Assembly: GCA_020137815.1 (NCBI GenBank) | Contig: CM035361.1 | Coordinates: 1,922,001 to 1,986,000 of the forward strand | Length of the DNA stretch: 64,000 bases | Source: Hormiphora californensis | Taxonomy: Eukaryota > Animalia > Ctenophora | Direction of reading: 5' to 3' | Part shown: positions 1-64,000 of the stretch, piece by piece | Layout of the letters: each line of letters begins with the position of its first letter | Position numbering within the stretch: the stretch's first letter is position 1 | The notes under the pieces: generated by a model | Databases searched by the model: none | Told to the model about the DNA's origin: nothing | What the model saw: the letters and a program-made list of their open reading frames with translations, nothing else | Made by a program: the position numbers and the translations under genes

Positions 1-19
1 TGTTTCTTATAGCTGATGC

Positions 20-54
<35 letters not shown>

Positions 55-576
55 TTCTCTCTATCTGACACCGCCGCCCCCAGTTTGCTTACACGCAGGG
101 ACAACGGCAAATACAGACAAAGTTAGAGAGATATATGGATATAGAGAGGGGAGAAAGAGAGAGAGTGAGAGCTCACTCAGCAACATATTTTAGTCCAGAA
201 CGATCGCTTTTTTTACTGTATAGTTTTGCAGTTCTACACTTCATTTTATTAGGTATTTGTGTCTAAAAGATTGGCTTTAAAATCTATAAAATTATTAGGC
301 ACATAATATTATGATTTTGACGACAAAAAATGGTTTTTAAATTCTGAAATTTGTTGAAATAAGATGGGAATGTTGATGACACAACGTCGTGATATGACAC
401 ACCCACTCTATGTAGCAGCCGTTCTTATCATATTAACTCCTTCGTTCGTTTTCTCGTTTTTAGGTGGAATTGTTGGTATGATGTTCACATTAAACTAGAC
501 ATAAGACAAGAGATAGAGAGAGATAGATAGATAGAGAGATAGAGAGAGAGTAGAGAGAAAGAGAGGATAGAGTAGA

Positions 577-610
<34 letters not shown>

Positions 611-2388
611 TAGAAGAGACGAGAGAGGAGTAGAGAAGATATAGCCGAGAGAGAGCTACTCGCCGAGCTCATTTCTCGAGAGCGCGCTCTCGGCCTGCGA
701 GGCCACCGCGAGAGACGAGAAGACACATGTGCAGTAGTAGTATAGTAAAGCTGTAGCTTGCTGCAGGTTGCTGTAGTTGCTAGGGTAACTGGTGCTCACA
801 CGAAGAGAACGAGAGAGAAGAGAGAGGGATTAAGGAAGGGAGAGAACAAGAGAGGGAAGGGAGAGAGAGAGAAAGACGATTAAGGGAGAGAGGGAGAGAA
901 CAGAGAAGAGCGTACGTTTCCGCCTATACCGTGCACACTATATAGCGGTATTGAGTGTGTGTATGCAGTCTTGTGGTAGCCGATCGAGAGGTCGAGGATA
1001 TGTTTATGTCTACTTCGATATCTATAAAGCGACTTTATAAAGTTTCTATAGTAGCTTATACTTCCATATTCTTAGAACAGTATATATTTAGATGCAATTA
1101 TACAACTTGTTCTAGCACGCTTCCTCGAATCAGTCCATGGCTTGTTCTGCGTTCACTTCCATGGTCTACTAATATATTCCACTGGCTATGGTTCAAATAC
1201 ACATGGACGAATTAGGCCCAAAAGTTTTTACACTATGAAATTGGTCGCGAGCGTGTTCTCCATCTATGAATGGTACGGCTGGCAGAAGAAAATGTACAGA
1301 CGATACAAATTTGTAATCGATTTTTTTTGCGAGGCCTGGAATGAAGGACGTATGACGTTTCCCTGGTAAGTATCACTTACCCAAGACCAAAAATTAAACC
1401 CATATTGTTGTGTTTTTTAATTTTGGAATTTTAAAGTAGCTTGTAGGAATAATAATTGTATACACTCCCACCCACCGCAAGGTCGAGACAGTCTAATTAG
1501 ATTTCTAATTACAACTAGCGACCTCTCTCTCTATCTTGATTATATGCGTGTGTATAGGGTCACCGCAAAACCCATAAGTTTTAGTATTTTTAGTATTAGT
1601 TTTGGTCCAATGTGTTTATGCCCAAGGGCCGATCCTGGATCAAAAATTATATTAACGACCCTGTTTTTATTGTTCCAGTTATAAAAGTTTTTGGGTTGTC
1701 CCCCCCCCCAAATTTGGGCCCCCTTTTTAATTATTTTTGATTCCAAATTATTCGATTATCCAAATGGGGTGGGGGGGGTAACCTGTATTTTTCCAAAATT
1801 TCGTAATTTTTTTCCCAAATTTTAAATATTTTATTAAAATGTTTTTGCAATAAATTATCATAATGCATTCAATAGAACTCAATCAAATTAAAATTTCCTA
1901 TTCTGCTCATATAAGCTGTTCTTTTTGTCATTTTTTTTCATCAAAAAGTTTTTTATTCTTATTCCTTTAAAAACCCCATTTTTAAATTCTCGCACGTTTG
2001 CTGATGGGGGGCCCCCGTGCCAACAAAGGATTGGAAACCCTTTAGGAAAATTGTGTTCAATTTGATTGAGGTAGATGAAGGAAAGAAAAGCAGCTACAAA
2101 TTCCTCCCACCATGGAAAGAGTTTTTTTCTTAAACATACAGCAATTCCTATTCCAACTTGAAAAATTTCCAATTTAAATTTCCCTTGAATTAAAAGCATC
2201 AAACATCCATGACAGTTATATAAACACTTTTTCTCCCCTCCCTATTGCATAGGCTCTCGCTCTATGACGCAATCATCTTAATAAAATGTTACATTTTTGT
2301 CTCTCTCTCTCTCTCTCTTTTTCCCCCCTCTCCTTCTCTCCCCTTGGGCTCCTTTTTCTTTTCTCTTTCTCTCTTCTCTTTTCCTTTT

Positions 2389-2488
2389 NNNNNNNNNNNN
2401 NNNNNNNNNNNNNNNNNNNNNNNNNNNNNNNNNNNNNNNNNNNNNNNNNNNNNNNNNNNNNNNNNNNNNNNNNNNNNNNNNNNNNNNN
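2389..2488. other. Assembly gap (100 N)
   Basis: Run of N; flanks (~1400-3420) look error-rich. Confidence 0.99.
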
Positions 2489-3419
2489 ATGAAAAGAAAA
2501 AGAGAAGAAGGGAGGAAAGGAGAAAGAAGGAGTTGAGAAGAATAAGGGATAGGGACCGGACGGGGGGGGGGGAAAAAGGGAAAGGGAGGAAAGGGAGAGA
2601 GAGAGAGAAGAGGAGAGAAGAAGAGAGAGAATGAGAGAAGAGAACGGAGAGGTTGAAAGAAGAGAAAAGGACAAAGACGAGGAAGAAAAAAAAGCAAAAG
2701 AGATGCTTCATTAGGATTGTAAAAGGTGTTTTCTTTTCTAAATTTATCCCAATAAAAGGGGAAAAACCGGATTCCTTCTGTATATTTTACTCATCCCCTT
2801 TTATTTATTCCTTGCTTTACTTACTTTGAACCAAAATTTGAACCATTTTAAAATTTTTTCTTTTTCACCCTTTTGTGGTATTTCTTATCCAAGTATTGGT
2901 TTAAGGGAAATGCATATGGGTTTTAAGTGTTGACGAAACGGGTGAGAAGGGGAAAGGAAAAAGGAGAGAGGAAGAGAGAGGGTTTGGAGGAAGAAAAAGG
3001 GAGAGAGGGAAAAGGAGAGAGGGGTTTTGGATATAATAATTATAAAATAATGCGCTCGGTGAGTTTTATGCATTGAAGTGTCACACAATAGCACAATATG
3101 ATGTAAACCCCGAAAATTAATTGTGGGGATTTATTAAATTTTTCGACGGAAGCCGGAAAATCGAAGTACGCTGGGGATCGGGGGTTAAAAAAGGGGAGAA
3201 AAGAATTTGCCGGATCATAGGGAGGATGAATGGTGGAACAAGGCTAGGGGGTGATTTGGGGGCCCTAGCCAATCCAAACGTATGGGGTGAGGAAAGAGGG
3301 AATTAGAGATCCCTTGGTGGGAATAGGGTTTCAGGGTTGCCGAGGGAGAAAAAGAAGAAAAAATTAGACGAGAACCTAGGAGAGGAGAGAGATGGAGAGA
3401 GAGAGAGAGAGAGGAGTAG

Positions 3420-5695
<2,276 letters not shown>

Positions 5696-7594
5696 CCATG
5701 TGTGTGTAGGTATGTGTCTGCAATATTGAAATTAATATTTGATATTTGCAATACTATCAGAGAGCCAGTTGCTGCGGCTCCAAAAGTTGAGAGAGTTATA
5801 TTATATAACTTGCAACTACTTGCTTCTGCGAAAGAATGTTTCGTGGAAAACTCAATTTATTGTTGTTCAGTATTATATTTAGAGTTGCTCATGCGGAACA
5901 CGGAGAAAAATCAATTTCTTTCAAGAATTTGTTATAAATGTTGCACTGAAACATCCCACTTAATATAATCTATCTTATCTCTTTAAATGAGCTTTCATCC
6001 TCTATCTTTTGTTGAGTACCCCCCCCCCCCCCCCGATAACTTCTCTCTCTCAGCCAACTGCACTGTATCTTTATATCGATATTAGTTCAGGGTGTATCTA
6101 CTCTGCTCAACACATGTGTATCTGCACAACAAGCTGATCTCTCAATGGCTACATTGTCATTACTGATTGGAGTACCTCCTATTCACGTATCTCTCTGACC
6201 TTTTGTGTATCTCTTTCTATCTATCTCTCTCTCTCTGATCTATCTTACCCTCTCTCTCATCTATCTCTCTTCTGTATATATATTTTCTTTATCTCTCTCT
6301 CTATCTCCCTTGTATCTACTGTGTGCGAGACGTGAGTGAGGGCATTTAGAAGAGATAAATATCTCCCAAAAAATCTTGTTTCGTCCTAAGTTGAAGGAAG
6401 CTTTTAGCACCGTGAAGCCATTTTTCCTAGTAAATATGGCACAAATCAGACTGATAGCTCTGTTGATAGCGTTAGAAATGGTAGAGTAATAATTTAAACG
6501 CCTAGCTTTAAACTTTTGGACTATAACTTCTGAAGGGAAAAATGTCAACGCATTATCTTTTTCAACACCACTCCTTCACTACTTCTTCTACACTCGTCAC
6601 TACCTAAGCCTTAGCTTCTGTTGCACATGTAAAATTGTTACTGCAGCAGTTTTGCTTTCTAAACTATATATATATATTCGAATATATATTCCCAATTTTT
6701 ACAGTGAATTACTACCGTCTGTTTCAAAAACTGTCTCAAAACTGTTTCGTGAATGTAATTTTCCAATTCAAAACGTCCTCTAAAACTCGCTATCTAATCG
6801 TTGGTGACAGCTACATATATGTGACAAGCTATACGGTGAAGTATACTCCGCCTTTCTCACCATTCCTCTCTCATTCTCCATTTTTTTAAATTTCTTACTT
6901 CCTTTAATATATTATGTCGCGTTTATAAATTTGCGTTGTGATACGATCTCTCTCTGATTGTTTCTGTGACATGAAACTTTTTTGTAAATCGCGAATTACA
7001 ATCGTGGCCTGGATATTTATAAAATGTATGGATGGTATGTTGAGATGTAATGCTGTTTAAACAGGCCAGCTAAAAGTTTCTGAATAAAAAGGGAACATTT
7101 TGCGCAGAAGCGATTCAACGAAATTATCTATTCAATTCTGTATTTTCAATTGCGATAGTGAGTAGTTACCATGGTGCCCGTATAGTGTTAAAGCTAAACA
7201 TAGTGCTGTATCTAAAGCGGGACCCTCATAGAGTGTGTGTTTTGATACAGGTTAATTGATTCTAATTAGATGCACCACAGCTCTCATGACTTGAACCCTA
7301 GTGTACACCGTATTGCGTGTAGTACCCACCACATAGAAAATTAAATCTTTTTTTTTTCGTGCTGTTTTTTTTTCTTTCGCTCTCTCTCTGTCTCTTCCAT
7401 TGATTATCTCACCCGTTCTTGATCATCTATCTTTCTCTTTATGATTCTCTCTCCATTTCTTGCTAAAGACGTGATTGCTTTTAATTCCTGTCGGATAATG
7501 GATGGGATTTTCGAGATTTTTTTAGTGTCTGTTGTTGCCGTTGTCATGTTCGTTTTTCCTATATATTCAAATATTTAGCCATAATCTCTTTCTA

Positions 7595-8519
7595 TTAGGT
7601 TGTCCAAGAAATAATGTCGCGAGCCGATTTCTCCAACTTAACTCAACAATTTCGGTATACAACTTTTTCTAGCACCTTGATCTAACCCTTGTCTGTATAT
7701 AACAAGTGTCTGTTTTGAAAAATTTGATTTTTGACATCCCTTGGTGAACCCGGAAAAATTGCAAAAAATTTTGCCGCTGAACGAGATTTCCGTGCATGTT
7801 AAAAAAACTGTTATAGTTATTTAATCAAGCATCTGTAAGATTTTTAATGACATCAAGCTTGTTTATTAGACAAATATCTATCTTTTGAGTGGTGAATGAA
7901 GTCACAGATCCAATTTGTCTCGGAGCTATGGAGCTCTGAAAAATTTTGGTCAAAATCGGAAATTGTCACTTCCGGGATACTTCATGTTTGATTGGATTGG
8001 TGAATGATAAATTTTTTGATGGTAATTAATAGTCCCAACTAAGCTTTTAACCGTAGTAAAGTTAACTTTTGGCTTTGGTAAGGTTTTGAGGTGAAAAAAT
8101 GCGGTTTTTTGAAAGTCCCGATTTTTGGGTCCAAAATCGAGGTAAAATTTTTCGTTTTTTCACTTTTTTGGGGTAGATTTACTAAGTTTGCCGTTTCCAT
8201 AGAACGCGTCGAGACTAAAATCGCATGGGTACGATATCTTTGGACGATGGGCTATCGATTGACGCCATTTAGAGTTCTGGAAACTTAAATGGCTTCCTTC
8301 CAGCGACGTTTTAAAATTTGCAAAACTCCCGTTCAGCGGCAGAGCGACTTCCGGTGACAGATCACCCAAATACGGGCAATGAAAATATTAGTATGAAATT
8401 CTAAATGTGTTTTTCAGACGGGAAATTGTCTACTGAACAAGATAGAACGAGTTAAAAGTCGCTAACTCATGCATTTCTACAAAAAATCGTAAGGCGACAT
8501 TATTTCCTGGACAACCTAA
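7595..8519. mobile_element. Non-autonomous Tc1/mariner-type element
   Basis: TIR ttaggttgtccaagaaataatgtcgc / gcgacattatttcctggacaacctaa, flanked by TA on both sides; no transposase ORF. Confidence 0.85.
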
Positions 8520-9588
8520 TACTATGTTTCTCAATCCTTTTTTGAACGCGATTCTCTCTAAACCGAAACATGTTTCCAATATCGCTATTATATAACTCCC
8601 ATTATTAGTGTTTCTTAACTCTCTAACAAGTTATAGCCTGACCGTTTCCATAGCGTGACAGAAGAGAGAACTCATTTAACTACATATTAAAAGGAGGATG
8701 ATCTTTGTTCATTTCCTTGTACTATACTGAGTTTTCATGTTTCCATCGATTTGAACTCCATCATTACAATTATATTGCTTTCGTTTTTGTTATTTAAACT
8801 TTGTTTTTTTTAAAGAGCTAAATACAAATCTTCTGCCTCTTAATCCTTCGTCGACTAATAGCTAAAAGCGATTTTCCTTATAAAAAAGCTACCGACTACT
8901 TCTTCATTCTTCTCTGCTGCTTATTTAGCATTAGTCTTTACAGTACATACTTGCGGTCGAAATATCTACTAATGACCAGGATATCTGGAGGAAATCAGAC
9001 TGAATGTCCATCCTCTAATGTACCACATGTCCATCAGCTCTTATATAATATAGCACAGATATATTTGTTTTTCTCCTTCCGTCCTATGTTCTATCATATA
9101 TGAGCTCCTTCATTAAAATGTGTTCCATGATCTTGTGACCCAATGCAGCTTGTAAGGAGCTCCAATACGGCTTGTGTGTGGCATCTTGAATATATTCATT
9201 GATTAATTAGCATCCAACCAATATAATATATGATCCACCTTCTCCTGCAGCTCTCCTTCAAACGGCTTTTCGTGTATTTGATATCCACGAACATTGAATT
9301 TTTTGTTTAGTTAAGTGTCACTGTTCAATATACCTGTTTTGATATTCCAAACACTTTTTACTAACCTATTAATATTATTTAGAATGTGTAAACTAATGGA
9401 ACACAGATAGACCGGGATCAACTGAGCTACAGATAAATCACCAACAACCCGATCGAATCAAGATACAAGTCGTGGAACTTATAGAACACCATCCACATCG
9501 GAGAAACATACATCAGAGACCAAGATCAAGATAAGGTGGCGGACACGACAATGCAGTAAAGACAGATCAAGTGCAGATATAGGGTGTC

Positions 9589-12500
9589 ATGTCTGCCAGT
9601 AAAAACTGTATACCTAGGTAATTTATCAATTTAATTCATTAATCAATTTTATAAAAACGGTATACCTAGCTTATGTAGTTAGAATAGTTTGTTATCACAT
9701 CACATCTAATCAATTTGATTGCCGCCTACTAGATGTTGAACTGTTCAGGCGACTCATCTACTTTTTATGAAACATAAACAGTTTGTTATTTACCTAAACT
9801 ATTATTTCTATTTCAGTGGATCATGGCGAACCTTTATCATTTCTACAACGATCCCATTCGTAGGAGGTCTTTTCTTCATAGTGATATGGAGGCTTATCAG
9901 TAAGTTAGAACACCATATTTGGGCATCACGTGACATGCATAACAACCTGCAATGTTCATTATATTTCTAGAAATAAAATGCGAAAAGGTGTTTTGCTCTA
10001 GATTGATTGTTCATCTTTCAAGTTTAATATGAACCAATCCATCATTCACATTTTTAACCCCATACTCCATCTCAGGAAGCATTTTTTTATACGCAAGACA
10101 AAAGGGAACGAAGAGCAATGGCTCGACACGAGATTTTTGTATAGCCCGGATATCACGGCGTGTCTTCAAGCTCCAACGGAAGGTAATTATATCATCAGAA
10201 TTTGATATTCGGAAATTACCAAGTGAAGAAAGTTGCAAGCTTTTAAAAGTATTATGCTTCACGTATTCAGATGTGGTAACTAAAGTTGGTTAACACTATA
10301 AAACTTCTATTTATAGGTCAAGGAGTTTGCGGAGGACTTGAGTTATCCAAAGACGCGGAAGGGCCGACTAATGACATGGTTAACCATGTTATTTACATTT
10401 GTAGCAATTATTCTGTATCTCGTCGACACTAGCAAGTATGTTAATTCCAACTTAAAAGTTCCTTTTTGGCTGCTTTGTGGGTTGCTATTATTTTCCCACT
10501 AGATACTATTCTAAGATACATACTCAGTCCAATGAGACCACTAAGCTTTCCACTAAGCTACTCACTTTTTCCAGGAGTTTAGAGCGGTGTGTCGATAGAA
10601 CCGATCCTGCTGTAATTTTAGACTCTATATGTAACCTATTTTTCCTATGGAGATTCACTGTAATGGTAGGTGTATTTAAAATAGAGATTAAACAAGTTTC
10701 TTTTTAATAGAGATTTTAATAGAATGTATTATTTGTTACATTCAATTTATAGTAAAACAAAATGTTTTCTATTTACCTAAACCAATCTCAATCTCTCGAT
10801 TTCAGTGTATAGTGGCCAAAGACAAACTGAGTTTTTGGGTTGAACTAAATTCCTTGATAGACTTTTGTACCATACCCCCCGCTTTTTTAACCCTCTACCT
10901 TGGCACCACGTGGCTAGGTGAGTTCTGACTTCTAATCGAACAAACTCTTTAGAGTTCTGATACGAGCTCCGACTTCCAACTATTATCTTCATCCAAGATC
11001 GTCATCCAATATAGCACGGCCTCATTAAATGCAGTTTTTATTACATACATCACAACAGATTAATGAATCCAACCCATCTCTCTCTAGGTCTAAGATTTAT
11101 CCGTGCATTACGGTTGCAGTACATTGGCGAAGATTTTGCCTCCGTAAAGCTGATATCCTCCCACAAGATGCTAAACCTCAGTCGGACACTTTGTCAGTTT
11201 GTCAGCTTTTGGTTAACTGCTGGTGGCCTTTATTTTTTGGTAAGAGTCTTGGTTAGCTGAACATATTATAATTGGAAGTAATAATCTTAACAAGCAAGTG
11301 AAGTAATTTTAAACCGGAATATATTCCTAATAATCAAAACATATATGTTTTGATTATTAGAGCTAATTGGACATGGGAGATCAAGAAGTTCTCAATTTGA
11401 AAACTCCGATTGTATGATGATTTCCTCAAAATAATCCCACGTGTCATTTCAGGTTGACAACATGTCAGCACAGACGGCCAGCTGCAACAAGCCCATTTGT
11501 GGGCTAAACTTCTGGGAGTCCCTCTACTTTCTCTTTATTACTCTGTCAACTATCGGGTACGGGGATAAACACCCGATCAGCTTGGAAAGTCAGATCATTG
11601 TAATATTTATCATCGTAGTTGGATTGGTAAGTTGCGTGGGAAAGAAGTTGAAATACAAAAAAGAAGAGAGAGGGAGGGGAGAGAGAGAGAGGGGGGGAGA
11701 GAGAGAGAGAGAGAGATACTTGAAAGCAATTAATTTTGCAGAAACGGTTTAATTGCACAACATCCGGAAATTTGTCTCATTATACGTCATTTATCTTTCA
11801 AACCGCAAATACATCGATTTACTCGTCACAATTTTACCACAAATTACATAACTATGGTACCCTCTATTACGAAACATCATACGTCACACATAAGTTATTA
11901 AGTTACGACATCATCACTTATTGATTTACATCCCCCTCCCTATCTAGACATCATTTGCATCATTGATGCCGGCTCTGGTTGAACTGTCCCAGAAACCAGC
12001 TGGATGGTTGGGAGTGTATGATGACAGCAAGTCTAGGTGAAAATAGTGTGACAATCTTAGCTATGTGTGAGAGAAATCTTTACTAGCTATTATGTGTGTG
12101 ACGTGAGAGCATTGCTATCATGTGTGAGAGAGCAATCTTACGGCTATTTGTGTACAAGCACTCTTCCAGCTTTGCTAACCACTTTCGTGTGCTAAAGTTA
12201 GTGTACTGTGGGGAGCTACATTTTGTGTGATGTTCGACTGACGACAAACTAGACTACCAACAATATACCCAATTTGTACATTGACATTCCCCTTTGAATC
12301 TGATCCAACTTACTGAACGACTGACCCAGAGCATTAGAGCAACATTATATCTGATTAATCTGACAGTTACTGACAGTTACTGTACGGACATTACTCTGAC
12401 TTCAGGCAATTTTACCGACAGTAGGACCAGAGATCTTAGCTCTATTAGGACAGCCACCCCCACATACACGCGACTATGACGACACTAAATCTCGGTATGT

Positions 12501-15500
12501 GACACCGATGAAACCGGACTATGAAGAAGACAATTGACAATTACTTTTTAAGCTAGCACTTGAAAAACGACACAACTATTATAGCTATAATTATATAGCA
12601 CCTAAAAGCCCAACAAAGCATTGTTTTCTTCTGGGCACCGAAATGACCATTGTATGCCATACTGTACAGTAACATTCCATTTTCAGTCACGTGATAGTAT
12701 GCGGGTACATAACAACAAGTACCGTCAGCAACTTTATGAGAGACTTCCTTCATCCGGAAAATGAAAATCAAGAAACAACAGCTGTATTTCTTAATCCGTG
12801 AGTCATATAATGCTATCAATCATTGGACAAAAATTGAAGAATAACCTAAACAATCTTCATTTGACTAAACATGCTCAATTTCAATTTGTATTCAGATTTG
12901 GAGCTCCATAATTTACATTTGAAATCATACTTCCTAATCAAAATGTATACATCTGAATATTTTTAGGACGCCCCCACCAGAAGAGTTAATGAATTTGATG
13001 CACCGGCACTTTTATCGATGTCAATATCTCCAGGGTAGTCCGCTGGGGTCAGGGGACCTCCAACGGTGTAAGGTAACAAACTAACAGGAAATGAGACTGA
13101 TCGACATCGTGTCATAGCCTAAATAGGGTGAACTGTGACAGTTTCAAAATAATTGAATTTCGTGTTGCAACTTCTCGTAAAATTCTTTCTTTTGTTTCAG
13201 TGCGATACGGCAAAGGCGTGTTTAGTGATAGCAAACAAGCACAGTCATGAACCGGATGCCGAGGATGCAGCTAACATACTCAGGTGAGAATCTTAAGACA
13301 AGCTAATTAACTAATTAATTAATTAGTTCAATTCTGCTTCTAGCTAGATGTAGAAGTTAGTATCCTGGTAGAGTGCTCGATCCGGGGATGCGGAGAGCTT
13401 AACTATTGTGGCAAGTGAAAACAAGTTTTTTACACAATCAACAAATGTTTCACGCGAATGCGATCGTCAGGATTAAAAATGTAAACTTGTTTACTCGTTA
13501 ACAGTCCTCTGCTCCTTCATAAAGTTGGATGTTTCATGAGTTTAACGGCTAGATACTTCCTCTTGTGCGGACACTTGTTTAACAGTTCGCTCTTCCTGTT
13601 TATCAGGTCCTTCCCTCTGAGGATGTGGTACTTTTCCGCCAGACACAGATTACAGGTTATATTACCAGGTTGATATGTGCGAGCTTTGGCTAATAATCGC
13701 CATGTTATGTCATGTCTTATGTCTCTGTCCTTTAGTCTCCAGACTAGTTTGGACAGTTCTGTCTCGTTTTTGTATCTGTCGTGTCTGAATGTAGTTTTGT
13801 GTGTGTTCAGTCTGGATTTAAACGTCCCCTCGGCCATTCCGACGTATTTTGACTCCTTGTTCCCGTGCTTCACAGTAGCCTCGTACACTACCCCTGTTGT
13901 GGCAAGTGAAAACAAGTTTTTTACACAATCAACAAATGTTTCACGCGGGGTAGTGTACGAGGCTACTGTGAAGCACGGGAACAAGGAGTCAAAATACGTC
14001 GGAATGGCCGAGGGGACGTTTAAATCCAGACTGAACACACACAAAACTACATTCAGACACGACAGATACAAAAACGAGACAGAACTGTCCAAACTAGTCT
14101 GGAGACTAAAGGACAGAGACATAAGACATGACATAACATGGCGATTATTAGCCAAAGCTCGCACATATCAACCTGGTAATATAACCTGTAATCTGTGTCT
14201 GGCGGAAAAGTACCACATCCTCAGAGGGAAGGACCTGATAAACAGGAAGAGCGAACTGTTAAACAAGTGTCCGCACAAGAGGAAGTATCTAGCCGTTAAA
14301 CTCATGAAACATCCAACTTTATGAAGGAGCAGAGGACTGTTAACGAGTAAACAAGTTTACATTTTTAATCCTGACGATCGCATTCGCGTGAAACATTTGT
14401 TGATTGTGTAAAAAACTTGTTTTCACTTGCCACAATAGTTCAATTCTGCTTCCAAGTTTACCTTCTCAATCTTTGATTTGAATTAAATTCCCCTGTTTGT
14501 AAAACATCCTAACAATTCATCATCTCTCCTCAGAGTTATTTCGATAAAGAATTTCCGGGCGTCAGTCAGAGTTATAATTCAGATTTTAAATTACCACAAC
14601 GAGGAACATCTTTTTAATGTTCCTGATTGGTCGAAAATGTACGGCGATGAGGTCATCTGCATTAATGAGGTAAGTTAAGTTCGTAATTCGGCAAAGCGTC
14701 AATTGCTTCAAGGAGTTTTATTTCCATTTGAAACTGAGAATACTTCAACTCCTCTACACACCATCAGGCATCAACTAATTAGGTAGCTAACCTACAACAA
14801 TGTATTTCAGTTGAAGTTGGGTCTACTCGGTAAGAGTTGTTTGTGTCCTGGGTTCAGCACAATGGTGGCTAATCTCATCATGATGAGCTCCTTCCAACCG
14901 TGCAATTACAACGTTAGTCAATCAACAAAACTAGCTTCTCATTGACCCTTTGACTTTCCATGACAACACATGTTTTAAATTGACAAAATATAACTAACTA
15001 TCCTATTCGATAGAACCCGGGAAATGACGTAAGAGATCACTGGCAATACGAATATGGTTATGGTGCTTCAAACGAACTCTATACTGGGCAAATGAGTAGG
15101 TGGGTCAAATATATCAAGTCTCGTACAATTTAGCTTATTTTGAAATAGGCTTCATCTTAAATTTTTTTGGTTTTTATGATGTATCCTTTAACTAGACTAC
15201 CAAAAAGTCATTTAATATTTCACGTCTCTCTCTCCCCCCAGTGATTTTGTTGGAATGACATTCCCCACGGTCGCCGAGATCTGTCTTATCAAACTTCACA
15301 TCCTGCTTATTGGGGTGGAGGTGGAAACCAGTGTGGATGGCTCCGGAATTCTATTCAACCCAGCCCCGAGTATTTTCCTGTTTTCCGAGAACAGCAAGGG
15401 AATCTTCATCGCTCAAAACCCGCAAGCAGTGAAAAGTGCTGCATTTTATTGTTACCATTGCCACGAGTACACGAACAGTAATGAGATATCAAAGTGCAAC

Positions 15501-18500
15501 TGCGACAAAAGTGAGTACACATTATACAATGTTCTGATTAAATAATGCCTGCTCTTTTTTGACAAATAAAAAACAGAAGGGGCTGACCATTAGTAAAACT
15601 AAAGACATGACCAACGAATGACTTGAGTCACCTGACACTTTAAATGAACAATTCAACGAACAATGACCGAATATTGGAAGGTATTTTCAACTCTTCTCTA
15701 CTCCTCAGCGAAGTACATTCCTACTCATGGGGTTGGGGTGAACAACTCCGCGTCGAGTCCCGATGGTCTCTATAGGACGGTGTATGGTGCGGAGATGTCA
15801 GAATTTACTACCGCTCAACCGCGACCTGGCGTCGAGGTAAAATATTGTTGATAAAATATTAGACAATAAATCAGTTAATTGATTAATTAACTGATTAATT
15901 AGCTTACGGAAATTATAATAACTCATTTAAATAGCGAGATTATGATACCAAAGCACAAGTTAACCGTTTGAAAATTGAAACTCCAAAGGTTGCGAAATAC
16001 GAACCGTACTGGAAGACACTTACGAAAGATGAGCGTTCAAGATATGATCAGAAACTAACCCTCGATGGGACGGGCGCCTATCATTGGAGGGAACCCTGTG
16101 CATTGGATGACGTCACCATGGTCAGTGTTGTCATAGCAACCTGATTCTGAAGGGAATTCTGATTTCCAAATGTATAGAAATATTAACATTTCATGCGAGT
16201 CTACTAATTTTTATCTTTTTAGACGAAAGAAGACGTTGCAACGTTAACTGATCATATCATTGTTTGTGTCTTTGGAGACCTACAATCGCCCACCGTTGGC
16301 CTTCGGAACTTGGTAGGTCAAACAAGTACAATCCTATATGTAGTCCGATTTCATTTTACAAAATTGATAAGTTAAAAATGATACAAACCGTACATTATTC
16401 AAATTTGATTTCTATTCAAATCTCCCTCCAGCTGTTACCGCTTCGGAGTAGTAATCTGCCGATGATGGAGGTGAAGAAGGTCCTCTTGCTCGGTCAAAAA
16501 GACTACATCGAAAAGGAGTGGAAGGATCTAAACGATTTCCAAGACGTATACTTCATGGAGGTACAGTAGATGCAATGCTGTTATAATCAATTGTTAGCCT
16601 GATCGGTGTCGAAGAAAAGATAAATTTCACATTTGAAGACCCTTCACATTTTCACAAATACCCTTTACATTTGGAGACCTTTTAGTCTCTCATATTTTCA
16701 CAATTTATTGACCACTGCACTGAACACATTATATATGTCAACTGATTTTACAATGCAATATTAGGTGACATCGCAGTTAGGAGAAGCGACAGCACCACAA
16801 TCAAGATTCATGGTATTAAACTGCACATTAAACTCACTTTTAAATGCACTGTTTCATCGACATTTTTCGGCATATAAGAACCACATTATTTTCGGTCAAA
16901 ATTTTAATAAGTTTGTCCAATGTCCATTGTCCATTGAGTAACACAGTCTTTAAGAAGTGTTCAAAAGTTTAGAAATTCAGTTATGTAATGACTGGTACAA
17001 TAACATATATTGTTTCAGGGATCACCTATGCGAAGGGAGGATGTGATATCAGCAGGAGTTCAGAACTGCCTTATGTGTCTCATTCTATCATCGGCCCTTC
17101 AGGGGAAGGCCACCGATCCTAATCTAGTTGATAAGGAAACTATCCTCTCGTTTTTACAGGTATAGTTCATACAATTTTAGTTTTCGGTGAAAGATATTTC
17201 AAGGGAAGATCACCGATAAACGGCTGAAAATACACAAAACCTAAAGTGGGAACTTGTCACAATTCCGATAACCCATGAAACTAACAATCATCTTCTTAGA
17301 TAAAAGGTTGTGGAGGTACAGAACTTATAAACCCGCGATCTTTCAAGTATACACTGAATGAAAAACCAAAAAGGAATCGCATGCAAGTGCCAATCATTTC
17401 GGAAATTGGTCAGTACTAACTCCAATTAATTACATTTTAATTAGAAGTCCCAATTTCATTACATTGCTTTTTGATCTAACTAATAACCACTGTGGAGTAA
17501 TATCATCCTTTAGGGGAACTCCAACGATCAGTTCGAATAATATCCCCTCTTTCTTCTAGTAAACGACTCCAACGTTCAATTTATGGAGAAATCGAAAGAT
17601 TCTAGCCAGCGGGGTCTCCATATGGCCCTGCCTTTTACCCGGGGCCAAGCGTTTATTGTATCCGTTCTGGATGCTATTCTATCACTGGTAAATGTCCCGA
17701 GCCACGGTGTACCATTATCCACACACACCAGTTACCATGGTAACCACATCAACACAGTTACCATGGCAACAATACAGTGTATGGGTAATGGTAACCGTGG
17801 TCAGTTCCCCCCTTTATTGTACACCCCTTCCTCCCCCCGTCCTATCGGTAAACAGTTCAAGACGAAAACGTGCATTTTATGGTTCTGGACCGTGTAGCGG
17901 GTGATTTACACGCGACCGCCTGGTCTCCGCCATTTGTAGCAGGCCAAGCGTTCGTTGTGTCCCTTCTAGATGCCATTTTGTCCTTGGTGAGATGCGTGTG
18001 TGAGATGTGAGAAGAACAGATGTGTGAATGTGAGAAAACTCGGGAAAGTGAGAACTATAATTCGTGAATGTTGTGAAATTGTGAAAATGTGAGAATACTC
18101 TCGGGCTGTGTATGTGTATGAATTGCAACGGCCGGTGCTGCACTCGGGTGCTGAACCTATAGAAGTAGATCCCTGGGACTTGCCGCTTTTAGGTCACTAG
18201 TATTGTAGTGACTCACTGCAATACAGGGGAAGTGCTATAACACTGGCGTGCGTCTATGAGAGAAGGTCGAAAAATCGAAATTGTGTGTGTGTGCATGTGA
18301 GAGGGATGACGAGTGACGATTGATCAAATTATCGATGTGAATAAAGTGTTTTTGGGCCGTGTTTTTATTTTTTTACTGATCCGGGAAATCTGCTGTACCT
18401 TTTTATGTGAAAATGAAAGTGAAACTAATATTGACAGAATGTTCGAGGTCTAGACTGTCTGTGGCAAAACTGTTAGGATTTTCATAGTCTTGCTGAAATT

Positions 18501-21500
18501 TTGAGCTGCAAACACACCACCGTAACCCCCTCTACACCAATCAAAATGTAGGCACTATTTCTAAAACAACGTAAACCTCATTTCAGACGTTTTATAATGA
18601 GAAACTGATGAGGATTATCCGAACGCTTATTACGGGGGTCGATAGTCACTCGCAGGACCCAGATGATTCATACACTGATTTCGGTAATTGATACACATCT
18701 ACTTCTTTATGTAGCTCACATTCCATTTTATTTCATAAAAGCGCTCTTTGAGGGCTCGGCAGAGTAACTTCGGCTGCACCTAACTGACGAGTTATTAAGA
18801 TTTTACTATTTTTACAACAACTGCTCCTTCATAATAACTTGATTCACATTTCTCAATAGACGACTGTGGGATTGCAGCCGGTTTAAATCGATTTCGACCT
18901 TGGCTTCGAACGCGGATGTCTTGTCGGGTGGCTCAAATTTCTTTAGCAGATGAACGGTTTTCCGGCAAACGGGTAAGCTTTATTTGCAAACAAATATTTC
19001 ATCTCTATTGCCTCGACCCGTGGTCCCCTGCCAGAGCATTGGCCTGACTCATGGGCCCCTGTCAGAGAATTGGCCTGACCCGTGGGCCCCAACCGCGGCT
19101 CGGCATCATTATTATATTTCCATCTTCGTGTCCCTATAGGTGTACGGCGAACTATTTGAAATGCTACTGAAGGAACACTCAATGCTCGCATTGGGCCTGT
19201 ATCGCTGCTACAAAAAGTCACACAAGGGATCAAATCGACGGCCAATGGGGGGTCCTGAGTAAGTTTAGAAAACACATCACGTTAGCTTTGAAGATATATT
19301 ATGTTGTCTGCCATCAGCATACCCCGTTTTTGAATCTCGCGACAGAGTGCTCAGATCAGCTCCAGCAATAACGTGTCGTTTCAGGAGGGACAGAAGTCGC
19401 GGGTACCGAGATAACGAAGATCGGTATGTCAACACAGCGCCCCCTTATGATGCCAAGCTGAGACCAAGCGATAAGGTACAACTAGTTCACACCTTTCTTT
19501 CACATCCACTTGGCTAGATGGGACTATCCTCTACTGGATCCAGCATGTTCACAAACAGAACATGCGCCTAGATAAAAACCCGTTAGTAAACATACCTCGA
19601 TCTCGTTTTCCAGGTTTTTGTCCTGGCTCAATCGGAGATGGAGCATAATTTCCCCTTGGAGAACTACGACATAAACGATGATAGCAGTTCGTCAGATAAT
19701 GAGTTCCCCGGGTACTCATCGCCACCACAACTTACAGGTACTAGTGGGAGTACGGGACACATAGTCTTCCTTACTTTACACAAGTTCATGTGTTGTCACG
19801 TTGCTTTATTGCATTCAATGGGTTATATAACGTCTTGTTTAATTGATACTCGTGCTTTTGCTATAGGCTATTATATATTTTGCTAATGTTATACTCGTGT
19901 CTAATTGACACCCCTCATTATCATACGCATGTAGAGTGTAGACCATCATCTCGCTTGTTTGTGTACAACTATATAAATTGGAGATCTCTGCCAACAATGT
20001 CAGCAGTTTAATGTGAGGCTGTAATCGCCATTAGATAGAAAGAGAGCGATTATAGATAGTGAGATAAGATAGCGAAATAGGATAGATAGGGTAGCGACTG
20101 GCTATTTGAAACAGTTTTTCACTTTTTTCCCTTGCCTGCCCACAAATCAAGTCGAACCCAAATTTTTTTGACCTTGTGTTACCGAGACAGTCCCTGGGTA
20201 GTTTTTTGGGTGGTTGGAGATGTCTCATTTTGTCTTCCGGGGTCAGGGTCACGTGATATCTATCCAAATTTGGTGTTTCAATTTACCCGCCTCGGTCTGC
20301 TAATTTGAAACACCCGTATCTCCCTCAATTTCTCCACGAAACCAAAATTTTTGACATTGAATAGTTAGAAAAGGGTTGTGCAGAGCCATTCCATGTCTGA
20401 AATCTGAATTTTGTTGAACGTGTTTGGTGCAATGACCTTTTCCAAAAACTGTTTCAAATTAGCAGGAAAACAGTTTTTGCCTCATATTCGGCCAACTTTT
20501 GGCGGAAATGACTCAAATCATAGTTTATATCCTGCCTCATGCTCATATTGAACAATAAAAATTTCGACAATCCAATCGGAGAAAATTGTTTCAAATAGCC
20601 CTCCTCAGTGTTTCAAGTTACCAGACTCTCTTCACTGTGCTACAGCACACACACGACACCAATCAGAGAGCAAATAACGCGCATGTGTTTCAAATAACCA
20701 GAGCACGTGTTTCAAGTTATCAGACACTGTTTCAAGTTAGCAGGCGTTTCAAATTGCCAGTCGCTACCCTATATAGAGTTAATGAGCAAGAGAGATAACA
20801 TTTCCAGATGATTGAGAGCAGTTCATTAGCTCTCAACAGTTACAGTCCGTACGTGTGCAGTAGTTGATCCAATTTATAATGTGTCTATAATAACTGTCTA
20901 ATGTAGCTCACTATAATACCAACACAGTAGTCCACGAAAGTTATTAAATATATTGAGCTGAAAACCACAAAGACACATTCACTGATCAGATCTATAAACT
21001 CTGGTCGCATTCAGATCGCTAGTATGTACTAAGAACATATTATAATAAATCGTTTAATTGCTACTTAGATACTGTGCTACTGAACATAATATAATTGCCG
21101 GAAGAAAAAAAGTAAATCAAAACGTCTGTGATCGCTAAAAAACAAAACTATCAATGCTTCGCTACTAAAGATGGCTAGATCAATGCGATATGTTGTAGAG
21201 CTAGAGTGCGGAAACTATTGAACAGCTACTGATGGAATTCCTACGAAAGAGAGGGATTCTCTGCAGGGAAAGCACATTTCTGCGGCAAATGCTACAAACA
21301 GCTAGGGGAGCATCATTCTACAGCTAAATATCGGACTCAGCACTATTGCCACACAACTCTACAGCTAAATATTGGACACAGCAGCAGCCCTTGATCCAGA
21401 TCAACCAATATATCCCTCTCTCTCCCTCTCTAGGACAGAACCAAAAGCGCCGGATGTCTAAAAACAACTCTCGAGGAGCACCTCCCTCACCCCGGTTACC

Positions 21501-21780
21501 CCCTCCAACGGGAAGTTCGCCACCGCAACCAAGTTGCAGCAGAATCAGCCTAGAGGTTGAGGAGGCTGGAATTGGGGACAGTTACTCAGAGAGTGGATCG
21601 AGTGAGGGGTCAGACGCAGAAAACACAACGAATACCTCTCAAACGAACCAAGTGAAGTCGAAAATTCGGCGGAGAGCTGAGATCATGACTAGGATTCTGT
21701 CAATGCGTCGGCGTAGTTTTAAATCGGGGACTTTAATAAAGGGGAAAAAGTTGAAAGATTTCGGCTTACCATCTGTTTGA
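9589..21780 (+). CDS. KCNMA1: Slo1/BK-family large-conductance K+ channel alpha subunit (KCNMA1/slowpoke-like), multi-exon
   Basis: Phase-consistent GT-AG exons: 9589-9617, 9817-9899 (S0 WRTFIISTTIPFVGGLFFIVIWRL), 10076-10182, 10317-10435, 10575-10665, 10806-10917, 11088-11239 (S4 GLRFIRALRL), 11453-11626 (pore TIGYGD), 11948-12036, 12687-12797 (RCK1 HVIVCG), 12967-13072, 13201-13283, 14534-14669, 14811-14912, 15014-15099, 15242-15510 (CYHCH), 15709-15836, 15989-16120, 16223-16312, 16432-16560, 17019-17159, 17300-17408, [17560-17687 or 17856-17986], 18587-18683, 18860-18972, 19140-19258, 19385-19475, 19614-19737, 21434-21780. In-frame TAG precedes the ATG. Terminal exon is less certain; the symbol denotes family, not strict orthology. 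Confidence 0.93.
13421..13490 (-). ncRNA. Mirror copy of the hammerhead motif
   Basis: Reverse complement of 14351-14420. Confidence 0.65.
13947..14324 (+). CDS. GIY-YIG endonuclease domain of Penelope-like element (5'-truncated; mirror copy 13517-13894 on -)
   Basis: GVVYEAT...YVGMAEGTFKSRLNTH...TELSKLVW...CNLCLAEK...LINRKSEL..KCPH. Confidence 0.85.
   Translation, partial: GVVYEATVKHGNKESKYVGMAEGTFKSRLNTHKTTFRHDRYKNETELSKLVWRLKDRDIRHDITWRLLAKARTYQPGNITCNLCLAEKYHILRGKDLINRKSELLNKCPHKRKYLAVKLMKHPTL
14351..14420 (+). ncRNA. Minimal type I hammerhead ribozyme motif in Penelope pLTR
   Basis: aatc-CTGACGA-tcgc attc gcgt-GAAA-ca tt tg-TT-gatt; stem I extends acaagttt/aaacttgt. Confidence 0.7.
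17560..17687 (+). CDS. Slo channel calcium-bowl exon, variant A
   Basis: ttctag|...|gtaaat; 128 nt, phase 1->0; VNDSNVQFMEKSKDSSQRGLHMALPFTRGQAFIVSVLDAILSL. Confidence 0.88.
17856..17986 (+). CDS. Slo channel calcium-bowl exon, variant B (duplicate, putatively mutually exclusive)
   Basis: aaacag|...|gtgaga; 131 nt, phase 1->0; VQDENVHFMVLDRVAGDLHATAWSPPFVAGQAFVVSLLDAILSL, homologous to A. Confidence 0.82.
20089..20769. mobile_element. TIR element/MITE in a Slo intron
   Basis: gggtagcgactggctatttgaaac ... gtttcaaattgccagtcgctaccc with TA flanks; same termini as 31061-31214. Confidence 0.8.
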
Positions 21781-22506
21781 AGAACGGTAGGTTTGCGGGA
21801 TAGGAAGCGGTTACAATGTTTAGGAGTCAAAGTCATAAGTTAAATATTTTAAGTTTGATAATTCACGTTTCTTGATAAACATCATAATCATATAATATCC
21901 CTTCATTGAGGTTACAATTATTGTATACATTTAGCAACACTTTGTAACTAACACTCTAATTTCGTTTCAGAACGAGGGCCGTTCGGCAACCACCACACGA
22001 TAAATCTAGACGATGACGATTGAGGGGGATCTTCAGCACACAGGGAGAAAGGAAGAGGGCCATATGAAAGAAATCAATTATTTAATTAATTAATTAATTA
22101 TTAGGGGAGAATGAGTTCAGAGAAAACACACGTGCATTACGGCAACACATTACCATCAAAAGACAAATTATTGCCTGTCAGTTTTGTTTTGTTAAAGGCA
22201 CGAAATATGCATCATGATACAAGCTATGATAGAAAAGTCATAAAGGGATTTATTATAACAGATCAGAGAAGAGTGAGAGAGGTGATTGAATGTGAAAAGA
22301 TGTTGTTGTGTTTTAGGTAAGAAATATTAATAACAGTTGCAGAGTGAGGGATGGTACGTGACGAATCACAATGAAGTGAATAATTGTGAGCATTTAGAAT
22401 CAATTTTCTTATTTTGTCCAATATGCCAAAGCAACTTTATTGAACTTCATCTTGAACTAAAAAAAACTAAAATTCAATATTTAAGACAAAGGTCAGTTGA
22501 AAACAA

Positions 22507-22631
22507 CTAAAGTGCGTTTCAAACGACTTGACCTGAGATTCCTGGAAATTCAGGATTTCCCCTTTGTAAATACACACGCAATGCGCCAAATTCCAAGAAT
22601 TACGGGTCAAGTCGCTTGAAACGGACTTTAG
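22507..22631. mobile_element. Small palindromic MITE
   Basis: ctaaagtgcgtttcaaacgacttgacc / ggtcaagtcgcttgaaacggactttag. Confidence 0.6.
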
Positions 22632-22934
22632 CAAGGGACCTGTATGGCGGCGCCATATCCCATTTGACAGTGCGCTCAGAAGGGGCGTGGCGCCAGACAG
22701 CGAGGGACAATATTTTTAATGTCGACAACTTTGCGTCTTAGGCTGGGGAACGAATCCACCTGCCCACCTATGCTACATCGGTCTATGTGCCTATAATACG
22801 GCCTACGAGTACGCGGCTGATACAGCCTCATTCCTCAACGACAAAGAAGAAGACGACGAGCAAGTACTGCAGGATTCGCTGTTCGGACGAAGTCGCGACT
22901 TGGTGCGGATCCTGCTATTGAAATCATCGCGAAA

Positions 22935-23212
22935 GGGTCACCACACACCAAAGTTAAAATTAAAATTAAAATTTTGATTTTAAACCCGCACACACCAGCC
23001 GCCGTTAAAATTTCTCTCCCCCATTCTAAAAGTAACAATCTCACGCACGATTTTGACGGTCGCGTTGGATGACAAAATTTTAACACGCCGTTAAAATCGC
23101 GCGCGAGATTGTTACTTTTAGAATGGGGGAGAGAAATTTTAACGGCCGCTGGTGTGTGCGGGTTTAAAATCAAAATTTTAATTTTAATTTTAACTTTGGT
23201 GTGTGGTGACCC
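22935..23212. mobile_element. Palindromic MITE (~120-bp arms)
   Basis: gggtcaccacacaccaaagttaaaatt... / ...aattttaactttggtgtgtggtgaccc. Confidence 0.75.
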
Positions 23213-23874
23213 CAAATTTCAATATTTCCGAGGGGCTTCGTTCCCTCGAGGCTCGACTCCTACCAGCTACTTGGCGTTGCTTGTGGGGGCTTTCGCCCAA
23301 CACCATGCCAACTAACCGTGGCTGCCGCACAGCCCTTGAATGGAACACACTTGCGGCTGAGCCCAGGCCCCACTGCCCCAGCACCGCGGCCAGCGTTAAA
23401 ATCTGGGTGTTTCGTGAGTGCTGACAAACGGTTTTTTAGGGTTAGGGCTAAAGTGGGGTTAGGGTTATGGCTGGGGTTTGGGTTGGGGTTAGGCCTTGAC
23501 ATTTCCTACCAGATAAACTTTGAATTAGCCAAAACGGTTGAGTGGTTTGGCGGTTAGAGCCATTTTAGTGAATTAACTTTTTTGGCAATGGCAGCGCGCA
23601 CCTGTAAACAGGCCACCAAACACCCAGATCGTAACGGCGCCCCAGCACCGCCACGAGGAAATATGTCTGCTTTTCAAAAAATCGGCCATCTTGGAAATTA
23701 AAAATTAAATTAAAAATCAAAGTAAAATTACGGCGCGCGTGACAATGCGTATTGGATGGAACGCGCTGATTTTGAATTTGTACGCAGCATTTGCAGCCGC
23801 GCACGAATAAGATATTTTAATTTTAGAAACTTCAAAAAACTTCAAAAAACTTCAAATTCAAAAATAACACAATA

Positions 23875-25434
23875 CAAGGTGGCCCATAAATTATGAGGCC
23901 GGGGGACGAGCTGTACCTCCGAAACGGTGATAGTTGTGCAAAAACAAACTACGGGAACATGCTGGAACAATTCCTTGGTAACTTTTTGCAAATTTTGAGT
24001 TTTTTATTCAAAAGTTCATTTTTCATTCATTAACTATTTACACGTTCATTAATGAATTAAGGACTCTAATTTACCGAGAGTGAGCCATTTTGTTTGGGTT
24101 GAATTTATCTTTCCAATGAGCACCATGAAAATCAAATTGAAGCACCAGGTCACATGGCAGTTGAGAAAATGCACATGCATGATTTTGGCTCTTCCTGCGA
24201 CTTTCAATCAGCTGTATCACGGCTACCTTTTGTTCAATCTTTTTAAAAATTTGGGTGAACATTGGATAAGCAAAGATCTATGCTCACAAGAAAAATCAAG
24301 GTCAAAACTGAAAGTTCATTTTTAAGTTTTGGTAGTTCATTCCACTCATTCAGGAACCAACATCCCTAAAGTGATGAAAAGTGATTGGTTTTGTTTGGCC
24401 CATACCCTGCAATGATAGGGAGGTGTAAAAACACGTTTCCGGGCTAGTTAGTGGGTGTCCATGTGATCATGATGATATCTGACACCTCTTCTGAGCCATA
24501 ATCAAGGGACTTTCTCAAATTCAAGCATGTGATTTGGGTTATCTGTGATTGGTATCGTGCAGCAATGTTGAGAGATCTCATAGCACTTCGAAAATTATGA
24601 TTAGCTCAATGAAATGAGTTGATTTTGGATCGAAAAAGGTAGTTTAGTTCATTTTGACGTCTGTTTTAATCTCTTCTATCACAAATCAACTCATTTCATT
24701 GAGCTAATCATCATTTTTGAGGTGCTATGAGATCTCTCAACATTGCTGCACGATACCAATCACAGATAACCCAAATCACATGCTTGAATTTGAGAAAGTC
24801 CCTTGATTATGGCTCAGAAGAGGTGTCAGATATCATCATGATCACATGGACACCCACTAACTAGCCCGGAAACGTGTTTTTACACCTCCCTATCATTGCA
24901 GGGTATGGGCCAAACAAAACCAATCACTTTTCATCACTTTAGGGATGTTGGTTCCTGAATGAGTTGAATGAACTACCAAAACTTAAACATGAACTTTCAG
25001 TTTTGACCTTGATTTTTCTTGTGAGCAAAGATCTTTGCTTATCCAATGTTCACCCAAATTTTTAAAAAGATTGAACAAAAGGTAGCCGTGGATACAGCTG
25101 ATTGAAAGTCGCAGGAAGAGCCAAAATCATGCATGTGCATTTTCTCAACTGCCATGTGACCTGGTGCTTCAATTTGATTTTCATGGTGCTCATTGGAAAG
25201 ATAAATTCAACCCAAACAAAATGGCTCACTCTCGGTAAATTAGAGTCCTTAATTCATTAATGAACGTGTAAATAGTTCATGAATGAAAAATGAACTTTTG
25301 AATAAAAAACTCAAAATTTGCAAAAAGTTACCAAGGAATTGTTCCAGCATGTTCCCGTAGTTTGTTTTTGTACAACTATCACCGTTTCGGAGGTACAGCT
25401 CGTCCCCCGGCCTCATAATTTATGGGCCACCTTG
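23875..25434. mobile_element. Tc1/mariner-derived foldback element with ~750-bp inverted arms
   Basis: TA|caaggtggcccataaattatg...cataatttatgggccaccttg|TA; arms 23875-24625 / 24683-25434, 57-bp spacer. Confidence 0.88.
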
Positions 25435-25436
25435 TA

Positions 25437-25601
25437 TACCTAAAGTCGGATTTTTTGAAGTTGTCACCCCCCTTTTCGTGCGCGGAATGTTTTTGCGCGT
25501 CACATCACATGTTTAACGTGTGGTGTGTGCGTCAAAATGGATAAATTTGACGTGCGCGGTCATTTTGGGGTGACAACTTCAAAAAATCCGACTTTATGGT
25601 A
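25437..25601. mobile_element. MITE
   Basis: taaagtcggattttttgaagttgtcacccc / ggggtgacaacttcaaaaaatccgacttta; internal segment resembles 39890-39950. Confidence 0.65.
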
Positions 25602-25754
25602 CACCCGCACACGTGTTCCTTATTTCCCCGCCCGAAGGCCTTTTTTAATTCAAAAATTTCGTCAAAAATCGACGATTTTGCCTCTCGGCTGTCAGAAACC
25701 TGAAACTTGTTTTGGCTCTCACGCCCTTGATTCTCGACCAATTTCGACAAATCC

Positions 25755-27131
25755 AATCCTGAAGATCTTGGCAGCTACCGCCCGATCAGTAATCTACCAT
25801 TTGTGTCAAAGATCATTGAGAAATGTGTATCTTTACAGTTGACCGAGCATTTAGAGAGCCATCAGTTGCTATCGGGAGTTCAATCTGCTTACCGCAAACA
25901 CCATAGTTGTGAGACTGCAACACTAAAAGTTGTTAACGATCTTCTGCTTCTGCTAGATAAGAAGTCAAAGGCTGTGCTACTACTGCTGGACCTATCTGCA
26001 GCATTTGACACAGTTCAACACAGCAAACTACTAAAGAAGATGCGGACGGACTACGGAATAGAAGATACTGCTCTCGCCTGGTTCAAATCATATCTCACAG
26101 GTCGGTCCACCTCGGTACAAATTGGAGATGCACGATCAAGATCGATAGAGGTGGATATTGGTGTGCCGCAGGGTAGCATCCTAGGGCCTATTCTCTTCAT
26201 TATGTATACCAAAGAGCTCCAGTCGATTGCGGAAAAGCATGGTCTTAACATTCACCTCTTCGCTGACGACACCCAGATCTATACTAGTTTTAGGCCGGAA
26301 ACCTTTGACTTTGTTGTGGATAAATTACAAAATTGTATCAGTGACATCAAGCAATGGATGAAGCAAAACTACCTCAAGCTAAATGCCAGTAAAACGGAAA
26401 TTCTGATACTCAACCACAAAGCCGACCGCACTCCTGGGCCAACTGGATTAGTGATTGAAAAAGACGAAAGTCCAATTGTACAGTCTACGGAAATCGAATC
26501 AACGACAAGTGCCCGTAATCTCGGTATTTGGCTCGATCCCACCCTCTCAATGGCAAGCCATATCTCGAAAATTGTCCAAGCATGTAATATGCAACTTCTG
26601 AATCTGTGGAGGATAGCTAGAAAACTTCCCAGGCAACTGAAAATCAAGCTAGTGCATTCGTTAATACACTCTCGCCTAGACTATGGAAATGCCCTACTCT
26701 ATGGTGCCACAGAATCTGATTTAAACCGCCTCCAAAAGGTCCAAAACAGTGCTGTACGGTTCGTCTATGGAACAAGAAAGAGGAGAGGAGTGACCCAGAT
26801 GCGGAAAGACCTACACTTCCTTCCGATCAAAAGCAGAATCATCTTCAAAATCTGCTTACTAACATACAAATCCATCAATGGAATGGCTCCCCCCTACATC
26901 TCCAACCTCATCCCCCTCCGGAAGCCAAAGGTCAAGGTAGTCAGGGCAGACGAGGATAGCACACTCCTCCACAAACCATACACACACAAGTACACAGCCA
27001 CTAGTAGAGCCTTTAGTATTAGTGCACCTAAATTGTGGAATGAGTTACCGAAAACCCTGCGAGAAAGTGAATCTGTCGATGTGTTTAAACAGCAACTTAA
27101 AACTTACCTGTTTAAGAAAGCTTATTGCTAA
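25755..27131 (+). CDS. Reverse transcriptase (LINE ORF2 C-terminal part)
   Basis: YRPISNLPFVSK, HSCETA, LDLSAAFDTV, GVPQGSILGP, FADDTQIY, HSRLDYGN; uninterrupted frame. Confidence 0.92.
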   Translation, partial: NPEDLGSYRPISNLPFVSKIIEKCVSLQLTEHLESHQLLSGVQSAYRKHHSCETATLKVVNDLLLLLDKKSKAVLLLLDLSAAFDTVQHSKLLKKMRTDYGIEDTALAWFKSYLTGRSTSVQIGDARSRSIEVDIGVPQGSILGPILFIMYTKELQSIAEKHGLNIHLFADDTQIYTSFRPETFDFVVDKLQNCISDIKQWMKQNYLKLNASKTEILILNHKADRTPGPTGLVIEKDESPIVQSTEIESTTSARNLGIWLDPTLSMASHISKIVQACNMQLLNLWRIARKLPRQLKIKLVHSLIHSRLDYGNALLYGATESDLNRLQKVQNSAVRFVYGTRKRRGVTQMRKDLHFLPIKSRIIFKICLLTYKSINGMAPPYISNLIPLRKPKVKVVRADEDSTLLHKPYTHKYTATSRAFSISAPKLWNELPKTLRESESVDVFKQQLKTYLFKKAYC

Positions 27132-27884
27132 GTGTCTCTCATTATCGGTGATATTTTACACAGTGATCACTACCCTAGGGTCAGTGAACATCTGAATTTT
27201 AATTATTAACTGTTTTTTTTTACTATCACTAATATTTTTATCACTCTTAACTTGTACACTGTTATCCATGTAAACTGTTCTCCATGTAAACTGTTTACTA
27301 CTGTATGCTGTTTCTATGCATGACTCATGTATTGATTCTGTATACTGTTTCTGTAACAATGTGCACGTATTTTTTTATTATATATACAGATTATATATTT
27401 TATATGATACATTAAATCGTACTTACCTCAGTTCTATACCAACACCCACATCTCCACTACCCATACATGTCCATCACTCACCAACACATTCACTTACTCA
27501 CCTTTACTTAATAATAGTCTATAACAATTAACTTATCTCTCTTAATATGAATAGTATTATATTATGTCTTCATTACTTATTCAATTAATAAATATGATTG
27601 CACTCTTTTTAATCGAATTCTATCAATCAAATTAATTTATTTACTTAATTTATAAATAATCATCATAGCATATTCTCTTAATAATACATAGTATTTTGAT
27701 GTTATCTTGACTGAGCGTCAAAAATATGTTATTGGCTCTCCTTTACCACTGGCCCTTTCTTGGACCGCTTTAGAAAGTGGTAAATGGTGTAGCATCGATC
27801 TGATTGAATCAGTAGCAAGCCATTTATTTTAAACACTATTAAGCGGTATATTAAATGTCATGAATTATTATTAATTATTATTAA
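25755..27884 (+). mobile_element. 5'-truncated L2/CR1-clade non-LTR retrotransposon
   Basis: RT ORF followed by an AT-rich 3' UTR ending gcggtatattaaat...(tta)n-like tail. Confidence 0.85.
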
Positions 27885-28159
27885 TTTTTACGGGCTCACA
27901 AAATTATTCGGTATATGCGGTTTTTTGCCGTTAAGTGAGAGCAAGTAGGCCGTGGGACGTGAACCCGTGAAGGCCCTCCGCCCCTCTACCACTTTTAACT
28001 TTTTCTAAAAGAACTAAGATGAGCAGCACTTATGGTGAGAAATTCACGTCAGCTTAAGAAATCGGTTGTTATGTTCTAACCCTCCCTTTACATTTGTAAG
28101 GGAGGGTTATGTGTATTTGTACACTCTTGCTCACGTGATCAGCTCGTGCACGTGATAAA

Positions 28160-28500
28160 CTCTCTCTCACTAAAAGTGAGACAGTGATTAGAATGCAAGG
28201 GAGAGCGCAGTGTGATCAGCTCGTGTATGTGATCAGCTCTCTCTCACTCAAAGTGAGAGACAGTGATTAGAATGTGAGGGAGAGCACCGCTCTCTCTCAC
28301 TCAAAGTGAGAGACAGTGATTAGAATGCGAGGAAGAGCACAGCTCTCTCTCACTCAAAGTGAGAGACAGTGATTAGAATGCGAGGAAGAGCACAGCTCTC
28401 TCTCACTCAAAGTGAGAGACAGTGATTAGAATGCGAGGGAGAGCGCAGCTCTCTCTCACTCAAAGTGAGAGACAGCGATTAGAATGCGAGAGAGCGCGCA
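28160..28500. repeat. Minisatellite, ~51-bp unit, ~6 copies
   Basis: agctctctctcactcaaagtgagagacagtgattagaatgcgagg repeated. Confidence 0.9.
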
Positions 28501-29942
28501 GAGTAAGTATTTTCAGCATTTCAAAACCCGCACGTGAGCCCCACAACGCATTATCGCGGACCAGATCGTTATTTGAATGAGCTTAGCTGTGTTTCGCCCG
28601 CGGGGCGTGCGAAAAACAGTCTAACTTAGCAAGAAATCGGAATACTTTTTCAGCTTTTTTCCTGTCAATCAAATTAGGGAGCAAAGGTGATCCCGGGCGA
28701 TTCGAAGTAGGCTCCACCGCTTTTGAAGGTCGCTAGCTTAGTCTGTGTGATTTAGCATATGAAAATACTTCTCTAGCAGTTTATTCGTAAAGCGTACCTC
28801 AAAACTTACGGTGCTCCGCACCTGCCCCCTTGGAAAAATTCCGTGCCGTGGGCCCTGTGTTCCATTACGATCTGTCATCTGGGTGTTTAAACGTATCCAT
28901 ACATTGCAGGGGAACTCAACAGTGCCTTCAGGAATATCCCGCCCGCTTGGTGAAATGAATACGCTCGACTAGATATTGCTCTGCGGTACTTCTGGACAAC
29001 TATTGACAAGGCATTCTTCGATCTAAGGGTATTAAACTCCCAATTTCAATGCCTTCCAGAATCCAGTCAATCCCTCAAACCTTCCGAAAGCACTAAGTGA
29101 AGTCTGTCCAAAAAATTTATCGGCGAGAATACGATAAATTCCTGAATAAGATCAGTAGAAGGACCTGTGCTACGCTTTCAAATCGTTTGCCTCTGGATAT
29201 ACTGACCTGATAATTCCTACAGTACATTGATGAGATCTGTACTTGATTAAGCCAGGATTATATCCGGCTGTGAGTTCCCCATTCTGTTTTACAGTAGAAA
29301 GCGTGAGAGAGTGTTTGACCATAAACAACACGTTCACCTATCTCCTGCTATCACTCCTACCTAGTGGTGTGGATTTTTGATTCCAATAATTTAAGTTTTT
29401 TCATTGATTGAATTAACACTCGTTATTTGGTCATTGCAATATTATTAAAATAATATCAAACGCATTAGCCTTGTTGCAATAAACTCATGCTGAACTATCG
29501 TACATACATACAATGACGAAAATTAGTTGCAATTTTTGTCAGTGATGACACTTGAGCGACTAACATTTGTGACGGCTCGTCAATTGCTTGATCAATGCAG
29601 CAATTATATTTGTATCGAAAATCAGGTTGTTTAACCTGGATAATCAGTGTGATAACCAAAGGTTTGCTATCCAAGGTTGGATATCCATAATCGAATAACT
29701 TGGCCAGGTTATTCGATTATGAAAACACTGAGTTATTATCCTAGTGTAAACAATACCGCTAGTATAACAAAAAAAAATGCAACACATATAATTCTTCTGA
29801 TTATTAACATCGATTGAATTGCAACGTTGGCTTGAATCAAAACTATAGCCTTCCGTAATTTAATTTCAACACAAAATATCTCCATCAATACTTGAATATT
29901 CCAGTCTCCCAGATACTGTACTCTCACAATTTAAAATGTTTT

Positions 29943-30411
29943 CTAATCTTGTTTATCAGCCCAATTAACAATAATCTTCTTCTCTCCCACCTTGGCTCCA
30001 TTTAACCGTGTCTTCGCCATATTGGCATCTGTCGCACTCGAAAACCAGACAAACCCAAAAGTCCCACATTTTGCTAGCCATAACTTGCGGACGGGCCCAT
30101 AAAATCGGAGTAAGTTGAGGAGTGTAGAATCGGTCAGGGGATGAGAGATTTCCAATGTATACCACCCTGTTTCGTTTATTGTTATTGTGATCTGATCCGG
30201 AGGTCTCGTGATCTGATCCGGAGGTCTTGTGATCTGAAATCTCTGTCATAGTTTTACAATTAACCCTGGAATGATTCTGTCGGTTCCAGATGGTCGATGG
30301 TATTCGAGTGTGCTTCAAAATGGTTCTCGGATCACTACTGTCAATTTTATGCTTTTTAAATATCCGGTTCTCAAGGTTGGGTGGCGTGCCCGGGCATGTC
30401 CTCTTGCTCAT
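29943..30411 (-). pseudogene. Intronless single-RRM protein gene (SRSF3/7-like RRM) with an internal frameshift
   Basis: RNP2 VYIGNL in one frame; YGPVRKLWLAK, RNP1 GTFGFVWF and LNGAKVGEKKIIVNWA in another; switch at ~30148. Confidence 0.7.
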
Positions 30412-30619
30412 CTTATACTTCACTAAAACAGGTCAAATGAAAATCAGTTAGATCATAAAATGCAAGTTTATAAAATAGTGTTAAAGTCTACACAATGTAA
30501 ACACGTTGGAAACATAGAAGAATGCAAAGTTCAAAGGAGAAAAGAGAACTGTCAAATCGAAGAGAGCCGTAGTGAAAAGTGAGATCCTTACTTTAACTAA
30601 AGAGAGCAAAAGAAGATTG

Positions 30620-31860
30620 GGCAGGTCGGTAGAACTTCGACAGAATTTAGGGTAGGTCTGAATTTAGGGTAGGTCTGAATTTAGGGTAGGTCTGAATTTA
30701 GGGTAGGTCTGAATTTAGGGTAGGTCAATTTAGGGTAGGTCTGAATTTAGGGTAGGTCTGAATTTAGGGTAGGTCTGAATTTAGGGTAGGTCTGAATTTA
30801 GGGTAGGTCTGAATTTAAGGTAGGTCCGTAATGTATCGTTTATCAAAGCATTGCAATTCGACATTAGGTTCTGATTAGGTCGCTGAACCGCGTCCCGTAT
30901 CTCGTATCTCTTCGATCTTAGTCACCGATTAGGTCGCTGAACCACGTCCCGTATCTCGTGTCAACTCATTGAAATTCGAGGTTAGACTCAAATTAGGTCC
31001 CTAAAACACGTCCCGTATCTCGTATCAACTCATTGAAATTCGAGTCACCGACACTAAGTAGAGTAGCGACTGGCTATTTGAAATGGCGGCTAATTTGAAA
31101 TACCCCCCTACAGGCCAGCAGGTGCACCAGATTTGGATTTTTTCTGGTGCAACTGCTGGCCTGTAGAGGGGGTGTTTCAAATTAGCCGCCATTTCAAATA
31201 GCCAGTCGCTACCCTACTACTTAAAGTAGGACAGTAGGTGAACTGAGTTAGGTCGGTAGACTGTGTTCCGTATCGCATCAAATGAAATTAGGACTGTTTG
31301 ACTATTAAGAGTTCCATCCTGAGTTGAAACCTGTTTAAGGAAAAAAATTCGTTTGCCATCTAATTTTTGTCTAACCTCGAATTGTAATGATTTGATACAA
31401 GATACGGGACGTGGTTCAGTGACCTAATCTGTGTCTAACCTCGAATTTCAATGAATTGACACGAGATACGGGACGTGGTTCAGCGACCTAATTTGTGTCT
31501 AACCTCGAATTTCAATGAGTTGACACGAGATACGGGACGTGGTTCAGCGACCTAATCGGTGACTAAGATCGAAGAGATACGAGATACGGGACGCGGTTCA
31601 GCGACCTAATCAGAACCTAATGTCGAATTGCAATGCTTTGATAAACGATACATTACGGACCTACCCTAAATTCAGACCTACCCTAAATTCAGACCTACCC
31701 TAAATTCAGACCTACCCTAAATTGACCTACCCTAAATTCAGACCTACCCTAAATTCAGACCTACCCTAAATTCAGACCTACCCTAAATTGACCTACCCTA
31801 AATTCAGACCTACCCTAAATTGACCTACCCTAAATTCTGTCGAAGTTCTACCGACCTGCC
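30620..31860. mobile_element. Foldback transposon with tandem-repeat TIRs and 8-bp TSD
   Basis: TSD gaagattg at 30612-30619 and 31861-31868; TIR ggcaggtcggtagaacttcgacag followed by 17-bp unit gaatttagggtaggtct arrays. Confidence 0.9.
31061..31214. mobile_element. Palindromic MITE nested in the foldback element
   Basis: gtagcgactggctatttgaaatggcggc...gccgccatttcaaatagccagtcgctac, TA flanks. Confidence 0.85.
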
Positions 31861-32267
31861 GAAGATTGTTATATTAACTAAGCGGCAGCTCACCTTGGCT
31901 AAGAAACAAAGGGCAGATCTGTATACTACAAAGATGGAATACAGTCACACAATACCCAGGGTGTACTGGAGAGAAAAAAGAGAGAGGGGGAGACAGAGAT
32001 GAGAGATCAGATGGATAGTGGAGGAGACAAAGATCAGAGAGATAGAGAGAGACAGCGAAAGAAATACATGGAGAAAAAGAGAGAAAGAGAGAAGGAGAGG
32101 GAGAGAGAAATAAGAGGGCACATAAGAAGGTGAAAGATTGAAGGTCATTGGCAATGAAGAGATCTCGAGAGATATTGAATAATACAAAACAATATGAGAG
32201 AAAGAGAAAGATGCTCATACGATACTACACTACTACTATATCATAGTGCTAGAGACATTTGATGTCC

Positions 32268-32353
<86 letters not shown>

Positions 32354-32670
32354 TTCTATCTTTTTTCCTTCTTCTGTACACCAGGTATTCTCAAGAATCG
32401 AGATATAATGCGAAACAGTTAGAAAATGAAAGACTAGCAAGAAGAAAAGAATACGGCTCAAAGACTCTCATGTCATGTCATTGGTTCTTTATATTTTGTG
32501 CCTGCTGCTATTATACTACTAAGTGTCTGGGGATGCATTAGTATATATATTGGTCCAGAGAGAGAGAGAGGGAGAGCTGAGAAAATATATCTTCAAGCAG
32601 ATGAGATTGTATTATATAGCTGAGAGAGAGGATAGAAAAGATGAAAGCACACTGAAAAGCAAGGAAATGA

Positions 32671-32747
<77 letters not shown>

Positions 32748-32894
32748 GAGAGAGAGTGAGAGAGAGCTGTGAAATGGAGATAGAGAAAATGTCTGCGATG
32801 TCAAAATTACTGGGCTGAATTCTATAGCTCACAATGCGAGATTGTCAGTTACAAGACATATCAAAAACGCAGTATCTATATCATAATCACTGAC

Positions 32895-33000
32895 ACATCC
32901 AAATAAGGAGATGCTACATCCAAATAAGGAGATGGTACATCCAAATAAGGAGATGCTACATCTAAATAAGGAGATGCTACATCCAAATAAGGAGATGGTA
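32895..33000. repeat. 21-bp tandem repeat, ~5 copies
   Basis: acatccaaataaggagatgct. Confidence 0.85.
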
Positions 33001-33572
33001 CTCCTCCTTATGTTTATTGTTCCTTCAACTATCTGAAGAAGATTCATACTGCAACAAAACTCATATATGCTTACACATAACAATTCGAACTTTTCATGTG
33101 TAACGGTATTCCTCACATTGGTTAGATTCAAGCCGTAGGAAAGAGTCACACACCGTGTGATAAAAACACATCAAATGTAAAGTAAGAGGATTAAAAAATC
33201 GACAAGTAGTGAGCACAATAAGTTTATTAGTTGAATCGTTCTTCTTCAAAAGGCAACACAAATTAGTACACTTACAATTGAGAGCAAGTACTGAGATCAT
33301 TTGGGTATTATACCCAAATGATCTCACTTGCTCTCTCCCTTATATATATATATATATATATATATATTAGTAAAGGTAACGATCTTCTCCCTTAGTTAAT
33401 ATAAAGTAACGATATCCCTTATAGTTAAAGTAGAGCTCTTTGCGTGCAGTGCGTGTGAGTTCGAGCGGCACCTAGAGAAAGCTGCACTGCTAACTGTTGA
33501 ATTCTTTCATCAACTTCACGCTTCCTAGCTCAGCAGCTCGAGATTTTCCCACCCATCTCATGCTCATCAATT

Positions 33573-33672
<100 letters not shown>

Positions 33673-33867
33673 ACTTATTTCCTCTCTTTCTTTCTCTCCT
33701 CTCTTTCTTTCTCTCCTTCTCTCTGTCTCGTATACCGGAAACGTCAAACGGTTAAACGATCCAAATGAATTAATTATACTTAGCAGATAGAGAGGGGAGA
33801 CTGAGAGAGGGGGAGAGAGGCAGAGTCAGAGAGAGTCAGAGGGACAGAGACAGAGCGAGAGAGCATG

Positions 33868-33916
<49 letters not shown>

Positions 33917-34455
33917 TAATATTATGTATGTTGGGAATATTATTTAACCAAGTGCTATAGATGTAGCTGCGAGCTGATGGCCTAATGAGCGGCTAAATTG
34001 GTTAATAATTAGCCCAATTATGATCGCTCCATGCCCTATTATTAGGAATAATACATTGTACACACCTAGTTTTAGTACCAAGAGACAGATGCTTGTGAAG
34101 CTAAAGTAGTGCAGATCTATGATAAATTGAACTACTAATTAATAATTTTACTTGTCAATACGATTTACAGCTTTTTGCCTTACTTTTGGAGTTGAGAATT
34201 CCAAAAGTTTAATAGTGTGAACTAGGCAAAGATAAGCTGATGTAGTAGCAAAGTGTTCAAGTAAAGTAGACAGATTAGAATGAAGAGCTCAACACCGGCA
34301 ACATGTTTTTGGAGGCGAGGAATTTGTACAAATTTTAACTCTAATTCAGTCTTGTTGAACGAGTCGTGTCATCATTCTAAATGTTAATAAATACTTCTCT
34401 TCGACTATCATATAAAATATTGCATAGTTTCTCTCTGTAATATAGAGTCTCTCAG

Positions 34456-34491
<36 letters not shown>

Positions 34492-34671
34492 AACATAACG
34501 TCTCAAAAGTATATAAGTAGGTACGGTAGGTACACCGCAAATTAAAACACACATGTGCCGCATTAAAACATATGAAATTGCGAGAAAATTGATACGTAAG
34601 CCGCGAAAATTGAAAGGATAGAGAGAGAGGAGAGAATAGAGAGAGAGAGAAAGAGAGAGAAAGAGAGAGAG

Positions 34672-34704
<33 letters not shown>

Positions 34705-34711
34705 AAGAGAA

Positions 34712-34744
<33 letters not shown>

Positions 34745-34899
34745 AAGAGAAAGAGAGAGGGAGAAAGAGAGAGATTTAGAAGAAAGATAACCCAATTATT
34801 ACCACAAAAACTACGGGAGGGTTATTGGCCGGTATACGTGAGAATGTGTACGAGTGCGATGTTGGGCAAATTATAGTTTCATTGCTTCCAGGTCTTCTA

Positions 34900-34996
<97 letters not shown>

Positions 34997-35094
34997 ATCT
35001 CTTTTTCTCTCTCTGTCTCTCTCACTCCCCTTCTCTCTTCCCCTTCTCTTAGTCTCTCTCAGTCACTCTCTCTCTCTCTCTCTCTCTCTCTCAG

Positions 35095-35200
<106 letters not shown>

Positions 35201-35497
35201 ACCCTATATGCATGTCTTTCACAAAACAAGCCTTTCCAATCAATTAGATTATAACAAACAAGAAATCATCTAACACAGGAGGACCTGGTTGAGTTTTCAT
35301 GTAGCATGCCTGGCAGGTGACTCAAGCACCAAACATCAAGAAATCATCTAACACAGCTCAGGAGTCACTGAGTCAGGAGGTCCACTAAGCAGGTCCACAA
35401 AGCACCAAACACCGAGCAGGAGTCTACTTCTATAAGCTCCTCTCCGTGTAGAAAGACCCCTAATGGTATAGGGAGGGTGGTGTTGTTCTCTCTCTCC

Positions 35498-35627
<130 letters not shown>

Positions 35628-35811
35628 TCTCTGATCTCTCTCCCTCTCTCTATATCTCTCTGGGGATGTTTTTCTCTCCCTTTTGTTCTCAGTTCTCTTG
35701 ATATGCAATCTTTCATCTCCTTTATTTTTATGACTTTATTATTTGATGACTTTTTCACCTACCCTCCCCTATCTCCTATCTTTATAAGTTATGCCGCTAT
35801 ATTTTTATCTT

Positions 35812-35899
<88 letters not shown>

Positions 35900-35960
35900 A
35901 TCTCTAAACACCTCCTACCAATAACCTCCTACCAATAAAATTCTCCAATTCTAGCAGATC

Positions 35961-38654
35961 ATGACAGAGATTTTAGCAGACAACTTCAAGTACTCAGTCA
36001 ACAATGTGGACATGGAGTGCAGGGTGGTCCTAACCGAATCTGGAGTTGGGATTCACGAGGGTACACGAGATACATGCATATCGTATGAAGTACATTCATC
36101 TTAGCGATGTGATAGGTAAGGCAATCAACTCTGAGTGACTACTGCACTATAGTAATAAATATGCTCTCTTGTGTAGTCACTTTTTGAGGGAGAGGGAGCT
36201 AGAGAGGGAGGCATTGAGAGGAAGATAGGGAAAGGAAGAGAAGTGATAATTAATGATAGTTAGAGATATATATGTAGAAATGTGTATGAGGATAATATGG
36301 GTATGATATTACCACTACACGTTTAGCATGTGATAATCTTATTCTTGTCTTAGCAATCCAATAGGCACTGAGGGCACTTGGTTTAGTTGACATTGGTACG
36401 GTGTAGTTGATATTGATCTTCTTGTTGGGCGATCTTGGGTTATCGCACGGGTCAAAGTTGAGGGGTTTATTTGAGTTTGGCTAATAGTAACATATATTAT
36501 ACCGATTACGTCTCAACTCACAATTGTTGTTGGCACTTTGCCCAACTGCACTGTTACATCAGTGATCTGTATCGAGATATATCACGAGTGCGTAAAATGA
36601 GAGAGTCGCAACTCTAATGTTGCGTTATTCCGTATGTATAGGCAAATCTGAACATCATGATTGGGGAGATTTTCTCAAGCGGAGTTTATAATAGCTTTAC
36701 TGGTTACTTCCAATTCTGACTGATTTGGTATCCCGGTACCAGGGTTATGGTACCCTGTTGACCACAAGCTATATTTCACAAGAAGCTGGGCAATTCCACA
36801 CACCTCCATATTAGCTGGCATACTTGGTAAAACCAATTAACTTCTTATAACTACTTAATTGACTAAGCTTAGAATTTCTCAGGTGCTAAGGTCCACTACG
36901 GGGCACGGGATCAGGTCTTCCTTGTTATACACTACCTACCACTCACCAAAAACAAGTAAGTATCGCTTGCTCTGCCAAACCCTCACAGAGCGTGTGATTT
37001 TATAGATAAAATGCAGTGTAAGCTACACAAACCAACCCTTCGCGTTTGTTGTGGAATGTGCAAGTTTAGCCAACTAGGTTTATACAAGGTTTATAATACT
37101 GTGTACTAACACGTCCAGTACTTGGCTAACTTTACAAGTATGACAATATGTGCAAACTAGTCGCCCTTACACCTCTAAAGTTGGGTAGAAAAGTATGGTT
37201 GTTCTTGGACACATATGTTTACCCTGCCATGGTATACCATTCTGTTCATTTGCACATTAATGTCTGCAGAAACCCCCACACATGACATGAAATCTGAAGT
37301 GTAACAGGGGAAGGTCGAAACATGAACCATTTTCAGCTACCCACACGAGTGTTAGCTCTTCATTTGGACCCCCACACATGTCACATAATGTGTAAAATAA
37401 CAATTCACATGGTATTCCTAATTCCATTCTCCACTACCCACACAAGTGTTATCTCTTCATCTTCACACTACAAATATCTATCTGCAGAAACCCTCACGCA
37501 TCACATAATTATTCACATACATTATCTCCATGTACACCTATAAAACAATTCCACCCAGGTTCAATGGGAAGTTGATGAGGGTAAAGAAGCAGGTGGTACT
37601 ATGTGCTACACAACATGAGACCCAACACGCTAACGTGAGACAGTGTGTTAGGTGGAAGAGTGCTGTGAAACGAACCATCTTCGGGTAAGATCAGATTTAT
37701 ACTACTTACTAGGAGCTGGGAGGGAAGTTATGTTACTCCAATTCCCGTTTACTAAGTACGTGATAGGAGAGAAAGAAAATCATATTCTGATAAGAGACTC
37801 CTACCGCGGTATAATCGATGTGACTGTCTCGAAATTGTAAAGTGGCCTACTTGAAGGCGATAACATAAAGGTGAAAACTAATACACCTTCTTTGGTTTTC
37901 CACTGTTTTATTATTTCTGCAGGCCCAGTGAAACAAGTGAGACGAAATGTCGAGAGCGAAAGTACCTTATATTTGTGAATCCTAAGGGCGGGAAAAAGTT
38001 GGCTAAAAAGATTTGGCTCAGCACCGGTAATTATGTTCATTACCTTTTATTCCCGTTTATTCCAAACTATTCATGTTTTATATTCACTTACATAAATATA
38101 TTTCAACACCTTAAACATGTTATTAATTTTACTTGTAACCTCTTTGTCCCACTAATTTCACCCCCTCTTGTAACCTCTTTGTCCCACTAGTACAGCCACT
38201 ATTTGATCTTGCTGGGATTGAGAGTGAGGTTGTATACACGGAATACAGTGGTCATGGAAGGGATTATATTAAGAGCTGTGAGAATCTAATGGATTATACT
38301 TCTATAGTAACTGTATCAGGTAATTAATTAATTAATTGATAATTGGGTAACCCATTTCTGGTAGGTTTGATAATTTACTGTTAACCCTTTGGGGACGATA
38401 AGCCCCCTGTCGAGAGAATTCTCTAAAACTTTCTGGAGACACTTACGTTATTACTTATTAGCTATGCCACGTTCGTTACTATGATTTTTAGAGAATGTAT
38501 AATTGCTTGGACCGTTTTGAAACACGCTAATTGCATGCAATTACACAAACATAACATGCTACTGCAGCAGCACAAAGAATTTATACTCTTTAGAGTCTCT
38601 TAATAACTGTTCCTTCTGACCCTCCCTATCTTTCTCTGTATGTCTATTGTTGAC

Positions 38655-38738
<84 letters not shown>

Positions 38739-41700
38739 TGTGTACTTATGTATCTCTGTGTTTGTTCTACACGAAACTGTTGTTTATGTTGGTTTCCCTA
38801 TTAGTCACTTCCTAGCTTACACTTTTGACACTAGATTAGAACACACATAGAGATATAGTTTGAGAGAAAGATGTTGAGAGAAATTGGGAGTCTAAAGCCT
38901 TCAGAATTATTTGTGTTTACCTATTTTTCTGTCTAGGTGATGGGATCGTCTTTGAAGTATTTAATGGGTTGATGAAGAGAGACGATTGGGAGACTGCCAT
39001 TAAAGTACCACTATCAATCATCCCTGGAGGATCAGGTGAGAAACTCTTTAAAGCACCTATCGTTCATTAACCCTTAACAAATTCCCATAAATTGAAAAAA
39101 AAACTGGATTTAAACTCCAGTTTGCCGTATCTTTAGAAAACCTAGCCATGACCTCACTCCTCACCAGACCTTACTGACTCAATATATTGATAATAATTTA
39201 CAGAACAGTCTCGCCATAACAGCTTCAAATCATGTGGTCAATTGCCATTCACACGCCGCTGTTTTCAGTGTTTCGGCGAAGACGGTACTTAGCCTTCCCC
39301 AGCAGAGCATGTTTGTAGGGCGCGGGGTACGAAGTCAGGAGAGAGATGCGCAGAGTGTCAACCGCGCGCACACTTCATGGAGAGTTTCGCTGGATCATAT
39401 CACAACCGCGTGACGGTGAAGTTATTATTTTGAAATTGCTTTAGCTGAATTGAAAGGATTTGGGTGCCGTAAACAGCTTGGTACTAGAGTTAGGAACAAT
39501 AGGGATTGATTATTAAGGGCCCGTCGGTTTTGCGTTTTGTCTATCCTGGAAAGTTATAGTCAGGAAGCAAGTTAGGGCGCGGTCGTGACCAAGGAAGGGA
39601 TGGTCGGACCGCCCTAAAACCGCTTTACGTTTGGTAACAATCAGCACCATTTCAGGAGTTTCTGTGAGCATTTTGAAGTGGGCACAACCAGCCAGTCAAG
39701 AGTTATGACGAAAAAACAGCTAAAAATGGCCCTTTTTATGACATTGTTATTCTGCTGGCTGAGAGAGCTTTAAATAATGAGTATGGCTCTGAAACTTCTT
39801 GTGAGGGTAGGAAAATCAAGCAAATTAGGTGCCTCTAGGGTATCGGATTGCTTGCTCTCACTAATGTCCATTTTTTTTCAACTGTTCACCCCCCAAAGTC
39901 GTGCGCGGAATTGTTTTGCGCGTTTATCACATGTTAACGTGTAGCGCGCGCAGCGTAAATTAAAATTATACCAAAACTAATTGAAATTAGTAGGCCGGAA
40001 AGGTTGCCCTATGATTTGAGCTACCTTTGCCATCGTAACATTCACGGGGTACAGTCAGGGTATAACCGATGCTTCTTCTACCTTCAAAAGTGAATGTACT
40101 GGTGCCAAAGGTAGCTCAAATCATAGGGCAACCTTTCCGGCCTACTAATTTCAATTAGTTTTGGTATAATTTGCATCATTTTTGGGATTTTTTATCCATT
40201 TAGATGTAGTAGAACAGGCAAGGAGAGGATGGAATCGCGAATTTGCAAAATTTTCATTTTTGACGTCATTTTGACGTCATTAAATGACGTCACGTTGTTA
40301 TGACGTCATATTGATGACGTCATATCATTGGGATTACCTAGATGAAGATACTGACCAAGTTTGAGATCGATTGGATGAGATTTGAGTCTGCTATGGCGAA
40401 AAAACCCATATCGTCATATCTATTTTTAAACAGTCATAACACTTTAGACGCGTTTTAAGACCCTTATACGTCTAGTTTTGAAAATTCGCAATATAGTTTC
40501 TGAAAGTTCAGACAATTCTCTTTCCATGATATAGCCTTCGATTTTCGATTAGAATCCGTCTTCAGGGTGTAAAATGAACTCAAAGAATTTTAGTCAGAGT
40601 CTGAAAAATGACGACTTTAAGACGTTCTGTAGGACGTTCCCGGCGATGAAAAGGGACCTCACATCAACTAATGCACACACATCCAGTAGATCTACCAGCT
40701 GTGAAAACGAGAAGTTTCTATCTCTTTTCGTTTGGCGTGAATATGGTTTATAAAAAGCGTCTCTCCTACGCGTGCGCGTGCGCGCGCGCGTGCATATGTG
40801 TTACACTGAATCTAGGGCAAATGGGACCTGTCTGTAACTTCAGTTCCAGATGAGATAGAGACTTGAAATTTTGAACTTAAGTTAATGACCCCGAGCCGGG
40901 TATACATTCCAAATTTCAAGTCAAACGGATGAATGGGAGCCATGCTATAGCCTTCTGAAATCTGGGTTTTCAGTCAAAACACCCATAAAACGTATAACTG
41001 CGTTTCTGGCGGCGCTTTGCTGTTTGGGGGAGGGGGAATGGCAACCTTTGCGCTTGCCAGCGCAGTGATATCGCACGCGCACGAGTTGAGGGGTGAACAG
41101 TTGAATAAAAATGGACTTTACTTGTATGCTTTAATCTGACCACTAATTGGGTAAATCTCGTCAAGTGATCACTTCACAAGCACGATTCCGTGAAAATTGC
41201 TAACTTCTCACGTGTTTGAGCAACTCTAATTAGACAACCATGAGATATACATAGTAACTTCAAAAAAAATTGTCTTCAATTTCAGACATTTCCCTACCCT
41301 CACAAGAAGTTTCAGAGCCATACTCATTATTTAAAGCTCTCTCAGCCATCAGAATAACAATGTCATAAAAAGGGCCATTTTTAGCTGTTTTTTCGTCGTA
41401 ACTCTTGACTGGCTGGTTGTGCCCACTTCAAAATGCTCACAGCAACTCCTAAAAATTGTACTGATTGTTACCAAACCGGTTTTAGGGCGGTCCGACCATC
41501 CCTTCCTTGGTCACGACCGCGCCCTAACTTGCTTCCTGACTATTAGGACTGGGATAGTTATCATGCTGCTGGGATTTATTCCATCTTTTTGATAGTCGAA
41601 TTGCGTGACCCGCTCCCCCCGTATGAATAATGTACATTGAATATATTCATTAAATATCACAGTTACGGTCTAGACTTGTAAAGCAATAAAGCATCCCAAA

Positions 41701-44700
41701 TGTATACGTCCTCGTTTTAAATCCCTGATTGAGAGAAAATATATATGGCCGATCTGATCAAATCTGACCAACTATGTACAGTAACAATTGCAAAATGATA
41801 CGAGATTTTATTGTTTACTCAAGTTTAATGTTGTAACACAATTGTCAGAACAATAACTCGTCGAGCACTTTACCAGGAATCCCTTCCAAATCAAAGTTAC
41901 ATTAGCAATTCTCTAATGATAAATCGGTTATCGTGGTCAATAAATTTGGGAATTTTCACTGCCTATATTATTACAACCGATTTATATACATTAGCATTAT
42001 CAATGACTGAAGGAATTAGGAAATGGTGCAAAGGTCTCCTGGAAAAAAAATAACCTCATTCGTGGGAAGGAGGTGGTGGAAGCACCAGGGACCACTGAGA
42101 ATTGAAATTCAATTTGTTGAGTTTAGAAGTGATGAGCGAGGAAAGGACAGTTGAGTTGAAAGGTTGTCATTTGTTTGATAGCCTCAATTATTTTTCAAGT
42201 TTCAAGTTTCAATGACTATACGGCCCAGACAGGGCAACTGGGCCAGCTAGTGATATAAACTGAACACTCCTGAGCATCAGAGCGGTATATATCCTGTATA
42301 CCCCGCCGACCCCGCCTGAGCGCACTGTCGCGACATTTGATAATTAAATTGGGGTCTGGGGCTGCCAGACAGGATATACCTCTGACTGAGAGTCTCAGAA
42401 ACTATCCTGATATTCTCAAGCACTTTGACATTAACGCATTAACGCATGAGATTAAAGGGTCTAAAAAGCTAATTTTTGGGGACGTCCAAATTTTTGGGGA
42501 TACAGTCGGGGATAAAGTTGGTACCGAATGGAGTGAACAGAAACATGATTGGACAATAATATTTCCCCGATCATTTTGTCATTTTCCTGCCCTCAAAAAA
42601 ACAATTATCAGTGAGATGTTTTGACAGGACCCTGGACGGCTTAAATTCTCTCTCTCCTAAAAATAAAACATAATATGGGCTGTGTCCAATACGTACTATG
42701 TAGTCAACTATCACGCGATATATCTTGAATCTTCTTCTTTTAGCTAAATAGTTCATTTAATTTGATTTTTTTTTCTAAGCTTATTTTTAACAAATAGGAA
42801 GCGACAGAGAAATAGGGGGAGAGATAGATAGCGAGATAGAAATTAAAGAAGAGAGATATAAAGTCTTCATGGTGATAATCACATTTCAATCTACTTATAA
42901 TAATCACACTTCAATATACTTATCTGTACATCAATCCAGTTAATCTGGGCCATTGCATCGTTAGATTGTTAGAAGGCCCAACCACGAATGTATAGAGAAA
43001 GAGGGAGTGGAAGTGAGAAAGAACGAATGAGAGGGAAATTGCAAAGTGCTTTTTTAGCACTTTGCAATTTCTCTCTCATTCGTTCATTCTCACTTCCAAA
43101 CGATAATCATAATATTTCCGTTATAAAAGCATCACTTTTGACGTGTCCAAAATATTTTTTCAATCATTGCTTTTTTCTGAATACTGTTTCATACTACCGT
43201 TTCATTTTACTTACAGTAGTTTTATATTGAGTGTTCCCTTTTTCCTAAAGTGGTGTAAATTTCCTTTGAAATCCGAATTGGAAGCCGCCATAAATATATT
43301 TCAAAGATCGTTCACTCTCAAGCTGCTCTCTACCATTTACTTGCATTTGACCAGGCAGCTCCACCTTGTTGTGCTACTCAATAACCTTTACAATTGTTAT
43401 GTTACCTTCCACAGATCTCAAACATGCGAGGTCCAATTGGACCATTTAAGAACGGAATTCACCCTAAACCTATGCGATGCCCGAAAGACGTACTACAATC
43501 CTCATGCTGCCCTCCCTTCGCTACCATCCCTTCATCGACCTTCTATATCACGTTAACTGCTGTTAACCTCGCCCTCGCTCCCATCATCCTTATCCTAAAC
43601 CGATGGGTTATCCTCTACCATACATCCAGAAAGGGTAACCGCTCCCTGGCCAGTAAACTGTATATTCATCTAGCGGTATGGGATTGTGTAACCGCGGTAA
43701 CCGCCCTTCTTCACGGGGGTTACATGATATTTTGGTTACTAGGTAACCAGGACTCTATTGTAAACTCGGTCGCCGTGGCAACTGTCTATGTAGCTACGAC
43801 TGTCAGTGTTCGGGGGAGTGTCTTTGCGAACGTGGTCCTGTCCGTTGTACGGAGTGTCAACATTTCAAAACCCTTTTATATGATCCGTAAGACTCTTCTA
43901 ACGGTTGCCATGGTAGCAGTACCAATGACTCTAATTCCCATCGCTGGAGTTGACCTTTGTTACTTTTTCTCCTTTGAGTATGATACCACACCACTATCAG
44001 GCTGGGAATATCGACACTATCACCGACAATTGTTCCTTGGGCCAGGCTTAGGGGTGGGATTGTTTGGCTTTATAATGAAAACCAAACACCATCATTTCTC
44101 AATGAGTGCCGTTATGCACCATTTCTCAAGTGTTTTCTTCCACCTTGCAACCTCTGTTTGTTTGGTTTGTCTAGTGTTTCAAACACGAGCAATATTGAAG
44201 TACAGGAAGAGGCTACAGAAAAATCGAGAAGAATCGGGAGGAGGAGGAGTTTCAGGAAGGATAAAGTATTCTGTTCAGAGCGGTAGCGTGCAACCGCCTG
44301 ATGTTGCGGTTAGGGCAATACAGTGGGGCATTGATCTAGTCCCTCCTTCTGGGATTGAAAGAAATTCAAGAACGCGAGTTGCTACTCGGAGGAGAGATCA
44401 GCGATCATCGGTCACACTTGGTGATCTTGCAATTCCTAGTGTTACTGGAAGTGGACCAGCTAGGAAACAAGGCTCTTTTGAAAGGAGAAGGATTGAAGAA
44501 GAAGGCTCTTTTGAAGGGAGAAGAATTGAAGAAGAAGGCTGTTTTGAAGGTAGAAGGGTTGAATTTGAAAGGAGAGGGATTGAACTTGAAGATCAAGGTG
44601 AAAGGACGAGTGATGAAGATTGTTTTGCTGGAGTTGAGTTAGTAAGATCGACATCTGAAGAGTCTGAAATCGACTGCAGTGGCAGTGAGGTTAAAGCATC

Positions 44701-46416
44701 AGTTATAGTTCACCAAAGTCGTTCGAATGTCATCCCGTCTTTACGGAAAAAAGATGCAACTTTTGAGGTATCAGACTCTTTTGAGGATCATGGCACAACA
44801 GCCTCTCCTCGGTCCTCATCTTTTTCATTATTCAGATTATCTTTAGCGTCCTCCGATTTCTCTTCCTCATCATCATTATCTGTGTTTCCTCGCTCCTCGA
44901 CCTCAACTTTCTCTCAAAGATCACTTTCCTTGTCCTCATCCGATGAGCAAGGTTCATTATGTGATGATGACCACGGCATTGAACCAATTCCCTCATCCCA
45001 ATTTGAGCAGCCTGCAACTAGTGATGACACGGTGCCTCAAGTTGAGCCCAATACAACTCTTCCACATATCCGATCCAATATCACTATCACCCTCCTAACC
45101 CTCTTCTTTATTATTACAAACTCTGTGTACACCGTGGTAGTGTCCAGTACCATAAGCAATGAACCTAGACGGAAATCTGGCTTGAATGCGGATACTTTGG
45201 CGTGGACGTATATAGCAAGTAGTGTGTGCCCCTTGATGAGTTCTCTAGTTAACCCCCTGGTGACAGTTCTAATGGGAAGACATAATGAATTGTGGAGGTT
45301 TATCAAGGATGATGTTTTGAGAATGTTTGGGAAGTTTTTGAAAATTGATCCCAATGGAATTTCCAGCTCTGGTCAGTAGGTATGTTTGGTACACGTAATT
45401 CCACTCCGTTAGACCCTAATAACGATTAAATAGTCAGTGACTCCGTTAGTAGAGTGTTTCTAGACCACAGTCAGACACTAGTAATTATAGTCATAACCAT
45501 TTCTAAAGCTGGTTCTTCTTTGGAGCAGCTGGTCCGTGTTAAGGATCTGACGGTTTACGATAAAGACTTCCTCGGATTCGCCCTTGCTGGGGCGGGGGGA
45601 GGGGGATTAAAGAGCTGTGTGCATTTCAATTGCAAACCTTCACGACTTAATATTTTGACATTTATATTTAATAGATCTGGCTGTAACCCTGAGATGCTTG
45701 TGCTGAAACTGACATTCCTTTTATCATTAATGAAATGTGTCAAAATTTTAATTTACTGGAGGCTTGGCTGTTCCCAATTCCTTCACATCAAATCTTAATG
45801 GTTTGGATCTCGTGTAGCTGACAGCTCTGGTTCAATCAATCGGGATCATTTATTGAGTTCGTGTTACGAAAGCAGGATCGAAAGACATGGATATTCTACG
45901 GAAATTCTTCGTGGGTGACATACAGCAACTTTGCATTTGTGAATTTTTCAAAACGTGAACCCCGGTCGGATTTCTTGAACACGTATTTTTGACTTTAGGA
46001 CGATATATCTAAGACTTGGAACGTCAATCTTGCAACCAAAATGTTCGCCAGACAATTCTCTAGAACACTGGTTTTTGTTAGAACCATTTTGACCAATTTT
46101 TCGATAAGTTTTGATTAGTTTGACGGAACCCGATCATGACCAGTAATCGCAGGTCACGCAAAGACAGTGGGACACCCTGTATATTGTCGATGTTAATCGA
46201 TTAACATGGGCTATTTAGCCCGCTGTGTCACCCACGAAGATTCGTAAAACTAATACGAACTCAATGATATCATTATTTCAAATGCCATGGTCTGATAATC
46301 CTAGAGTGAGGGTGAGGGACCCGTATCTTCCCCATAAGAGACCAACTTACAAGAGTACCCGGGTCACTCACTCACTCACTCTCTCTCTCTCACACTCTCT
46401 CTCACTCTCTCTCTCA

Positions 46417-46460
<44 letters not shown>

Positions 46461-49400
46461 TATTGGCTACTACCTGGTTCTTCTCCCCATGAAATGTAAC
46501 AATTTTTTCAGGTAACGGTTTGTGTGCAGCTATTCTCCACCAATCTGGTGTACCGTTGACGCTGATTGACGCTGTTTTTGTGGCCATCCGGGGATCATCA
46601 ACTCCATTGGATCTGGTTAAAGTTGAACAGGTTGGTTTGGTTTGGTTTGGTTTGGTTTGAATTTGGTTTGGTTTGGTTTGAATTTGGTTTGGTTTGGTTT
46701 GGTTTGGTTTGGTTTGGTTTGGTTTGGTTTGGTTTGGTTTGGTTTGGTTTGGTTTGGTTTGGTTTGGTTTGGTTTGGTTTGGTTTGGTTTGGTTTGGTTT
46801 GGTTTGGTTTGGTTTGGTTTGGTTTTTAGCACTATGGTTCTAAAAACTACATACATATATGAATCAAATGAATATTATTGCTGCTGCAGCTATTTTCTAG
46901 CACATTAAAAAATATCTTCATAGCTCCATTCGTGGAAAGCAGCACCCCATATCGATGCAGTATGGGGTGCTGCTTTCCAGGAACGCAGCTATAAAGAATA
47001 AAGATATTGCAATTTTTTAATGTGCTACAAAATGGGGTCCCCACCTTGTACAGATGGTGTTTCAGGCTGCATCTAGATATTCTAGAACAACCTTTATTCG
47101 ATCTCAATCTTTATCTCATTAAACTGCAACTGTCCCCCCCCCCCCTAACTGTCCATAAACAATTAATAAATCATCTTGATAAATTTGTACAAGGTATTAT
47201 AGACGGGTGGGCCTGGGGTAGTTAATACATATATATCATTGTTTCCAATGTTCCAGTGTCATGATACACCCACCCACTCAACTGATGTGAATTACACTGG
47301 AAACAATGATTATATACACGGTTCCATTTGAACTATCATAAAATGTCTTATATATCTGATTCATCCCATGAAATAATATTTATACATCATGAACTACTTT
47401 ATTTATACATCATGAAATAATATCTTCCTATAATATTTATACATCATCATGAAATAATCTTCCTCAGGAGGGAACTGAGGTGTGGTCCTTTCAGTCTGTA
47501 TCTTGGGGCTTTTTTAGCCTTATCGATATAGAGAGCGAGTCTTACAGGTCATACATATTACTTGATTAAGTGATGCATTCTTGTTAGGCATGAAACGTGT
47601 GATTCTGCTTGTATACAATAATTCCGTGATGTGTGCAATAAATTATACTTATTTTATATTCATACGGGGAAGGAAAATGGAGACCCCCATAAGACAAGTG
47701 TCACTCACTACATATATGGCGAATTCCCCAAAGTTATAATAGGTTGTCATGCATCGTGGGTAGGCGATAGTCGATATATCGACTATCGCCTGCCCACGAT
47801 GCATGACAACAATCTGAGTTACGATCTATATACTCAGATCGTAACTCAGATCGTACTACAGAATTATAAAAAAATATATTTTTATAATATTATCGGAAAT
47901 TGAATGTATATATTTTCCTGAATTTTTATAGACTAAAATAATGATCGTACCCCAGTATTCAAATTTGTCTGTGAGTTTGTTTATTTGTTTATTTGTTTTC
48001 ACTCACATGTCTCTGTATATTTTTCAGGAAAGGGACACCGTATGGTCATTTCTATCTATTGCGTGGGGTCTACTCAGTGCGGTCGACATTGAGAGCGAGA
48101 GACTTCGGTAAATTCCTATACTTGATAACTTTAACATGAAGCATTTTTTGTATGTTCACTGTTCACATGCCTATTATAGCAGCTGTATCACCCATGTTAT
48201 ATCCCTATAAAAGCAGCTGTATCTTGCCTTGTTAGGCCCTGTCTCGCCATATGCACGGTGAAACCTCTTTTACAAGATGTGTTAGGGTTAGAACAAGCTG
48301 GATCCCTGTTATAGCCCTGTTATAGCACCTTGTTGATTGAGTAATTCATCAACCCCCCTCCTCTTATTCAACAAGAAGCAGCTGTGTGTTCTTTAGAATT
48401 ACAGAACTGCATTATTCAATGGAATATAATGTCTCGCCTTGTGAGAGAGTACCACACGGCATACCATTAAAAGCACATTGCTATTAGCACTTTTAAGTTT
48501 CACAGCCCACATACAAATATTATTTGAAATACAGCTGGCTATGCAACAAACAGACGTCAGTGCTATGCCAAGAGAGTGAAATTTGTAAATGTTTAACATC
48601 AAAACATGATACAATATGGTGTTATGAACAATCTGGGGCCTTTTGAAGCATATTATAATTGTGGGATTCTATACGGGCTGGACCACATGTGTACACTGTA
48701 AAACATGTGGGTCAGCCCAGCCCGTACATTAACTAACACAGTAGACTAACACAGTAGACAGTTGACAGTTGGTTGACTAAAGTGTTGGGCTGTCAGTACG
48801 ATGGGTCTGATGGGTCTGACTGCAGTTGTTAGGTCCATCGTCAGTGAGGCCAATCTTCTCACTGAAATATTATACTTTCTGTTTCGTGTTCTGTGTGTTG
48901 TGTCTTTCTTGCACAGATTGATACATATTCAATGAAGCATGTTAAGTGTTTGTCTGTTTGTGCCCTGTTTGTGTGATACTAAATGTTTATTAAATAGATA
49001 TGTATCATACAATGGGGGATGATAGAACGAGAGAACAAAAGAAGACGATATTGTTCTAATCGTCTCCCAATTATAGTATGATTGCATATCTAACCACTAA
49101 ATCTAACTATTAAATCTAACTACTACACTATCTAACTATAATACTGCTAGGTGGATGGGGGAGGCCCGGTTTACTGTTGAAGCGGTTAAAAAACTTGTCT
49201 CCTTCCCGATAAAAAGTGGGAGAGTGTGGTTTAGTAAAATAGAGCAGGATCAGACGGCCAGTTCAGAAGTTCAGGATGCCACGACGTGTACTGCAGAAGC
49301 TAATGGTAAGTTATATTGACACATGGTACAGTCGGAGGGTTCTTTCCTTTAAATCGGAGTGTCCTTTAAATCGGGGTCAAATACTGGCAATTTCCTATTT

Positions 49401-49889
49401 CGGAGGAAGATTATCCTGCCGTTAAATCGTGGTCCGACTGTATTGATCCCAGTTATCCTGACTTAATATTTTGGTTATCCTAGCTCGACTATCTCTCACG
49501 AAAATGTCAAATATACGGGTTATCCAGTATATCCGGGTTATCCGGGATTATTTATCCCCCTAATACTAGCTTCCATTTCGATGAAGCATATATTTGAGTG
49601 TTTTCTCTCCTCATATGCTATACGATCTCTCTCTCTATCTCTCGATCGCTCTATCGGCATATGCTCTCGAATCTCTCTATCTCTTCTCTCTCTCTCAGAT
49701 AGAGAGGAGATGGCTCTTGCAGAGAGACGCTCGCTCTCTCGCTAGCGAGAGAGAGCGCGAAGACGAGCGAGCGCGAGAGGAGAAGAGAGAGATGGAGAGA
49801 GAGCGAGACGAGCGAGCGATGAGAGAGACTGCGTCGCGATAGAGGATCGATCTCGCTAGATCTCGCTTATCTATCTACTATCTTCGAGA

Positions 49890-49986
<97 letters not shown>

Positions 49987-52900
49987 GCAGAGGTAGTTGA
50001 TCAAGCTGATGAAGTAGTGGATAAGGGATCACATAAACAACTCTCCAAAATAACGGAGAGGGTGAGGAATGATAGTTGTGGGAGCAACTCTGATGATGTT
50101 GAGTAAGTTAATTGTTTAATTAATTAATAACAGTAAACAAGTAACAAGTTATGTAAACAAATATTAAGTACACAATGTGTACAATTAGTTTTTTATTTTC
50201 AAAGTCCCCGATATTATTCCTCCCCTATTTTGTGCAGAACAGAACTGGACCCATCCTTTATTTTTATTTACACTCCCCTCCCCCATTTTGTGCAGAACAG
50301 AACTGGATCCTTCCTTTGATTTCTCCGCTTTGAACGAGTCAGATTCAGATGACGCTGAGGTATGAATAAATAATGTCGACTAAATTTGTCTTTACTTTCG
50401 AGATTAGGAGCATGGCATAATCTGCTGAAATTATTTTTTGAAGAGTTGTATAAATCAACAACTTCTTGTATCCCCGTTTCAGAGTTTTATTAATGAGCGA
50501 ATACCAGACAGATCCCGGACCGTTTCAGATTTACCCGCTAACTCATCGGTAAGATGTCCAATACCATTCTAACACCCAGTACCATTTTAAATTACGGTTA
50601 TTACACCTCAAACTATCGGACTTATAATTGTGGGAAGAGTTTCTGCACGCTATTAAATATGACATCGAGGTTTGACTGAATTAATTTTAAATTTAACTCA
50701 CTACATTGGAACGCGTGACTGAATATCTCATCCACCCACCAGAACTCAGTTGAGTGTAAGTGCAGGACCTGTTCGCCACCACAATATATAGGGGATGATG
50801 ATGTTGGGGCTCGTCAGAAACTGGTGGAACAAATCGGACTGAAAGACAAGATACCTGATGATTGGACACTGGTTAGTAATTTGTAATTACAGTCGGACCC
50901 CGATTTAGGGACACCCTTGGGGGAAAGGTTAATTTCCTATATCGGGGGAAAAAAATCCTGTCCCTAAATCGGGGTGCCACTAAATCGGGGGGCCCTAAAT
51001 CGGGGTCCGACTGTAATTATGTAATTATTAATTAATTAGTTAATTAAATTTAGTATCTAATTAAACCAATTTTTGTTTGGTATCTCTTTTTTTTATTATT
51101 TCGAAACTTCTCGAATTCTTACCTTCATTTAAATTATTTGTATCTACGTCAGTAACTCAAAAGACAGGAACCACCCCATGTCAAATGAATGTTTCTCCCA
51201 GTAATACAATTATAGGAGAGTTTTTTATTTGACTTTGACGTAGGCGACTTCCAGTTCCACGATTTGAAATGTCTCAAACTATTTATTTCTCAAACCATTC
51301 TGGATCCTCAATACATATTCAATAACAACCCAAGTGACCACTGACCACCCCCTCTCTCACCAACTGCACCCAATTAATCCTCCCCTCTCTTACCAACCAC
51401 CCAATTAATCCTCCCCTCTCTCACCAACTGCACCCAATTAATCCTCCCCTCTCTCACCAACTGCACCCAATTAATCCTCCCCTCTCTAACCAACTGCACC
51501 CAATTAATCCTCCCCTCTCTCACCAACTGCACCCAATTAATCCTCCCCTCTCTCACCACCCACCTAATTATTCCTCCCCTCTCTGTCAGGTTGACGGCAA
51601 CTTTGCGACCATAATGGCATTTACCCTAACCCACCTTTCTCTGGGATACCAGTGTGCATCTAACTTCCGATTAGACGCCGGTTTTGTCTACCTTATGCAC
51701 AGCGGGGGCGGCTCAAAAAAGGTAAACCAATTAACTAACTAATTAATGTAATTATGTTTCAGCTGGAAGGTCGGTTTGCGTGTGTGACTGCGTTTTTCCA
51801 CTCCCACCTGAGTTTCACATACCCCGTGACACCCTACCTAAGGTTGGATTGTGGGTACATGCTGCTGATGTGGAGCGAGAGCAATAGTTTCGAGAGAACG
51901 GTAGACTGCTGCGTGTTTCATCTCATACAGGTTTGTAGCTATCCCCCGTCAAAGAAATTAATTTCCCAGTGCGCAAAAAATTCGAAGTTCGAATTATGGG
52001 TTTTGATTTTCATCTTGATTCTCGAGTTTTGATCTCATAATTGTGCGTTTGTTGAGTGTATCTCCGGAGAAATAAGATAAGAGAGAGATAAGAGAGAGAT
52101 AAGAGAGAGATAAGAGAGAGATAAGAGAGAGATAAGAGAGAGATAAGAGAGAGATAAGAGAGAGATAAGAGAGAGATAAGATAAGAGAGAGATAAGAGGG
52201 ATGCCTGAAACTAAACCCCCATAAAAAAGTCGCTTGGCAAATTCCCTCGTCGCTCGGCAATTGGTTCGGCAACAACAGGTGGTTTGCCGAGCCAGTCGCT
52301 CGGCTAATCAAGGAAGTCGCCGTGTTTTCACCGCGTTCTTACAGAAAAAGTACATTTTTTCAGCACTTTTTTTCAAAATCTCCTGCTGAAAAATACAAAG
52401 TGCTGAAAAAATGTGCTTTTTCTGTAAGAACGCGGTGAAATCACCGAGATTTCCTTGATTAGCCGAGCGACTGGCTCGGCAAACCACCTGTTGTTGCCGA
52501 ACCAATTGCCGAGCGACGAGGGAATTTGCCAAGCGACTTTTTTATGGGGGAAAGGAGCATCTTTACAGCACCTTAGTTTGACTTTGAGAGCCACAAGAAA
52601 ATAACCCTGATAAAATAGATGGGATAATATGTCCCCCCCCCCTCCCCTCCCCGCCCCATATTTAAATATATGAATCTGACTATTTGAGCAAGGTGGGTAG
52701 GTGGTAGTACCCACCTTTCTCAAAGCCAAGTAGCCAGAGTCATTAACCCAGCAACCTTTGATATATAGAACCGATCGCAAATATTTTATTCGATTTCGAG
52801 GAAATAAAATCTTGCTAGATAAAACTCTATCTATAAAGAAAATTTGCATAAGATTCAATTTCAATTTGAAATTCAATTTCAATTTGAAATTTAAAGTTGA

Positions 52901-54051
52901 AATATCATACATACTAGTATAGGGGAACAGGGGAACTAGGGGAACAGGAACTAGTTAAACCATGAAATAGCTCTGAAATTCAGAGCTATTTCATGGTTTA
53001 ACTAGTATAGTTCCTGTCTGTGTCGATTGGAGGTTGATATTTATCTAGACTTGAATATCTTCCCCTAGTATGTATGAACAGGGGAACTAGGGGAACTGGA
53101 ACTAGTTAAACCATGAAATAGCTCTGAAATTCAGAGCTATTTCATGGTTTAACTAGTATAGTTCCTGTCTATGTCGGTTGGAGGTTGATATTTATCTAGA
53201 CTTGAATATCTTCCCCTGGCCTAAAGTCGAATTTTTTAATCAAGGGACAGGGGGCCGCGCGTTCAGAGGGGTCGCGCGGCTTTGTATTTGCGCGTGATAA
53301 TCGAGATCAAGTTCCTGGCAATCTTAAGACTTGAACCCGGAAGCGTTGGAAAGATAATTTTAAGACCTTTTCAACGCAACCAAGATCGAGTCTTTATCTT
53401 ATCAGGAACAGAAGATATGAGCAAATACGTTTAGCACGCGCAAAAAGACTTTTATAAATGCGCGGCCCCTGTCCCTTGATTAAAAAATTCGACTATAGTA
53501 TGATATTTCAACTTTAAATGTCGTACGAGATACAGATATTTAAGGTATCCTCATAGTGTATTAGTGTATGGTTGTGCAATTGACACCGATTAGCTGAACT
53601 TAATCAACTCCAACTGATCTCTACCCGCAGGACTTTTTGAGGTTGTTGATACAAGACTGTACTCCCGAATCCAATGATACTCGAACAATACACTTCGAAA
53701 AGGTTGGTAACTGCTAGGTTGACAGTATTGAGCCTAGAATATATACGTCATGTTTAGTCTGTATTTCACAATCATGGCAGACCATATTGAGCTTGCAAAC
53801 TCCAAAATGACCAAAAATCATGAAACCCATATACTTCTCGATACTCAACAACTCGATACGGTAGCTAATTCCGGTCTCTCATCTTGAATCTATTCATTTC
53901 GCAGGTGAGAGCATTTCGTTTGGAGCCTGAGATAGCAGAGGAGGGTGCTTATGTGACGATAGACGGTGAACTGGTGCCCTATGAAGCACTCCACGCGTGT
54001 ATCTACAAGGGCCTTGCTCGTGTCATGTGCCTGTCAACCTCCGCTAGATAA
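35961..54051 (+). CDS. SPHK: Sphingosine kinase (SPHK1/2 family), multi-exon
   Basis: Exons 35961/36085-36115, 36883-36955, 37559-37684, 37923-38026 (FVNPKGG), 38191-38319, 38937-39035 (GDGIVFEVFNGLMKRDDWETAIKVPLSIIPGGS), 46512-46630 (GNGL), [47468-47547 or 48028-48107], 49151-49305 (RWMGEARFT), 49991-50102, 50296-50359, 50483-50548, 50743-50871, [51590-51721 or 51763-51900], 53631-53702, 53905-54051 (AFRLEP...IDGE). Start uncertain. Confidence 0.92.
39556..41543. mobile_element. Composite TIR element (~260-bp inverted arms, internal inverted repeat ~39963-40172)
   Basis: atagtcaggaagcaagttagggcgcgg... / ...ccgcgccctaacttgcttcctgactat. Confidence 0.75.
43424..45379 (+). CDS. Single-exon rhodopsin-class (class A) GPCR with very long third intracellular loop, nested in an SPHK intron
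   Basis: Seven hydrophobic segments; TM1 ..ILN, TM2 LAVWD, TM3 LSVVRSVNISKPF, TM7 SSLVNP; ATG 9 nt after a ccacag acceptor. Confidence 0.88.
   Translation: MRGPIGPFKNGIHPKPMRCPKDVLQSSCCPPFATIPSSTFYITLTAVNLALAPIILILNRWVILYHTSRKGNRSLASKLYIHLAVWDCVTAVTALLHGGYMIFWLLGNQDSIVNSVAVATVYVATTVSVRGSVFANVVLSVVRSVNISKPFYMIRKTLLTVAMVAVPMTLIPIAGVDLCYFFSFEYDTTPLSGWEYRHYHRQLFLGPGLGVGLFGFIMKTKHHHFSMSAVMHHFSSVFFHLATSVCLVCLVFQTRAILKYRKRLQKNREESGGGGVSGRIKYSVQSGSVQPPDVAVRAIQWGIDLVPPSGIERNSRTRVATRRRDQRSSVTLGDLAIPSVTGSGPARKQGSFERRRIEEEGSFEGRRIEEEGCFEGRRVEFERRGIELEDQGERTSDEDCFAGVELVRSTSEESEIDCSGSEVKASVIVHQSRSNVIPSLRKKDATFEVSDSFEDHGTTASPRSSSFSLFRLSLASSDFSSSSSLSVFPRSSTSTFSQRSLSLSSSDEQGSLCDDDHGIEPIPSSQFEQPATSDDTVPQVEPNTTLPHIRSNITITLLTLFFIITNSVYTVVVSSTISNEPRRKSGLNADTLAWTYIASSVCPLMSSLVNPLVTVLMGRHNELWRFIKDDVLRMFGKFLKIDPNGISSSGQ
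46631..46825. repeat. (GGTTT)n pentanucleotide microsatellite starting at a splice donor
   Basis: Direct reading. Confidence 0.95.
47468..47547 (+). CDS. SPHK alternative exon 1A
   Basis: 80 nt, phase 0->2, EGTEVWSFQSVSWGFFSLIDIESESYR; weak donor gtcata. Confidence 0.8.
48028..48107 (+). CDS. SPHK alternative exon 1B
   Basis: 80 nt, phase 0->2, ERDTVWSFLSIAWGLLSAVDIESERLR. Confidence 0.87.
50890..51013. mobile_element. pogo/Tigger-like MITE family (other copies 49329-49440, 56661-56759, 61885-62053)
   Basis: TA|cagtcggaccccgattta...taaatcggggtccgactg|TA. Confidence 0.85.
51345..51585. repeat. 33-bp tandem repeat immediately upstream of SPHK exon 2A
   Basis: cccctctctcaccaactgcacccaattaatcct x ~7. 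Confidence 0.9.
51590..51721 (+). CDS. SPHK alternative exon 2A
   Basis: 132 nt, phase 0->0, VDGNFATIMAFTLTHLSLGYQCASNFRLDAGFVYLMHSGGGSKK. Confidence 0.85.
51763..51900 (+). CDS. SPHK alternative exon 2B
   Basis: 138 nt, phase 0->0, LEGRFACVTAFFHSHLSFTYPVTPYLRLDCGYMLLMWSESNSFERT. Confidence 0.8.
52073..52197. repeat. (agataagagag)-type short tandem repeat
   Basis: Direct reading. Confidence 0.9.
52216..52550. mobile_element. Palindromic MITE with CCC termini
   Basis: cccccataaaaaagtcgcttggcaaattccc / gggaatttgccaagcgacttttttatggggg. Confidence 0.8.
52914..53498. repeat. ~170-bp direct duplication with an internal palindrome, followed by a TIR element 53221-53498
   Basis: actagttaaaccatgaaatagctctgaaattcagagctatttcatggtttaactagt occurs twice; agtcgaattttttaatcaagggacagg / cctgtcccttgattaaaaaattcgact. 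Confidence 0.7.
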
Positions 54052-54565
54052 TAATGAGACTATCAAAACACGTGGTACTATCACGTGATATATAGTGACT
54101 CTCGTGTGAAGGATGTTATCATATGTTTAGGTCAAAGCTGGACAGTTATTGACAGCTTGTTGACTCGGTAAACCAGAATTGTATGTGAATATGTTGTGAG
54201 ATAATATTATTAATAAGGAGAGATTGGAAAGAAGCAAATTTATTGTTAATTGTGTTGTGATTTGTGAATGTGAATATTATTGACACTGACAGTCACCCCT
54301 CACTCACAGCTAGTGCTATAACAGTCTGATGTGCTTGTACAGATGAATGCAAGTACATATAATGTATTGATATTAAACACTGATAATGTATTAACACTGA
54401 AATTTTGTACTGTAAAATGTGAATCGATTCTTTTAGTGAACTGCACGGCAACTTTTCACTGAAAAGTTGCCGTGCTATGCAGAGCTGAGCCAGAACGCGA
54501 CGGCGTACTTGGTTACGAAGTCACCCCTATTATTGCATATAGCTAGCGCAGGGGGAATTCCATTA

Positions 54566-55332
54566 GGGCGCGCACAGACTGTTCATGCGTGATCATGTCC
54601 ATGCGTGGACAAGATTTTGATCAAGTCACGCAGACTGTTCAAGCTTGATCATCTGATCAAGCTTGGACAGTAAAAACTGAAACTTATTCATATCAAAGCA
54701 AAAACCACTGTACCCGACTAATTTTGATACTCTGAATCACGTAAATTAGTTTTCAAATCCTTCGGAGGTCGGGAAAGTGCCCTAATTGGGCATAATTGGG
54801 TCTAATTGACCCTACTTACAACTTGTCACCTGGAAATGACGTGAGGGCACTTTTCCGACTAATTTTGATACGCTGAATCACATAAGCATTTTTTCCAAGC
54901 CCCCAGAGGTCGGGAAATGCCCTAATTGAGCAATTAAGGTCAATTAGATCCAATTATACTCAATTAGGACACTTTCCCGACCTCTGGGGGCGTGGAAAAG
55001 TTGTTTATGTGATTCAGCGTATCAAAATTAGTCGTAAAAGTGCCCTCACATAAGCGTCTATTATTTCCAGGTGACAAGTTTTAAGTGGGGTCAATTAGAC
55101 CCAATTATGCCCAATTAGAACACTTTCCTGACCTCTGACGGATTTGAAAACTAGCTTACGTGATTCAGAGTATCAAAATTAGTCGGGTACAGTGGTTTTT
55201 GCTGATATGAATAAGTTTCAGTTTTTACTGTCCAAGCTTGATCAGATGATCAAGCTTGAACAGTCTGCGTGACTTGATCAAAATCTTGTCCACGCATGGA
55301 CATGATCACGCATGAACAGTCTGTGCGCGCCC
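54566..55332. mobile_element. Large palindromic (foldback) MITE, possibly PIF/Harbinger-like
   Basis: gggcgcgcacagactgttcatgcg... / ...cgcatgaacagtctgtgcgcgccc; near-complete self-complementarity. Confidence 0.8.
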
Positions 55333-55350
55333 AAACGGCGTACGCACTAC

Positions 55351-55425
55351 CTGTCTGGCGCCGCGACCCATCTGAGCGCACTGTCAGATTTGAGAATCAA
55401 ATTGGGGTCTGGCGCCGCCAGACAG
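55351..55425. mobile_element. Tiny MITE with 8-bp TSD (relatives at 22640-22700 and 42294-42372)
   Basis: ctgtctggcg...cgccagacag flanked by cgcactac on both sides; shared core ctgagcgcactgtc. Confidence 0.7.
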
Positions 55426-56212
55426 CGCACTACGCAGTCTGTCGTTCGTGCGATGAATCGCCCCGTGCTCGCATACGCTAATACCAGGCCTTGCACAGCA
55501 GGAGAGCAGACAGACTGGGATGTCAAGTGAAAGAGGGCTGGAAAATGTATTGTTCAAAGAACCCCAAAATATTCGTCAAATTGTACGCGCAAATGTAACG
55601 CCGCGCCGTAAAATCATCATGAAAACGCGCCGCGCGATCTTGAATATCAAGCTTCAAATTTTCCGATTTAACTTTTTCTTTTCGTTTTTGAAACTTTAGT
55701 TTTTGTCGATAAAAGTGTCCTTCAAAGCGGTTAAACTTGACATTACGGTCATAAAATCATGTACGGGTTTATTGTTTTAACTTTTATATGACTCAGTTTG
55801 AGCGACGCGACAAGCAATTAGCATGTGCGATTATGAGCCGTCACCAGTCCGCCCCATCCGAAAAAAGTTGTTGTACTCGTCTCGACTCGAGTACATTAGG
55901 CACCAGTTAGAGATTCCCAGGCATCAGTTCCCGAGCTCGGCAGTTCCCAAGCTCGGGAAGCAAGTGAGTGCTGACGGTGCGCGTGAGTACTACTTTCCAT
56001 TCAGTTTACGTGACGCGCAGCAATGTCACATGGTTCACACAGAACCATCTGCGTGCCCGGGCATCATGATGGCCGGGCATGCAGGAACGCGCCGTGCCCT
56101 GATGCCTGGGATCGTCCCCCGGATATCAGGGTAGCAATCTGTAACTTGTGCGAAACTCTGACCATTATGGATTCCTCCGTTGTTACAGGAAGTGTTGTAT
56201 AGTGTGCAACTC

Positions 56213-59200
56213 ATGTCCACCAACTGCCAATGTGGCTGCGACTTGTTTGAAGATTCGGGAAACTTCACATTTTGCACTCAATGCGGTACCCAGACGTCAC
56301 AGGTAGTTTTTGTCAACAATTAAATCAATAGCTCCATATTATTCATTTTCCACGAAATCACTCCCGTCTACCCCTTCTACTCGAAGCGACATTCCTCTCC
56401 AGATTGACTTGAAAAATGACGTAAATTTCTCATATTCGGGAAATCTTGTTTCCTCGACGACGAACGTAGCAGGAAAGTATCTTTCAAGTAAAATCTACTC
56501 CTCTGATGGACACACCCCTAGGTAGCTAAAATCATGATGACATCTACAAGAATACCAGCAGAGCACTCTCTGCAACGAACCCAACATGAATCTACACTGT
56601 GTGAACAGGAGAGCACTCTCTCCAGGTGTCTGTGTGTGTGTCGTGCTGAATCTTGTGTTACAGTCAGACCTCGATTTACCGGCCCATCAGATAAACCTTA
56701 CGGTAATGGGGTGGCACCCTCCCGAGACCCGAATAGTCCGTTAAACCGGGGTCCGACTGTACTTGCATTGCTTTCTTTGGAGTCTTTCTCTTACAATGTT
56801 CTGCAATCTTCTCTTAATTGAAACATTTGTGTCTTCGTATCTGATGCTAATTATGTAAAAGTATGTTTGCAAACGATATCACTAAATCGATAATTGCATG
56901 GAGAATTGCAATATCCTCCTAACTTCCCCCTTATATATGAAGGAATTGCTGAAGTGGTTGTCTAATTCTAACTTCTCCAGAGCACAGAAACTCAAACGAA
57001 TAACTAAACGAATCTACGAGATTTGTGGGAAACTCTCCCTTCCAGAGGGGAACTTGGTTGCCAAAACTGCACTCAATATTTACGAGGAGTATTTCTTTGA
57101 GGAGCGGGCTATAGCAATCAAACTCCTTCAAGTGGTTTACACGGCGTGTGTGGTAAACGATTGCCCTGTTAACCTGAAGGTAAATTTTGAAAGGGAATGA
57201 GAAGTAGGGGATGAGAGAAGTAGAGAAATGGAGGGAGAGAGAGAGGGAGATATGGAAGGGAAGGGAAGGGAAAGAGAGAGCCAGAGTTAACTAAATGCTT
57301 GATAAATTGTTTTGGAAGCCAGATGTGAGGGAGAGAGTCGAGAGAGGGAGAGAGAGAGTACCATTAGAAGTACAGAGTACACTGCAATTTGTCGTTCTGT
57401 ACACGCATGTCTGTGTAAATTAAATAACTGCCCACAAGTAGAATATAATACTTTCGAGTAGGGATCTACAGATCTGCAAATTAAGCCTCATTCGGCTGTT
57501 GCCAGTTTATTAAAGGTTAAAGTCCATATTTACTTATATTTCAGGACATCAGAAAACACCTAAGAACCGGTAGAAAGGCGAACGCTCAGGGTAGTATCCA
57601 TGCACTTTCATTCTGCCGACGATATCTCAGCAAGTGCGACCTTGAAAAGAAGCCTCAATTTGGGCGCCTGGCAGATTACATGGATTTAGAGAAATCAGGC
57701 GTGGTACCGGAGGGAAAATCTAGTGTTTTTATGAAAGAGTACGGGGAGCTCAAGGAAATCGTACAAGCATTCATACGAACAAGCTTGGTAGGTACAATTG
57801 AATAAAAACGTGTTCTTTGATATTGCAAGTTTTTGCATTTTCCCTTATTTCAGCAAACCACGACGCGGGATAAATATGTGTTTGTTATAAGCACCCTGAT
57901 AAGCTACAAACACCACACTGGTCAAGATCACACTCCACATATGGTTGATAGGTGGTTCAATAATACCGCTAAAGAAAAGTAAGAATCAATAGATATAATA
58001 TCAGTAGTTATTTTTAATTTTGGTTTCACAAACCTAATGATTCCTGGTTTTAGTTTTCTGAAGACTTACTTGGCTGTGATGAAGTCCTTGGAGGCACACG
58101 CAGCTAAACGGTTACCATGGCTACAGAGGAGCAAGGTTAGTGTTTGATTTCCGTAAAGGTTTTTAGAGATCTGATTTTGGTAATAAAAGTGTTAAATTGT
58201 AAATGGACAAGCAAGGTTATGATTTACTAGATAGGAAACGAACTGAAACACAAAAGCTTGCCCTGCTTTTATGAACAGATACGCCCATTGTTTAGCTAGC
58301 TGAACGAGGTTTTACTCTTTCCCATGAATTAACCGACCCATAAAGTTTTCCCCAATTACTCCATCCCGCAGACACAAATACATTTTACTTGTAGTTCTCC
58401 AATACCTACCGACACAGTTAGGTGTAGACCAGGTCCTGCTTTCCAAGCATTCAATGAATCCGGTACTTTCTTTGCCCGTGCTTTTCATGCAATTAACTTT
58501 CATCACTGTCCCTATCGGCTGAATCTGGGTGATTCCATACTGGGAGGATTCAGGGCACGCAACAACTAGAAAATAAAAGGGATTTAGAATGTGGAGTGGT
58601 AGATATTTGGAGGGTAGGAAGGGTAGTCATTTGTAAACATTAAACATATCTAAAGAATTTACCTCGCATCTTCTTTGTGCCCTTATCAATACCAGTAAGC
58701 TTCAGTTTTCCTTTTGATTCTCCTGACCAAAGGTCCACACAGCTTTGTCTAAAATCTTCATTATTAGGATGGCTATTTTCGAAGATGTACTCCAGTACTT
58801 TCAGCCCATTACAATGGATCTGCAGCCCATCTGGACTTTTAGTAATCCTCCAAGTTTTAATCGTGTCTGGGATGGTTGCTGGAAAGGGTTCAAAGCCCCA
58901 TGTTACTCCAGTACACTGCCCGATAGAGTACTTGAACCCACCGCTTCCCTTTACAATGGCAACCTCACGTCTGTAGAACTTGATGGAAATCTTTCCATCA
59001 TTGTCTGCTAGGAGCTCAACAGGAAAAGAGTCGCTAATCGTTTCTTCAATTTCTCTGGTGTCACTCCACTCTGAAACATAGAACAATAATTTAAATGGGG
59101 GAAGCTTCAAACAACCTATTATACATACCCGGGTACTTGTGCTAATGGCACAACGTCATATTCTTCTGCACCTAGTTAACGAAATTTCCCTCCCCAATGA

Positions 59201-62200
59201 TCTACCCAACCCATGACGTTTCTCCAAATTATACCACCAACCTGACACAAATTGTGTGTATACAATACCTGTAGGTAGGTGTTGGTCAACGCATTTAGGT
59301 TTAGACCAAGTCCTGTTTTCTAAACATTCGATGGTTCCGGTACTTTCTTTGCCCGTGCTTTTTCCGCAATTAACTTTCATCACTGTCCCTATCGGCTGGA
59401 TCTGGGTGATTCCATACTGGGATGATTCAGGGCACGCAACAACTAGAAAAGGGAAATAAAGAGGGGGGGTGGTTAAAATATGGACAAGTAGATATGTACA
59501 GTGTACACTACCCACTCGTCAGGGAAAGTAAATCGGAGTCCAGTAAATCAAGGTTTAAAAATGTTAAAAATAAAAAGTATTTTACCTCGTATCTTCTTTG
59601 TACCCAGGTCAATTTTCCTAATCATCAGTTGTCCTTCAGACTCTCCTGACCAAAGGGTCAGGCAGCGTGTGCTATATAATTGGCCATTTTCAAAGATGTA
59701 GTCTAGTACTTTCAGTCCATTACAATGGATCTGAAGTCCATCTCGACTCTTAGTGATCCTCCAAAGTCTCTCCGTGTCTGGGATTGCTTCTTGGAAGGGT
59801 TCCCACCCAGATTGCCACACTTTCCAAGTACAAAACCTTATCGAGTACTTGACCGCACCGTTAACAAAATTAATTCCAACCGAACGTAATTCAGTGCCCT
59901 TCCCGTACATACTGATTGAAACCTTTTTTTCATTAGCTAGAACCTCCACAGGAAAGGTATCACTAAGAATTCCTCCGATTTTCTCATCTTCGTTTGGCTT
60001 TTGACGTTCCCTCCACTCTAAAATTGAAATTAAACATTTGTATTAGGAATGGTTAATCGGGGTCCGGTAAATCGGGGTCCAACTGTAATTAGATATTTAC
60101 CTGCATAACTAAATAATTGTTTTAAAATTTACCTGTTGGTATGTCTGCAGACACCGTCAAAATAATTAGTGCAATACCAATTAGCATCCAATGCTTTGCC
60201 ATGTCTCTGTGTTTAGTAGAATTTTGTTTAGTTCATGCAATGAGCATTTATTCTCCCCTTTATCTCGCAAAAAACTTCAAACTAGAAGATAATTATTTTA
60301 TCGAGCATGCCGCATGGAATTCGAACGTTGACGCCTAGTATTACGTACGTGAGGTCAAAGTATTAAGGTGATCATACTATGAGCTACAACAAACATAAGG
60401 GATGTGGACAAAATAATAAAGGACCAGGGATCTCAAGCGATTTTAAAGTAACAAAGACAACGAACTGAAAACTCTGTGTGTGGTGGACGATTATAGAATG
60501 GTGAGGGAGAGCGAGAGAGCGAGAGAGAGACATGATTTAGGAAAAGGGGAGGACAGGAGGAGGACCTTGTGGAGCAGGCAATAAATGAGCTCTCCCTCCC
60601 TCCCTGTAGGGAAGGGGAGGAGGCGTAATGGCTCCCATTTCTCAAACCAAGCACAGCATCTTTGGGCAGTTTAAAATAGAATGTCTCTCTCTCTCTAGTA
60701 CAGTCTAACAAGATTTTTCTCTCCAATATATTTGGTATTTATCTCTCCTCTCTATTCAGCTTATATCAGAGAACGCTTTGAATTCTTTTTCCCTTTCCCC
60801 ATGCCTAGGCAGGCAGAGCGGAGGCAGAGCGTTATTGAGGGAGAGCCACCAGTATGGATTATCATGCGCTCCCTAGTCTTACCCCAATTATAATAGCTAT
60901 TTAATTATAGCTAGGGATAAAAGGGATCTACATTCTTCGCAGCGTTCTGATATACTATCAGAAGTGGTTGATATCAAAAAACAAGCATACCCCTTTTCAA
61001 AGGATTAGTGGGGCTTCCTTTGCGCTTGCCTGCGCTGTCATAAAATTTATATGATCTCGGATGATCTCTAAAAGTTAAAAGATCTATCTCTTTCAGCAAA
61101 CATCATTCTTTGCTCGGAAGTTGGACATCATTCTACAACACAAGCATCTCCTTGGGTGCTCCTCCGGGTCTTCTAACCAGAACTCCTCATCACAACTCAA
61201 GATTGTTCCAACTCCTCCACCAGCAGCCCTTGATACGTCTTTAGAATCATCACCTGTGAAGAGGGAAGGGGGTATGGAGGTGGAGAGGGATGAAAAGGGA
61301 GAACAAGGTAAGGAATAATTTCATTTTTGTTTCTTTAATTCTACTACAACTTAGTATCAAATTTGTCCCTCTCTCAGCTCCCTCCCTCACATTGTTTAAC
61401 CCCCTATATTTCTTCCCCTGTATTTCTATTTCTGTCCAGGTGTACCAAGTGCAATTATTAAAGATGAGATCTGGACTCTGCTCCTTCGGAATGGTGTCAG
61501 TTTTACCAGCGTGAAATCTGCAGAGAAAACAGTAAACAAGTATGAACAATACAATAAACAGCGGCCAGAATCAAGATTAAAATCAATTCGTTCACAATCA
61601 TGTGTTACTTCAAGACCATCTCAACAGTGTAATCACAGCGTCACTACACAAAGTTTAATACTATCACCAGATGAAACACTGAGCCAGTGCAATCATAAAT
61701 CTGCGAAATGTGTGCTTGTTTTAGGCCAAATTAATGATGCAATGGTTCCATGTTCAAATTCATCCATTTAGTATTTCAGTTTTTAACCAACTCCCACTGC
61801 ACAGTTTATGTAGTTCTTTAACGTAACGCCACATTACAACTATCATACCATTCTCTCGCCCCACACGTATTTAGAATACATGTACAGTCGGACCCCGATT
61901 TAGTGGCCCCCGATTTATTGGCACCCCGATTTAGTGGCAGGATTTTTTTCCCCGATATAGGAAGTTAACATTATTTGACCCCGATTTAGTGGCACCCCGA
62001 TTTAGTGGCAGGATTTTTTCCCCCGAGGATGCCACTAAATCGGGGTCCGACTGTACAAACAAGTCATAATCCCTCTTTTCTTCCACTCTCAGGATGTAGA
62101 ATCTCCTAAATCCTAATTAGACTCCTAAATCCTAACTAATCCCACTCTCAGAATGTACCAGTTGTTGTATCACTACCAGTTACATCTCCTAAATCCTAAT

Positions 62201-62979
62201 TAATCCCTCTCTCAACTCTCAGAATGTACCAGTTGTTGTACCACTACCAGTTACATCACCATTGTGAGGCCTTCCCTGGATCCGTAGTGGCTGCTCTGGC
62301 CCACCAATGTGCCAGTATTTACGAATCTAAGGTATGAGAATACAGATGTAGACTTTTCTGTTACAGTTTTTAAACTTTTGAATAATCTAATGTGTGTAGC
62401 TCTGCAATCAAAAACCCTATTATAATTCCCGTCCCTCGCAGATTCAATCTAATAATCATTTCTCTTTTTAGATTCCATCCCTGACCGTGGTGTTCCCATC
62501 ATATTCCTATATCATCGAGATGGACCACCTGATCAGACTAACAGTTATCAAGATGGTCCTGGTGTTCTGTCCTGATGAGCTGCCCTGGGAGATGAAGAGC
62601 AGTGAAGTGTGCTCCAGGTATTACCATATTTAGACATAACACCATATATGGGCATAACACCATATATGGGCATAATACCATATATATGCGGGTACATAAA
62701 ACCAAAGAAAATTGTATACCTTGTTTAGGCATCATACCATCTCAACCCCATCTCAACAATTACAATTTAACCTTCATTTTCCATTTCAGAGTTCTCCAAG
62801 AGATTCCCACATACTACGCCAGATTGGTGAAGTCACGTGCCCTTCGTGACATTATCCCTGCGGAGAGATCTACCACTCCAAATAACCGGTCCCTGCTTAT
62901 GGAACAATCCCTCTTTTTCAACAACAACAACAACATCAGATGCCCTTCCCAACTAACGAACTTTCAACTGATGAAATAG
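56213..62979 (+). CDS. BRF2: TFIIB-family factor, BRF2-like (Pol III initiation factor)
   Basis: Exons 56213-56302 (Zn ribbon CQCG...CTQCG), 56403-56521, 56981-57179 (cyclin fold IYEICGKLSLP..ALNIY..VYTACVVNDCPV), 57545-57787, 57854-57978, 58054-58135 (LPWL), 61097-61307 (LDIILQHK), 61440-61539, 62223-62331, 62472-62617, 62790-62979. Distal exons less certain. Confidence 0.68.
58312..60202 (-). CDS. Secreted protein: signal peptide + two tandem [uncharacterised ~140-aa domain + Sushi/CCP-like domain]
   Basis: Exons 60202-60133 (MAKHWMLIGIALIILTVSA), 60017-59586, 59442-59269, 59070-58663, 58565-58410 or read-through to 58312; all introns phase 1. Confidence 0.8.
61885..62053. mobile_element. 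pogo/Tigger-like MITE copy
   Basis: Same termini and TA flanks; internal gaccccgatttagtggc repeats. Confidence 0.85.
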
Positions 62980-63551
62980 ACAGTAAAGTTGGCCTTGTTG
63001 CCTCGACATCATCATCATCATCATCTTCATCATCATCATCATCATTATCTTCTTCGTTACCACATTCTTCAGAGGTATTCACGGAACACTGTGGCAGTCT
63101 GGTTCAGGAGATTGTGCAGATACTAAACACTCTCTCCGGGGTGAGGGGTAGAGTGAGTAAGAGCGAGGGTTATAGTATGGTATAGTGTGTACTACTTGTG
63201 TGGTGTTTTGATAAGGATGCATAATGTGTTGATAGCCATAATTTGAGGGTAAAAAGGGGAGTGGGTTTCACAGGGTGATATAACGATGTCGTATTATTGG
63301 TGATTTTTTCATAATACATAAAGTAAAACCGGGGTCGATTTGTTGTTTCACGAAACTAATTTTTTAACGTTTTTAACCATTGTAAACTCTTGAAAACAAC
63401 TTTATTTATTTTAAACTTGTTGTTTTTTTGTTTCCCAGAACACTTCCGATCCCCCAAACTTACCGGATTATCTAATCACCAATTATTAACCTCACTGTTC
63501 TAGTTAGTGTTACTAATCACACTGTTAATTATAGTTAGTGTTTGTTAAGTT

Positions 63552-64000
63552 ATGAACAAAGACGAATCAGACCGGTGTATAGCGATTGCGAGGCGTTGTA
63601 TTGACGCTGGGAACCTTGAAAAAGCTAGGAAGTTCCTCAACAAATCACTTACCCTACACGATAACGAACAAGCTAAGGGTAAGTTGTAGATAAATAATGC
63701 AACCTAAATTAGACCACAGGCTTGTGCTTTTCTCATGGTCATAGCTCCAATCCCTGATTGAAGTTCAACCGATCAACCCCGATTTATCCGCCAGATTGAA
63801 GAGTGGGAGAGAGAGTCTTCAATGAAGACCAATATCATGAATATCACACCCTTTTCCCAGGTCTCCTCGCGAAGTTATCAGAACCCTGTAACTCCAGTTC
63901 GAATGGCCCTAGCAGCAGCAGTAATGGTCCCAGTACCCCGACCACGTCATCAGATAGTGTTCCTAACGGGGGAGGGACGAGAAGGAGAAAACAGGAGGAC
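63552..64000 (+). CDS. DNAJB12: DnaJ homolog subfamily B member 12/14, N-terminal exons (runs off the window)
   Basis: Exon 63552-63678 MNKDESDRCIAIARRCIDAGNLEKARKFLNKSLTL matches the recalled DNAJB12/14 N-terminus; exon 63861-end in frame. Confidence 0.82.

What the first reader, a model, noticed from the sequence alone, without database searches (positions are those of the whole stretch)
17560..17986. Duplicated, mutually exclusive exons swap the calcium-bowl segment of a Slo/BK channel
Seen: two homologous exons (128 and 131 nt, both phase 1->0, both with AG/GT and open frames) encode NDSNVQFM-EKSKDSSQRGLHMA-LPFTRGQAFIVSVLDAILSL and QDENVHFM-VLDRVAGDLHATAW-SPPFVAGQAFVVSLLDAILSL. The flanks are conserved at protein level with many synonymous changes, while the bowl loop differs completely. 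Including both shifts the frame. Known: in Slo1 this segment is the Ca2+ bowl (NVQFLDQDDDDDPD...PFACGTAFAVSVLDSL). Inference: the gene makes two channels with different ligand sensors at the bowl. I know of no Slo gene with a mutually exclusive bowl exon.
Basis: partly seen in the sequence, partly recalled or inferred. Interest (0 to 1): 0.92.

Follow-up and report, generated by a model that had tools for sequence, protein, structure and literature searches.

The report
Alternative bowl exons, comb-jelly BK channel
A comb-jelly potassium-channel gene of the BK/Slo1 type has two interchangeable copies of the exon that forms the "calcium bowl" in other animals; the pair is old and conserved, but neither copy encodes a true calcium bowl and only the first copy was seen in RNA for this species.

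Summary
Exon A (17560-17687, 128 nt) and exon B (17856-17986, 131 nt) are homologous (BLASTP E 4e-11). Both have AG/GT splice sites and the same phase. Using one keeps the reading frame; using both or neither gives an early stop.

The gene (about 9815-19740, + strand) is a Slo1/BK-type channel of a ctenophore.

RNA contigs from two studies join 17408>17560 and 17687>18587, so A is included and B is skipped. No RNA covered B.

B is nevertheless not a relic:
- B-type exons occur in at least four other ctenophore sequences.
- Their conservation (about 75-80%) stops at the splice sites (7-14% outside), although silent sites are saturated.
- The Bolinopsis microptera RefSeq models X1/X2 carry B spliced in frame, and X3/X4 carry A.

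A second Slo paralogue has its own pair of bowl exons.

The "sensor swap" reading is not supported as stated. Neither exon keeps both Ca2+-ligand aspartates: D895 becomes Lys in A and Arg in B, and D897 is kept only in some species' B.

I class it as a new variant of a known kind, tandem mutually exclusive exons in BK genes. It is visible in public annotation, but I found no paper describing it. Its function is unknown.

The parts
9815..19740 (+). Slo1/BK-type K+ channel gene (about 25 exons) that holds the exon pair
   Evidence: tblastn of the related full-length proteins P0002 and the L013 ORF maps exons from 9815 to about 19740. There is a BK_channel_a (PF03493) hit at window 14808-14900. 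The orthologue scores 687 bits to human BK.
17300..17408 (+). Constitutive upstream exon (...NRMQVPIISEI), ending in phase 1
   Evidence: tblastn. RNA junctions 17159>17300 (X2) and 17408>17560 (X4).
17560..17687 (+). Exon A, 128 nt, the default bowl-position exon (VNDSNVQFMEKSKDSSQRGLHMALPFTRGQAFIVSVLDAILSL)
   Evidence: RNA contigs from runs X3 and X4 (two studies) cover it and join it to 18587. Its protein sequence is 100% identical in Bolinopsis, Mnemiopsis and L013.
17688..17855 (+). Intron of 168 nt between A and B. Positions 17701-17801 fold into a 101-nt hairpin, leaving 13 + 54 nt outside it.
   Evidence: RNA fold -54.3 kcal/mol, z -5.6, 0 of 200 shuffles as good. Only one weak tandem match elsewhere in the genome. 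No Rfam family.
17856..17986 (+). Exon B, 131 nt, the alternative bowl-position exon (VQDENVHFMVLDRVAGDLHATAWSPPFVAGQAFVVSLLDAILSL)
   Evidence: B-type exons occur in P0008, P0009, P0010, P0014 and Bolinopsis X1/X2. No RNA depth here in 4 runs of contigs.
17987..18586 (+). Intron of 600 nt after B. The RNA-supported A-to-downstream intron 17688-18586 (899 nt) contains B.
   Evidence: Junction 17687>18587 in X3 and X4.
18587..18683 (+). Constitutive downstream exon (TFYNEKLMRIIRTLITG...)
   Evidence: tblastn. RNA junctions 17687>18587 and 18683>18860.

Best explanation
Exons A and B are a real, ancient pair of mutually exclusive exons, made by tandem exon duplication, in a ctenophore Slo1/BK-type potassium-channel gene.

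What they encode. Each encodes the same piece of the second RCK domain. In BK channels this piece is the strand NVQF, the Ca2+-bowl loop, and the following helix PF..G.AF.VS.LD..LS.

How the choice works. The upstream exon ends in phase 1 and both exons are 2 mod 3. So an mRNA must contain exactly one of them. Both together, or neither, gives an immediate stop codon, and such an mRNA is presumably lost to nonsense-mediated decay (inferred). A is the default form. B is a minor or cell-type-restricted form (inferred).

A second safeguard may exist. In a lobate relative the A-B intron is only about 33 nt, too short to splice. In this genome it is 168 nt, but 101 nt of it fold into a hairpin. That the hairpin matters for splicing is speculative.

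What changes in the protein. The swap replaces a one-residue-shorter, basic loop (A: EKSKDSSQRG, Lys at the place of ligand D895) with an acidic-hydrophobic loop (B: VLD....SPP). In this species and two relatives the B loop has the canonical bowl length. Neither loop is a canonical Ca2+ bowl. The most likely effect (inferred, untested) is a change in how RCK2 packs against the neighbouring RCK1 at the gating-ring assembly interface. That would alter gating or ion sensitivity.
For: - Sequence and frame logic.
- A included and B skipped in RNA contigs of two independent studies: junctions 17408>17560 and 17687>18587.
- Six metatranscript contigs and all transcript-derived proteins found carry A or its paralogue's A'.
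- B-type exons occur in four further sequences. Pairwise identity is 80% (first 10 aa) and 75.5% (last 22 aa) inside the exon, against 7% and 14% in the in-frame flanks. Every copy keeps the V codon made by AG|TT and the V (GTN) of the donor.
- Silent sites between this species and the lobate orthologue are saturated: third-position identity is 0.31-0.53 and dS is undefined. Unconstrained DNA would therefore not be recognisable.
- Bolinopsis microptera RefSeq isoforms XP_063692571/572 (X1, X2) have PIISEI|B|TFYNEKLM. X3 and X4 have A.
- The paralogue at G000:C12:0.75 Mb has its own pair (A' and C-type). Bolinopsis models X1-3, 8 and 9 of that paralogue carry C.
- Exon tree: the B clade has support 98/100, and B+C fall on one side with 91/95.
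- The P0010 ORF reads the upstream exon, then exon A in the +1 frame without gaps, then exon B. This gives an A-B intron of 33 nt.
- B's splice sites look like those of RNA-supported introns of the same gene.
Against: - No RNA covers exon B in this species, and no 17408>17856 or 17986>18587 junction was seen. Only assembled contigs of four metatranscriptomes could be laid, and contigs drop rare forms.
- No spliced B-type fragment exists among 5.8 billion predicted proteins apart from the RefSeq models. I could not see what RNA evidence lies behind those models.
- This species' B sits on a long branch (1.14), and its polypyrimidine tract is separated from the AG by GGTAAACAG. It may be weaker here than in lobates.
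- The functional consequence is entirely inferred. Both AlphaFold models failed (pLDDT about 30).
Confidence: 0.8

Rival explanations
1. In this species exon B is an unused relic. The duplicate is functional in lobate ctenophores but is silent or decaying here, and the gene makes only the A channel.
For: - No depth on 17856-17986 in four RNA runs.
- B of this genome is the most divergent B together with P0014: 52-63% identity to the others, branch length 1.14.
- The A-B intron has gained a 101-nt palindromic insert relative to the 33-nt intron of a relative.
- There is a purine-rich stretch between the pyrimidine tract and the AG.
Against: - The 43-codon frame is open, with canonical AG and GT and correct phase.
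- The flank residues typical of B (VQD.NV.FMVLD, SPPF, GQAF.VS.LD) are kept although silent sites are saturated.
- Contigs cannot show absence.
Confidence: 0.12
2. Exon B acts mainly as a regulatory 'poison' element. When it is included together with A it shifts the frame, so the message is destroyed and channel output falls. On this view it does not make a second protein isoform.
For: A+B gives a stop 14 codons into B. The A-B intron of 168 nt is long enough to be spliced in this species (introns of this gene are about 90-900 nt).
Against: - Selection acts on B's own reading frame at the protein level, with boundaries at the splice sites. A poison exon needs no such constraint.
- The relatives' annotated models carry B alone, in frame.
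- In a relative the A-B intron is 33 nt, so A+B cannot be spliced together.
- No A+B transcript was seen.
Confidence: 0.04
3. The similarity is a chance or assembly artefact, and there is a single bowl exon.
For: None found.
Against: - BLASTP E 4e-11.
- The same two exon types are found in independent assemblies and in Bolinopsis.
- The arrangement is repeated in the paralogue.
Confidence: 0.01

Closest known systems
Slo1/KCNMA1 mutually exclusive alternative exon 9 (Slo1_9a; Soom et al. 2008, cited in PMC11758846) and the tandem-duplicate alternative exons of fly and worm slo genes (Fodor and Aldrich 2009, cited in PMC3342872)
   Same: It is a tandem exon duplication inside a BK gene, with one copy used per mRNA, giving channel isoforms. 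This gene also has such a pair at the S6-RCK1 linker (11948-12036 / 12406-12494).
   Different: The pair studied here replaces the bowl strand-loop-helix of RCK2. I found no mutually exclusive pair described at that position. The lineage is Ctenophora.
Mammalian Kcnma1 exon 23b cassette next to the Ca2+ bowl (PMC10834251)
   Same: Alternative splicing alters the bowl region of RCK2 and is tissue-specific.
   Different: Exon 23b is a cassette exon that is included or skipped beside an intact acidic bowl. Here the whole bowl-position exon is exchanged, and neither version is acidic enough to be a bowl.
Slo3 (KCNU1), the bowl-less, pH-gated paralogue of Slo1 (solved gating ring 4hpf)
   Same: It is a Slo1-like channel whose bowl loop has lost the Ca2+ ligands.
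   Different: Slo3 is a separate vertebrate gene. Here the degenerate loops are splice alternatives of one gene. The ctenophore protein is closer to Slo1 (687 bits) than to Slo3 (366 bits, over a solved construct that holds the gating ring only).
Steric-hindrance mutually exclusive exons, for example alpha-tropomyosin exons 2/3 (my own knowledge, not checked here)
   Same: An intron between the two alternatives that is too short to be spliced would enforce exclusivity. The relative's A-B intron is about 33 nt.
   Different: In this genome the intron is 168 nt. Only if the 101-nt hairpin forms is the effective distance short. That is untested.

Membership tests
Slo1/BK (KCNMA1-type) channel alpha subunit | Domain architecture: voltage-gated pore module plus two RCK domains (Ion_trans, Ion_trans_2, BK_channel_a, Slo-like_RCK, Slowpoke_C) | tested here: met
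   Pfam scan of the orthologue's two isoforms P0098 and P0101 finds all five families above cut-off. BK_channel_a hits the window itself at 14808-14900.
Slo1/BK (KCNMA1-type) channel alpha subunit | Closer to Slo1 than to Slo3 or Slo2 over the full length | tested here: met
   The L013 ORF scores 687 bits to human BK, 686 to Aplysia BK, 366 to Slo3 (gating-ring construct only) and 133 to Slo2.2.
Slo1/BK (KCNMA1-type) channel alpha subunit | K+ selectivity filter GYG | tested here: met
   LSTIGYGD is encoded at window 11447-11629.
Slo1/BK (KCNMA1-type) channel alpha subunit | Ca2+ bowl: acidic run with side-chain ligands D895 and D897 (human numbering) | tested here: not met
   In exon A, D895 is K and D897 is a gap. 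In this species' exon B, D895 is R and D897 is A. In Bolinopsis B, D895 is R and D897 is kept. Only the third paralogue keeps an acidic DNEDEPDIE stretch.
Slo1/BK (KCNMA1-type) channel alpha subunit | Mg2+ site E374/E399 and RCK1 Ca2+ site D367/E535 | tested here: inconclusive
   Read from the HMMER alignment: E374 is T and E399 is Q (Mg2+ site lost); D367 is E, and E535, S533 and M513 are kept (RCK1 site possibly kept).
Slo1/BK (KCNMA1-type) channel alpha subunit | Activation by voltage and intracellular Ca2+ | not testable with these tools
   Needs electrophysiology. Ca2+-sensitive K+ currents and three KCNMA1 genes are reported for Mnemiopsis muscle (PMC13749725).
Mutually exclusive exon pair from tandem exon duplication | Adjacent homologous exons of the same phase, each with canonical splice sites | tested here: met
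Mutually exclusive exon pair from tandem exon duplication | Exactly one copy keeps the frame; both or none breaks it | tested here: met
   Local translation of the four exon combinations.
Mutually exclusive exon pair from tandem exon duplication | Transcripts with copy 1 only | tested here: met
   Junctions 17408>17560 and 17687>18587 in runs of two studies. Transcript contigs L011, L013 and L014 of this gene's orthologues carry A (L009, L010 and L012, of the paralogue's orthologues, carry A').
Mutually exclusive exon pair from tandem exon duplication | Transcripts with copy 2 only, in this species | tested here: inconclusive
   None seen, but only contigs of four metatranscriptomes could be laid. 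In Bolinopsis the RefSeq models X1/X2 carry B alone; the RNA support of those models was not visible to me.
Mutually exclusive exon pair from tandem exon duplication | Both copies kept by selection in other species | tested here: met
   A is 100% identical in protein across species. B conservation is bounded by the splice sites in 5 sequences although silent sites are saturated.
Steric-hindrance type of mutual exclusion | Intron between the two copies too short to splice | tested here: inconclusive
   The intron is about 33 nt in the genome behind P0010 (inferred from its ORF). It is 168 nt here, or 67 nt outside the hairpin.
Docking-site/selector RNA pairing (Dscam type) | Conserved competing base-pairing between one docking site and a selector beside each copy | tested here: inconclusive
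   Only low-complexity CACACA/GTGTGT complements were found.

The most novel reading that the evidence does not exclude
Exon choice toggles a cation site in RCK2. On this reading, the B loop rebuilds a divalent-cation (or other ion) site: it has the canonical bowl length in this species and two relatives, a conserved acidic residue at the place of D894, and D897 kept in some species. The A loop instead puts a lysine where the ligand D895 sits and is ligand-independent. Ctenophores would then achieve by splicing what vertebrates do with separate genes (Slo1 versus Slo3). The pair would also predate the duplication that gave the two ctenophore Slo paralogues.
Probability: 0.15. Interest if true: 0.85.

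Novelty: new variant of a known kind. Interest (0 to 1): 0.55.

Why it matters
The Ca2+ bowl is the best-studied ligand site of BK channels. Here a natural, conserved pair of alternative exons replaces exactly this strand-loop-helix in one of the earliest-branching animal lineages. The same arrangement occurs in two paralogous genes.

That offers a ready-made experiment on what the bowl loop does beyond binding Ca2+, namely at the gating-ring assembly interface. It also adds a further case of BK genes evolving alternative exons by tandem duplication. It further shows that ctenophore 'KCNMA1' genes cannot be assumed to be Ca2+-bowl channels.

It is not a new kind of mechanism. The isoforms are already present, without comment, in RefSeq models.

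Tried and rejected
I therefore could not fetch the relatives' genomic DNA. dN/dS of B between species, intron lengths other than P0010's, and covariation of the hairpin could not be computed.
2. AlphaFold2 of the Bolinopsis B and A isoforms with an 18-row alignment gave unusable models (mean pLDDT 30.8 and 29.9). No fold search was run. The structural placement rests on sequence alignment to solved BK channels.
3. Exon B alone finds nothing meaningful in the PDB. Its homology to the bowl segment is shown through exon A and through the full-length B isoform.
4. Searches for spliced B-type fragments found none beyond RefSeq. The single metagenome scan returned only A or A' transcripts.
5. Rfam finds nothing in 17400-18700. 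The hairpin is not a high-copy element.
6. The bacterial promoter/terminator scan is irrelevant to this eukaryotic gene.
7. I first thought that the paralogue's C-type exon had lost its donor. It has not: the donor lies 21 nt further on (...GDRE|GTA), as in the Bolinopsis models.
8. The alternative that B and C arose independently, one in each gene, is not rejected (p-AU 0.18).
Exons were searched by reference, and full-length work used public proteins of relatives. The only joining was a local translation to test the frame.

Full report
**Observation.**
- Exon A is 17560-17687 (128 nt) and exon B is 17856-17986 (131 nt).
- Each is preceded by AG and followed by GT.
- They translate to NDSNVQFMEKSKDSSQRGLHMALPFTRGQAFIVSVLDAILSL and QDENVHFMVLDRVAGDLHATAWSPPFVAGQAFVVSLLDAILSL.
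- They are homologous: 57% identity in MAFFT, BLASTP E 4e-11, and 79% identity over the last 47 nt.
- In the 28 flank codons, 9 differ only synonymously (dN 0.23, dS 1.2). The duplication is therefore old and the flanks are under purifying selection.
- A local translation shows that upstream+A+downstream and upstream+B+downstream are open. A+B stops 14 codons into B, and skipping both stops after 3 codons.

Exons were searched by reference.

**The gene.** Exon A alone matches the Ca2+-bowl segment of solved BK channels (Aplysia 894-935, human 884-925). tblastn of related full-length proteins maps about 25 exons between 9815 and 19740 on the + strand. The orthologous transcript L013 scores 687 bits to human BK, 366 to the Slo3 gating-ring construct and 133 to Slo2.2. 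The orthologue's two isoforms have the complete Slo Pfam architecture.

**The organism.** The L013 protein clusters at 90% identity or more with 'slowpoke-like' isoforms X1-X4 of Bolinopsis microptera and with two Mnemiopsis leidyi proteins. The organism is therefore a ctenophore. G000 has 110.69 Mb in 45 contigs. This fits the published Hormiphora californensis assembly of 110 Mb in 44 scaffolds (PMC8527503). The species name is my inference and was not tested. The genome has three Slo loci on contig 12, matching the three KCNMA1 genes reported for Mnemiopsis (PMC13749725).

**RNA evidence.** Four metatranscriptome runs (two studies) hold near-identical contigs.
- They show junctions 17408>17560 (X4) and 17687>18587 (X3 and X4), so A is included and B is skipped.
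- Depth over B is zero.
- Six JGI metatranscript contigs carry A or the paralogue's A'. So do all the transcript-derived proteins found.

A is therefore the dominant form. Contigs drop rare variants, so this does not show that B is unused.

**Is B a functional exon?** A profile of A+B searched against 1.84 billion proteins found both types as open reading frames called on genomic contigs.
- Type B occurs in P0008, P0009 (and cluster mates), P0010 and P0014.
- The five B sequences share VQD.NV.FMVL(D/E) and SPPF(A/V)(K/A)GQ...VS.LD..(L/M)S(L/M).
- Pairwise identity is 80% over the first 10 residues and 75.5% over the last 22.
- In the same reading frame just outside the exon, identity is 7% upstream and 14% downstream.
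- All copies keep the codons created by AG|TT and by the GT donor.
- Between this species and the lobate orthologue, third codon positions are only 31-53% identical and dS is undefined by NG86. Unconstrained sequence would not be recognisable.

B is therefore kept by selection on its protein sequence. The Bolinopsis RefSeq models X1 and X2 read PIISEI|VQDTNVEFMVLDRGDSDQSLGTASPPFAKGQAFIVSVLDSILSL|TFYNEKLM, and X3 and X4 carry A. From my knowledge of NCBI's pipeline, alternative variants are built from transcript evidence. I could not see that evidence. No other spliced B-type fragment exists in the 5.8-billion protein set.

**The same design occurs twice.** The paralogue at G000:C12:0.743-0.764 Mb (minus strand) has an A' exon (750918-751043). 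About 1 kb downstream it has a third type, C (749752-749886). C's donor lies 21 nt further on (...GDRE|GTA), and a partial tandem copy of C's 5' half is also present. Bolinopsis models X1-3, 8 and 9 of that paralogue carry C, and the others carry A'. The third paralogue keeps an acidic DNEDEPDIE stretch.

In a tree of 21 bowl exons, B is a clade (98/100) and B+C lie on one side of a branch (91/95). This suggests that the exon duplication preceded the gene duplication. The alternative is not rejected (p-AU 0.18), and 43 columns with long branches are weak data.

**How exclusivity is enforced.**
- Frame: this is shown.
- Steric hindrance in a relative: P0010 is one open frame through the upstream exon, an 88-nt intron, exon A read in the +1 frame (ungapped, score 103), ten codons, and exon B. 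This gives an A-B intron of 33 nt. Introns of this gene are about 90-900 nt. A 33-nt intron is almost certainly unspliceable; that rests on general knowledge of spliceosome size.
- The hairpin: in this genome the intron is 168 nt, but 17701-17801 fold into a hairpin (-54.3 kcal/mol, z -5.6). This leaves 13 + 54 nt outside. The hairpin is not a common repeat and matches no Rfam family. That it keeps the effective distance short is speculation.
- B's acceptor has a strong pyrimidine tract, but it is separated from the AG by GGTAAACAG. Its donor TTG|GTGAGA is good.

**What is swapped.** Alignment to human BK uses D895 and D897 as the side-chain ligands and Q889 and D892 as the main-chain ligands; these assignments are my recollection of the structures.
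- Exon A: Q889 kept, D892 becomes E, D895 becomes K, D897 is a gap. The loop is one residue shorter.
- Bolinopsis B aligns without gaps: Q889 becomes E, D892 becomes V, D894 kept, D895 becomes R, D897 kept.
- This species' B: D895 becomes R and D897 becomes A.

Neither exon is a canonical bowl. Elsewhere in the protein the Mg2+ ligands are lost (E374 is T, E399 is Q). The RCK1 site is largely kept (D367 is E; E535, S533 and M513 kept), and so is the Asn equivalent to N449.

I therefore read the pair as two versions of a degenerate bowl loop at the RCK2-RCK1 assembly interface. A is basic and extremely conserved. B is acidic-hydrophobic with a fast-evolving loop. The effect on gating or ion sensitivity is unknown. 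Both AlphaFold models were unusable.

**Comparison with the known.** Mutually exclusive tandem exons in BK genes are known. Examples are Slo1 alternative exon 9 (cited in PMC11758846) and the fly and mammal cases reviewed by Fodor and Aldrich (cited in PMC3342872). A cassette exon beside the bowl is known in mouse (PMC10834251). I found no paper on an exchange of the bowl exon itself, nor on ctenophore Slo splicing. The library does not hold most subscription journals, and Fodor and Aldrich 2009 could not be read.

**Verdict.** The mutually exclusive design is well supported, and its use in this species is probable but unproven. The 'two ligand sensors' reading is unsupported. It is a new variant of a known kind and of moderate interest.

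Noticed in passing
window 11948-12036 and 12406-12494 (+): This is a second tandem pair of homologous exons in the same gene, both 89 nt with AG/GT, encoding the S6-RCK1 linker (FASLMPALVELSQKPAGWLGVYDDSKS versus AILPTVGPEILALLGQPPPHTRDYDDTKS). Bolinopsis isoforms X1-X4 are the 2x2 combinations of this pair with the bowl pair, and the two Mnemiopsis models differ only here. It parallels the vertebrate Slo1 alternative exon 9.
   Followed up: partly
window 17701-17801: A 101-nt near-perfect hairpin fills most of the A-B intron (-54.3 kcal/mol, z -5.6). Its core palindrome is GTTACCATGGTAAC. The only other match in the genome is a short tandem array at G000:C5:5154356-5154443.
   Followed up: partly
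G000:C12:749752-751043 (minus strand; loci L017, L018, L025): The paralogous Slo gene has its own pair of bowl exons (A' and a Ser-rich C type whose donor lies 21 nt further on). It also has a recent tandem copy of about 100 bp covering the intron end and the 5' half of exon C, which ends in a stop.
   Followed up: partly
G000:C12:3159761-3159916 (locus L022/L028): The third, more divergent Slo paralogue keeps an acidic bowl-like stretch (DNEDEPDIELHLTMKFAQG). An intron is placed differently there. It is the only one of the three genes with a plausible Ca2+ bowl.
   Followed up: no
window 15709-15838 and 19737: RNA contigs support an exon at 15709-15838 that the related proteins did not align to. 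In two runs the contigs leave the window sequence at 19737 and continue with unlike sequence. This suggests a further downstream or alternative 3' exon. Related transcripts P0002 and P0091 also differ at the C-terminus.
   Followed up: no
window 25731-27128 (+): A long open frame (466 aa) has reverse-transcriptase-like motifs, probably a non-LTR retrotransposon copy.
   Followed up: no
window about 2390-2500: A run of N (an assembly gap) lies inside GA/CT-rich simple repeats.
   Followed up: no
proteins P0025 and P0054: In genomic ORFs of other animals, a canonical acidic bowl exon is followed directly by a degenerate second copy of itself. This may be an assembly artefact or a local duplication. 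The 5' boundary of the bowl exon (V|NDSNV) appears shared between ctenophores and other animals.
   Followed up: no

What the first reader, a model, noticed from the sequence alone, without database searches (positions are those of the whole stretch)
46512..53702. One kinase gene may build 2-4 different lipid pockets combinatorially
Both duplicated pairs map to the substrate pocket, while ATP-binding and catalytic exons are single copy. Inference: splicing substitutes for gene duplication (SPHK1/SPHK2-like diversification), with either coupled or free 2x2 choice. With the neighbouring Slo gene this makes three ligand-site exon switches in ~35 kb, each with a different apparent exclusion device (hairpin plus frame, frame, short spacer). 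This hints at a lineage-wide, under-annotated mutually exclusive exon system.
Basis: inference. Interest (0 to 1): 0.86.

Follow-up and report, generated by a model that had tools for sequence, protein, structure and literature searches.

The report
Two alternative exon pairs, comb-jelly sphingosine kinase
The only sphingosine kinase gene of this comb jelly carries two old pairs of interchangeable exons that encode part of the lipid-binding pocket, so one gene can probably make up to four enzyme variants; this is a known way of diversifying a protein that had not been described for this enzyme.

Summary
The window holds a complete sphingosine kinase (SphK) gene (35961-54048, + strand). It has two tandem pairs of homologous exons:
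- A1 47468-47547 and A2 48028-48107, 80 nt each, 54% aa identity.
- B1 51590-51721 and B2 51763-51900, 132 and 138 nt, 39% aa identity, 41 nt apart.

Genome-wide, each exon tested (A2, B2) matches only itself and its partner. No second SphK gene was found.

Both pairs are old. Bolinopsis microptera RefSeq isoforms X1-X3 carry A2+B2, A1+B2 and A2+B1 type exons. In exon trees the copies group by type, not by species.

On human SPHK1 numbering, A covers residues 159-185 and B covers 253-296. Together they hold 9 of 16 published pocket residues, and the copies differ at 5 of those 9.

Exclusion devices:
- A: taking both or neither shifts the frame and gives an early stop.
- B: the 41-nt spacer is too short to be spliced (inferred).

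No RNA of this species could be laid on the locus, so use here, free or coupled choice, and different lipid specificity all remain inferred. Twenty other 10-kb stretches (200 kb) held no comparable pair, so the window's density is not typical of the genome.

Verdict: a new member of a known kind, mutually exclusive exons. The same scan had already noted both pairs on this window.

The parts
35961..54048 (+). Whole sphingosine kinase gene: 15 coding exon positions, two of them with two alternative copies
   Evidence: Exon-by-exon tblastn of ctenophore SphK proteins (Bolinopsis X2 and X3, Mnemiopsis, P0019) covers the whole protein. Borders were read from the sequence.
35961..36115 (+). First coding exon (MTEILADNF...). 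It has an apparent +1 frame shift relative to orthologues near 36062-36073.
36883..36955 (+). N-terminal exon 2 (AKVHYGARDQVFLVIHYLPLTKN)
37559..37684 (+). N-terminal exon 3 (FNGKLMRVKKQ...)
37923..38026 (+). Exon with the nucleotide-binding motif FVNPKGGKK (single copy)
38191..38319 (+). Exon ending in ...IVTVS(G) (single copy)
38937..39035 (+). Catalytic exon (G)DGIVFEVFNGL...IIPGGS(G). It holds the equivalent of SPHK1 Asp81 and is single copy.
   Evidence: DAGK_cat match of 29.6 bits
39036..46511 (+). 7476-nt intron that holds a nested 664-codon open frame (43385-45376, same strand)
46512..46630 (+). Exon (G)NGLCAAILHQSGVPLTLIDAVFVAIRGSSTPLDLVKVEQ, single copy, ends in phase 0
47468..47547 (+). 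Alternative exon A1 (EGTEVWSFQSVSWGFFSLIDIESESY+AG), 80 nt, with a weak donor (GTCATA)
   Evidence: It groups with the A1-type exon of Bolinopsis isoform X2.
48028..48107 (+). Alternative exon A2 (ERDTVWSFLSIAWGLLSAVDIESERL+CG), 80 nt, with a strong pyrimidine tract. This is the type seen in most ctenophore transcripts.
49151..49305 (+). Exon (R)WMGEARFTVEAVKKL..., the equivalent of SPHK1 186-~236 including Phe192 and Thr196; single copy
50301..50359 (+). Small exon (E)LDPSFDFSALNESDSDDAE, conserved in ctenophores
50483..50548 (+). Small exon SFINERIPDRSRTVSDLPANSS
50743..50871 (+). Exon NSVECKCRTCSPP...IPDDWTL, ends in phase 0
51349..51584 (+). Six copies of a 33-nt C/T-rich repeat that abut the B1 acceptor (74% pyrimidine)
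51590..51721 (+). Alternative exon B1 (VDGNFATIMAFTLTHLSLGYQCASNFRLDAGFVYLMHSGGGSKK), 132 nt
   Evidence: It is 97% identical to the Pleurobrachia bachei model P0001 and 75% to Mnemiopsis.
51722..51762 (+). 41-nt spacer between B1 and B2, with a branch-point-like CTAAC 16 nt from the B1 donor and 24 nt from the B2 acceptor
   Evidence: The shortest other intron of the gene is 123 nt.
51763..51900 (+). Alternative exon B2 (LEGRFACVTAFFHSHLSFTYPVTPYLRLDCGYMLLMWSESNSFERT), 138 nt
   Evidence: It forms a clade with the Bolinopsis B2-type exon and P0007 (97/94).
53631..53702 (+). Exon DFLRLLIQDCTPESNDTRTIHFEK, the equivalent of SPHK1 ~297-320 (the alpha-9 side of the pocket); single copy
53905..54048 (+). 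Last coding exon VRAFRLEPE...VTIDGELVPYEALHACIYKGL..., with the stop codon

Best explanation
This is the single sphingosine kinase gene of a pleurobrachiid comb jelly, most likely Hormiphora californensis. It carries two independent clusters of mutually exclusive exons that arose by tandem exon duplication before pleurobrachiids and lobates separated.

A mature mRNA takes one of A1/A2 and one of B1/B2, which allows up to four proteins. These would share the ATP-binding and catalytic half and differ in two segments of the C-terminal lipid-binding domain.

Shown:
- The exon anatomy.
- The uniqueness of the copies in the genome.
- Conservation of the copies by type in other ctenophores.
- Three of the four combinations annotated as Bolinopsis RefSeq isoforms.
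- The homology mapping to SPHK1 residues 159-185 (A) and 253-296 (B).
- That taking both or neither A exon gives a premature stop.

Inferred:
- B1 and B2 cannot be joined because the 41-nt spacer puts the B1 donor about 16 nt from the likely B2 branch point. This would be steric exclusion, as in alpha-tropomyosin exons 2 and 3.
- A2 and B1 are the default exons and A1 and B2 the regulated ones, judged from splice-site strength and from which types dominate in transcripts of relatives.
- The variants change the shape or gating of the lipid channel. The copies differ at the equivalents of Phe173, Ile174, Val177, Leu259 and Ala274.
For: Gene model and exon pairs.

Uniqueness: each exon matches only itself and its partner in the whole genome. 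The SphK orthologue matches only this locus apart from a weak AGK hit.

Conservation: the B1/B2 profile finds ctenophore proteins. One is a genomic open frame with a B1-like and a B2-like exon in tandem (P0002). One is a spliced B2-like fragment (P0006). Bolinopsis isoforms X1, X2 and X3 are A2+B2, A1+B2 and A2+B1. Identity matrices and reciprocal tblastn sort the exons by type. In trees the B2 types form a clade at 97/94 and the A1 types at 81/80, both inside a ctenophore clade.

Frame: both-in or both-out of the A exons gives stops within 9-19 codons of the next exon.

Structure: the family profile scores 430.9 bits against human SPHK1 with a gapless C-terminal alignment. An AlphaFold model of the A1+B2-type Bolinopsis isoform has pLDDT 77-94 over both alternative segments. 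It matches SPHK1 crystal structures at TM 0.85-0.88.

Pocket residues come from PMC6904568 and PMC11859825.
Against: - No RNA of this species was seen. The one listed run laid nothing on the exons. No protein of this species is in the protein collections.
- Gnomon isoforms are built from short reads, so the three Bolinopsis combinations are not phased.
- A1 sits on a long branch (1.59) and has a weak donor, so it could be little used here.
- In a Bolinopsis-like genomic frame the B1-B2 spacer is 93 nt, not 41. Steric exclusion is therefore not a conserved property of the pair.
- Positions 272 and 288, two of the three that separate vertebrate SphK1 and SphK2 pockets, are identical in B1 and B2.
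- Earlier notes of this scan report that for other duplicated exons in this genome only one copy was seen in RNA. I did not check those notes.
Confidence: 0.8

Rival explanations
1. In this species one copy of one or both pairs (A1 and/or B2) is a silent relic. Only A2+B1 mRNA is made, and the gene yields one enzyme.
For: No RNA evidence was obtained here. A1 has a weak donor (GTCATA) and the longest branch in the exon tree. Most ctenophore transcripts and models carry A2 and B1 types. Earlier notes of this scan report single-copy use for other pairs of this genome (not checked).
Against: Both minor copies keep an open frame, AG/GT borders, the same phase and every invariant catalytic or head-group residue (Ser168, Trp171-Gly172, Asp178, Glu-Ser-Glu, Arg185; His267-Leu268, Gly283). 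They group with the same exon type of a distant ctenophore. That would not be expected of unselected DNA, given that the two copies are only 54-62% identical at DNA level. Both types are used in Bolinopsis models and in independent transcript contigs (P0139, P0006, P0019).
Confidence: 0.15
2. The exon choice is real but does not tune substrate specificity. It would instead tune something else carried by these segments: gating of the lipid entrance, membrane engagement, stability, turnover or regulation.
For: Head-group ligands and several tail contacts (178, 168, 268, 272, 288) are the same in both copies. Many differences lie outside the listed pocket residues, such as the loop 270-278, positions 284-289 and the 2-5 residue longer end of B2 types. 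In SPHK1 the helix encoded by the A exon is described as part of the lipid gate.
Against: Five listed pocket positions do differ. At positions 177 and 259/261 the differences are type-specific and hold across species, and a type-specific Q/L difference also holds at position 167, which is not a listed pocket residue. This fits selection on channel shape.
Confidence: 0.35
3. The pairs arose independently and recently in each lineage (convergent tandem duplication) and are not an old conserved system.
For: The A exon has only 26 codons and its tree is weakly resolved (81/80).
Against: The B2 types of this genome and of Bolinopsis form a clade at 97/94, apart from the B1 types. Within-species identity of the copies (39% and 54% aa) is lower than between-species identity of the same type (65-75% for B1, 69% for A2).
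Confidence: 0.05

Closest known systems
Bolinopsis microptera 'sphingosine kinase 2-like' isoforms X1-X3 (XP_063692264.1, XP_063692265.1, XP_063692266.1/XP_063692267.1; NCBI automated annotation)
   Same: This is the orthologous gene, 60% identical to the ctenophore SphK transcript P0005 that was used as the search query. The isoforms differ exactly at the two segments encoded by the A and B exons, and the exon types match those of the window.
   Different: It is a different order of ctenophores. The B1-B2 spacer inferred from a Bolinopsis-like genomic frame is 93 nt, not 41. It is an automated annotation, and no paper describing it was found.
Alpha-tropomyosin exons 2 and 3 (steric exclusion, Smith and Nadal-Ginard 1989; from my own knowledge)
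   Same: Two adjacent alternative exons cannot be spliced to each other, because the upstream donor lies too close to the branch point of the downstream exon.
   Different: Here the whole spacer is 41 nt, and the branch point is only inferred from a CTAAC motif. No splicing experiment exists.
Pyruvate kinase PKM exons 9 and 10 (M1/M2; from my own knowledge)
   Same: An enzyme gene with two equal-length alternative exons whose length is not a multiple of three. The exons replace a ligand-binding segment and leave the catalytic core unchanged.
   Different: PKM has one cluster that changes an allosteric site. Here there are two clusters in one gene, and both lie in the substrate channel.
Vertebrate paralogues SPHK1 and SPHK2
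   Same: Two kinase forms with the same catalytic machinery and slightly different lipid channels. Their pockets differ at Ile174, Met272 and Phe288 of SPHK1 (PMC11859825), and all three positions fall inside the A or B exon.
   Different: The vertebrate forms are separate genes. In the window only position 174 of those three differs between the copies, and other positions (173, 177, 259, 274) differ instead.
Mutually exclusive exon cluster of the Mnemiopsis leidyi muscle myosin Mhc2 gene (PMC3912159)
   Same: A predicted mutually exclusive exon cluster in a ctenophore that replaces a nucleotide-pocket loop.
   Different: It is another gene family with a single cluster.

Membership tests
Sphingosine kinase (DAGK_cat lipid kinase superfamily) | DAGK_cat catalytic domain (PF00781) | tested here: met
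   The exon at window 38921-39055 scores 29.6 bits against a cut-off of 23.6. The orthologue P0018 scores 89.4 bits.
Sphingosine kinase (DAGK_cat lipid kinase superfamily) | Conserved motifs: NPxxGxG, SGDG (catalytic Asp81) and GGSGN | tested here: met
   FVNPKGGKK, SGDGIVFEV and IIPGGSGNGL are read across the exon borders. These columns are invariant in the 52-sequence family alignment.
Sphingosine kinase (DAGK_cat lipid kinase superfamily) | Sphingosine head-group ligands equivalent to Ser168 and Asp178, and the ESE..R motif | tested here: met
   Present in both A1 and A2.
Sphingosine kinase (DAGK_cat lipid kinase superfamily) | Closer to SphK than to DGK, AGK or CERK, in sequence and in fold | tested here: met
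   The family profile scores 430.9 bits against SPHK1 and 106 bits against AGK. The model matches SPHK1 at TM 0.85-0.88 and AGK at 0.71.
Sphingosine kinase (DAGK_cat lipid kinase superfamily) | Phosphorylates sphingoid bases | not testable with these tools
   Needs an enzyme assay.
Mutually exclusive exons from tandem exon duplication | Adjacent homologous exons of the same phase and nearly the same length, each with AG/GT borders | tested here: met
   A is 80/80 nt and B is 132/138 nt.
Mutually exclusive exons from tandem exon duplication | Mature transcripts hold exactly one copy | tested here: inconclusive
   Met in relatives. All 13 ctenophore proteins aligned hold one B-type exon, and all that span the A region hold one A-type exon. 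Both types occur. It was not testable in this species: one run was listed and nothing was laid on the exons.
Mutually exclusive exons from tandem exon duplication | A device that prevents double inclusion or double skipping | tested here: met
   A: both-in or both-out shifts the frame and gives early stops. B: the 41-nt spacer compares with a shortest other intron of 123 nt. The steric mechanism itself is inferred. Skipping both B exons would stay in frame.
Mutually exclusive exons from tandem exon duplication | Both copies kept by selection | tested here: met
   The copies group by type across pleurobrachiid and lobate ctenophores. Support is strong for B and modest for A.

The most novel reading that the evidence does not exclude
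Ctenophores, which have a single sphingosine kinase gene, would encode a small combinatorial set (2 x 2) of lipid channels by splicing. The four isoforms would prefer different sphingoid bases or chain lengths and would be used in different cell types. This would be the first lipid kinase whose substrate channel is assembled from alternative exon modules, an old alternative to the SPHK1/SPHK2 gene duplication of vertebrates.
Probability: 0.3. Interest if true: 0.65.

Novelty: new member of a known kind. Interest (0 to 1): 0.45.

Why it matters
Sphingosine-1-phosphate signalling is studied almost entirely in bilaterians, which diversified the kinase by gene duplication. Here an early-branching animal lineage keeps one gene but has preserved two exon switches in the lipid-binding half for a very long time. 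The switches sit at the segments that hold the three residues separating the vertebrate SphK1 and SphK2 pockets.

This gives a natural experiment on which parts of the J-shaped channel set specificity or gating. It also offers four ready-made natural chimaeras to express and compare.

The gene is also a clean case for studying how exon exclusion is enforced in ctenophores, because one gene shows both a frame device and a spacing device. The kind of mechanism is well known, and automated annotation of Bolinopsis already lists the isoforms, so the advance is modest.

Tried and rejected
RNA evidence:
- The look-up of sequencing runs on 46500-54100 listed one small run of the same species label, holding next to none of the words.
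- The second call, on 46830-52070, laid only four 31-letter contigs on a simple repeat and nothing on any exon.

Protein searches:
- Searches with the Pleurobrachia fragment P0001 and with the spliced fragment P0006 brought nothing from this species.
- Exon E4 alone found nothing in the PDB. Orthologues and a family profile were used for the mapping instead.

Closed or exhausted tools:
The genomic context of the Bolinopsis, Mnemiopsis and unnamed ctenophore genes could therefore not be read, and the species of P0005, P0017 and P0019 stay unknown.
The genome sample is only 200 kb.

Other checks:
- RNA pairing that could loop out B1: a 19-nt AT-rich complementarity between 51027-51047 and the spacer. 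The duplex is -20 kcal/mol, and 1 of 60 shuffles and 1 of 60 random pieces reach it. I rejected it as evidence and keep it only as a weak lead.
- The first two versions of my tandem-exon detector missed the known pairs. The cause was that alignments run a few bases over the splice sites. The corrected version was used.
- SphK isoform sets of ten non-ctenophore clusters (insects, mites, spider, tick, frogs) show no substitution-type block at the A or B segment, while the Bolinopsis control does.

Exons were searched singly by reference, and natural orthologous proteins stood in for the whole protein.

Full report
WHAT IS THERE

The window is eukaryotic DNA. The genome it comes from has 110,691,255 bases in 45 contigs, and the window is contig 12, 1,922,001-1,986,000. 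Earlier notes of the scan call the organism a comb jelly. The published Hormiphora californensis assembly is 110 Mb in 44 scaffolds (PMC8527503). A Pleurobrachia bachei gene model (P0001, EukProt) is 97% identical to exon B1. I therefore take the organism to be H. californensis or a very close relative. This is an inference.

A DAGK_cat match at window 38921-39055 showed that the kinase gene starts far upstream of the finding. Exon-by-exon tblastn with ctenophore sphingosine kinase proteins covers the whole protein. Reading the borders gives these coding exons on the + strand:
- 35961-36115
- 36883-36955
- 37559-37684
- 37923-38026
- 38191-38319
- 38937-39035
- 46512-46630
- A1 47468-47547 or A2 48028-48107
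- 49151-49305
- 50301-50359
- 50483-50548
- 50743-50871
- B1 51590-51721 or B2 51763-51900
- 53631-53702
- 53905-54048 (with the stop)

All exons have AG/GT borders and their phases fit.

THE OBSERVATION

A1 and A2 are both 80 nt with the same phases. They are 54% identical in protein and 62% in DNA. B1 (132 nt) and B2 (138 nt) are both phase 0-0. They are 39% identical in protein and 54% in DNA, and 41 nt apart.

In the whole genome, B2 and A2 each match only themselves and their partner. A detector that I wrote looks for tandem, splice-compatible, homologous open segments. In the window it recovers exactly these two pairs and the Slo pair at 17560-17687 / 17856-17986, apart from plain DNA repeats.

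ONE GENE

A Mnemiopsis SphK protein finds only this locus in the genome, plus a weak hit to an acylglycerol-kinase-like gene. The other DAGK_cat loci carry diacylglycerol-kinase motifs (L001, L002, L004), an AGK-like frame (L003) or a ceramide-kinase-like motif (L005). At this sensitivity there is a single SphK gene.

AGE AND USE IN RELATIVES

A profile of B1 and B2 was searched against 1.84 billion representative proteins and gave 12 hits. They include:
- a genomic open frame with a B1-like exon, 31 in-frame codons, then a B2-like exon (P0002);
- a full-length 582-aa ctenophore protein (P0005);
- a spliced fragment that joins a B2-like exon to the last two exons (P0006).

A search with P0005 brought the NCBI Bolinopsis microptera isoforms and a Mnemiopsis protein. 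Aligned, Bolinopsis X1, X2 and X3 are identical except at the two segments in question:
- X1 = A2-type + B2-type
- X2 = A1-type + B2-type
- X3 = A2-type + B1-type

Every aligned ctenophore protein carries exactly one B-type exon, and every one that spans the A region carries exactly one A-type exon.

Identities sort by type. Window B1 is 65-75% identical to lobate B1 types and 29-38% to B2 types. Window B2 is 47-56% identical to B2 types. Window A2 is 69% identical to A2 types. Window A1 is 53% identical to the Bolinopsis A1 type against 46% to its A2 type. Reciprocal tblastn agrees.

In a tree rooted by other animals, all ctenophore B exons form one clade (91/92). Inside it the B2 types of this genome, Bolinopsis and P0007 form a clade (97/94). 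The A1 types group at 81/80, with a long branch for the window's A1. So the B duplication, and probably the A duplication, happened in the ctenophore lineage before pleurobrachiids and lobates separated, and both copies have been kept since.

Ten isoform sets of SphK from insects, mites, a spider, a tick and frogs show no such block.

WHERE THE PAIRS LIE IN THE PROTEIN

Natural orthologues were used instead.

A 52-sequence family profile matches human SPHK1 at 430.9 bits, with a gapless alignment over the C-terminal domain (single sequence). A family alignment with the window's exons added as fragments places A on SPHK1 residues 159-185 and B on 253-296.

An AlphaFold model of Bolinopsis X2 (A1-type + B2-type) has pTM 0.78 and pLDDT 77-94 over both alternative segments. 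SPHK1 crystal structures are its best matches, at TM 0.85-0.88. In the model:
- A is a beta-hairpin plus the first helix of the lipid site.
- B is a beta-hairpin, a loop and a strand just before the helix encoded by the next exon.

Published tail-contact and head-group residues of SPHK1 are:
- Phe173, Ile174, Val177, Asp178, Phe192, Thr196, Leu259, Leu268, Met272, Leu299, Phe303 and Met306 (PMC6904568);
- Ala274, Phe288, His311 and Leu319, re-numbered by -86 from PMC11859825.

Of these sixteen, four lie in A, five in B, two in the exon after A and five in the exon after B. The copies differ at 173 (F/L), 174 (F/L), 177 (I/V), 259 (T/C) and 274 (C/V). They agree at 178, 268, 272 and 288.

The three positions said to separate the SphK1 and SphK2 pockets (174, 272, 288) all fall in the alternative exons. 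Only 174 differs here.

That the pockets differ in function is plausible but not shown. Half of the pocket is also encoded by single-copy exons.

HOW EXCLUSION WOULD WORK

Pair A: 80 is not a multiple of three. Read after A1, exon A2 is out of frame and the next exon then stops after 19 codons. With neither A exon, the next exon stops after 9 codons. Both products would be truncated well before the last junction and should be removed by nonsense-mediated decay (inferred).

Pair B: double inclusion would stay in frame, but the spacer is 41 nt. The other introns of the gene are 123-7476 nt. The spacer holds a CTAAC 16 nt from the B1 donor and 24 nt from the B2 acceptor. A donor that close to the branch point cannot be used with it, as established for alpha-tropomyosin exons 2 and 3 (my own knowledge; inferred here). 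In the Bolinopsis-like genomic frame the spacer is 93 nt, so this device may be peculiar to the pleurobrachiid gene.

Splice-site strength: A2 and B1 have the stronger sites. B1 is preceded by six copies of a 33-nt C/T-rich repeat. A1 has a weak donor (GTCATA) and B2 a poor pyrimidine tract. This fits A2 and B1 being the commoner types in transcripts of relatives.

A 19-nt AT-rich complementarity between the intron before B1 and the spacer is only marginally better than chance.

WHAT IS NOT SHOWN

No RNA of this species could be laid on the locus. No protein of this species is in the collections searched. The Bolinopsis combinations come from automated models and are not phased. Whether the two choices are free or coupled is open.

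THE WIDER CLAIM

- Mutually exclusive exons have been predicted in a ctenophore before (Mnemiopsis Mhc2, PMC3912159).
- Earlier notes of this scan list further candidates in this genome (not checked by me).
- In 200 kb taken from 20 other places (all within the first 2.5 Mb of their chromosomes, not spread along them), my detector found none. It does find all three pairs of the window.
- At the window's density about nine would be expected, so the window is not typical.
- The sample is too small to say more than that the density is below roughly 15 per Mb.

VERDICT

This is a real, old, double mutually-exclusive-exon arrangement in the single sphingosine kinase gene of ctenophores. It replaces two segments of the lipid-binding domain. 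The mechanism is of a known kind. The case is undescribed in the papers searched but is implicit in RefSeq isoforms of Bolinopsis. The functional reading, different lipid pockets, is a reasonable hypothesis that the isoform-phasing and enzyme-assay steps listed as next steps would test.

Noticed in passing
window 43385-45376 (+): A 664-codon stop-free frame lies on the same strand inside the 7476-nt intron of the kinase gene. It has hydrophobic stretches and a serine-rich tail, and no Pfam family matches it. It is probably a nested intronic gene, a class reported as common in Hormiphora (PMC8527503).
   Followed up: partly
window 36062-36073: The first coding exon of the kinase gene is shifted by +1 relative to all ctenophore orthologues: 10 nt where 9 are expected, at a CACGAG...CACGAG repeat. 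It could be an assembly error, an allele, or use of the in-frame ATG at 36085.
   Followed up: partly
window 50228-50320: The acceptor region and first codons of the small exon 50301-50359 are duplicated about 70 nt upstream (ATTTTGTGCAGAACAGAACTGGAYCCWTCCTTT). Using the upstream copy would run into a stop, so it is a possible decoy 3' splice site.
   Followed up: no
window 51349-51584: Six copies of a 33-nt C/T-rich repeat (74% pyrimidine) end at the acceptor of exon B1. This could be a long pyrimidine tract or a binding platform for a splicing regulator.
   Followed up: no
window 51027-51047 and 51729-51747: A 19-nt AT-rich complementarity joins the intron before B1 and the 41-nt B1-B2 spacer. 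It would loop out B1. The duplex is -20 kcal/mol against -14.2 +/- 2.4 for shuffles, and 1 of 60 shuffles reaches it.
   Followed up: partly
window 52216-52550 and 52914-53215: The intron after B2 holds an inverted repeat with 154-nt arms (97% complementary, 27 nt apart). It also holds a 151-nt tandem repeat that itself contains 28-nt perfect hairpins. These look like small transposable elements.
   Followed up: no
window 46632-46830: A (GGTTT)n-type microsatellite of about 200 nt starts two bases after the donor of exon 46512-46630. It made the reads tool refuse the first stretch.
   Followed up: no
window 58805-58968 and 59716-59885: Two segments about 900 nt apart are similar in two reading frames (71% DNA identity). 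This is a diverged DNA repeat rather than an exon pair.
   Followed up: no
orthologue P0018 residues 1-120 (window exons 35961-37684): The first ~120 residues of ctenophore and many invertebrate and fish SphK proteins form a confidently predicted beta-rich domain followed by a long helix (pLDDT about 80-90). The human SPHK1 crystal constructs lack it.
   Followed up: no
P0138 (XP_063691517.1, Bolinopsis): A second, 227-residue Bolinopsis model repeats the C-terminal part of the kinase with a B2-type exon. It may be a partial duplicate or an assembly or annotation artefact.
   Followed up: no

What the first reader, a model, noticed from the sequence alone, without database searches (positions are those of the whole stretch)
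51590..51900. Sphingosine kinase mutually exclusive exon pair 2, separated by only 41 nt
Seen: homologous phase 0-0 exons (DGNFATIMAFTLTHLS...RLDAGFVYLM and EGRFACVTAFFHSHLS...RLDCGYMLLM). Frame cannot exclude double inclusion. However, the spacer 51722-51762 is 41 nt (next shortest intron here is 66) with a ctaac branch-point motif ~14 nt from the upstream donor, the classic steric mechanism. Known: this strand region (SK1 FVLVLALLHSHLGSEMF) forms the other wall of the lipid channel.
Basis: partly seen in the sequence, partly recalled or inferred. Interest (0 to 1): 0.85.

Follow-up and report, generated by a model that had tools for sequence, protein, structure and literature searches.

The report
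Alternative pocket exons, comb-jelly sphingosine kinase
A comb-jelly sphingosine kinase gene carries two old, interchangeable copies of the exon that lines its lipid pocket, only 41 bases apart, which is shorter than any ordinary intron sampled in this genome, so they probably cannot be spliced to each other; this is a known kind of alternative splicing found in an early-branching animal.

Summary
Exon A (51590-51721, 132 nt) and exon B (51763-51900, 138 nt) are homologous (17/42 residues, E 9e-11). Both are phase 0-0 and a 41-nt GT..AG spacer with CTAAC at 51735-51739 separates them.

They belong to the genome's only detected sphingosine kinase gene (35961-54051, + strand). The genome fits Hormiphora californensis.

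**RNA evidence.** Metatranscriptome contigs from one study join A to the next exon (53631), skipping B, in two runs. One contig joins B to the same exon. No contig reaches upstream of B or joins A to B.

**Conservation.** Bolinopsis microptera RefSeq isoforms carry A or B, never both. B-type exons of three species form one clade, so the pair is old.

**Protein location.** The segment aligns to human SphK1 residues 254-297, which hold reported inhibitor (PF-543) contact residues of the lipid pocket.

**Steric mechanism.** It is plausible but unproven. About 98 introns sampled in this genome have a shortest exact length of 68 nt. A known myosin exclusive pair here has a 52-nt spacer. However, a Bolinopsis-like contig has a 93-nt spacer.

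**Verdict.** New member of a known kind, of moderate interest. The scan noted other exclusive-exon pairs in this genome, including this gene's pair 1.

The parts
50743..50871 (+). Constitutive exon upstream of the pair (...ECKCRTC...GLKDKIPDDWTL), donor CTG|gttagt
   Evidence: tblastn with Mnemiopsis and Bolinopsis SphK; boundaries read from the DNA. No RNA junction seen.
51349..51584 (+). 33-nt x 7.3 C/T-rich tandem repeat that runs into the polypyrimidine tract and acceptor of exon A
   Evidence: Tandem Repeats Finder, 93% matches, score 409; sequence
51590..51721 (+). Exon A, 132 nt, phase 0-0 (VDGNFATIMAFTLTHLSLGYQCASNFRLDAGFVYLMHSGGGSKK)
   Evidence: Sequence. Contigs in runs X1 and X2 cover it with 0 mismatches and join 51721 to 53631. 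75% identical to the Mnemiopsis A-type segment.
51722..51762 (+). 41-nt GT..AG spacer between the two exons
   Evidence: Sequence. Shorter than all of about 98 sampled introns of this genome. No contig shows it removed or retained.
51735..51739 (+). CTAAC branch-point-like motif, with its A at 51738 (+17 from the A donor, 24 nt from the B acceptor)
   Evidence: Sequence only; function inferred. A CTAAT sits at a similar distance upstream of exon A's acceptor.
51763..51900 (+). Exon B, 138 nt, phase 0-0 (LEGRFACVTAFFHSHLSFTYPVTPYLRLDCGYMLLMWSESNSFERT)
   Evidence: Sequence. One contig in X2 covers 51770-51899 (6 mismatches) and joins 51900 to 53631. It groups with the B-type exons of Bolinopsis and P0007.
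53631..53702 (+). Shared downstream exon (DFLRLLIQDCTPESNDTRTIHFEK), the acceptor used by both A and B
   Evidence: Junctions 51721->53631 and 51900->53631, and 53702->53905
53905..54051 (+). Last coding exon (VRAFRLEPE...DGELVPYE...) with its stop codon
   Evidence: Junction 53702->53905 in X1 and X2; tblastn
51027..51045 (+). AT-rich element in the upstream intron, complementary (18 of 19) to spacer 51729-51747; a possible exon-A looping stem
   Evidence: the repeat finder pair I9. Only two other places in the window match the spacer element. Duplex energy about -17 to -18 kcal/mol, roughly the best 0.1-0.3% of windows. Weak evidence; conservation not testable.
47468..47547 (+). Pair 1 exon a (80 nt, 3n+2) of the same gene, given as context
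   Evidence: tblastn and boundaries; matches the pair-1 segment of Bolinopsis isoform X2
48028..48107 (+). Pair 1 exon b (80 nt, 3n+2) of the same gene, given as context
   Evidence: tblastn and boundaries; matches the pair-1 segment of Bolinopsis X1 and X3

Best explanation
Exons A and B are an ancient tandem duplicate of one coding exon of the only sphingosine kinase gene detected in this comb-jelly genome. Each encodes the same strand-loop-strand unit of the C-terminal lipid-binding domain. That unit aligns to human SphK1 residues 254-297, which include reported pocket contacts L259, L261, L268, M272, A274, F288 and V290. One of the two exons is chosen per transcript, giving kinases that differ at aligned pocket positions 259 (T/C), 261 (M/T) and 274 (C/V). 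Both exons are 3n and in phase 0, so the reading frame and nonsense-mediated decay cannot police double inclusion. The likely safeguard is the spacer. Every possible branch point for exon B's acceptor, including CTAAC at +17, lies within about 30 nt of exon A's donor. U1 on A's donor and U2 on B's branch site therefore cannot assemble together, and the 41-nt interval cannot be removed as an intron. If the upstream donor (50871) pairs with A's acceptor, A's donor must go to 53631. If it pairs with B's acceptor, A is removed inside the intron. Shown here: homology, frames, spacer length, both exons spliced to 53631, A-without-B transcripts, and conservation of both types. Inferred: strict exclusivity in this species, branch-point use, the steric block, and any difference in substrate preference.
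For: Anatomy and homology. Junctions 51721->53631 (X1 and X2, 0 mismatches) and 51900->53631 (X2). Bolinopsis microptera isoforms X1 and X2 carry the B-type exon and X3 the A-type, none both. Exon tree: ctenophore exons 97/97, B clade 94/92. Two of the three differences listed for the B contig are synonymous third-position changes. Pocket mapping: and PMC10599685. AlphaFold models of the two Bolinopsis isoforms give the same strand-loop-strand in the variable segment, and SphK1 is the best structural match (TM 0.82-0.85). Spacer versus intron sizes: about 98 introns in myosin and kinesin genes, shortest exact lengths 68 and 79 nt, none at or below 60. Other introns of this gene are 123 nt or longer. 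The Mhc2-type exclusive pair of this genome has a 52-nt spacer (cluster known from Mnemiopsis, PMC3912159). Precedents: about 50-nt 5'ss-to-branch-point threshold (PMC7969005); C. elegans 3n exclusive exons with introns too short to excise (PMC4165533).
Against: No read or contig shows the upstream exon joined to B, so B-with-A transcripts are not excluded. Contigs cannot show that the A-B join is absent. The B junction rests on one 160-nt contig with a 30-nt anchor and 95% identity, from an environmental sample of one study. The minimum spliceable intron of this species is estimated from about 98 homology-inferred introns in two gene families, not from RNA. Animals with introns of 40 nt or less exist. 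A Bolinopsis-like contig (P0002) has 31 in-frame codons (93 nt) between A and B, so exclusivity there would need a donor-proximal branch point or another mechanism. Functional difference between the isoforms is pure inference.
Confidence: 0.6

Rival explanations
1. The two exons are used exclusively, but the choice and the block on double inclusion come from something other than the spacer's length. Candidates are a competing RNA structure, such as pairing of 51027-51045 with spacer 51729-51747 that loops out exon A, or trans-acting repressors. On this view the 41-nt spacing is just the footprint of the original tandem duplication.
For: The Bolinopsis-like contig has a 93-nt spacer, yet the RefSeq isoforms there are still A or B. 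A 19-nt complement to the spacer sits in the upstream intron, with duplex energy in the top 0.1-0.3% of windows. Both donors lack the +5 G, as is typical of regulated exons.
Against: The stem is AT-only and built on a palindromic TTAA-type motif. With about 36 windows in that intron, its chance level is roughly 5-10%. It would also bury exon B's own branch-point motif. A structure or a repressor does not remove the geometric problem of a 41-nt intron in a genome whose sampled introns start at 68 nt.
Confidence: 0.22
2. The 41-nt interval is an ordinary, spliceable short intron, and B is a cassette exon added after A. B-containing mRNAs would then encode a kinase with the strand-loop-strand unit twice.
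For: The frame allows it. The only B contig does not reach upstream of B. Introns of about 40 nt are spliced in some animals (PMC4165533; PMC13644364).
Against: None of about 98 sampled introns is below 68 nt. Bolinopsis isoforms never hold both exons. A duplicated pocket wall is hard to fit into the SphK1 fold modelled. The A and B clades have each been conserved as alternatives.
Confidence: 0.08
3. Exon B is a decaying or essentially unused duplicate in this species, and only the A form matters.
For: A-type contigs were seen in two runs with perfect identity, but B in only one contig at 95% identity. The Pleurobrachia and Mnemiopsis protein models hold only A.
Against: B has an open frame with intact AG and GT sites. 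It is spliced to 53631 in RNA. It has B-type orthologues in at least two other ctenophores that form a supported clade. The codon-position pattern is that of coding sequence.
Confidence: 0.07

Closest known systems
C. elegans mutually exclusive exon clusters with intervening introns too short to excise (egl-15 5B/5A, let-2 9/10, bet-2, gly-5, gly-6; PMC4165533)
   Same: Homologous tandem exons whose lengths are all multiples of three, so the frame cannot police them, separated by an intron below the species' minimal intron size.
   Different: There the absence of the doubly included mRNA was tested experimentally, and the species minimum (about 40 nt) is known from genome-wide data. Here both points are inferred. 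The spacer (41 nt) is compared with a sampled minimum of 68 nt.
Alpha-tropomyosin exons 2/3 and OGDH exons 4a/4b (steric block by a branch point close to the upstream donor; Smith and Nadal-Ginard 1989, as cited in PMC7969005)
   Same: The branch point for the downstream exon lies nearer to the upstream exon's donor than the roughly 50-nt threshold for joint U1 and U2 assembly.
   Different: In those genes the intron is long enough and only the branch point is displaced, with a long polypyrimidine tract. Here the whole intron is 41 nt. No branch point was mapped here.
Bolinopsis microptera 'sphingosine kinase 2-like' isoforms X1-X3 (XP_063692264 to XP_063692267)
   Same: Orthologous gene with the same two exon pairs. 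The isoforms carry the A-type or the B-type segment, never both, and three of the four pair-1/pair-2 combinations are modelled.
   Different: These are database models with no published description found. In a Bolinopsis-like contig (P0002) the spacer is 93 nt and open in frame, not 41 nt.
Mnemiopsis Mhc2 'cluster-0' mutually exclusive exons (PMC3912159)
   Same: A ctenophore tandem-duplicated exon pair. Its counterpart in this genome (G000:C3:7946062-7946254 and 7946307-7946523) also has a sub-minimal spacer, 52 nt.
   Different: Those exons are 3n+1 (193 and 217 nt), so the frame also prevents double inclusion. It is a different protein, and the pair covers myosin loop 1 and switch 1.
Vertebrate SphK1 and SphK2 paralogues
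   Same: Two kinase forms that differ at lipid-pocket residues within the same segment (this recollection about SphK2 was not tested here).
   Different: Vertebrates use two genes. This comb jelly appears to have one gene and varies the pocket by exon choice.

Membership tests
Mutually exclusive exons derived from tandem exon duplication | Adjacent exons that are homologous, of similar length and in the same phase | tested here: met
   132 and 138 nt, both phase 0-0, 40% identity, E 9e-11
Mutually exclusive exons derived from tandem exon duplication | Each exon is spliced to the same flanking constitutive exons | tested here: inconclusive
   Downstream: both are joined to 53631. Upstream: no contig reaches 50871 from either exon.
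Mutually exclusive exons derived from tandem exon duplication | Exactly one of the exons is present per mature mRNA | tested here: inconclusive
   A-without-B is shown in two runs of one study. B-without-A is not shown in this species. The Bolinopsis isoforms hold A or B only. Contigs cannot prove absence.
Mutually exclusive exons derived from tandem exon duplication | Both copies are conserved in related species | tested here: met
   A-type in Pleurobrachia, Mnemiopsis, Bolinopsis and others; B-type in Bolinopsis and P0007. The B clade has 94/92 support.
Steric-hindrance type of mutual exclusion | Distance from the upstream exon's donor to the downstream exon's branch point is below the spliceosome's minimum | tested here: inconclusive
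   The geometry is met: the whole intron is 41 nt and CTAAC is at +14 to +18. The threshold for this species is only estimated: 0 of about 98 sampled introns below 68 nt, and about 50 nt in vertebrates (PMC7969005).
Steric-hindrance type of mutual exclusion | The branch point is mapped experimentally within the short interval | not testable with these tools
Steric-hindrance type of mutual exclusion | Lengthening the spacer allows double inclusion | not testable with these tools
   This needs a minigene experiment.
Sphingosine kinase (DAGK_cat lipid kinases) | DAGK_cat catalytic domain with the GDG motif | tested here: met
   PF00781 matches window 38921-39055 (29.6 bits, over the cut-off). Exon text ...VSG|DGIVFEVFNGL...GGSGN. 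The Bolinopsis orthologue matches PF00781 at E 1.8e-25.
Sphingosine kinase (DAGK_cat lipid kinases) | Closest solved relative and fold is SphK1 rather than DGK, AGK or CERK | tested here: met
   The orthologue scores E 2e-40 against SphK1, versus 7e-17 for AGK. The Foldseek top hits are all SphK1, TM 0.82-0.85. This was tested on the Bolinopsis orthologue, not on a joined model from this window.
Sphingosine kinase (DAGK_cat lipid kinases) | Phosphorylates sphingoid bases | not testable with these tools
   Needs an enzyme assay.

The most novel reading that the evidence does not exclude
Comb jellies may routinely use sub-minimal spacers (41 nt here, 52 nt in Mhc2, against a shortest ordinary intron of about 68 nt) as a hard-wired lock on exclusive exon choice. 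In this single-copy kinase, the lock on pair 2 together with the frame-policed pair 1 would then yield up to four lipid pockets with different sphingoid-base preferences. That would be a splicing-based counterpart, hundreds of millions of years old, of the vertebrate SphK1/SphK2 gene pair.
Probability: 0.25. Interest if true: 0.6.

Novelty: new member of a known kind. Interest (0 to 1): 0.42.

Why it matters
Exclusive choice between duplicated exons is a compact way to tune a protein's active site, and steric locking by a very short intron is its simplest enforcement.

- **Evolutionary reach.** Finding the same arrangement in a ctenophore, a lineage at or near the base of animals, shows this logic is either very old or easily reinvented.
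- **A testable model.** It gives a clean natural case: a 3n exon pair, a 41-nt spacer, and a relative with 93 nt.
- **Sphingolipid biology.** One gene may make several pocket variants where vertebrates use two genes. This can be tested directly by expressing the natural isoforms.

Tried and rejected
- **Exon-level PDB searches.** Exon A gave no hit and exon B gave only chance hits. I mapped the segment through the full-length Bolinopsis orthologue instead.
- **Searches for short transcript fragments.** The search for homologous proteins with the upstream exon ORF and with exon B found no candidates.
- **The search for related loci.** With an alignment it returned only L008, a spliced transcript of a more distant ctenophore with a single exon form.
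- **The look-up of encoding contigs.** DNA of the Bolinopsis, Mnemiopsis and Pleurobrachia loci could not be read, so the 93-nt spacer is known only from an in-frame ORF.
- **Sequencing runs.** No runs of the species itself were served, only three environmental metatranscriptomes and one tiny run, all held as contigs. Junction frequencies and absence could not be measured.
- **Third exon copy.** None was found in the flanking introns.
- **Other inverted repeats.** The large inverted repeats in the downstream intron (154-nt arms at 52216-52550, and others) look like transposon palindromes, not selector elements.
- **Apparent 26-50 nt gaps.** Those seen between profile matches in myosin and kinesin genes proved on inspection to be introns of 68, 79, about 90 and 113 nt.
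- **Literature.** Searches found no ctenophore intron-size statistics and no description of these isoforms.
- Natural Bolinopsis isoforms served as proxies.

Full report
**1. What is in the sequence**

On the + strand, an acceptor (...cctctctgtcag|) opens a 132-nt exon at 51590-51721, closed by AAG|gtaaac. Exactly 41 nt later (51722-51762, GT..AG, ending atgtttcag|) a 138-nt exon runs from 51763 to 51900, closed by ACG|gtagac.

- Both exons are whole numbers of codons in phase 0.
- Their translations align without gaps over 42 residues with 17 identities (BLASTP E 9e-11).
- Against the whole window each exon finds only the other (E about 1e-6; next best above 0.5). There is no third copy.
- Identity by codon position (0.48, 0.62, 0.36) is what diverged coding sequence gives.
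- CTAAC is at 51735-51739, with its branch-type A 17 nt into the spacer and 24 nt from its end.

The one exception is 'next shortest intron is 66': in my model of this gene the next shortest intron is 123 nt.

**2. The gene and the organism**

The window is G000:C12:1922001-1986000 of a 110.7-Mb, 45-contig genome. Earlier notes call it a comb jelly. Its size and contig number fit the Hormiphora californensis assembly, 110 Mb in 44 scaffolds (PMC8527503). This identification is an inference.

tblastn with ctenophore sphingosine kinases lays out a gene from 35961 to 54051 with about 15 coding exons. It includes:

- the DAGK_cat core at 38.9-39.0 kb;
- a first duplicated pair at 47468-47547 and 48028-48107, 80 nt each (3n+2), 480 nt apart;
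- the exon 50743-50871 (...IPDDWTL);
- the pair studied here;
- a 72-nt exon at 53631-53702 and the last exon from 53905.

A search of the whole genome with the Mnemiopsis protein finds only this locus plus the acylglycerol kinase gene, so it appears to be a single-copy gene.

**3. RNA evidence**

No run of the species itself was served. The search returned three environmental metatranscriptomes and one tiny run, all held as contigs. Laid on 48410-54399:

- Two runs of one study hold contigs that cover exon A with no mismatch and join 51721 to 53631 (GT..AG), skipping exon B. One of them continues through 53702->53905.
- One 160-nt contig in one of those runs covers 51770-51899 of exon B (6 mismatches) and joins 51900 to the same acceptor, with a 30-nt anchor.
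- Of the three differences listed for that contig, two are synonymous third-position changes and one changes His to Gln.
- No contig reaches upstream of either exon, covers the spacer, or joins A to B.

So both exons are real spliced exons that share a downstream partner, and A-without-B transcripts exist. B-without-A is not shown, and contigs cannot show absence. This counts as one study.

**4. Relatives**

A profile of the two exons, searched against 1.8 billion proteins, found only ctenophore sequences.

- NCBI's Bolinopsis microptera isoforms are decisive for the pattern. X1 has the pair-1 b-type segment with B. X2 has pair-1 a-type with B. X3 has pair-1 b-type with A. None has both A and B.
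- Pleurobrachia bachei and Mnemiopsis models carry A.
- P0007 is an ORF with a B-type exon from another species.
- P0002 and P0013, whose B exon is identical to that of Bolinopsis, are unspliced ORFs. They read A, then 31 in-frame codons (93 nt), then B.

In a tree of the segment, ctenophore exons are monophyletic against six other animals (97/97). The B-type exons of this genome, Bolinopsis and P0007 form a clade (94/92). The duplication is therefore old, predating the split of cydippid-type and lobate ctenophores, and both copies have been kept. The short spacer, however, is not conserved as such.

**5. What the segment encodes**

Natural Bolinopsis isoforms served as proxies.

- X3 matches human SphK1 chains at E 2e-40. 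Its A segment aligns to ...DEDFVLVLALLHSHLGSEMFAAPMGRCAAGVMHLFYVRAGVSRA, which is residues 254-297 after removing the 20-residue tag offset of 4L02.
- That stretch holds L259, L261, L268, M272, A274, F288 and V290. These are listed among PF-543 contacts in a docking study (PMC10599685).
- In this register A and B of this genome differ at positions 259 (T/C), 261 (M/T) and 274 (C/V). They agree at 268, 272, 288 and 290.
- AlphaFold models of X1 and X3 (pTM 0.74) give the same strand (463-475), loop and strand (497/498-503) in the variable segment. B's five extra residues fall in the loop before the next helix.
- The best structural matches are all SphK1, TM 0.82-0.85.

Any effect on substrate preference is inference.

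**6. Is 41 nt too short here?**

No intron statistics for ctenophores were found, so I sampled introns directly.

- Exon-by-exon Pfam matches for myosin heads and kinesin motors gave 95 neighbouring exon pairs with contiguous profile coordinates, plus three closer pairs with overlapping coordinates.
- The smallest cases were read in the DNA. Their introns are 68, 79, 92, 95 and 113 nt, and about 90-100 nt in a myosin II gene.
- None of about 98 introns is 60 nt or shorter. Many cluster at 80-120 nt.
- The other introns of this gene are 123 nt or longer.

The only sub-68 interval met was again between duplicated exons: a myosin pair at G000:C3:7946062-7946254 and 7946307-7946523 with a 52-nt GT..AG spacer. 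It matches the Mhc2 'cluster-0' exclusive exons described in Mnemiopsis (PMC3912159).

Published work supplies the precedent. It places the threshold for joint U1/U2 assembly at about 50 nt between donor and branch point (PMC7969005). In C. elegans, five clusters of 3n-length exclusive exons have introns too short to be excised (PMC4165533). The steric reading is therefore well motivated but rests on inference.

**7. Other possibilities**

A 19-nt AT-rich element in the upstream intron (51027-51045) is complementary to spacer 51729-51747. Its duplex energy is about -17 to -18 kcal/mol, roughly the best 0.1-0.3% of windows. It could loop out exon A, but it is low-complexity, marginal by chance (roughly 5-10% for that intron), and would bury B's own branch motif.

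Double inclusion through a spliceable 41-nt intron, and a decaying exon B, are each unlikely for the reasons given under the rival explanations.

**8. Verdict**

This is a real, ancient pair of alternative exons in a lipid-pocket wall. Use of one or the other is supported by RNA contigs and by orthologous isoforms. The steric lock is the most economical mechanism (my confidence in the whole account is 0.6) but is unproven, and the 93-nt spacer in a relative warns against treating it as the conserved mechanism.

It is a new member of a known kind. The isoforms already exist as database models in Bolinopsis, and I found no publication on them. The scan has noted several other exclusive-exon pairs in this genome, including this gene's pair 1.

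Noticed in passing
L010 (G000:C3:7944700-7950400), exons at G000:C3:7946062-7946254 and 7946307-7946523: [quoted passage not shown] A 52-nt GT..AG spacer separates them, which is also shorter than any sampled ordinary intron. It matches the Mnemiopsis Mhc2 'cluster-0' exclusive exons (PMC3912159).
   Followed up: partly
window 43385-45376 (+): A 664-codon open frame with hydrophobic, membrane-protein-like stretches lies inside the 7.5-kb intron 6 of the kinase gene, on the same strand. It has no Pfam match. Nested intronic genes are reported as common in Hormiphora (PMC8527503).
   Followed up: partly
window 51349-51584: A 33-nt unit (CCCCTCTCTCACCAACTGCACCCAATTAATCCT) is repeated 7.3 times and runs straight into exon A's polypyrimidine tract and acceptor. 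Each unit carries CTCAC/CTAAC-like and CCAATTAA motifs, and CCAATTAA recurs at the start of the 41-nt spacer. It may affect how well exon A's acceptor is recognised.
   Followed up: no
window 51027-51045 versus 51729-51747: A 19-nt AT-rich complement (18 of 19) links the upstream intron and the spacer and would loop out exon A. It is statistically marginal and low-complexity.
   Followed up: partly
window 47468-47547 and 48028-48107: Pair 1 of the same gene: two 80-nt (3n+2) homologous exons 480 nt apart. Here the frame, and hence nonsense-mediated decay, can police double inclusion or skipping, unlike pair 2. The Bolinopsis isoforms show three of the four pair-1/pair-2 combinations.
   Followed up: partly
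window 46631-46830: A (GGTTT)n-type microsatellite begins directly at the donor of the exon ending ...LVKVEQ (46630) and reads as a long GLVWF repeat in all frames. It produced spurious extensions of tblastn matches.
   Followed up: no
window 52216-52550; 52925-53217; 50884-51019: Transposon-like palindromes sit in the introns flanking the pair: 154-nt arms at 97% complementarity, a 151-nt tandem unit with internal hairpins, and 33-nt arms. Metatranscriptome contigs hit 50888-51013 at high depth, joined to 49345-49382, most likely from other copies of a repeat.
   Followed up: no
P0001 (Pleurobrachia bachei model EP00116_P010251): The public Pleurobrachia model has three extra residues (VIV) between ...DDWTL and VDGNF, and its N-terminus matches intron-derived sequence of this window (50454-50549). 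It is probably a mis-predicted model rather than a real difference.
   Followed up: no
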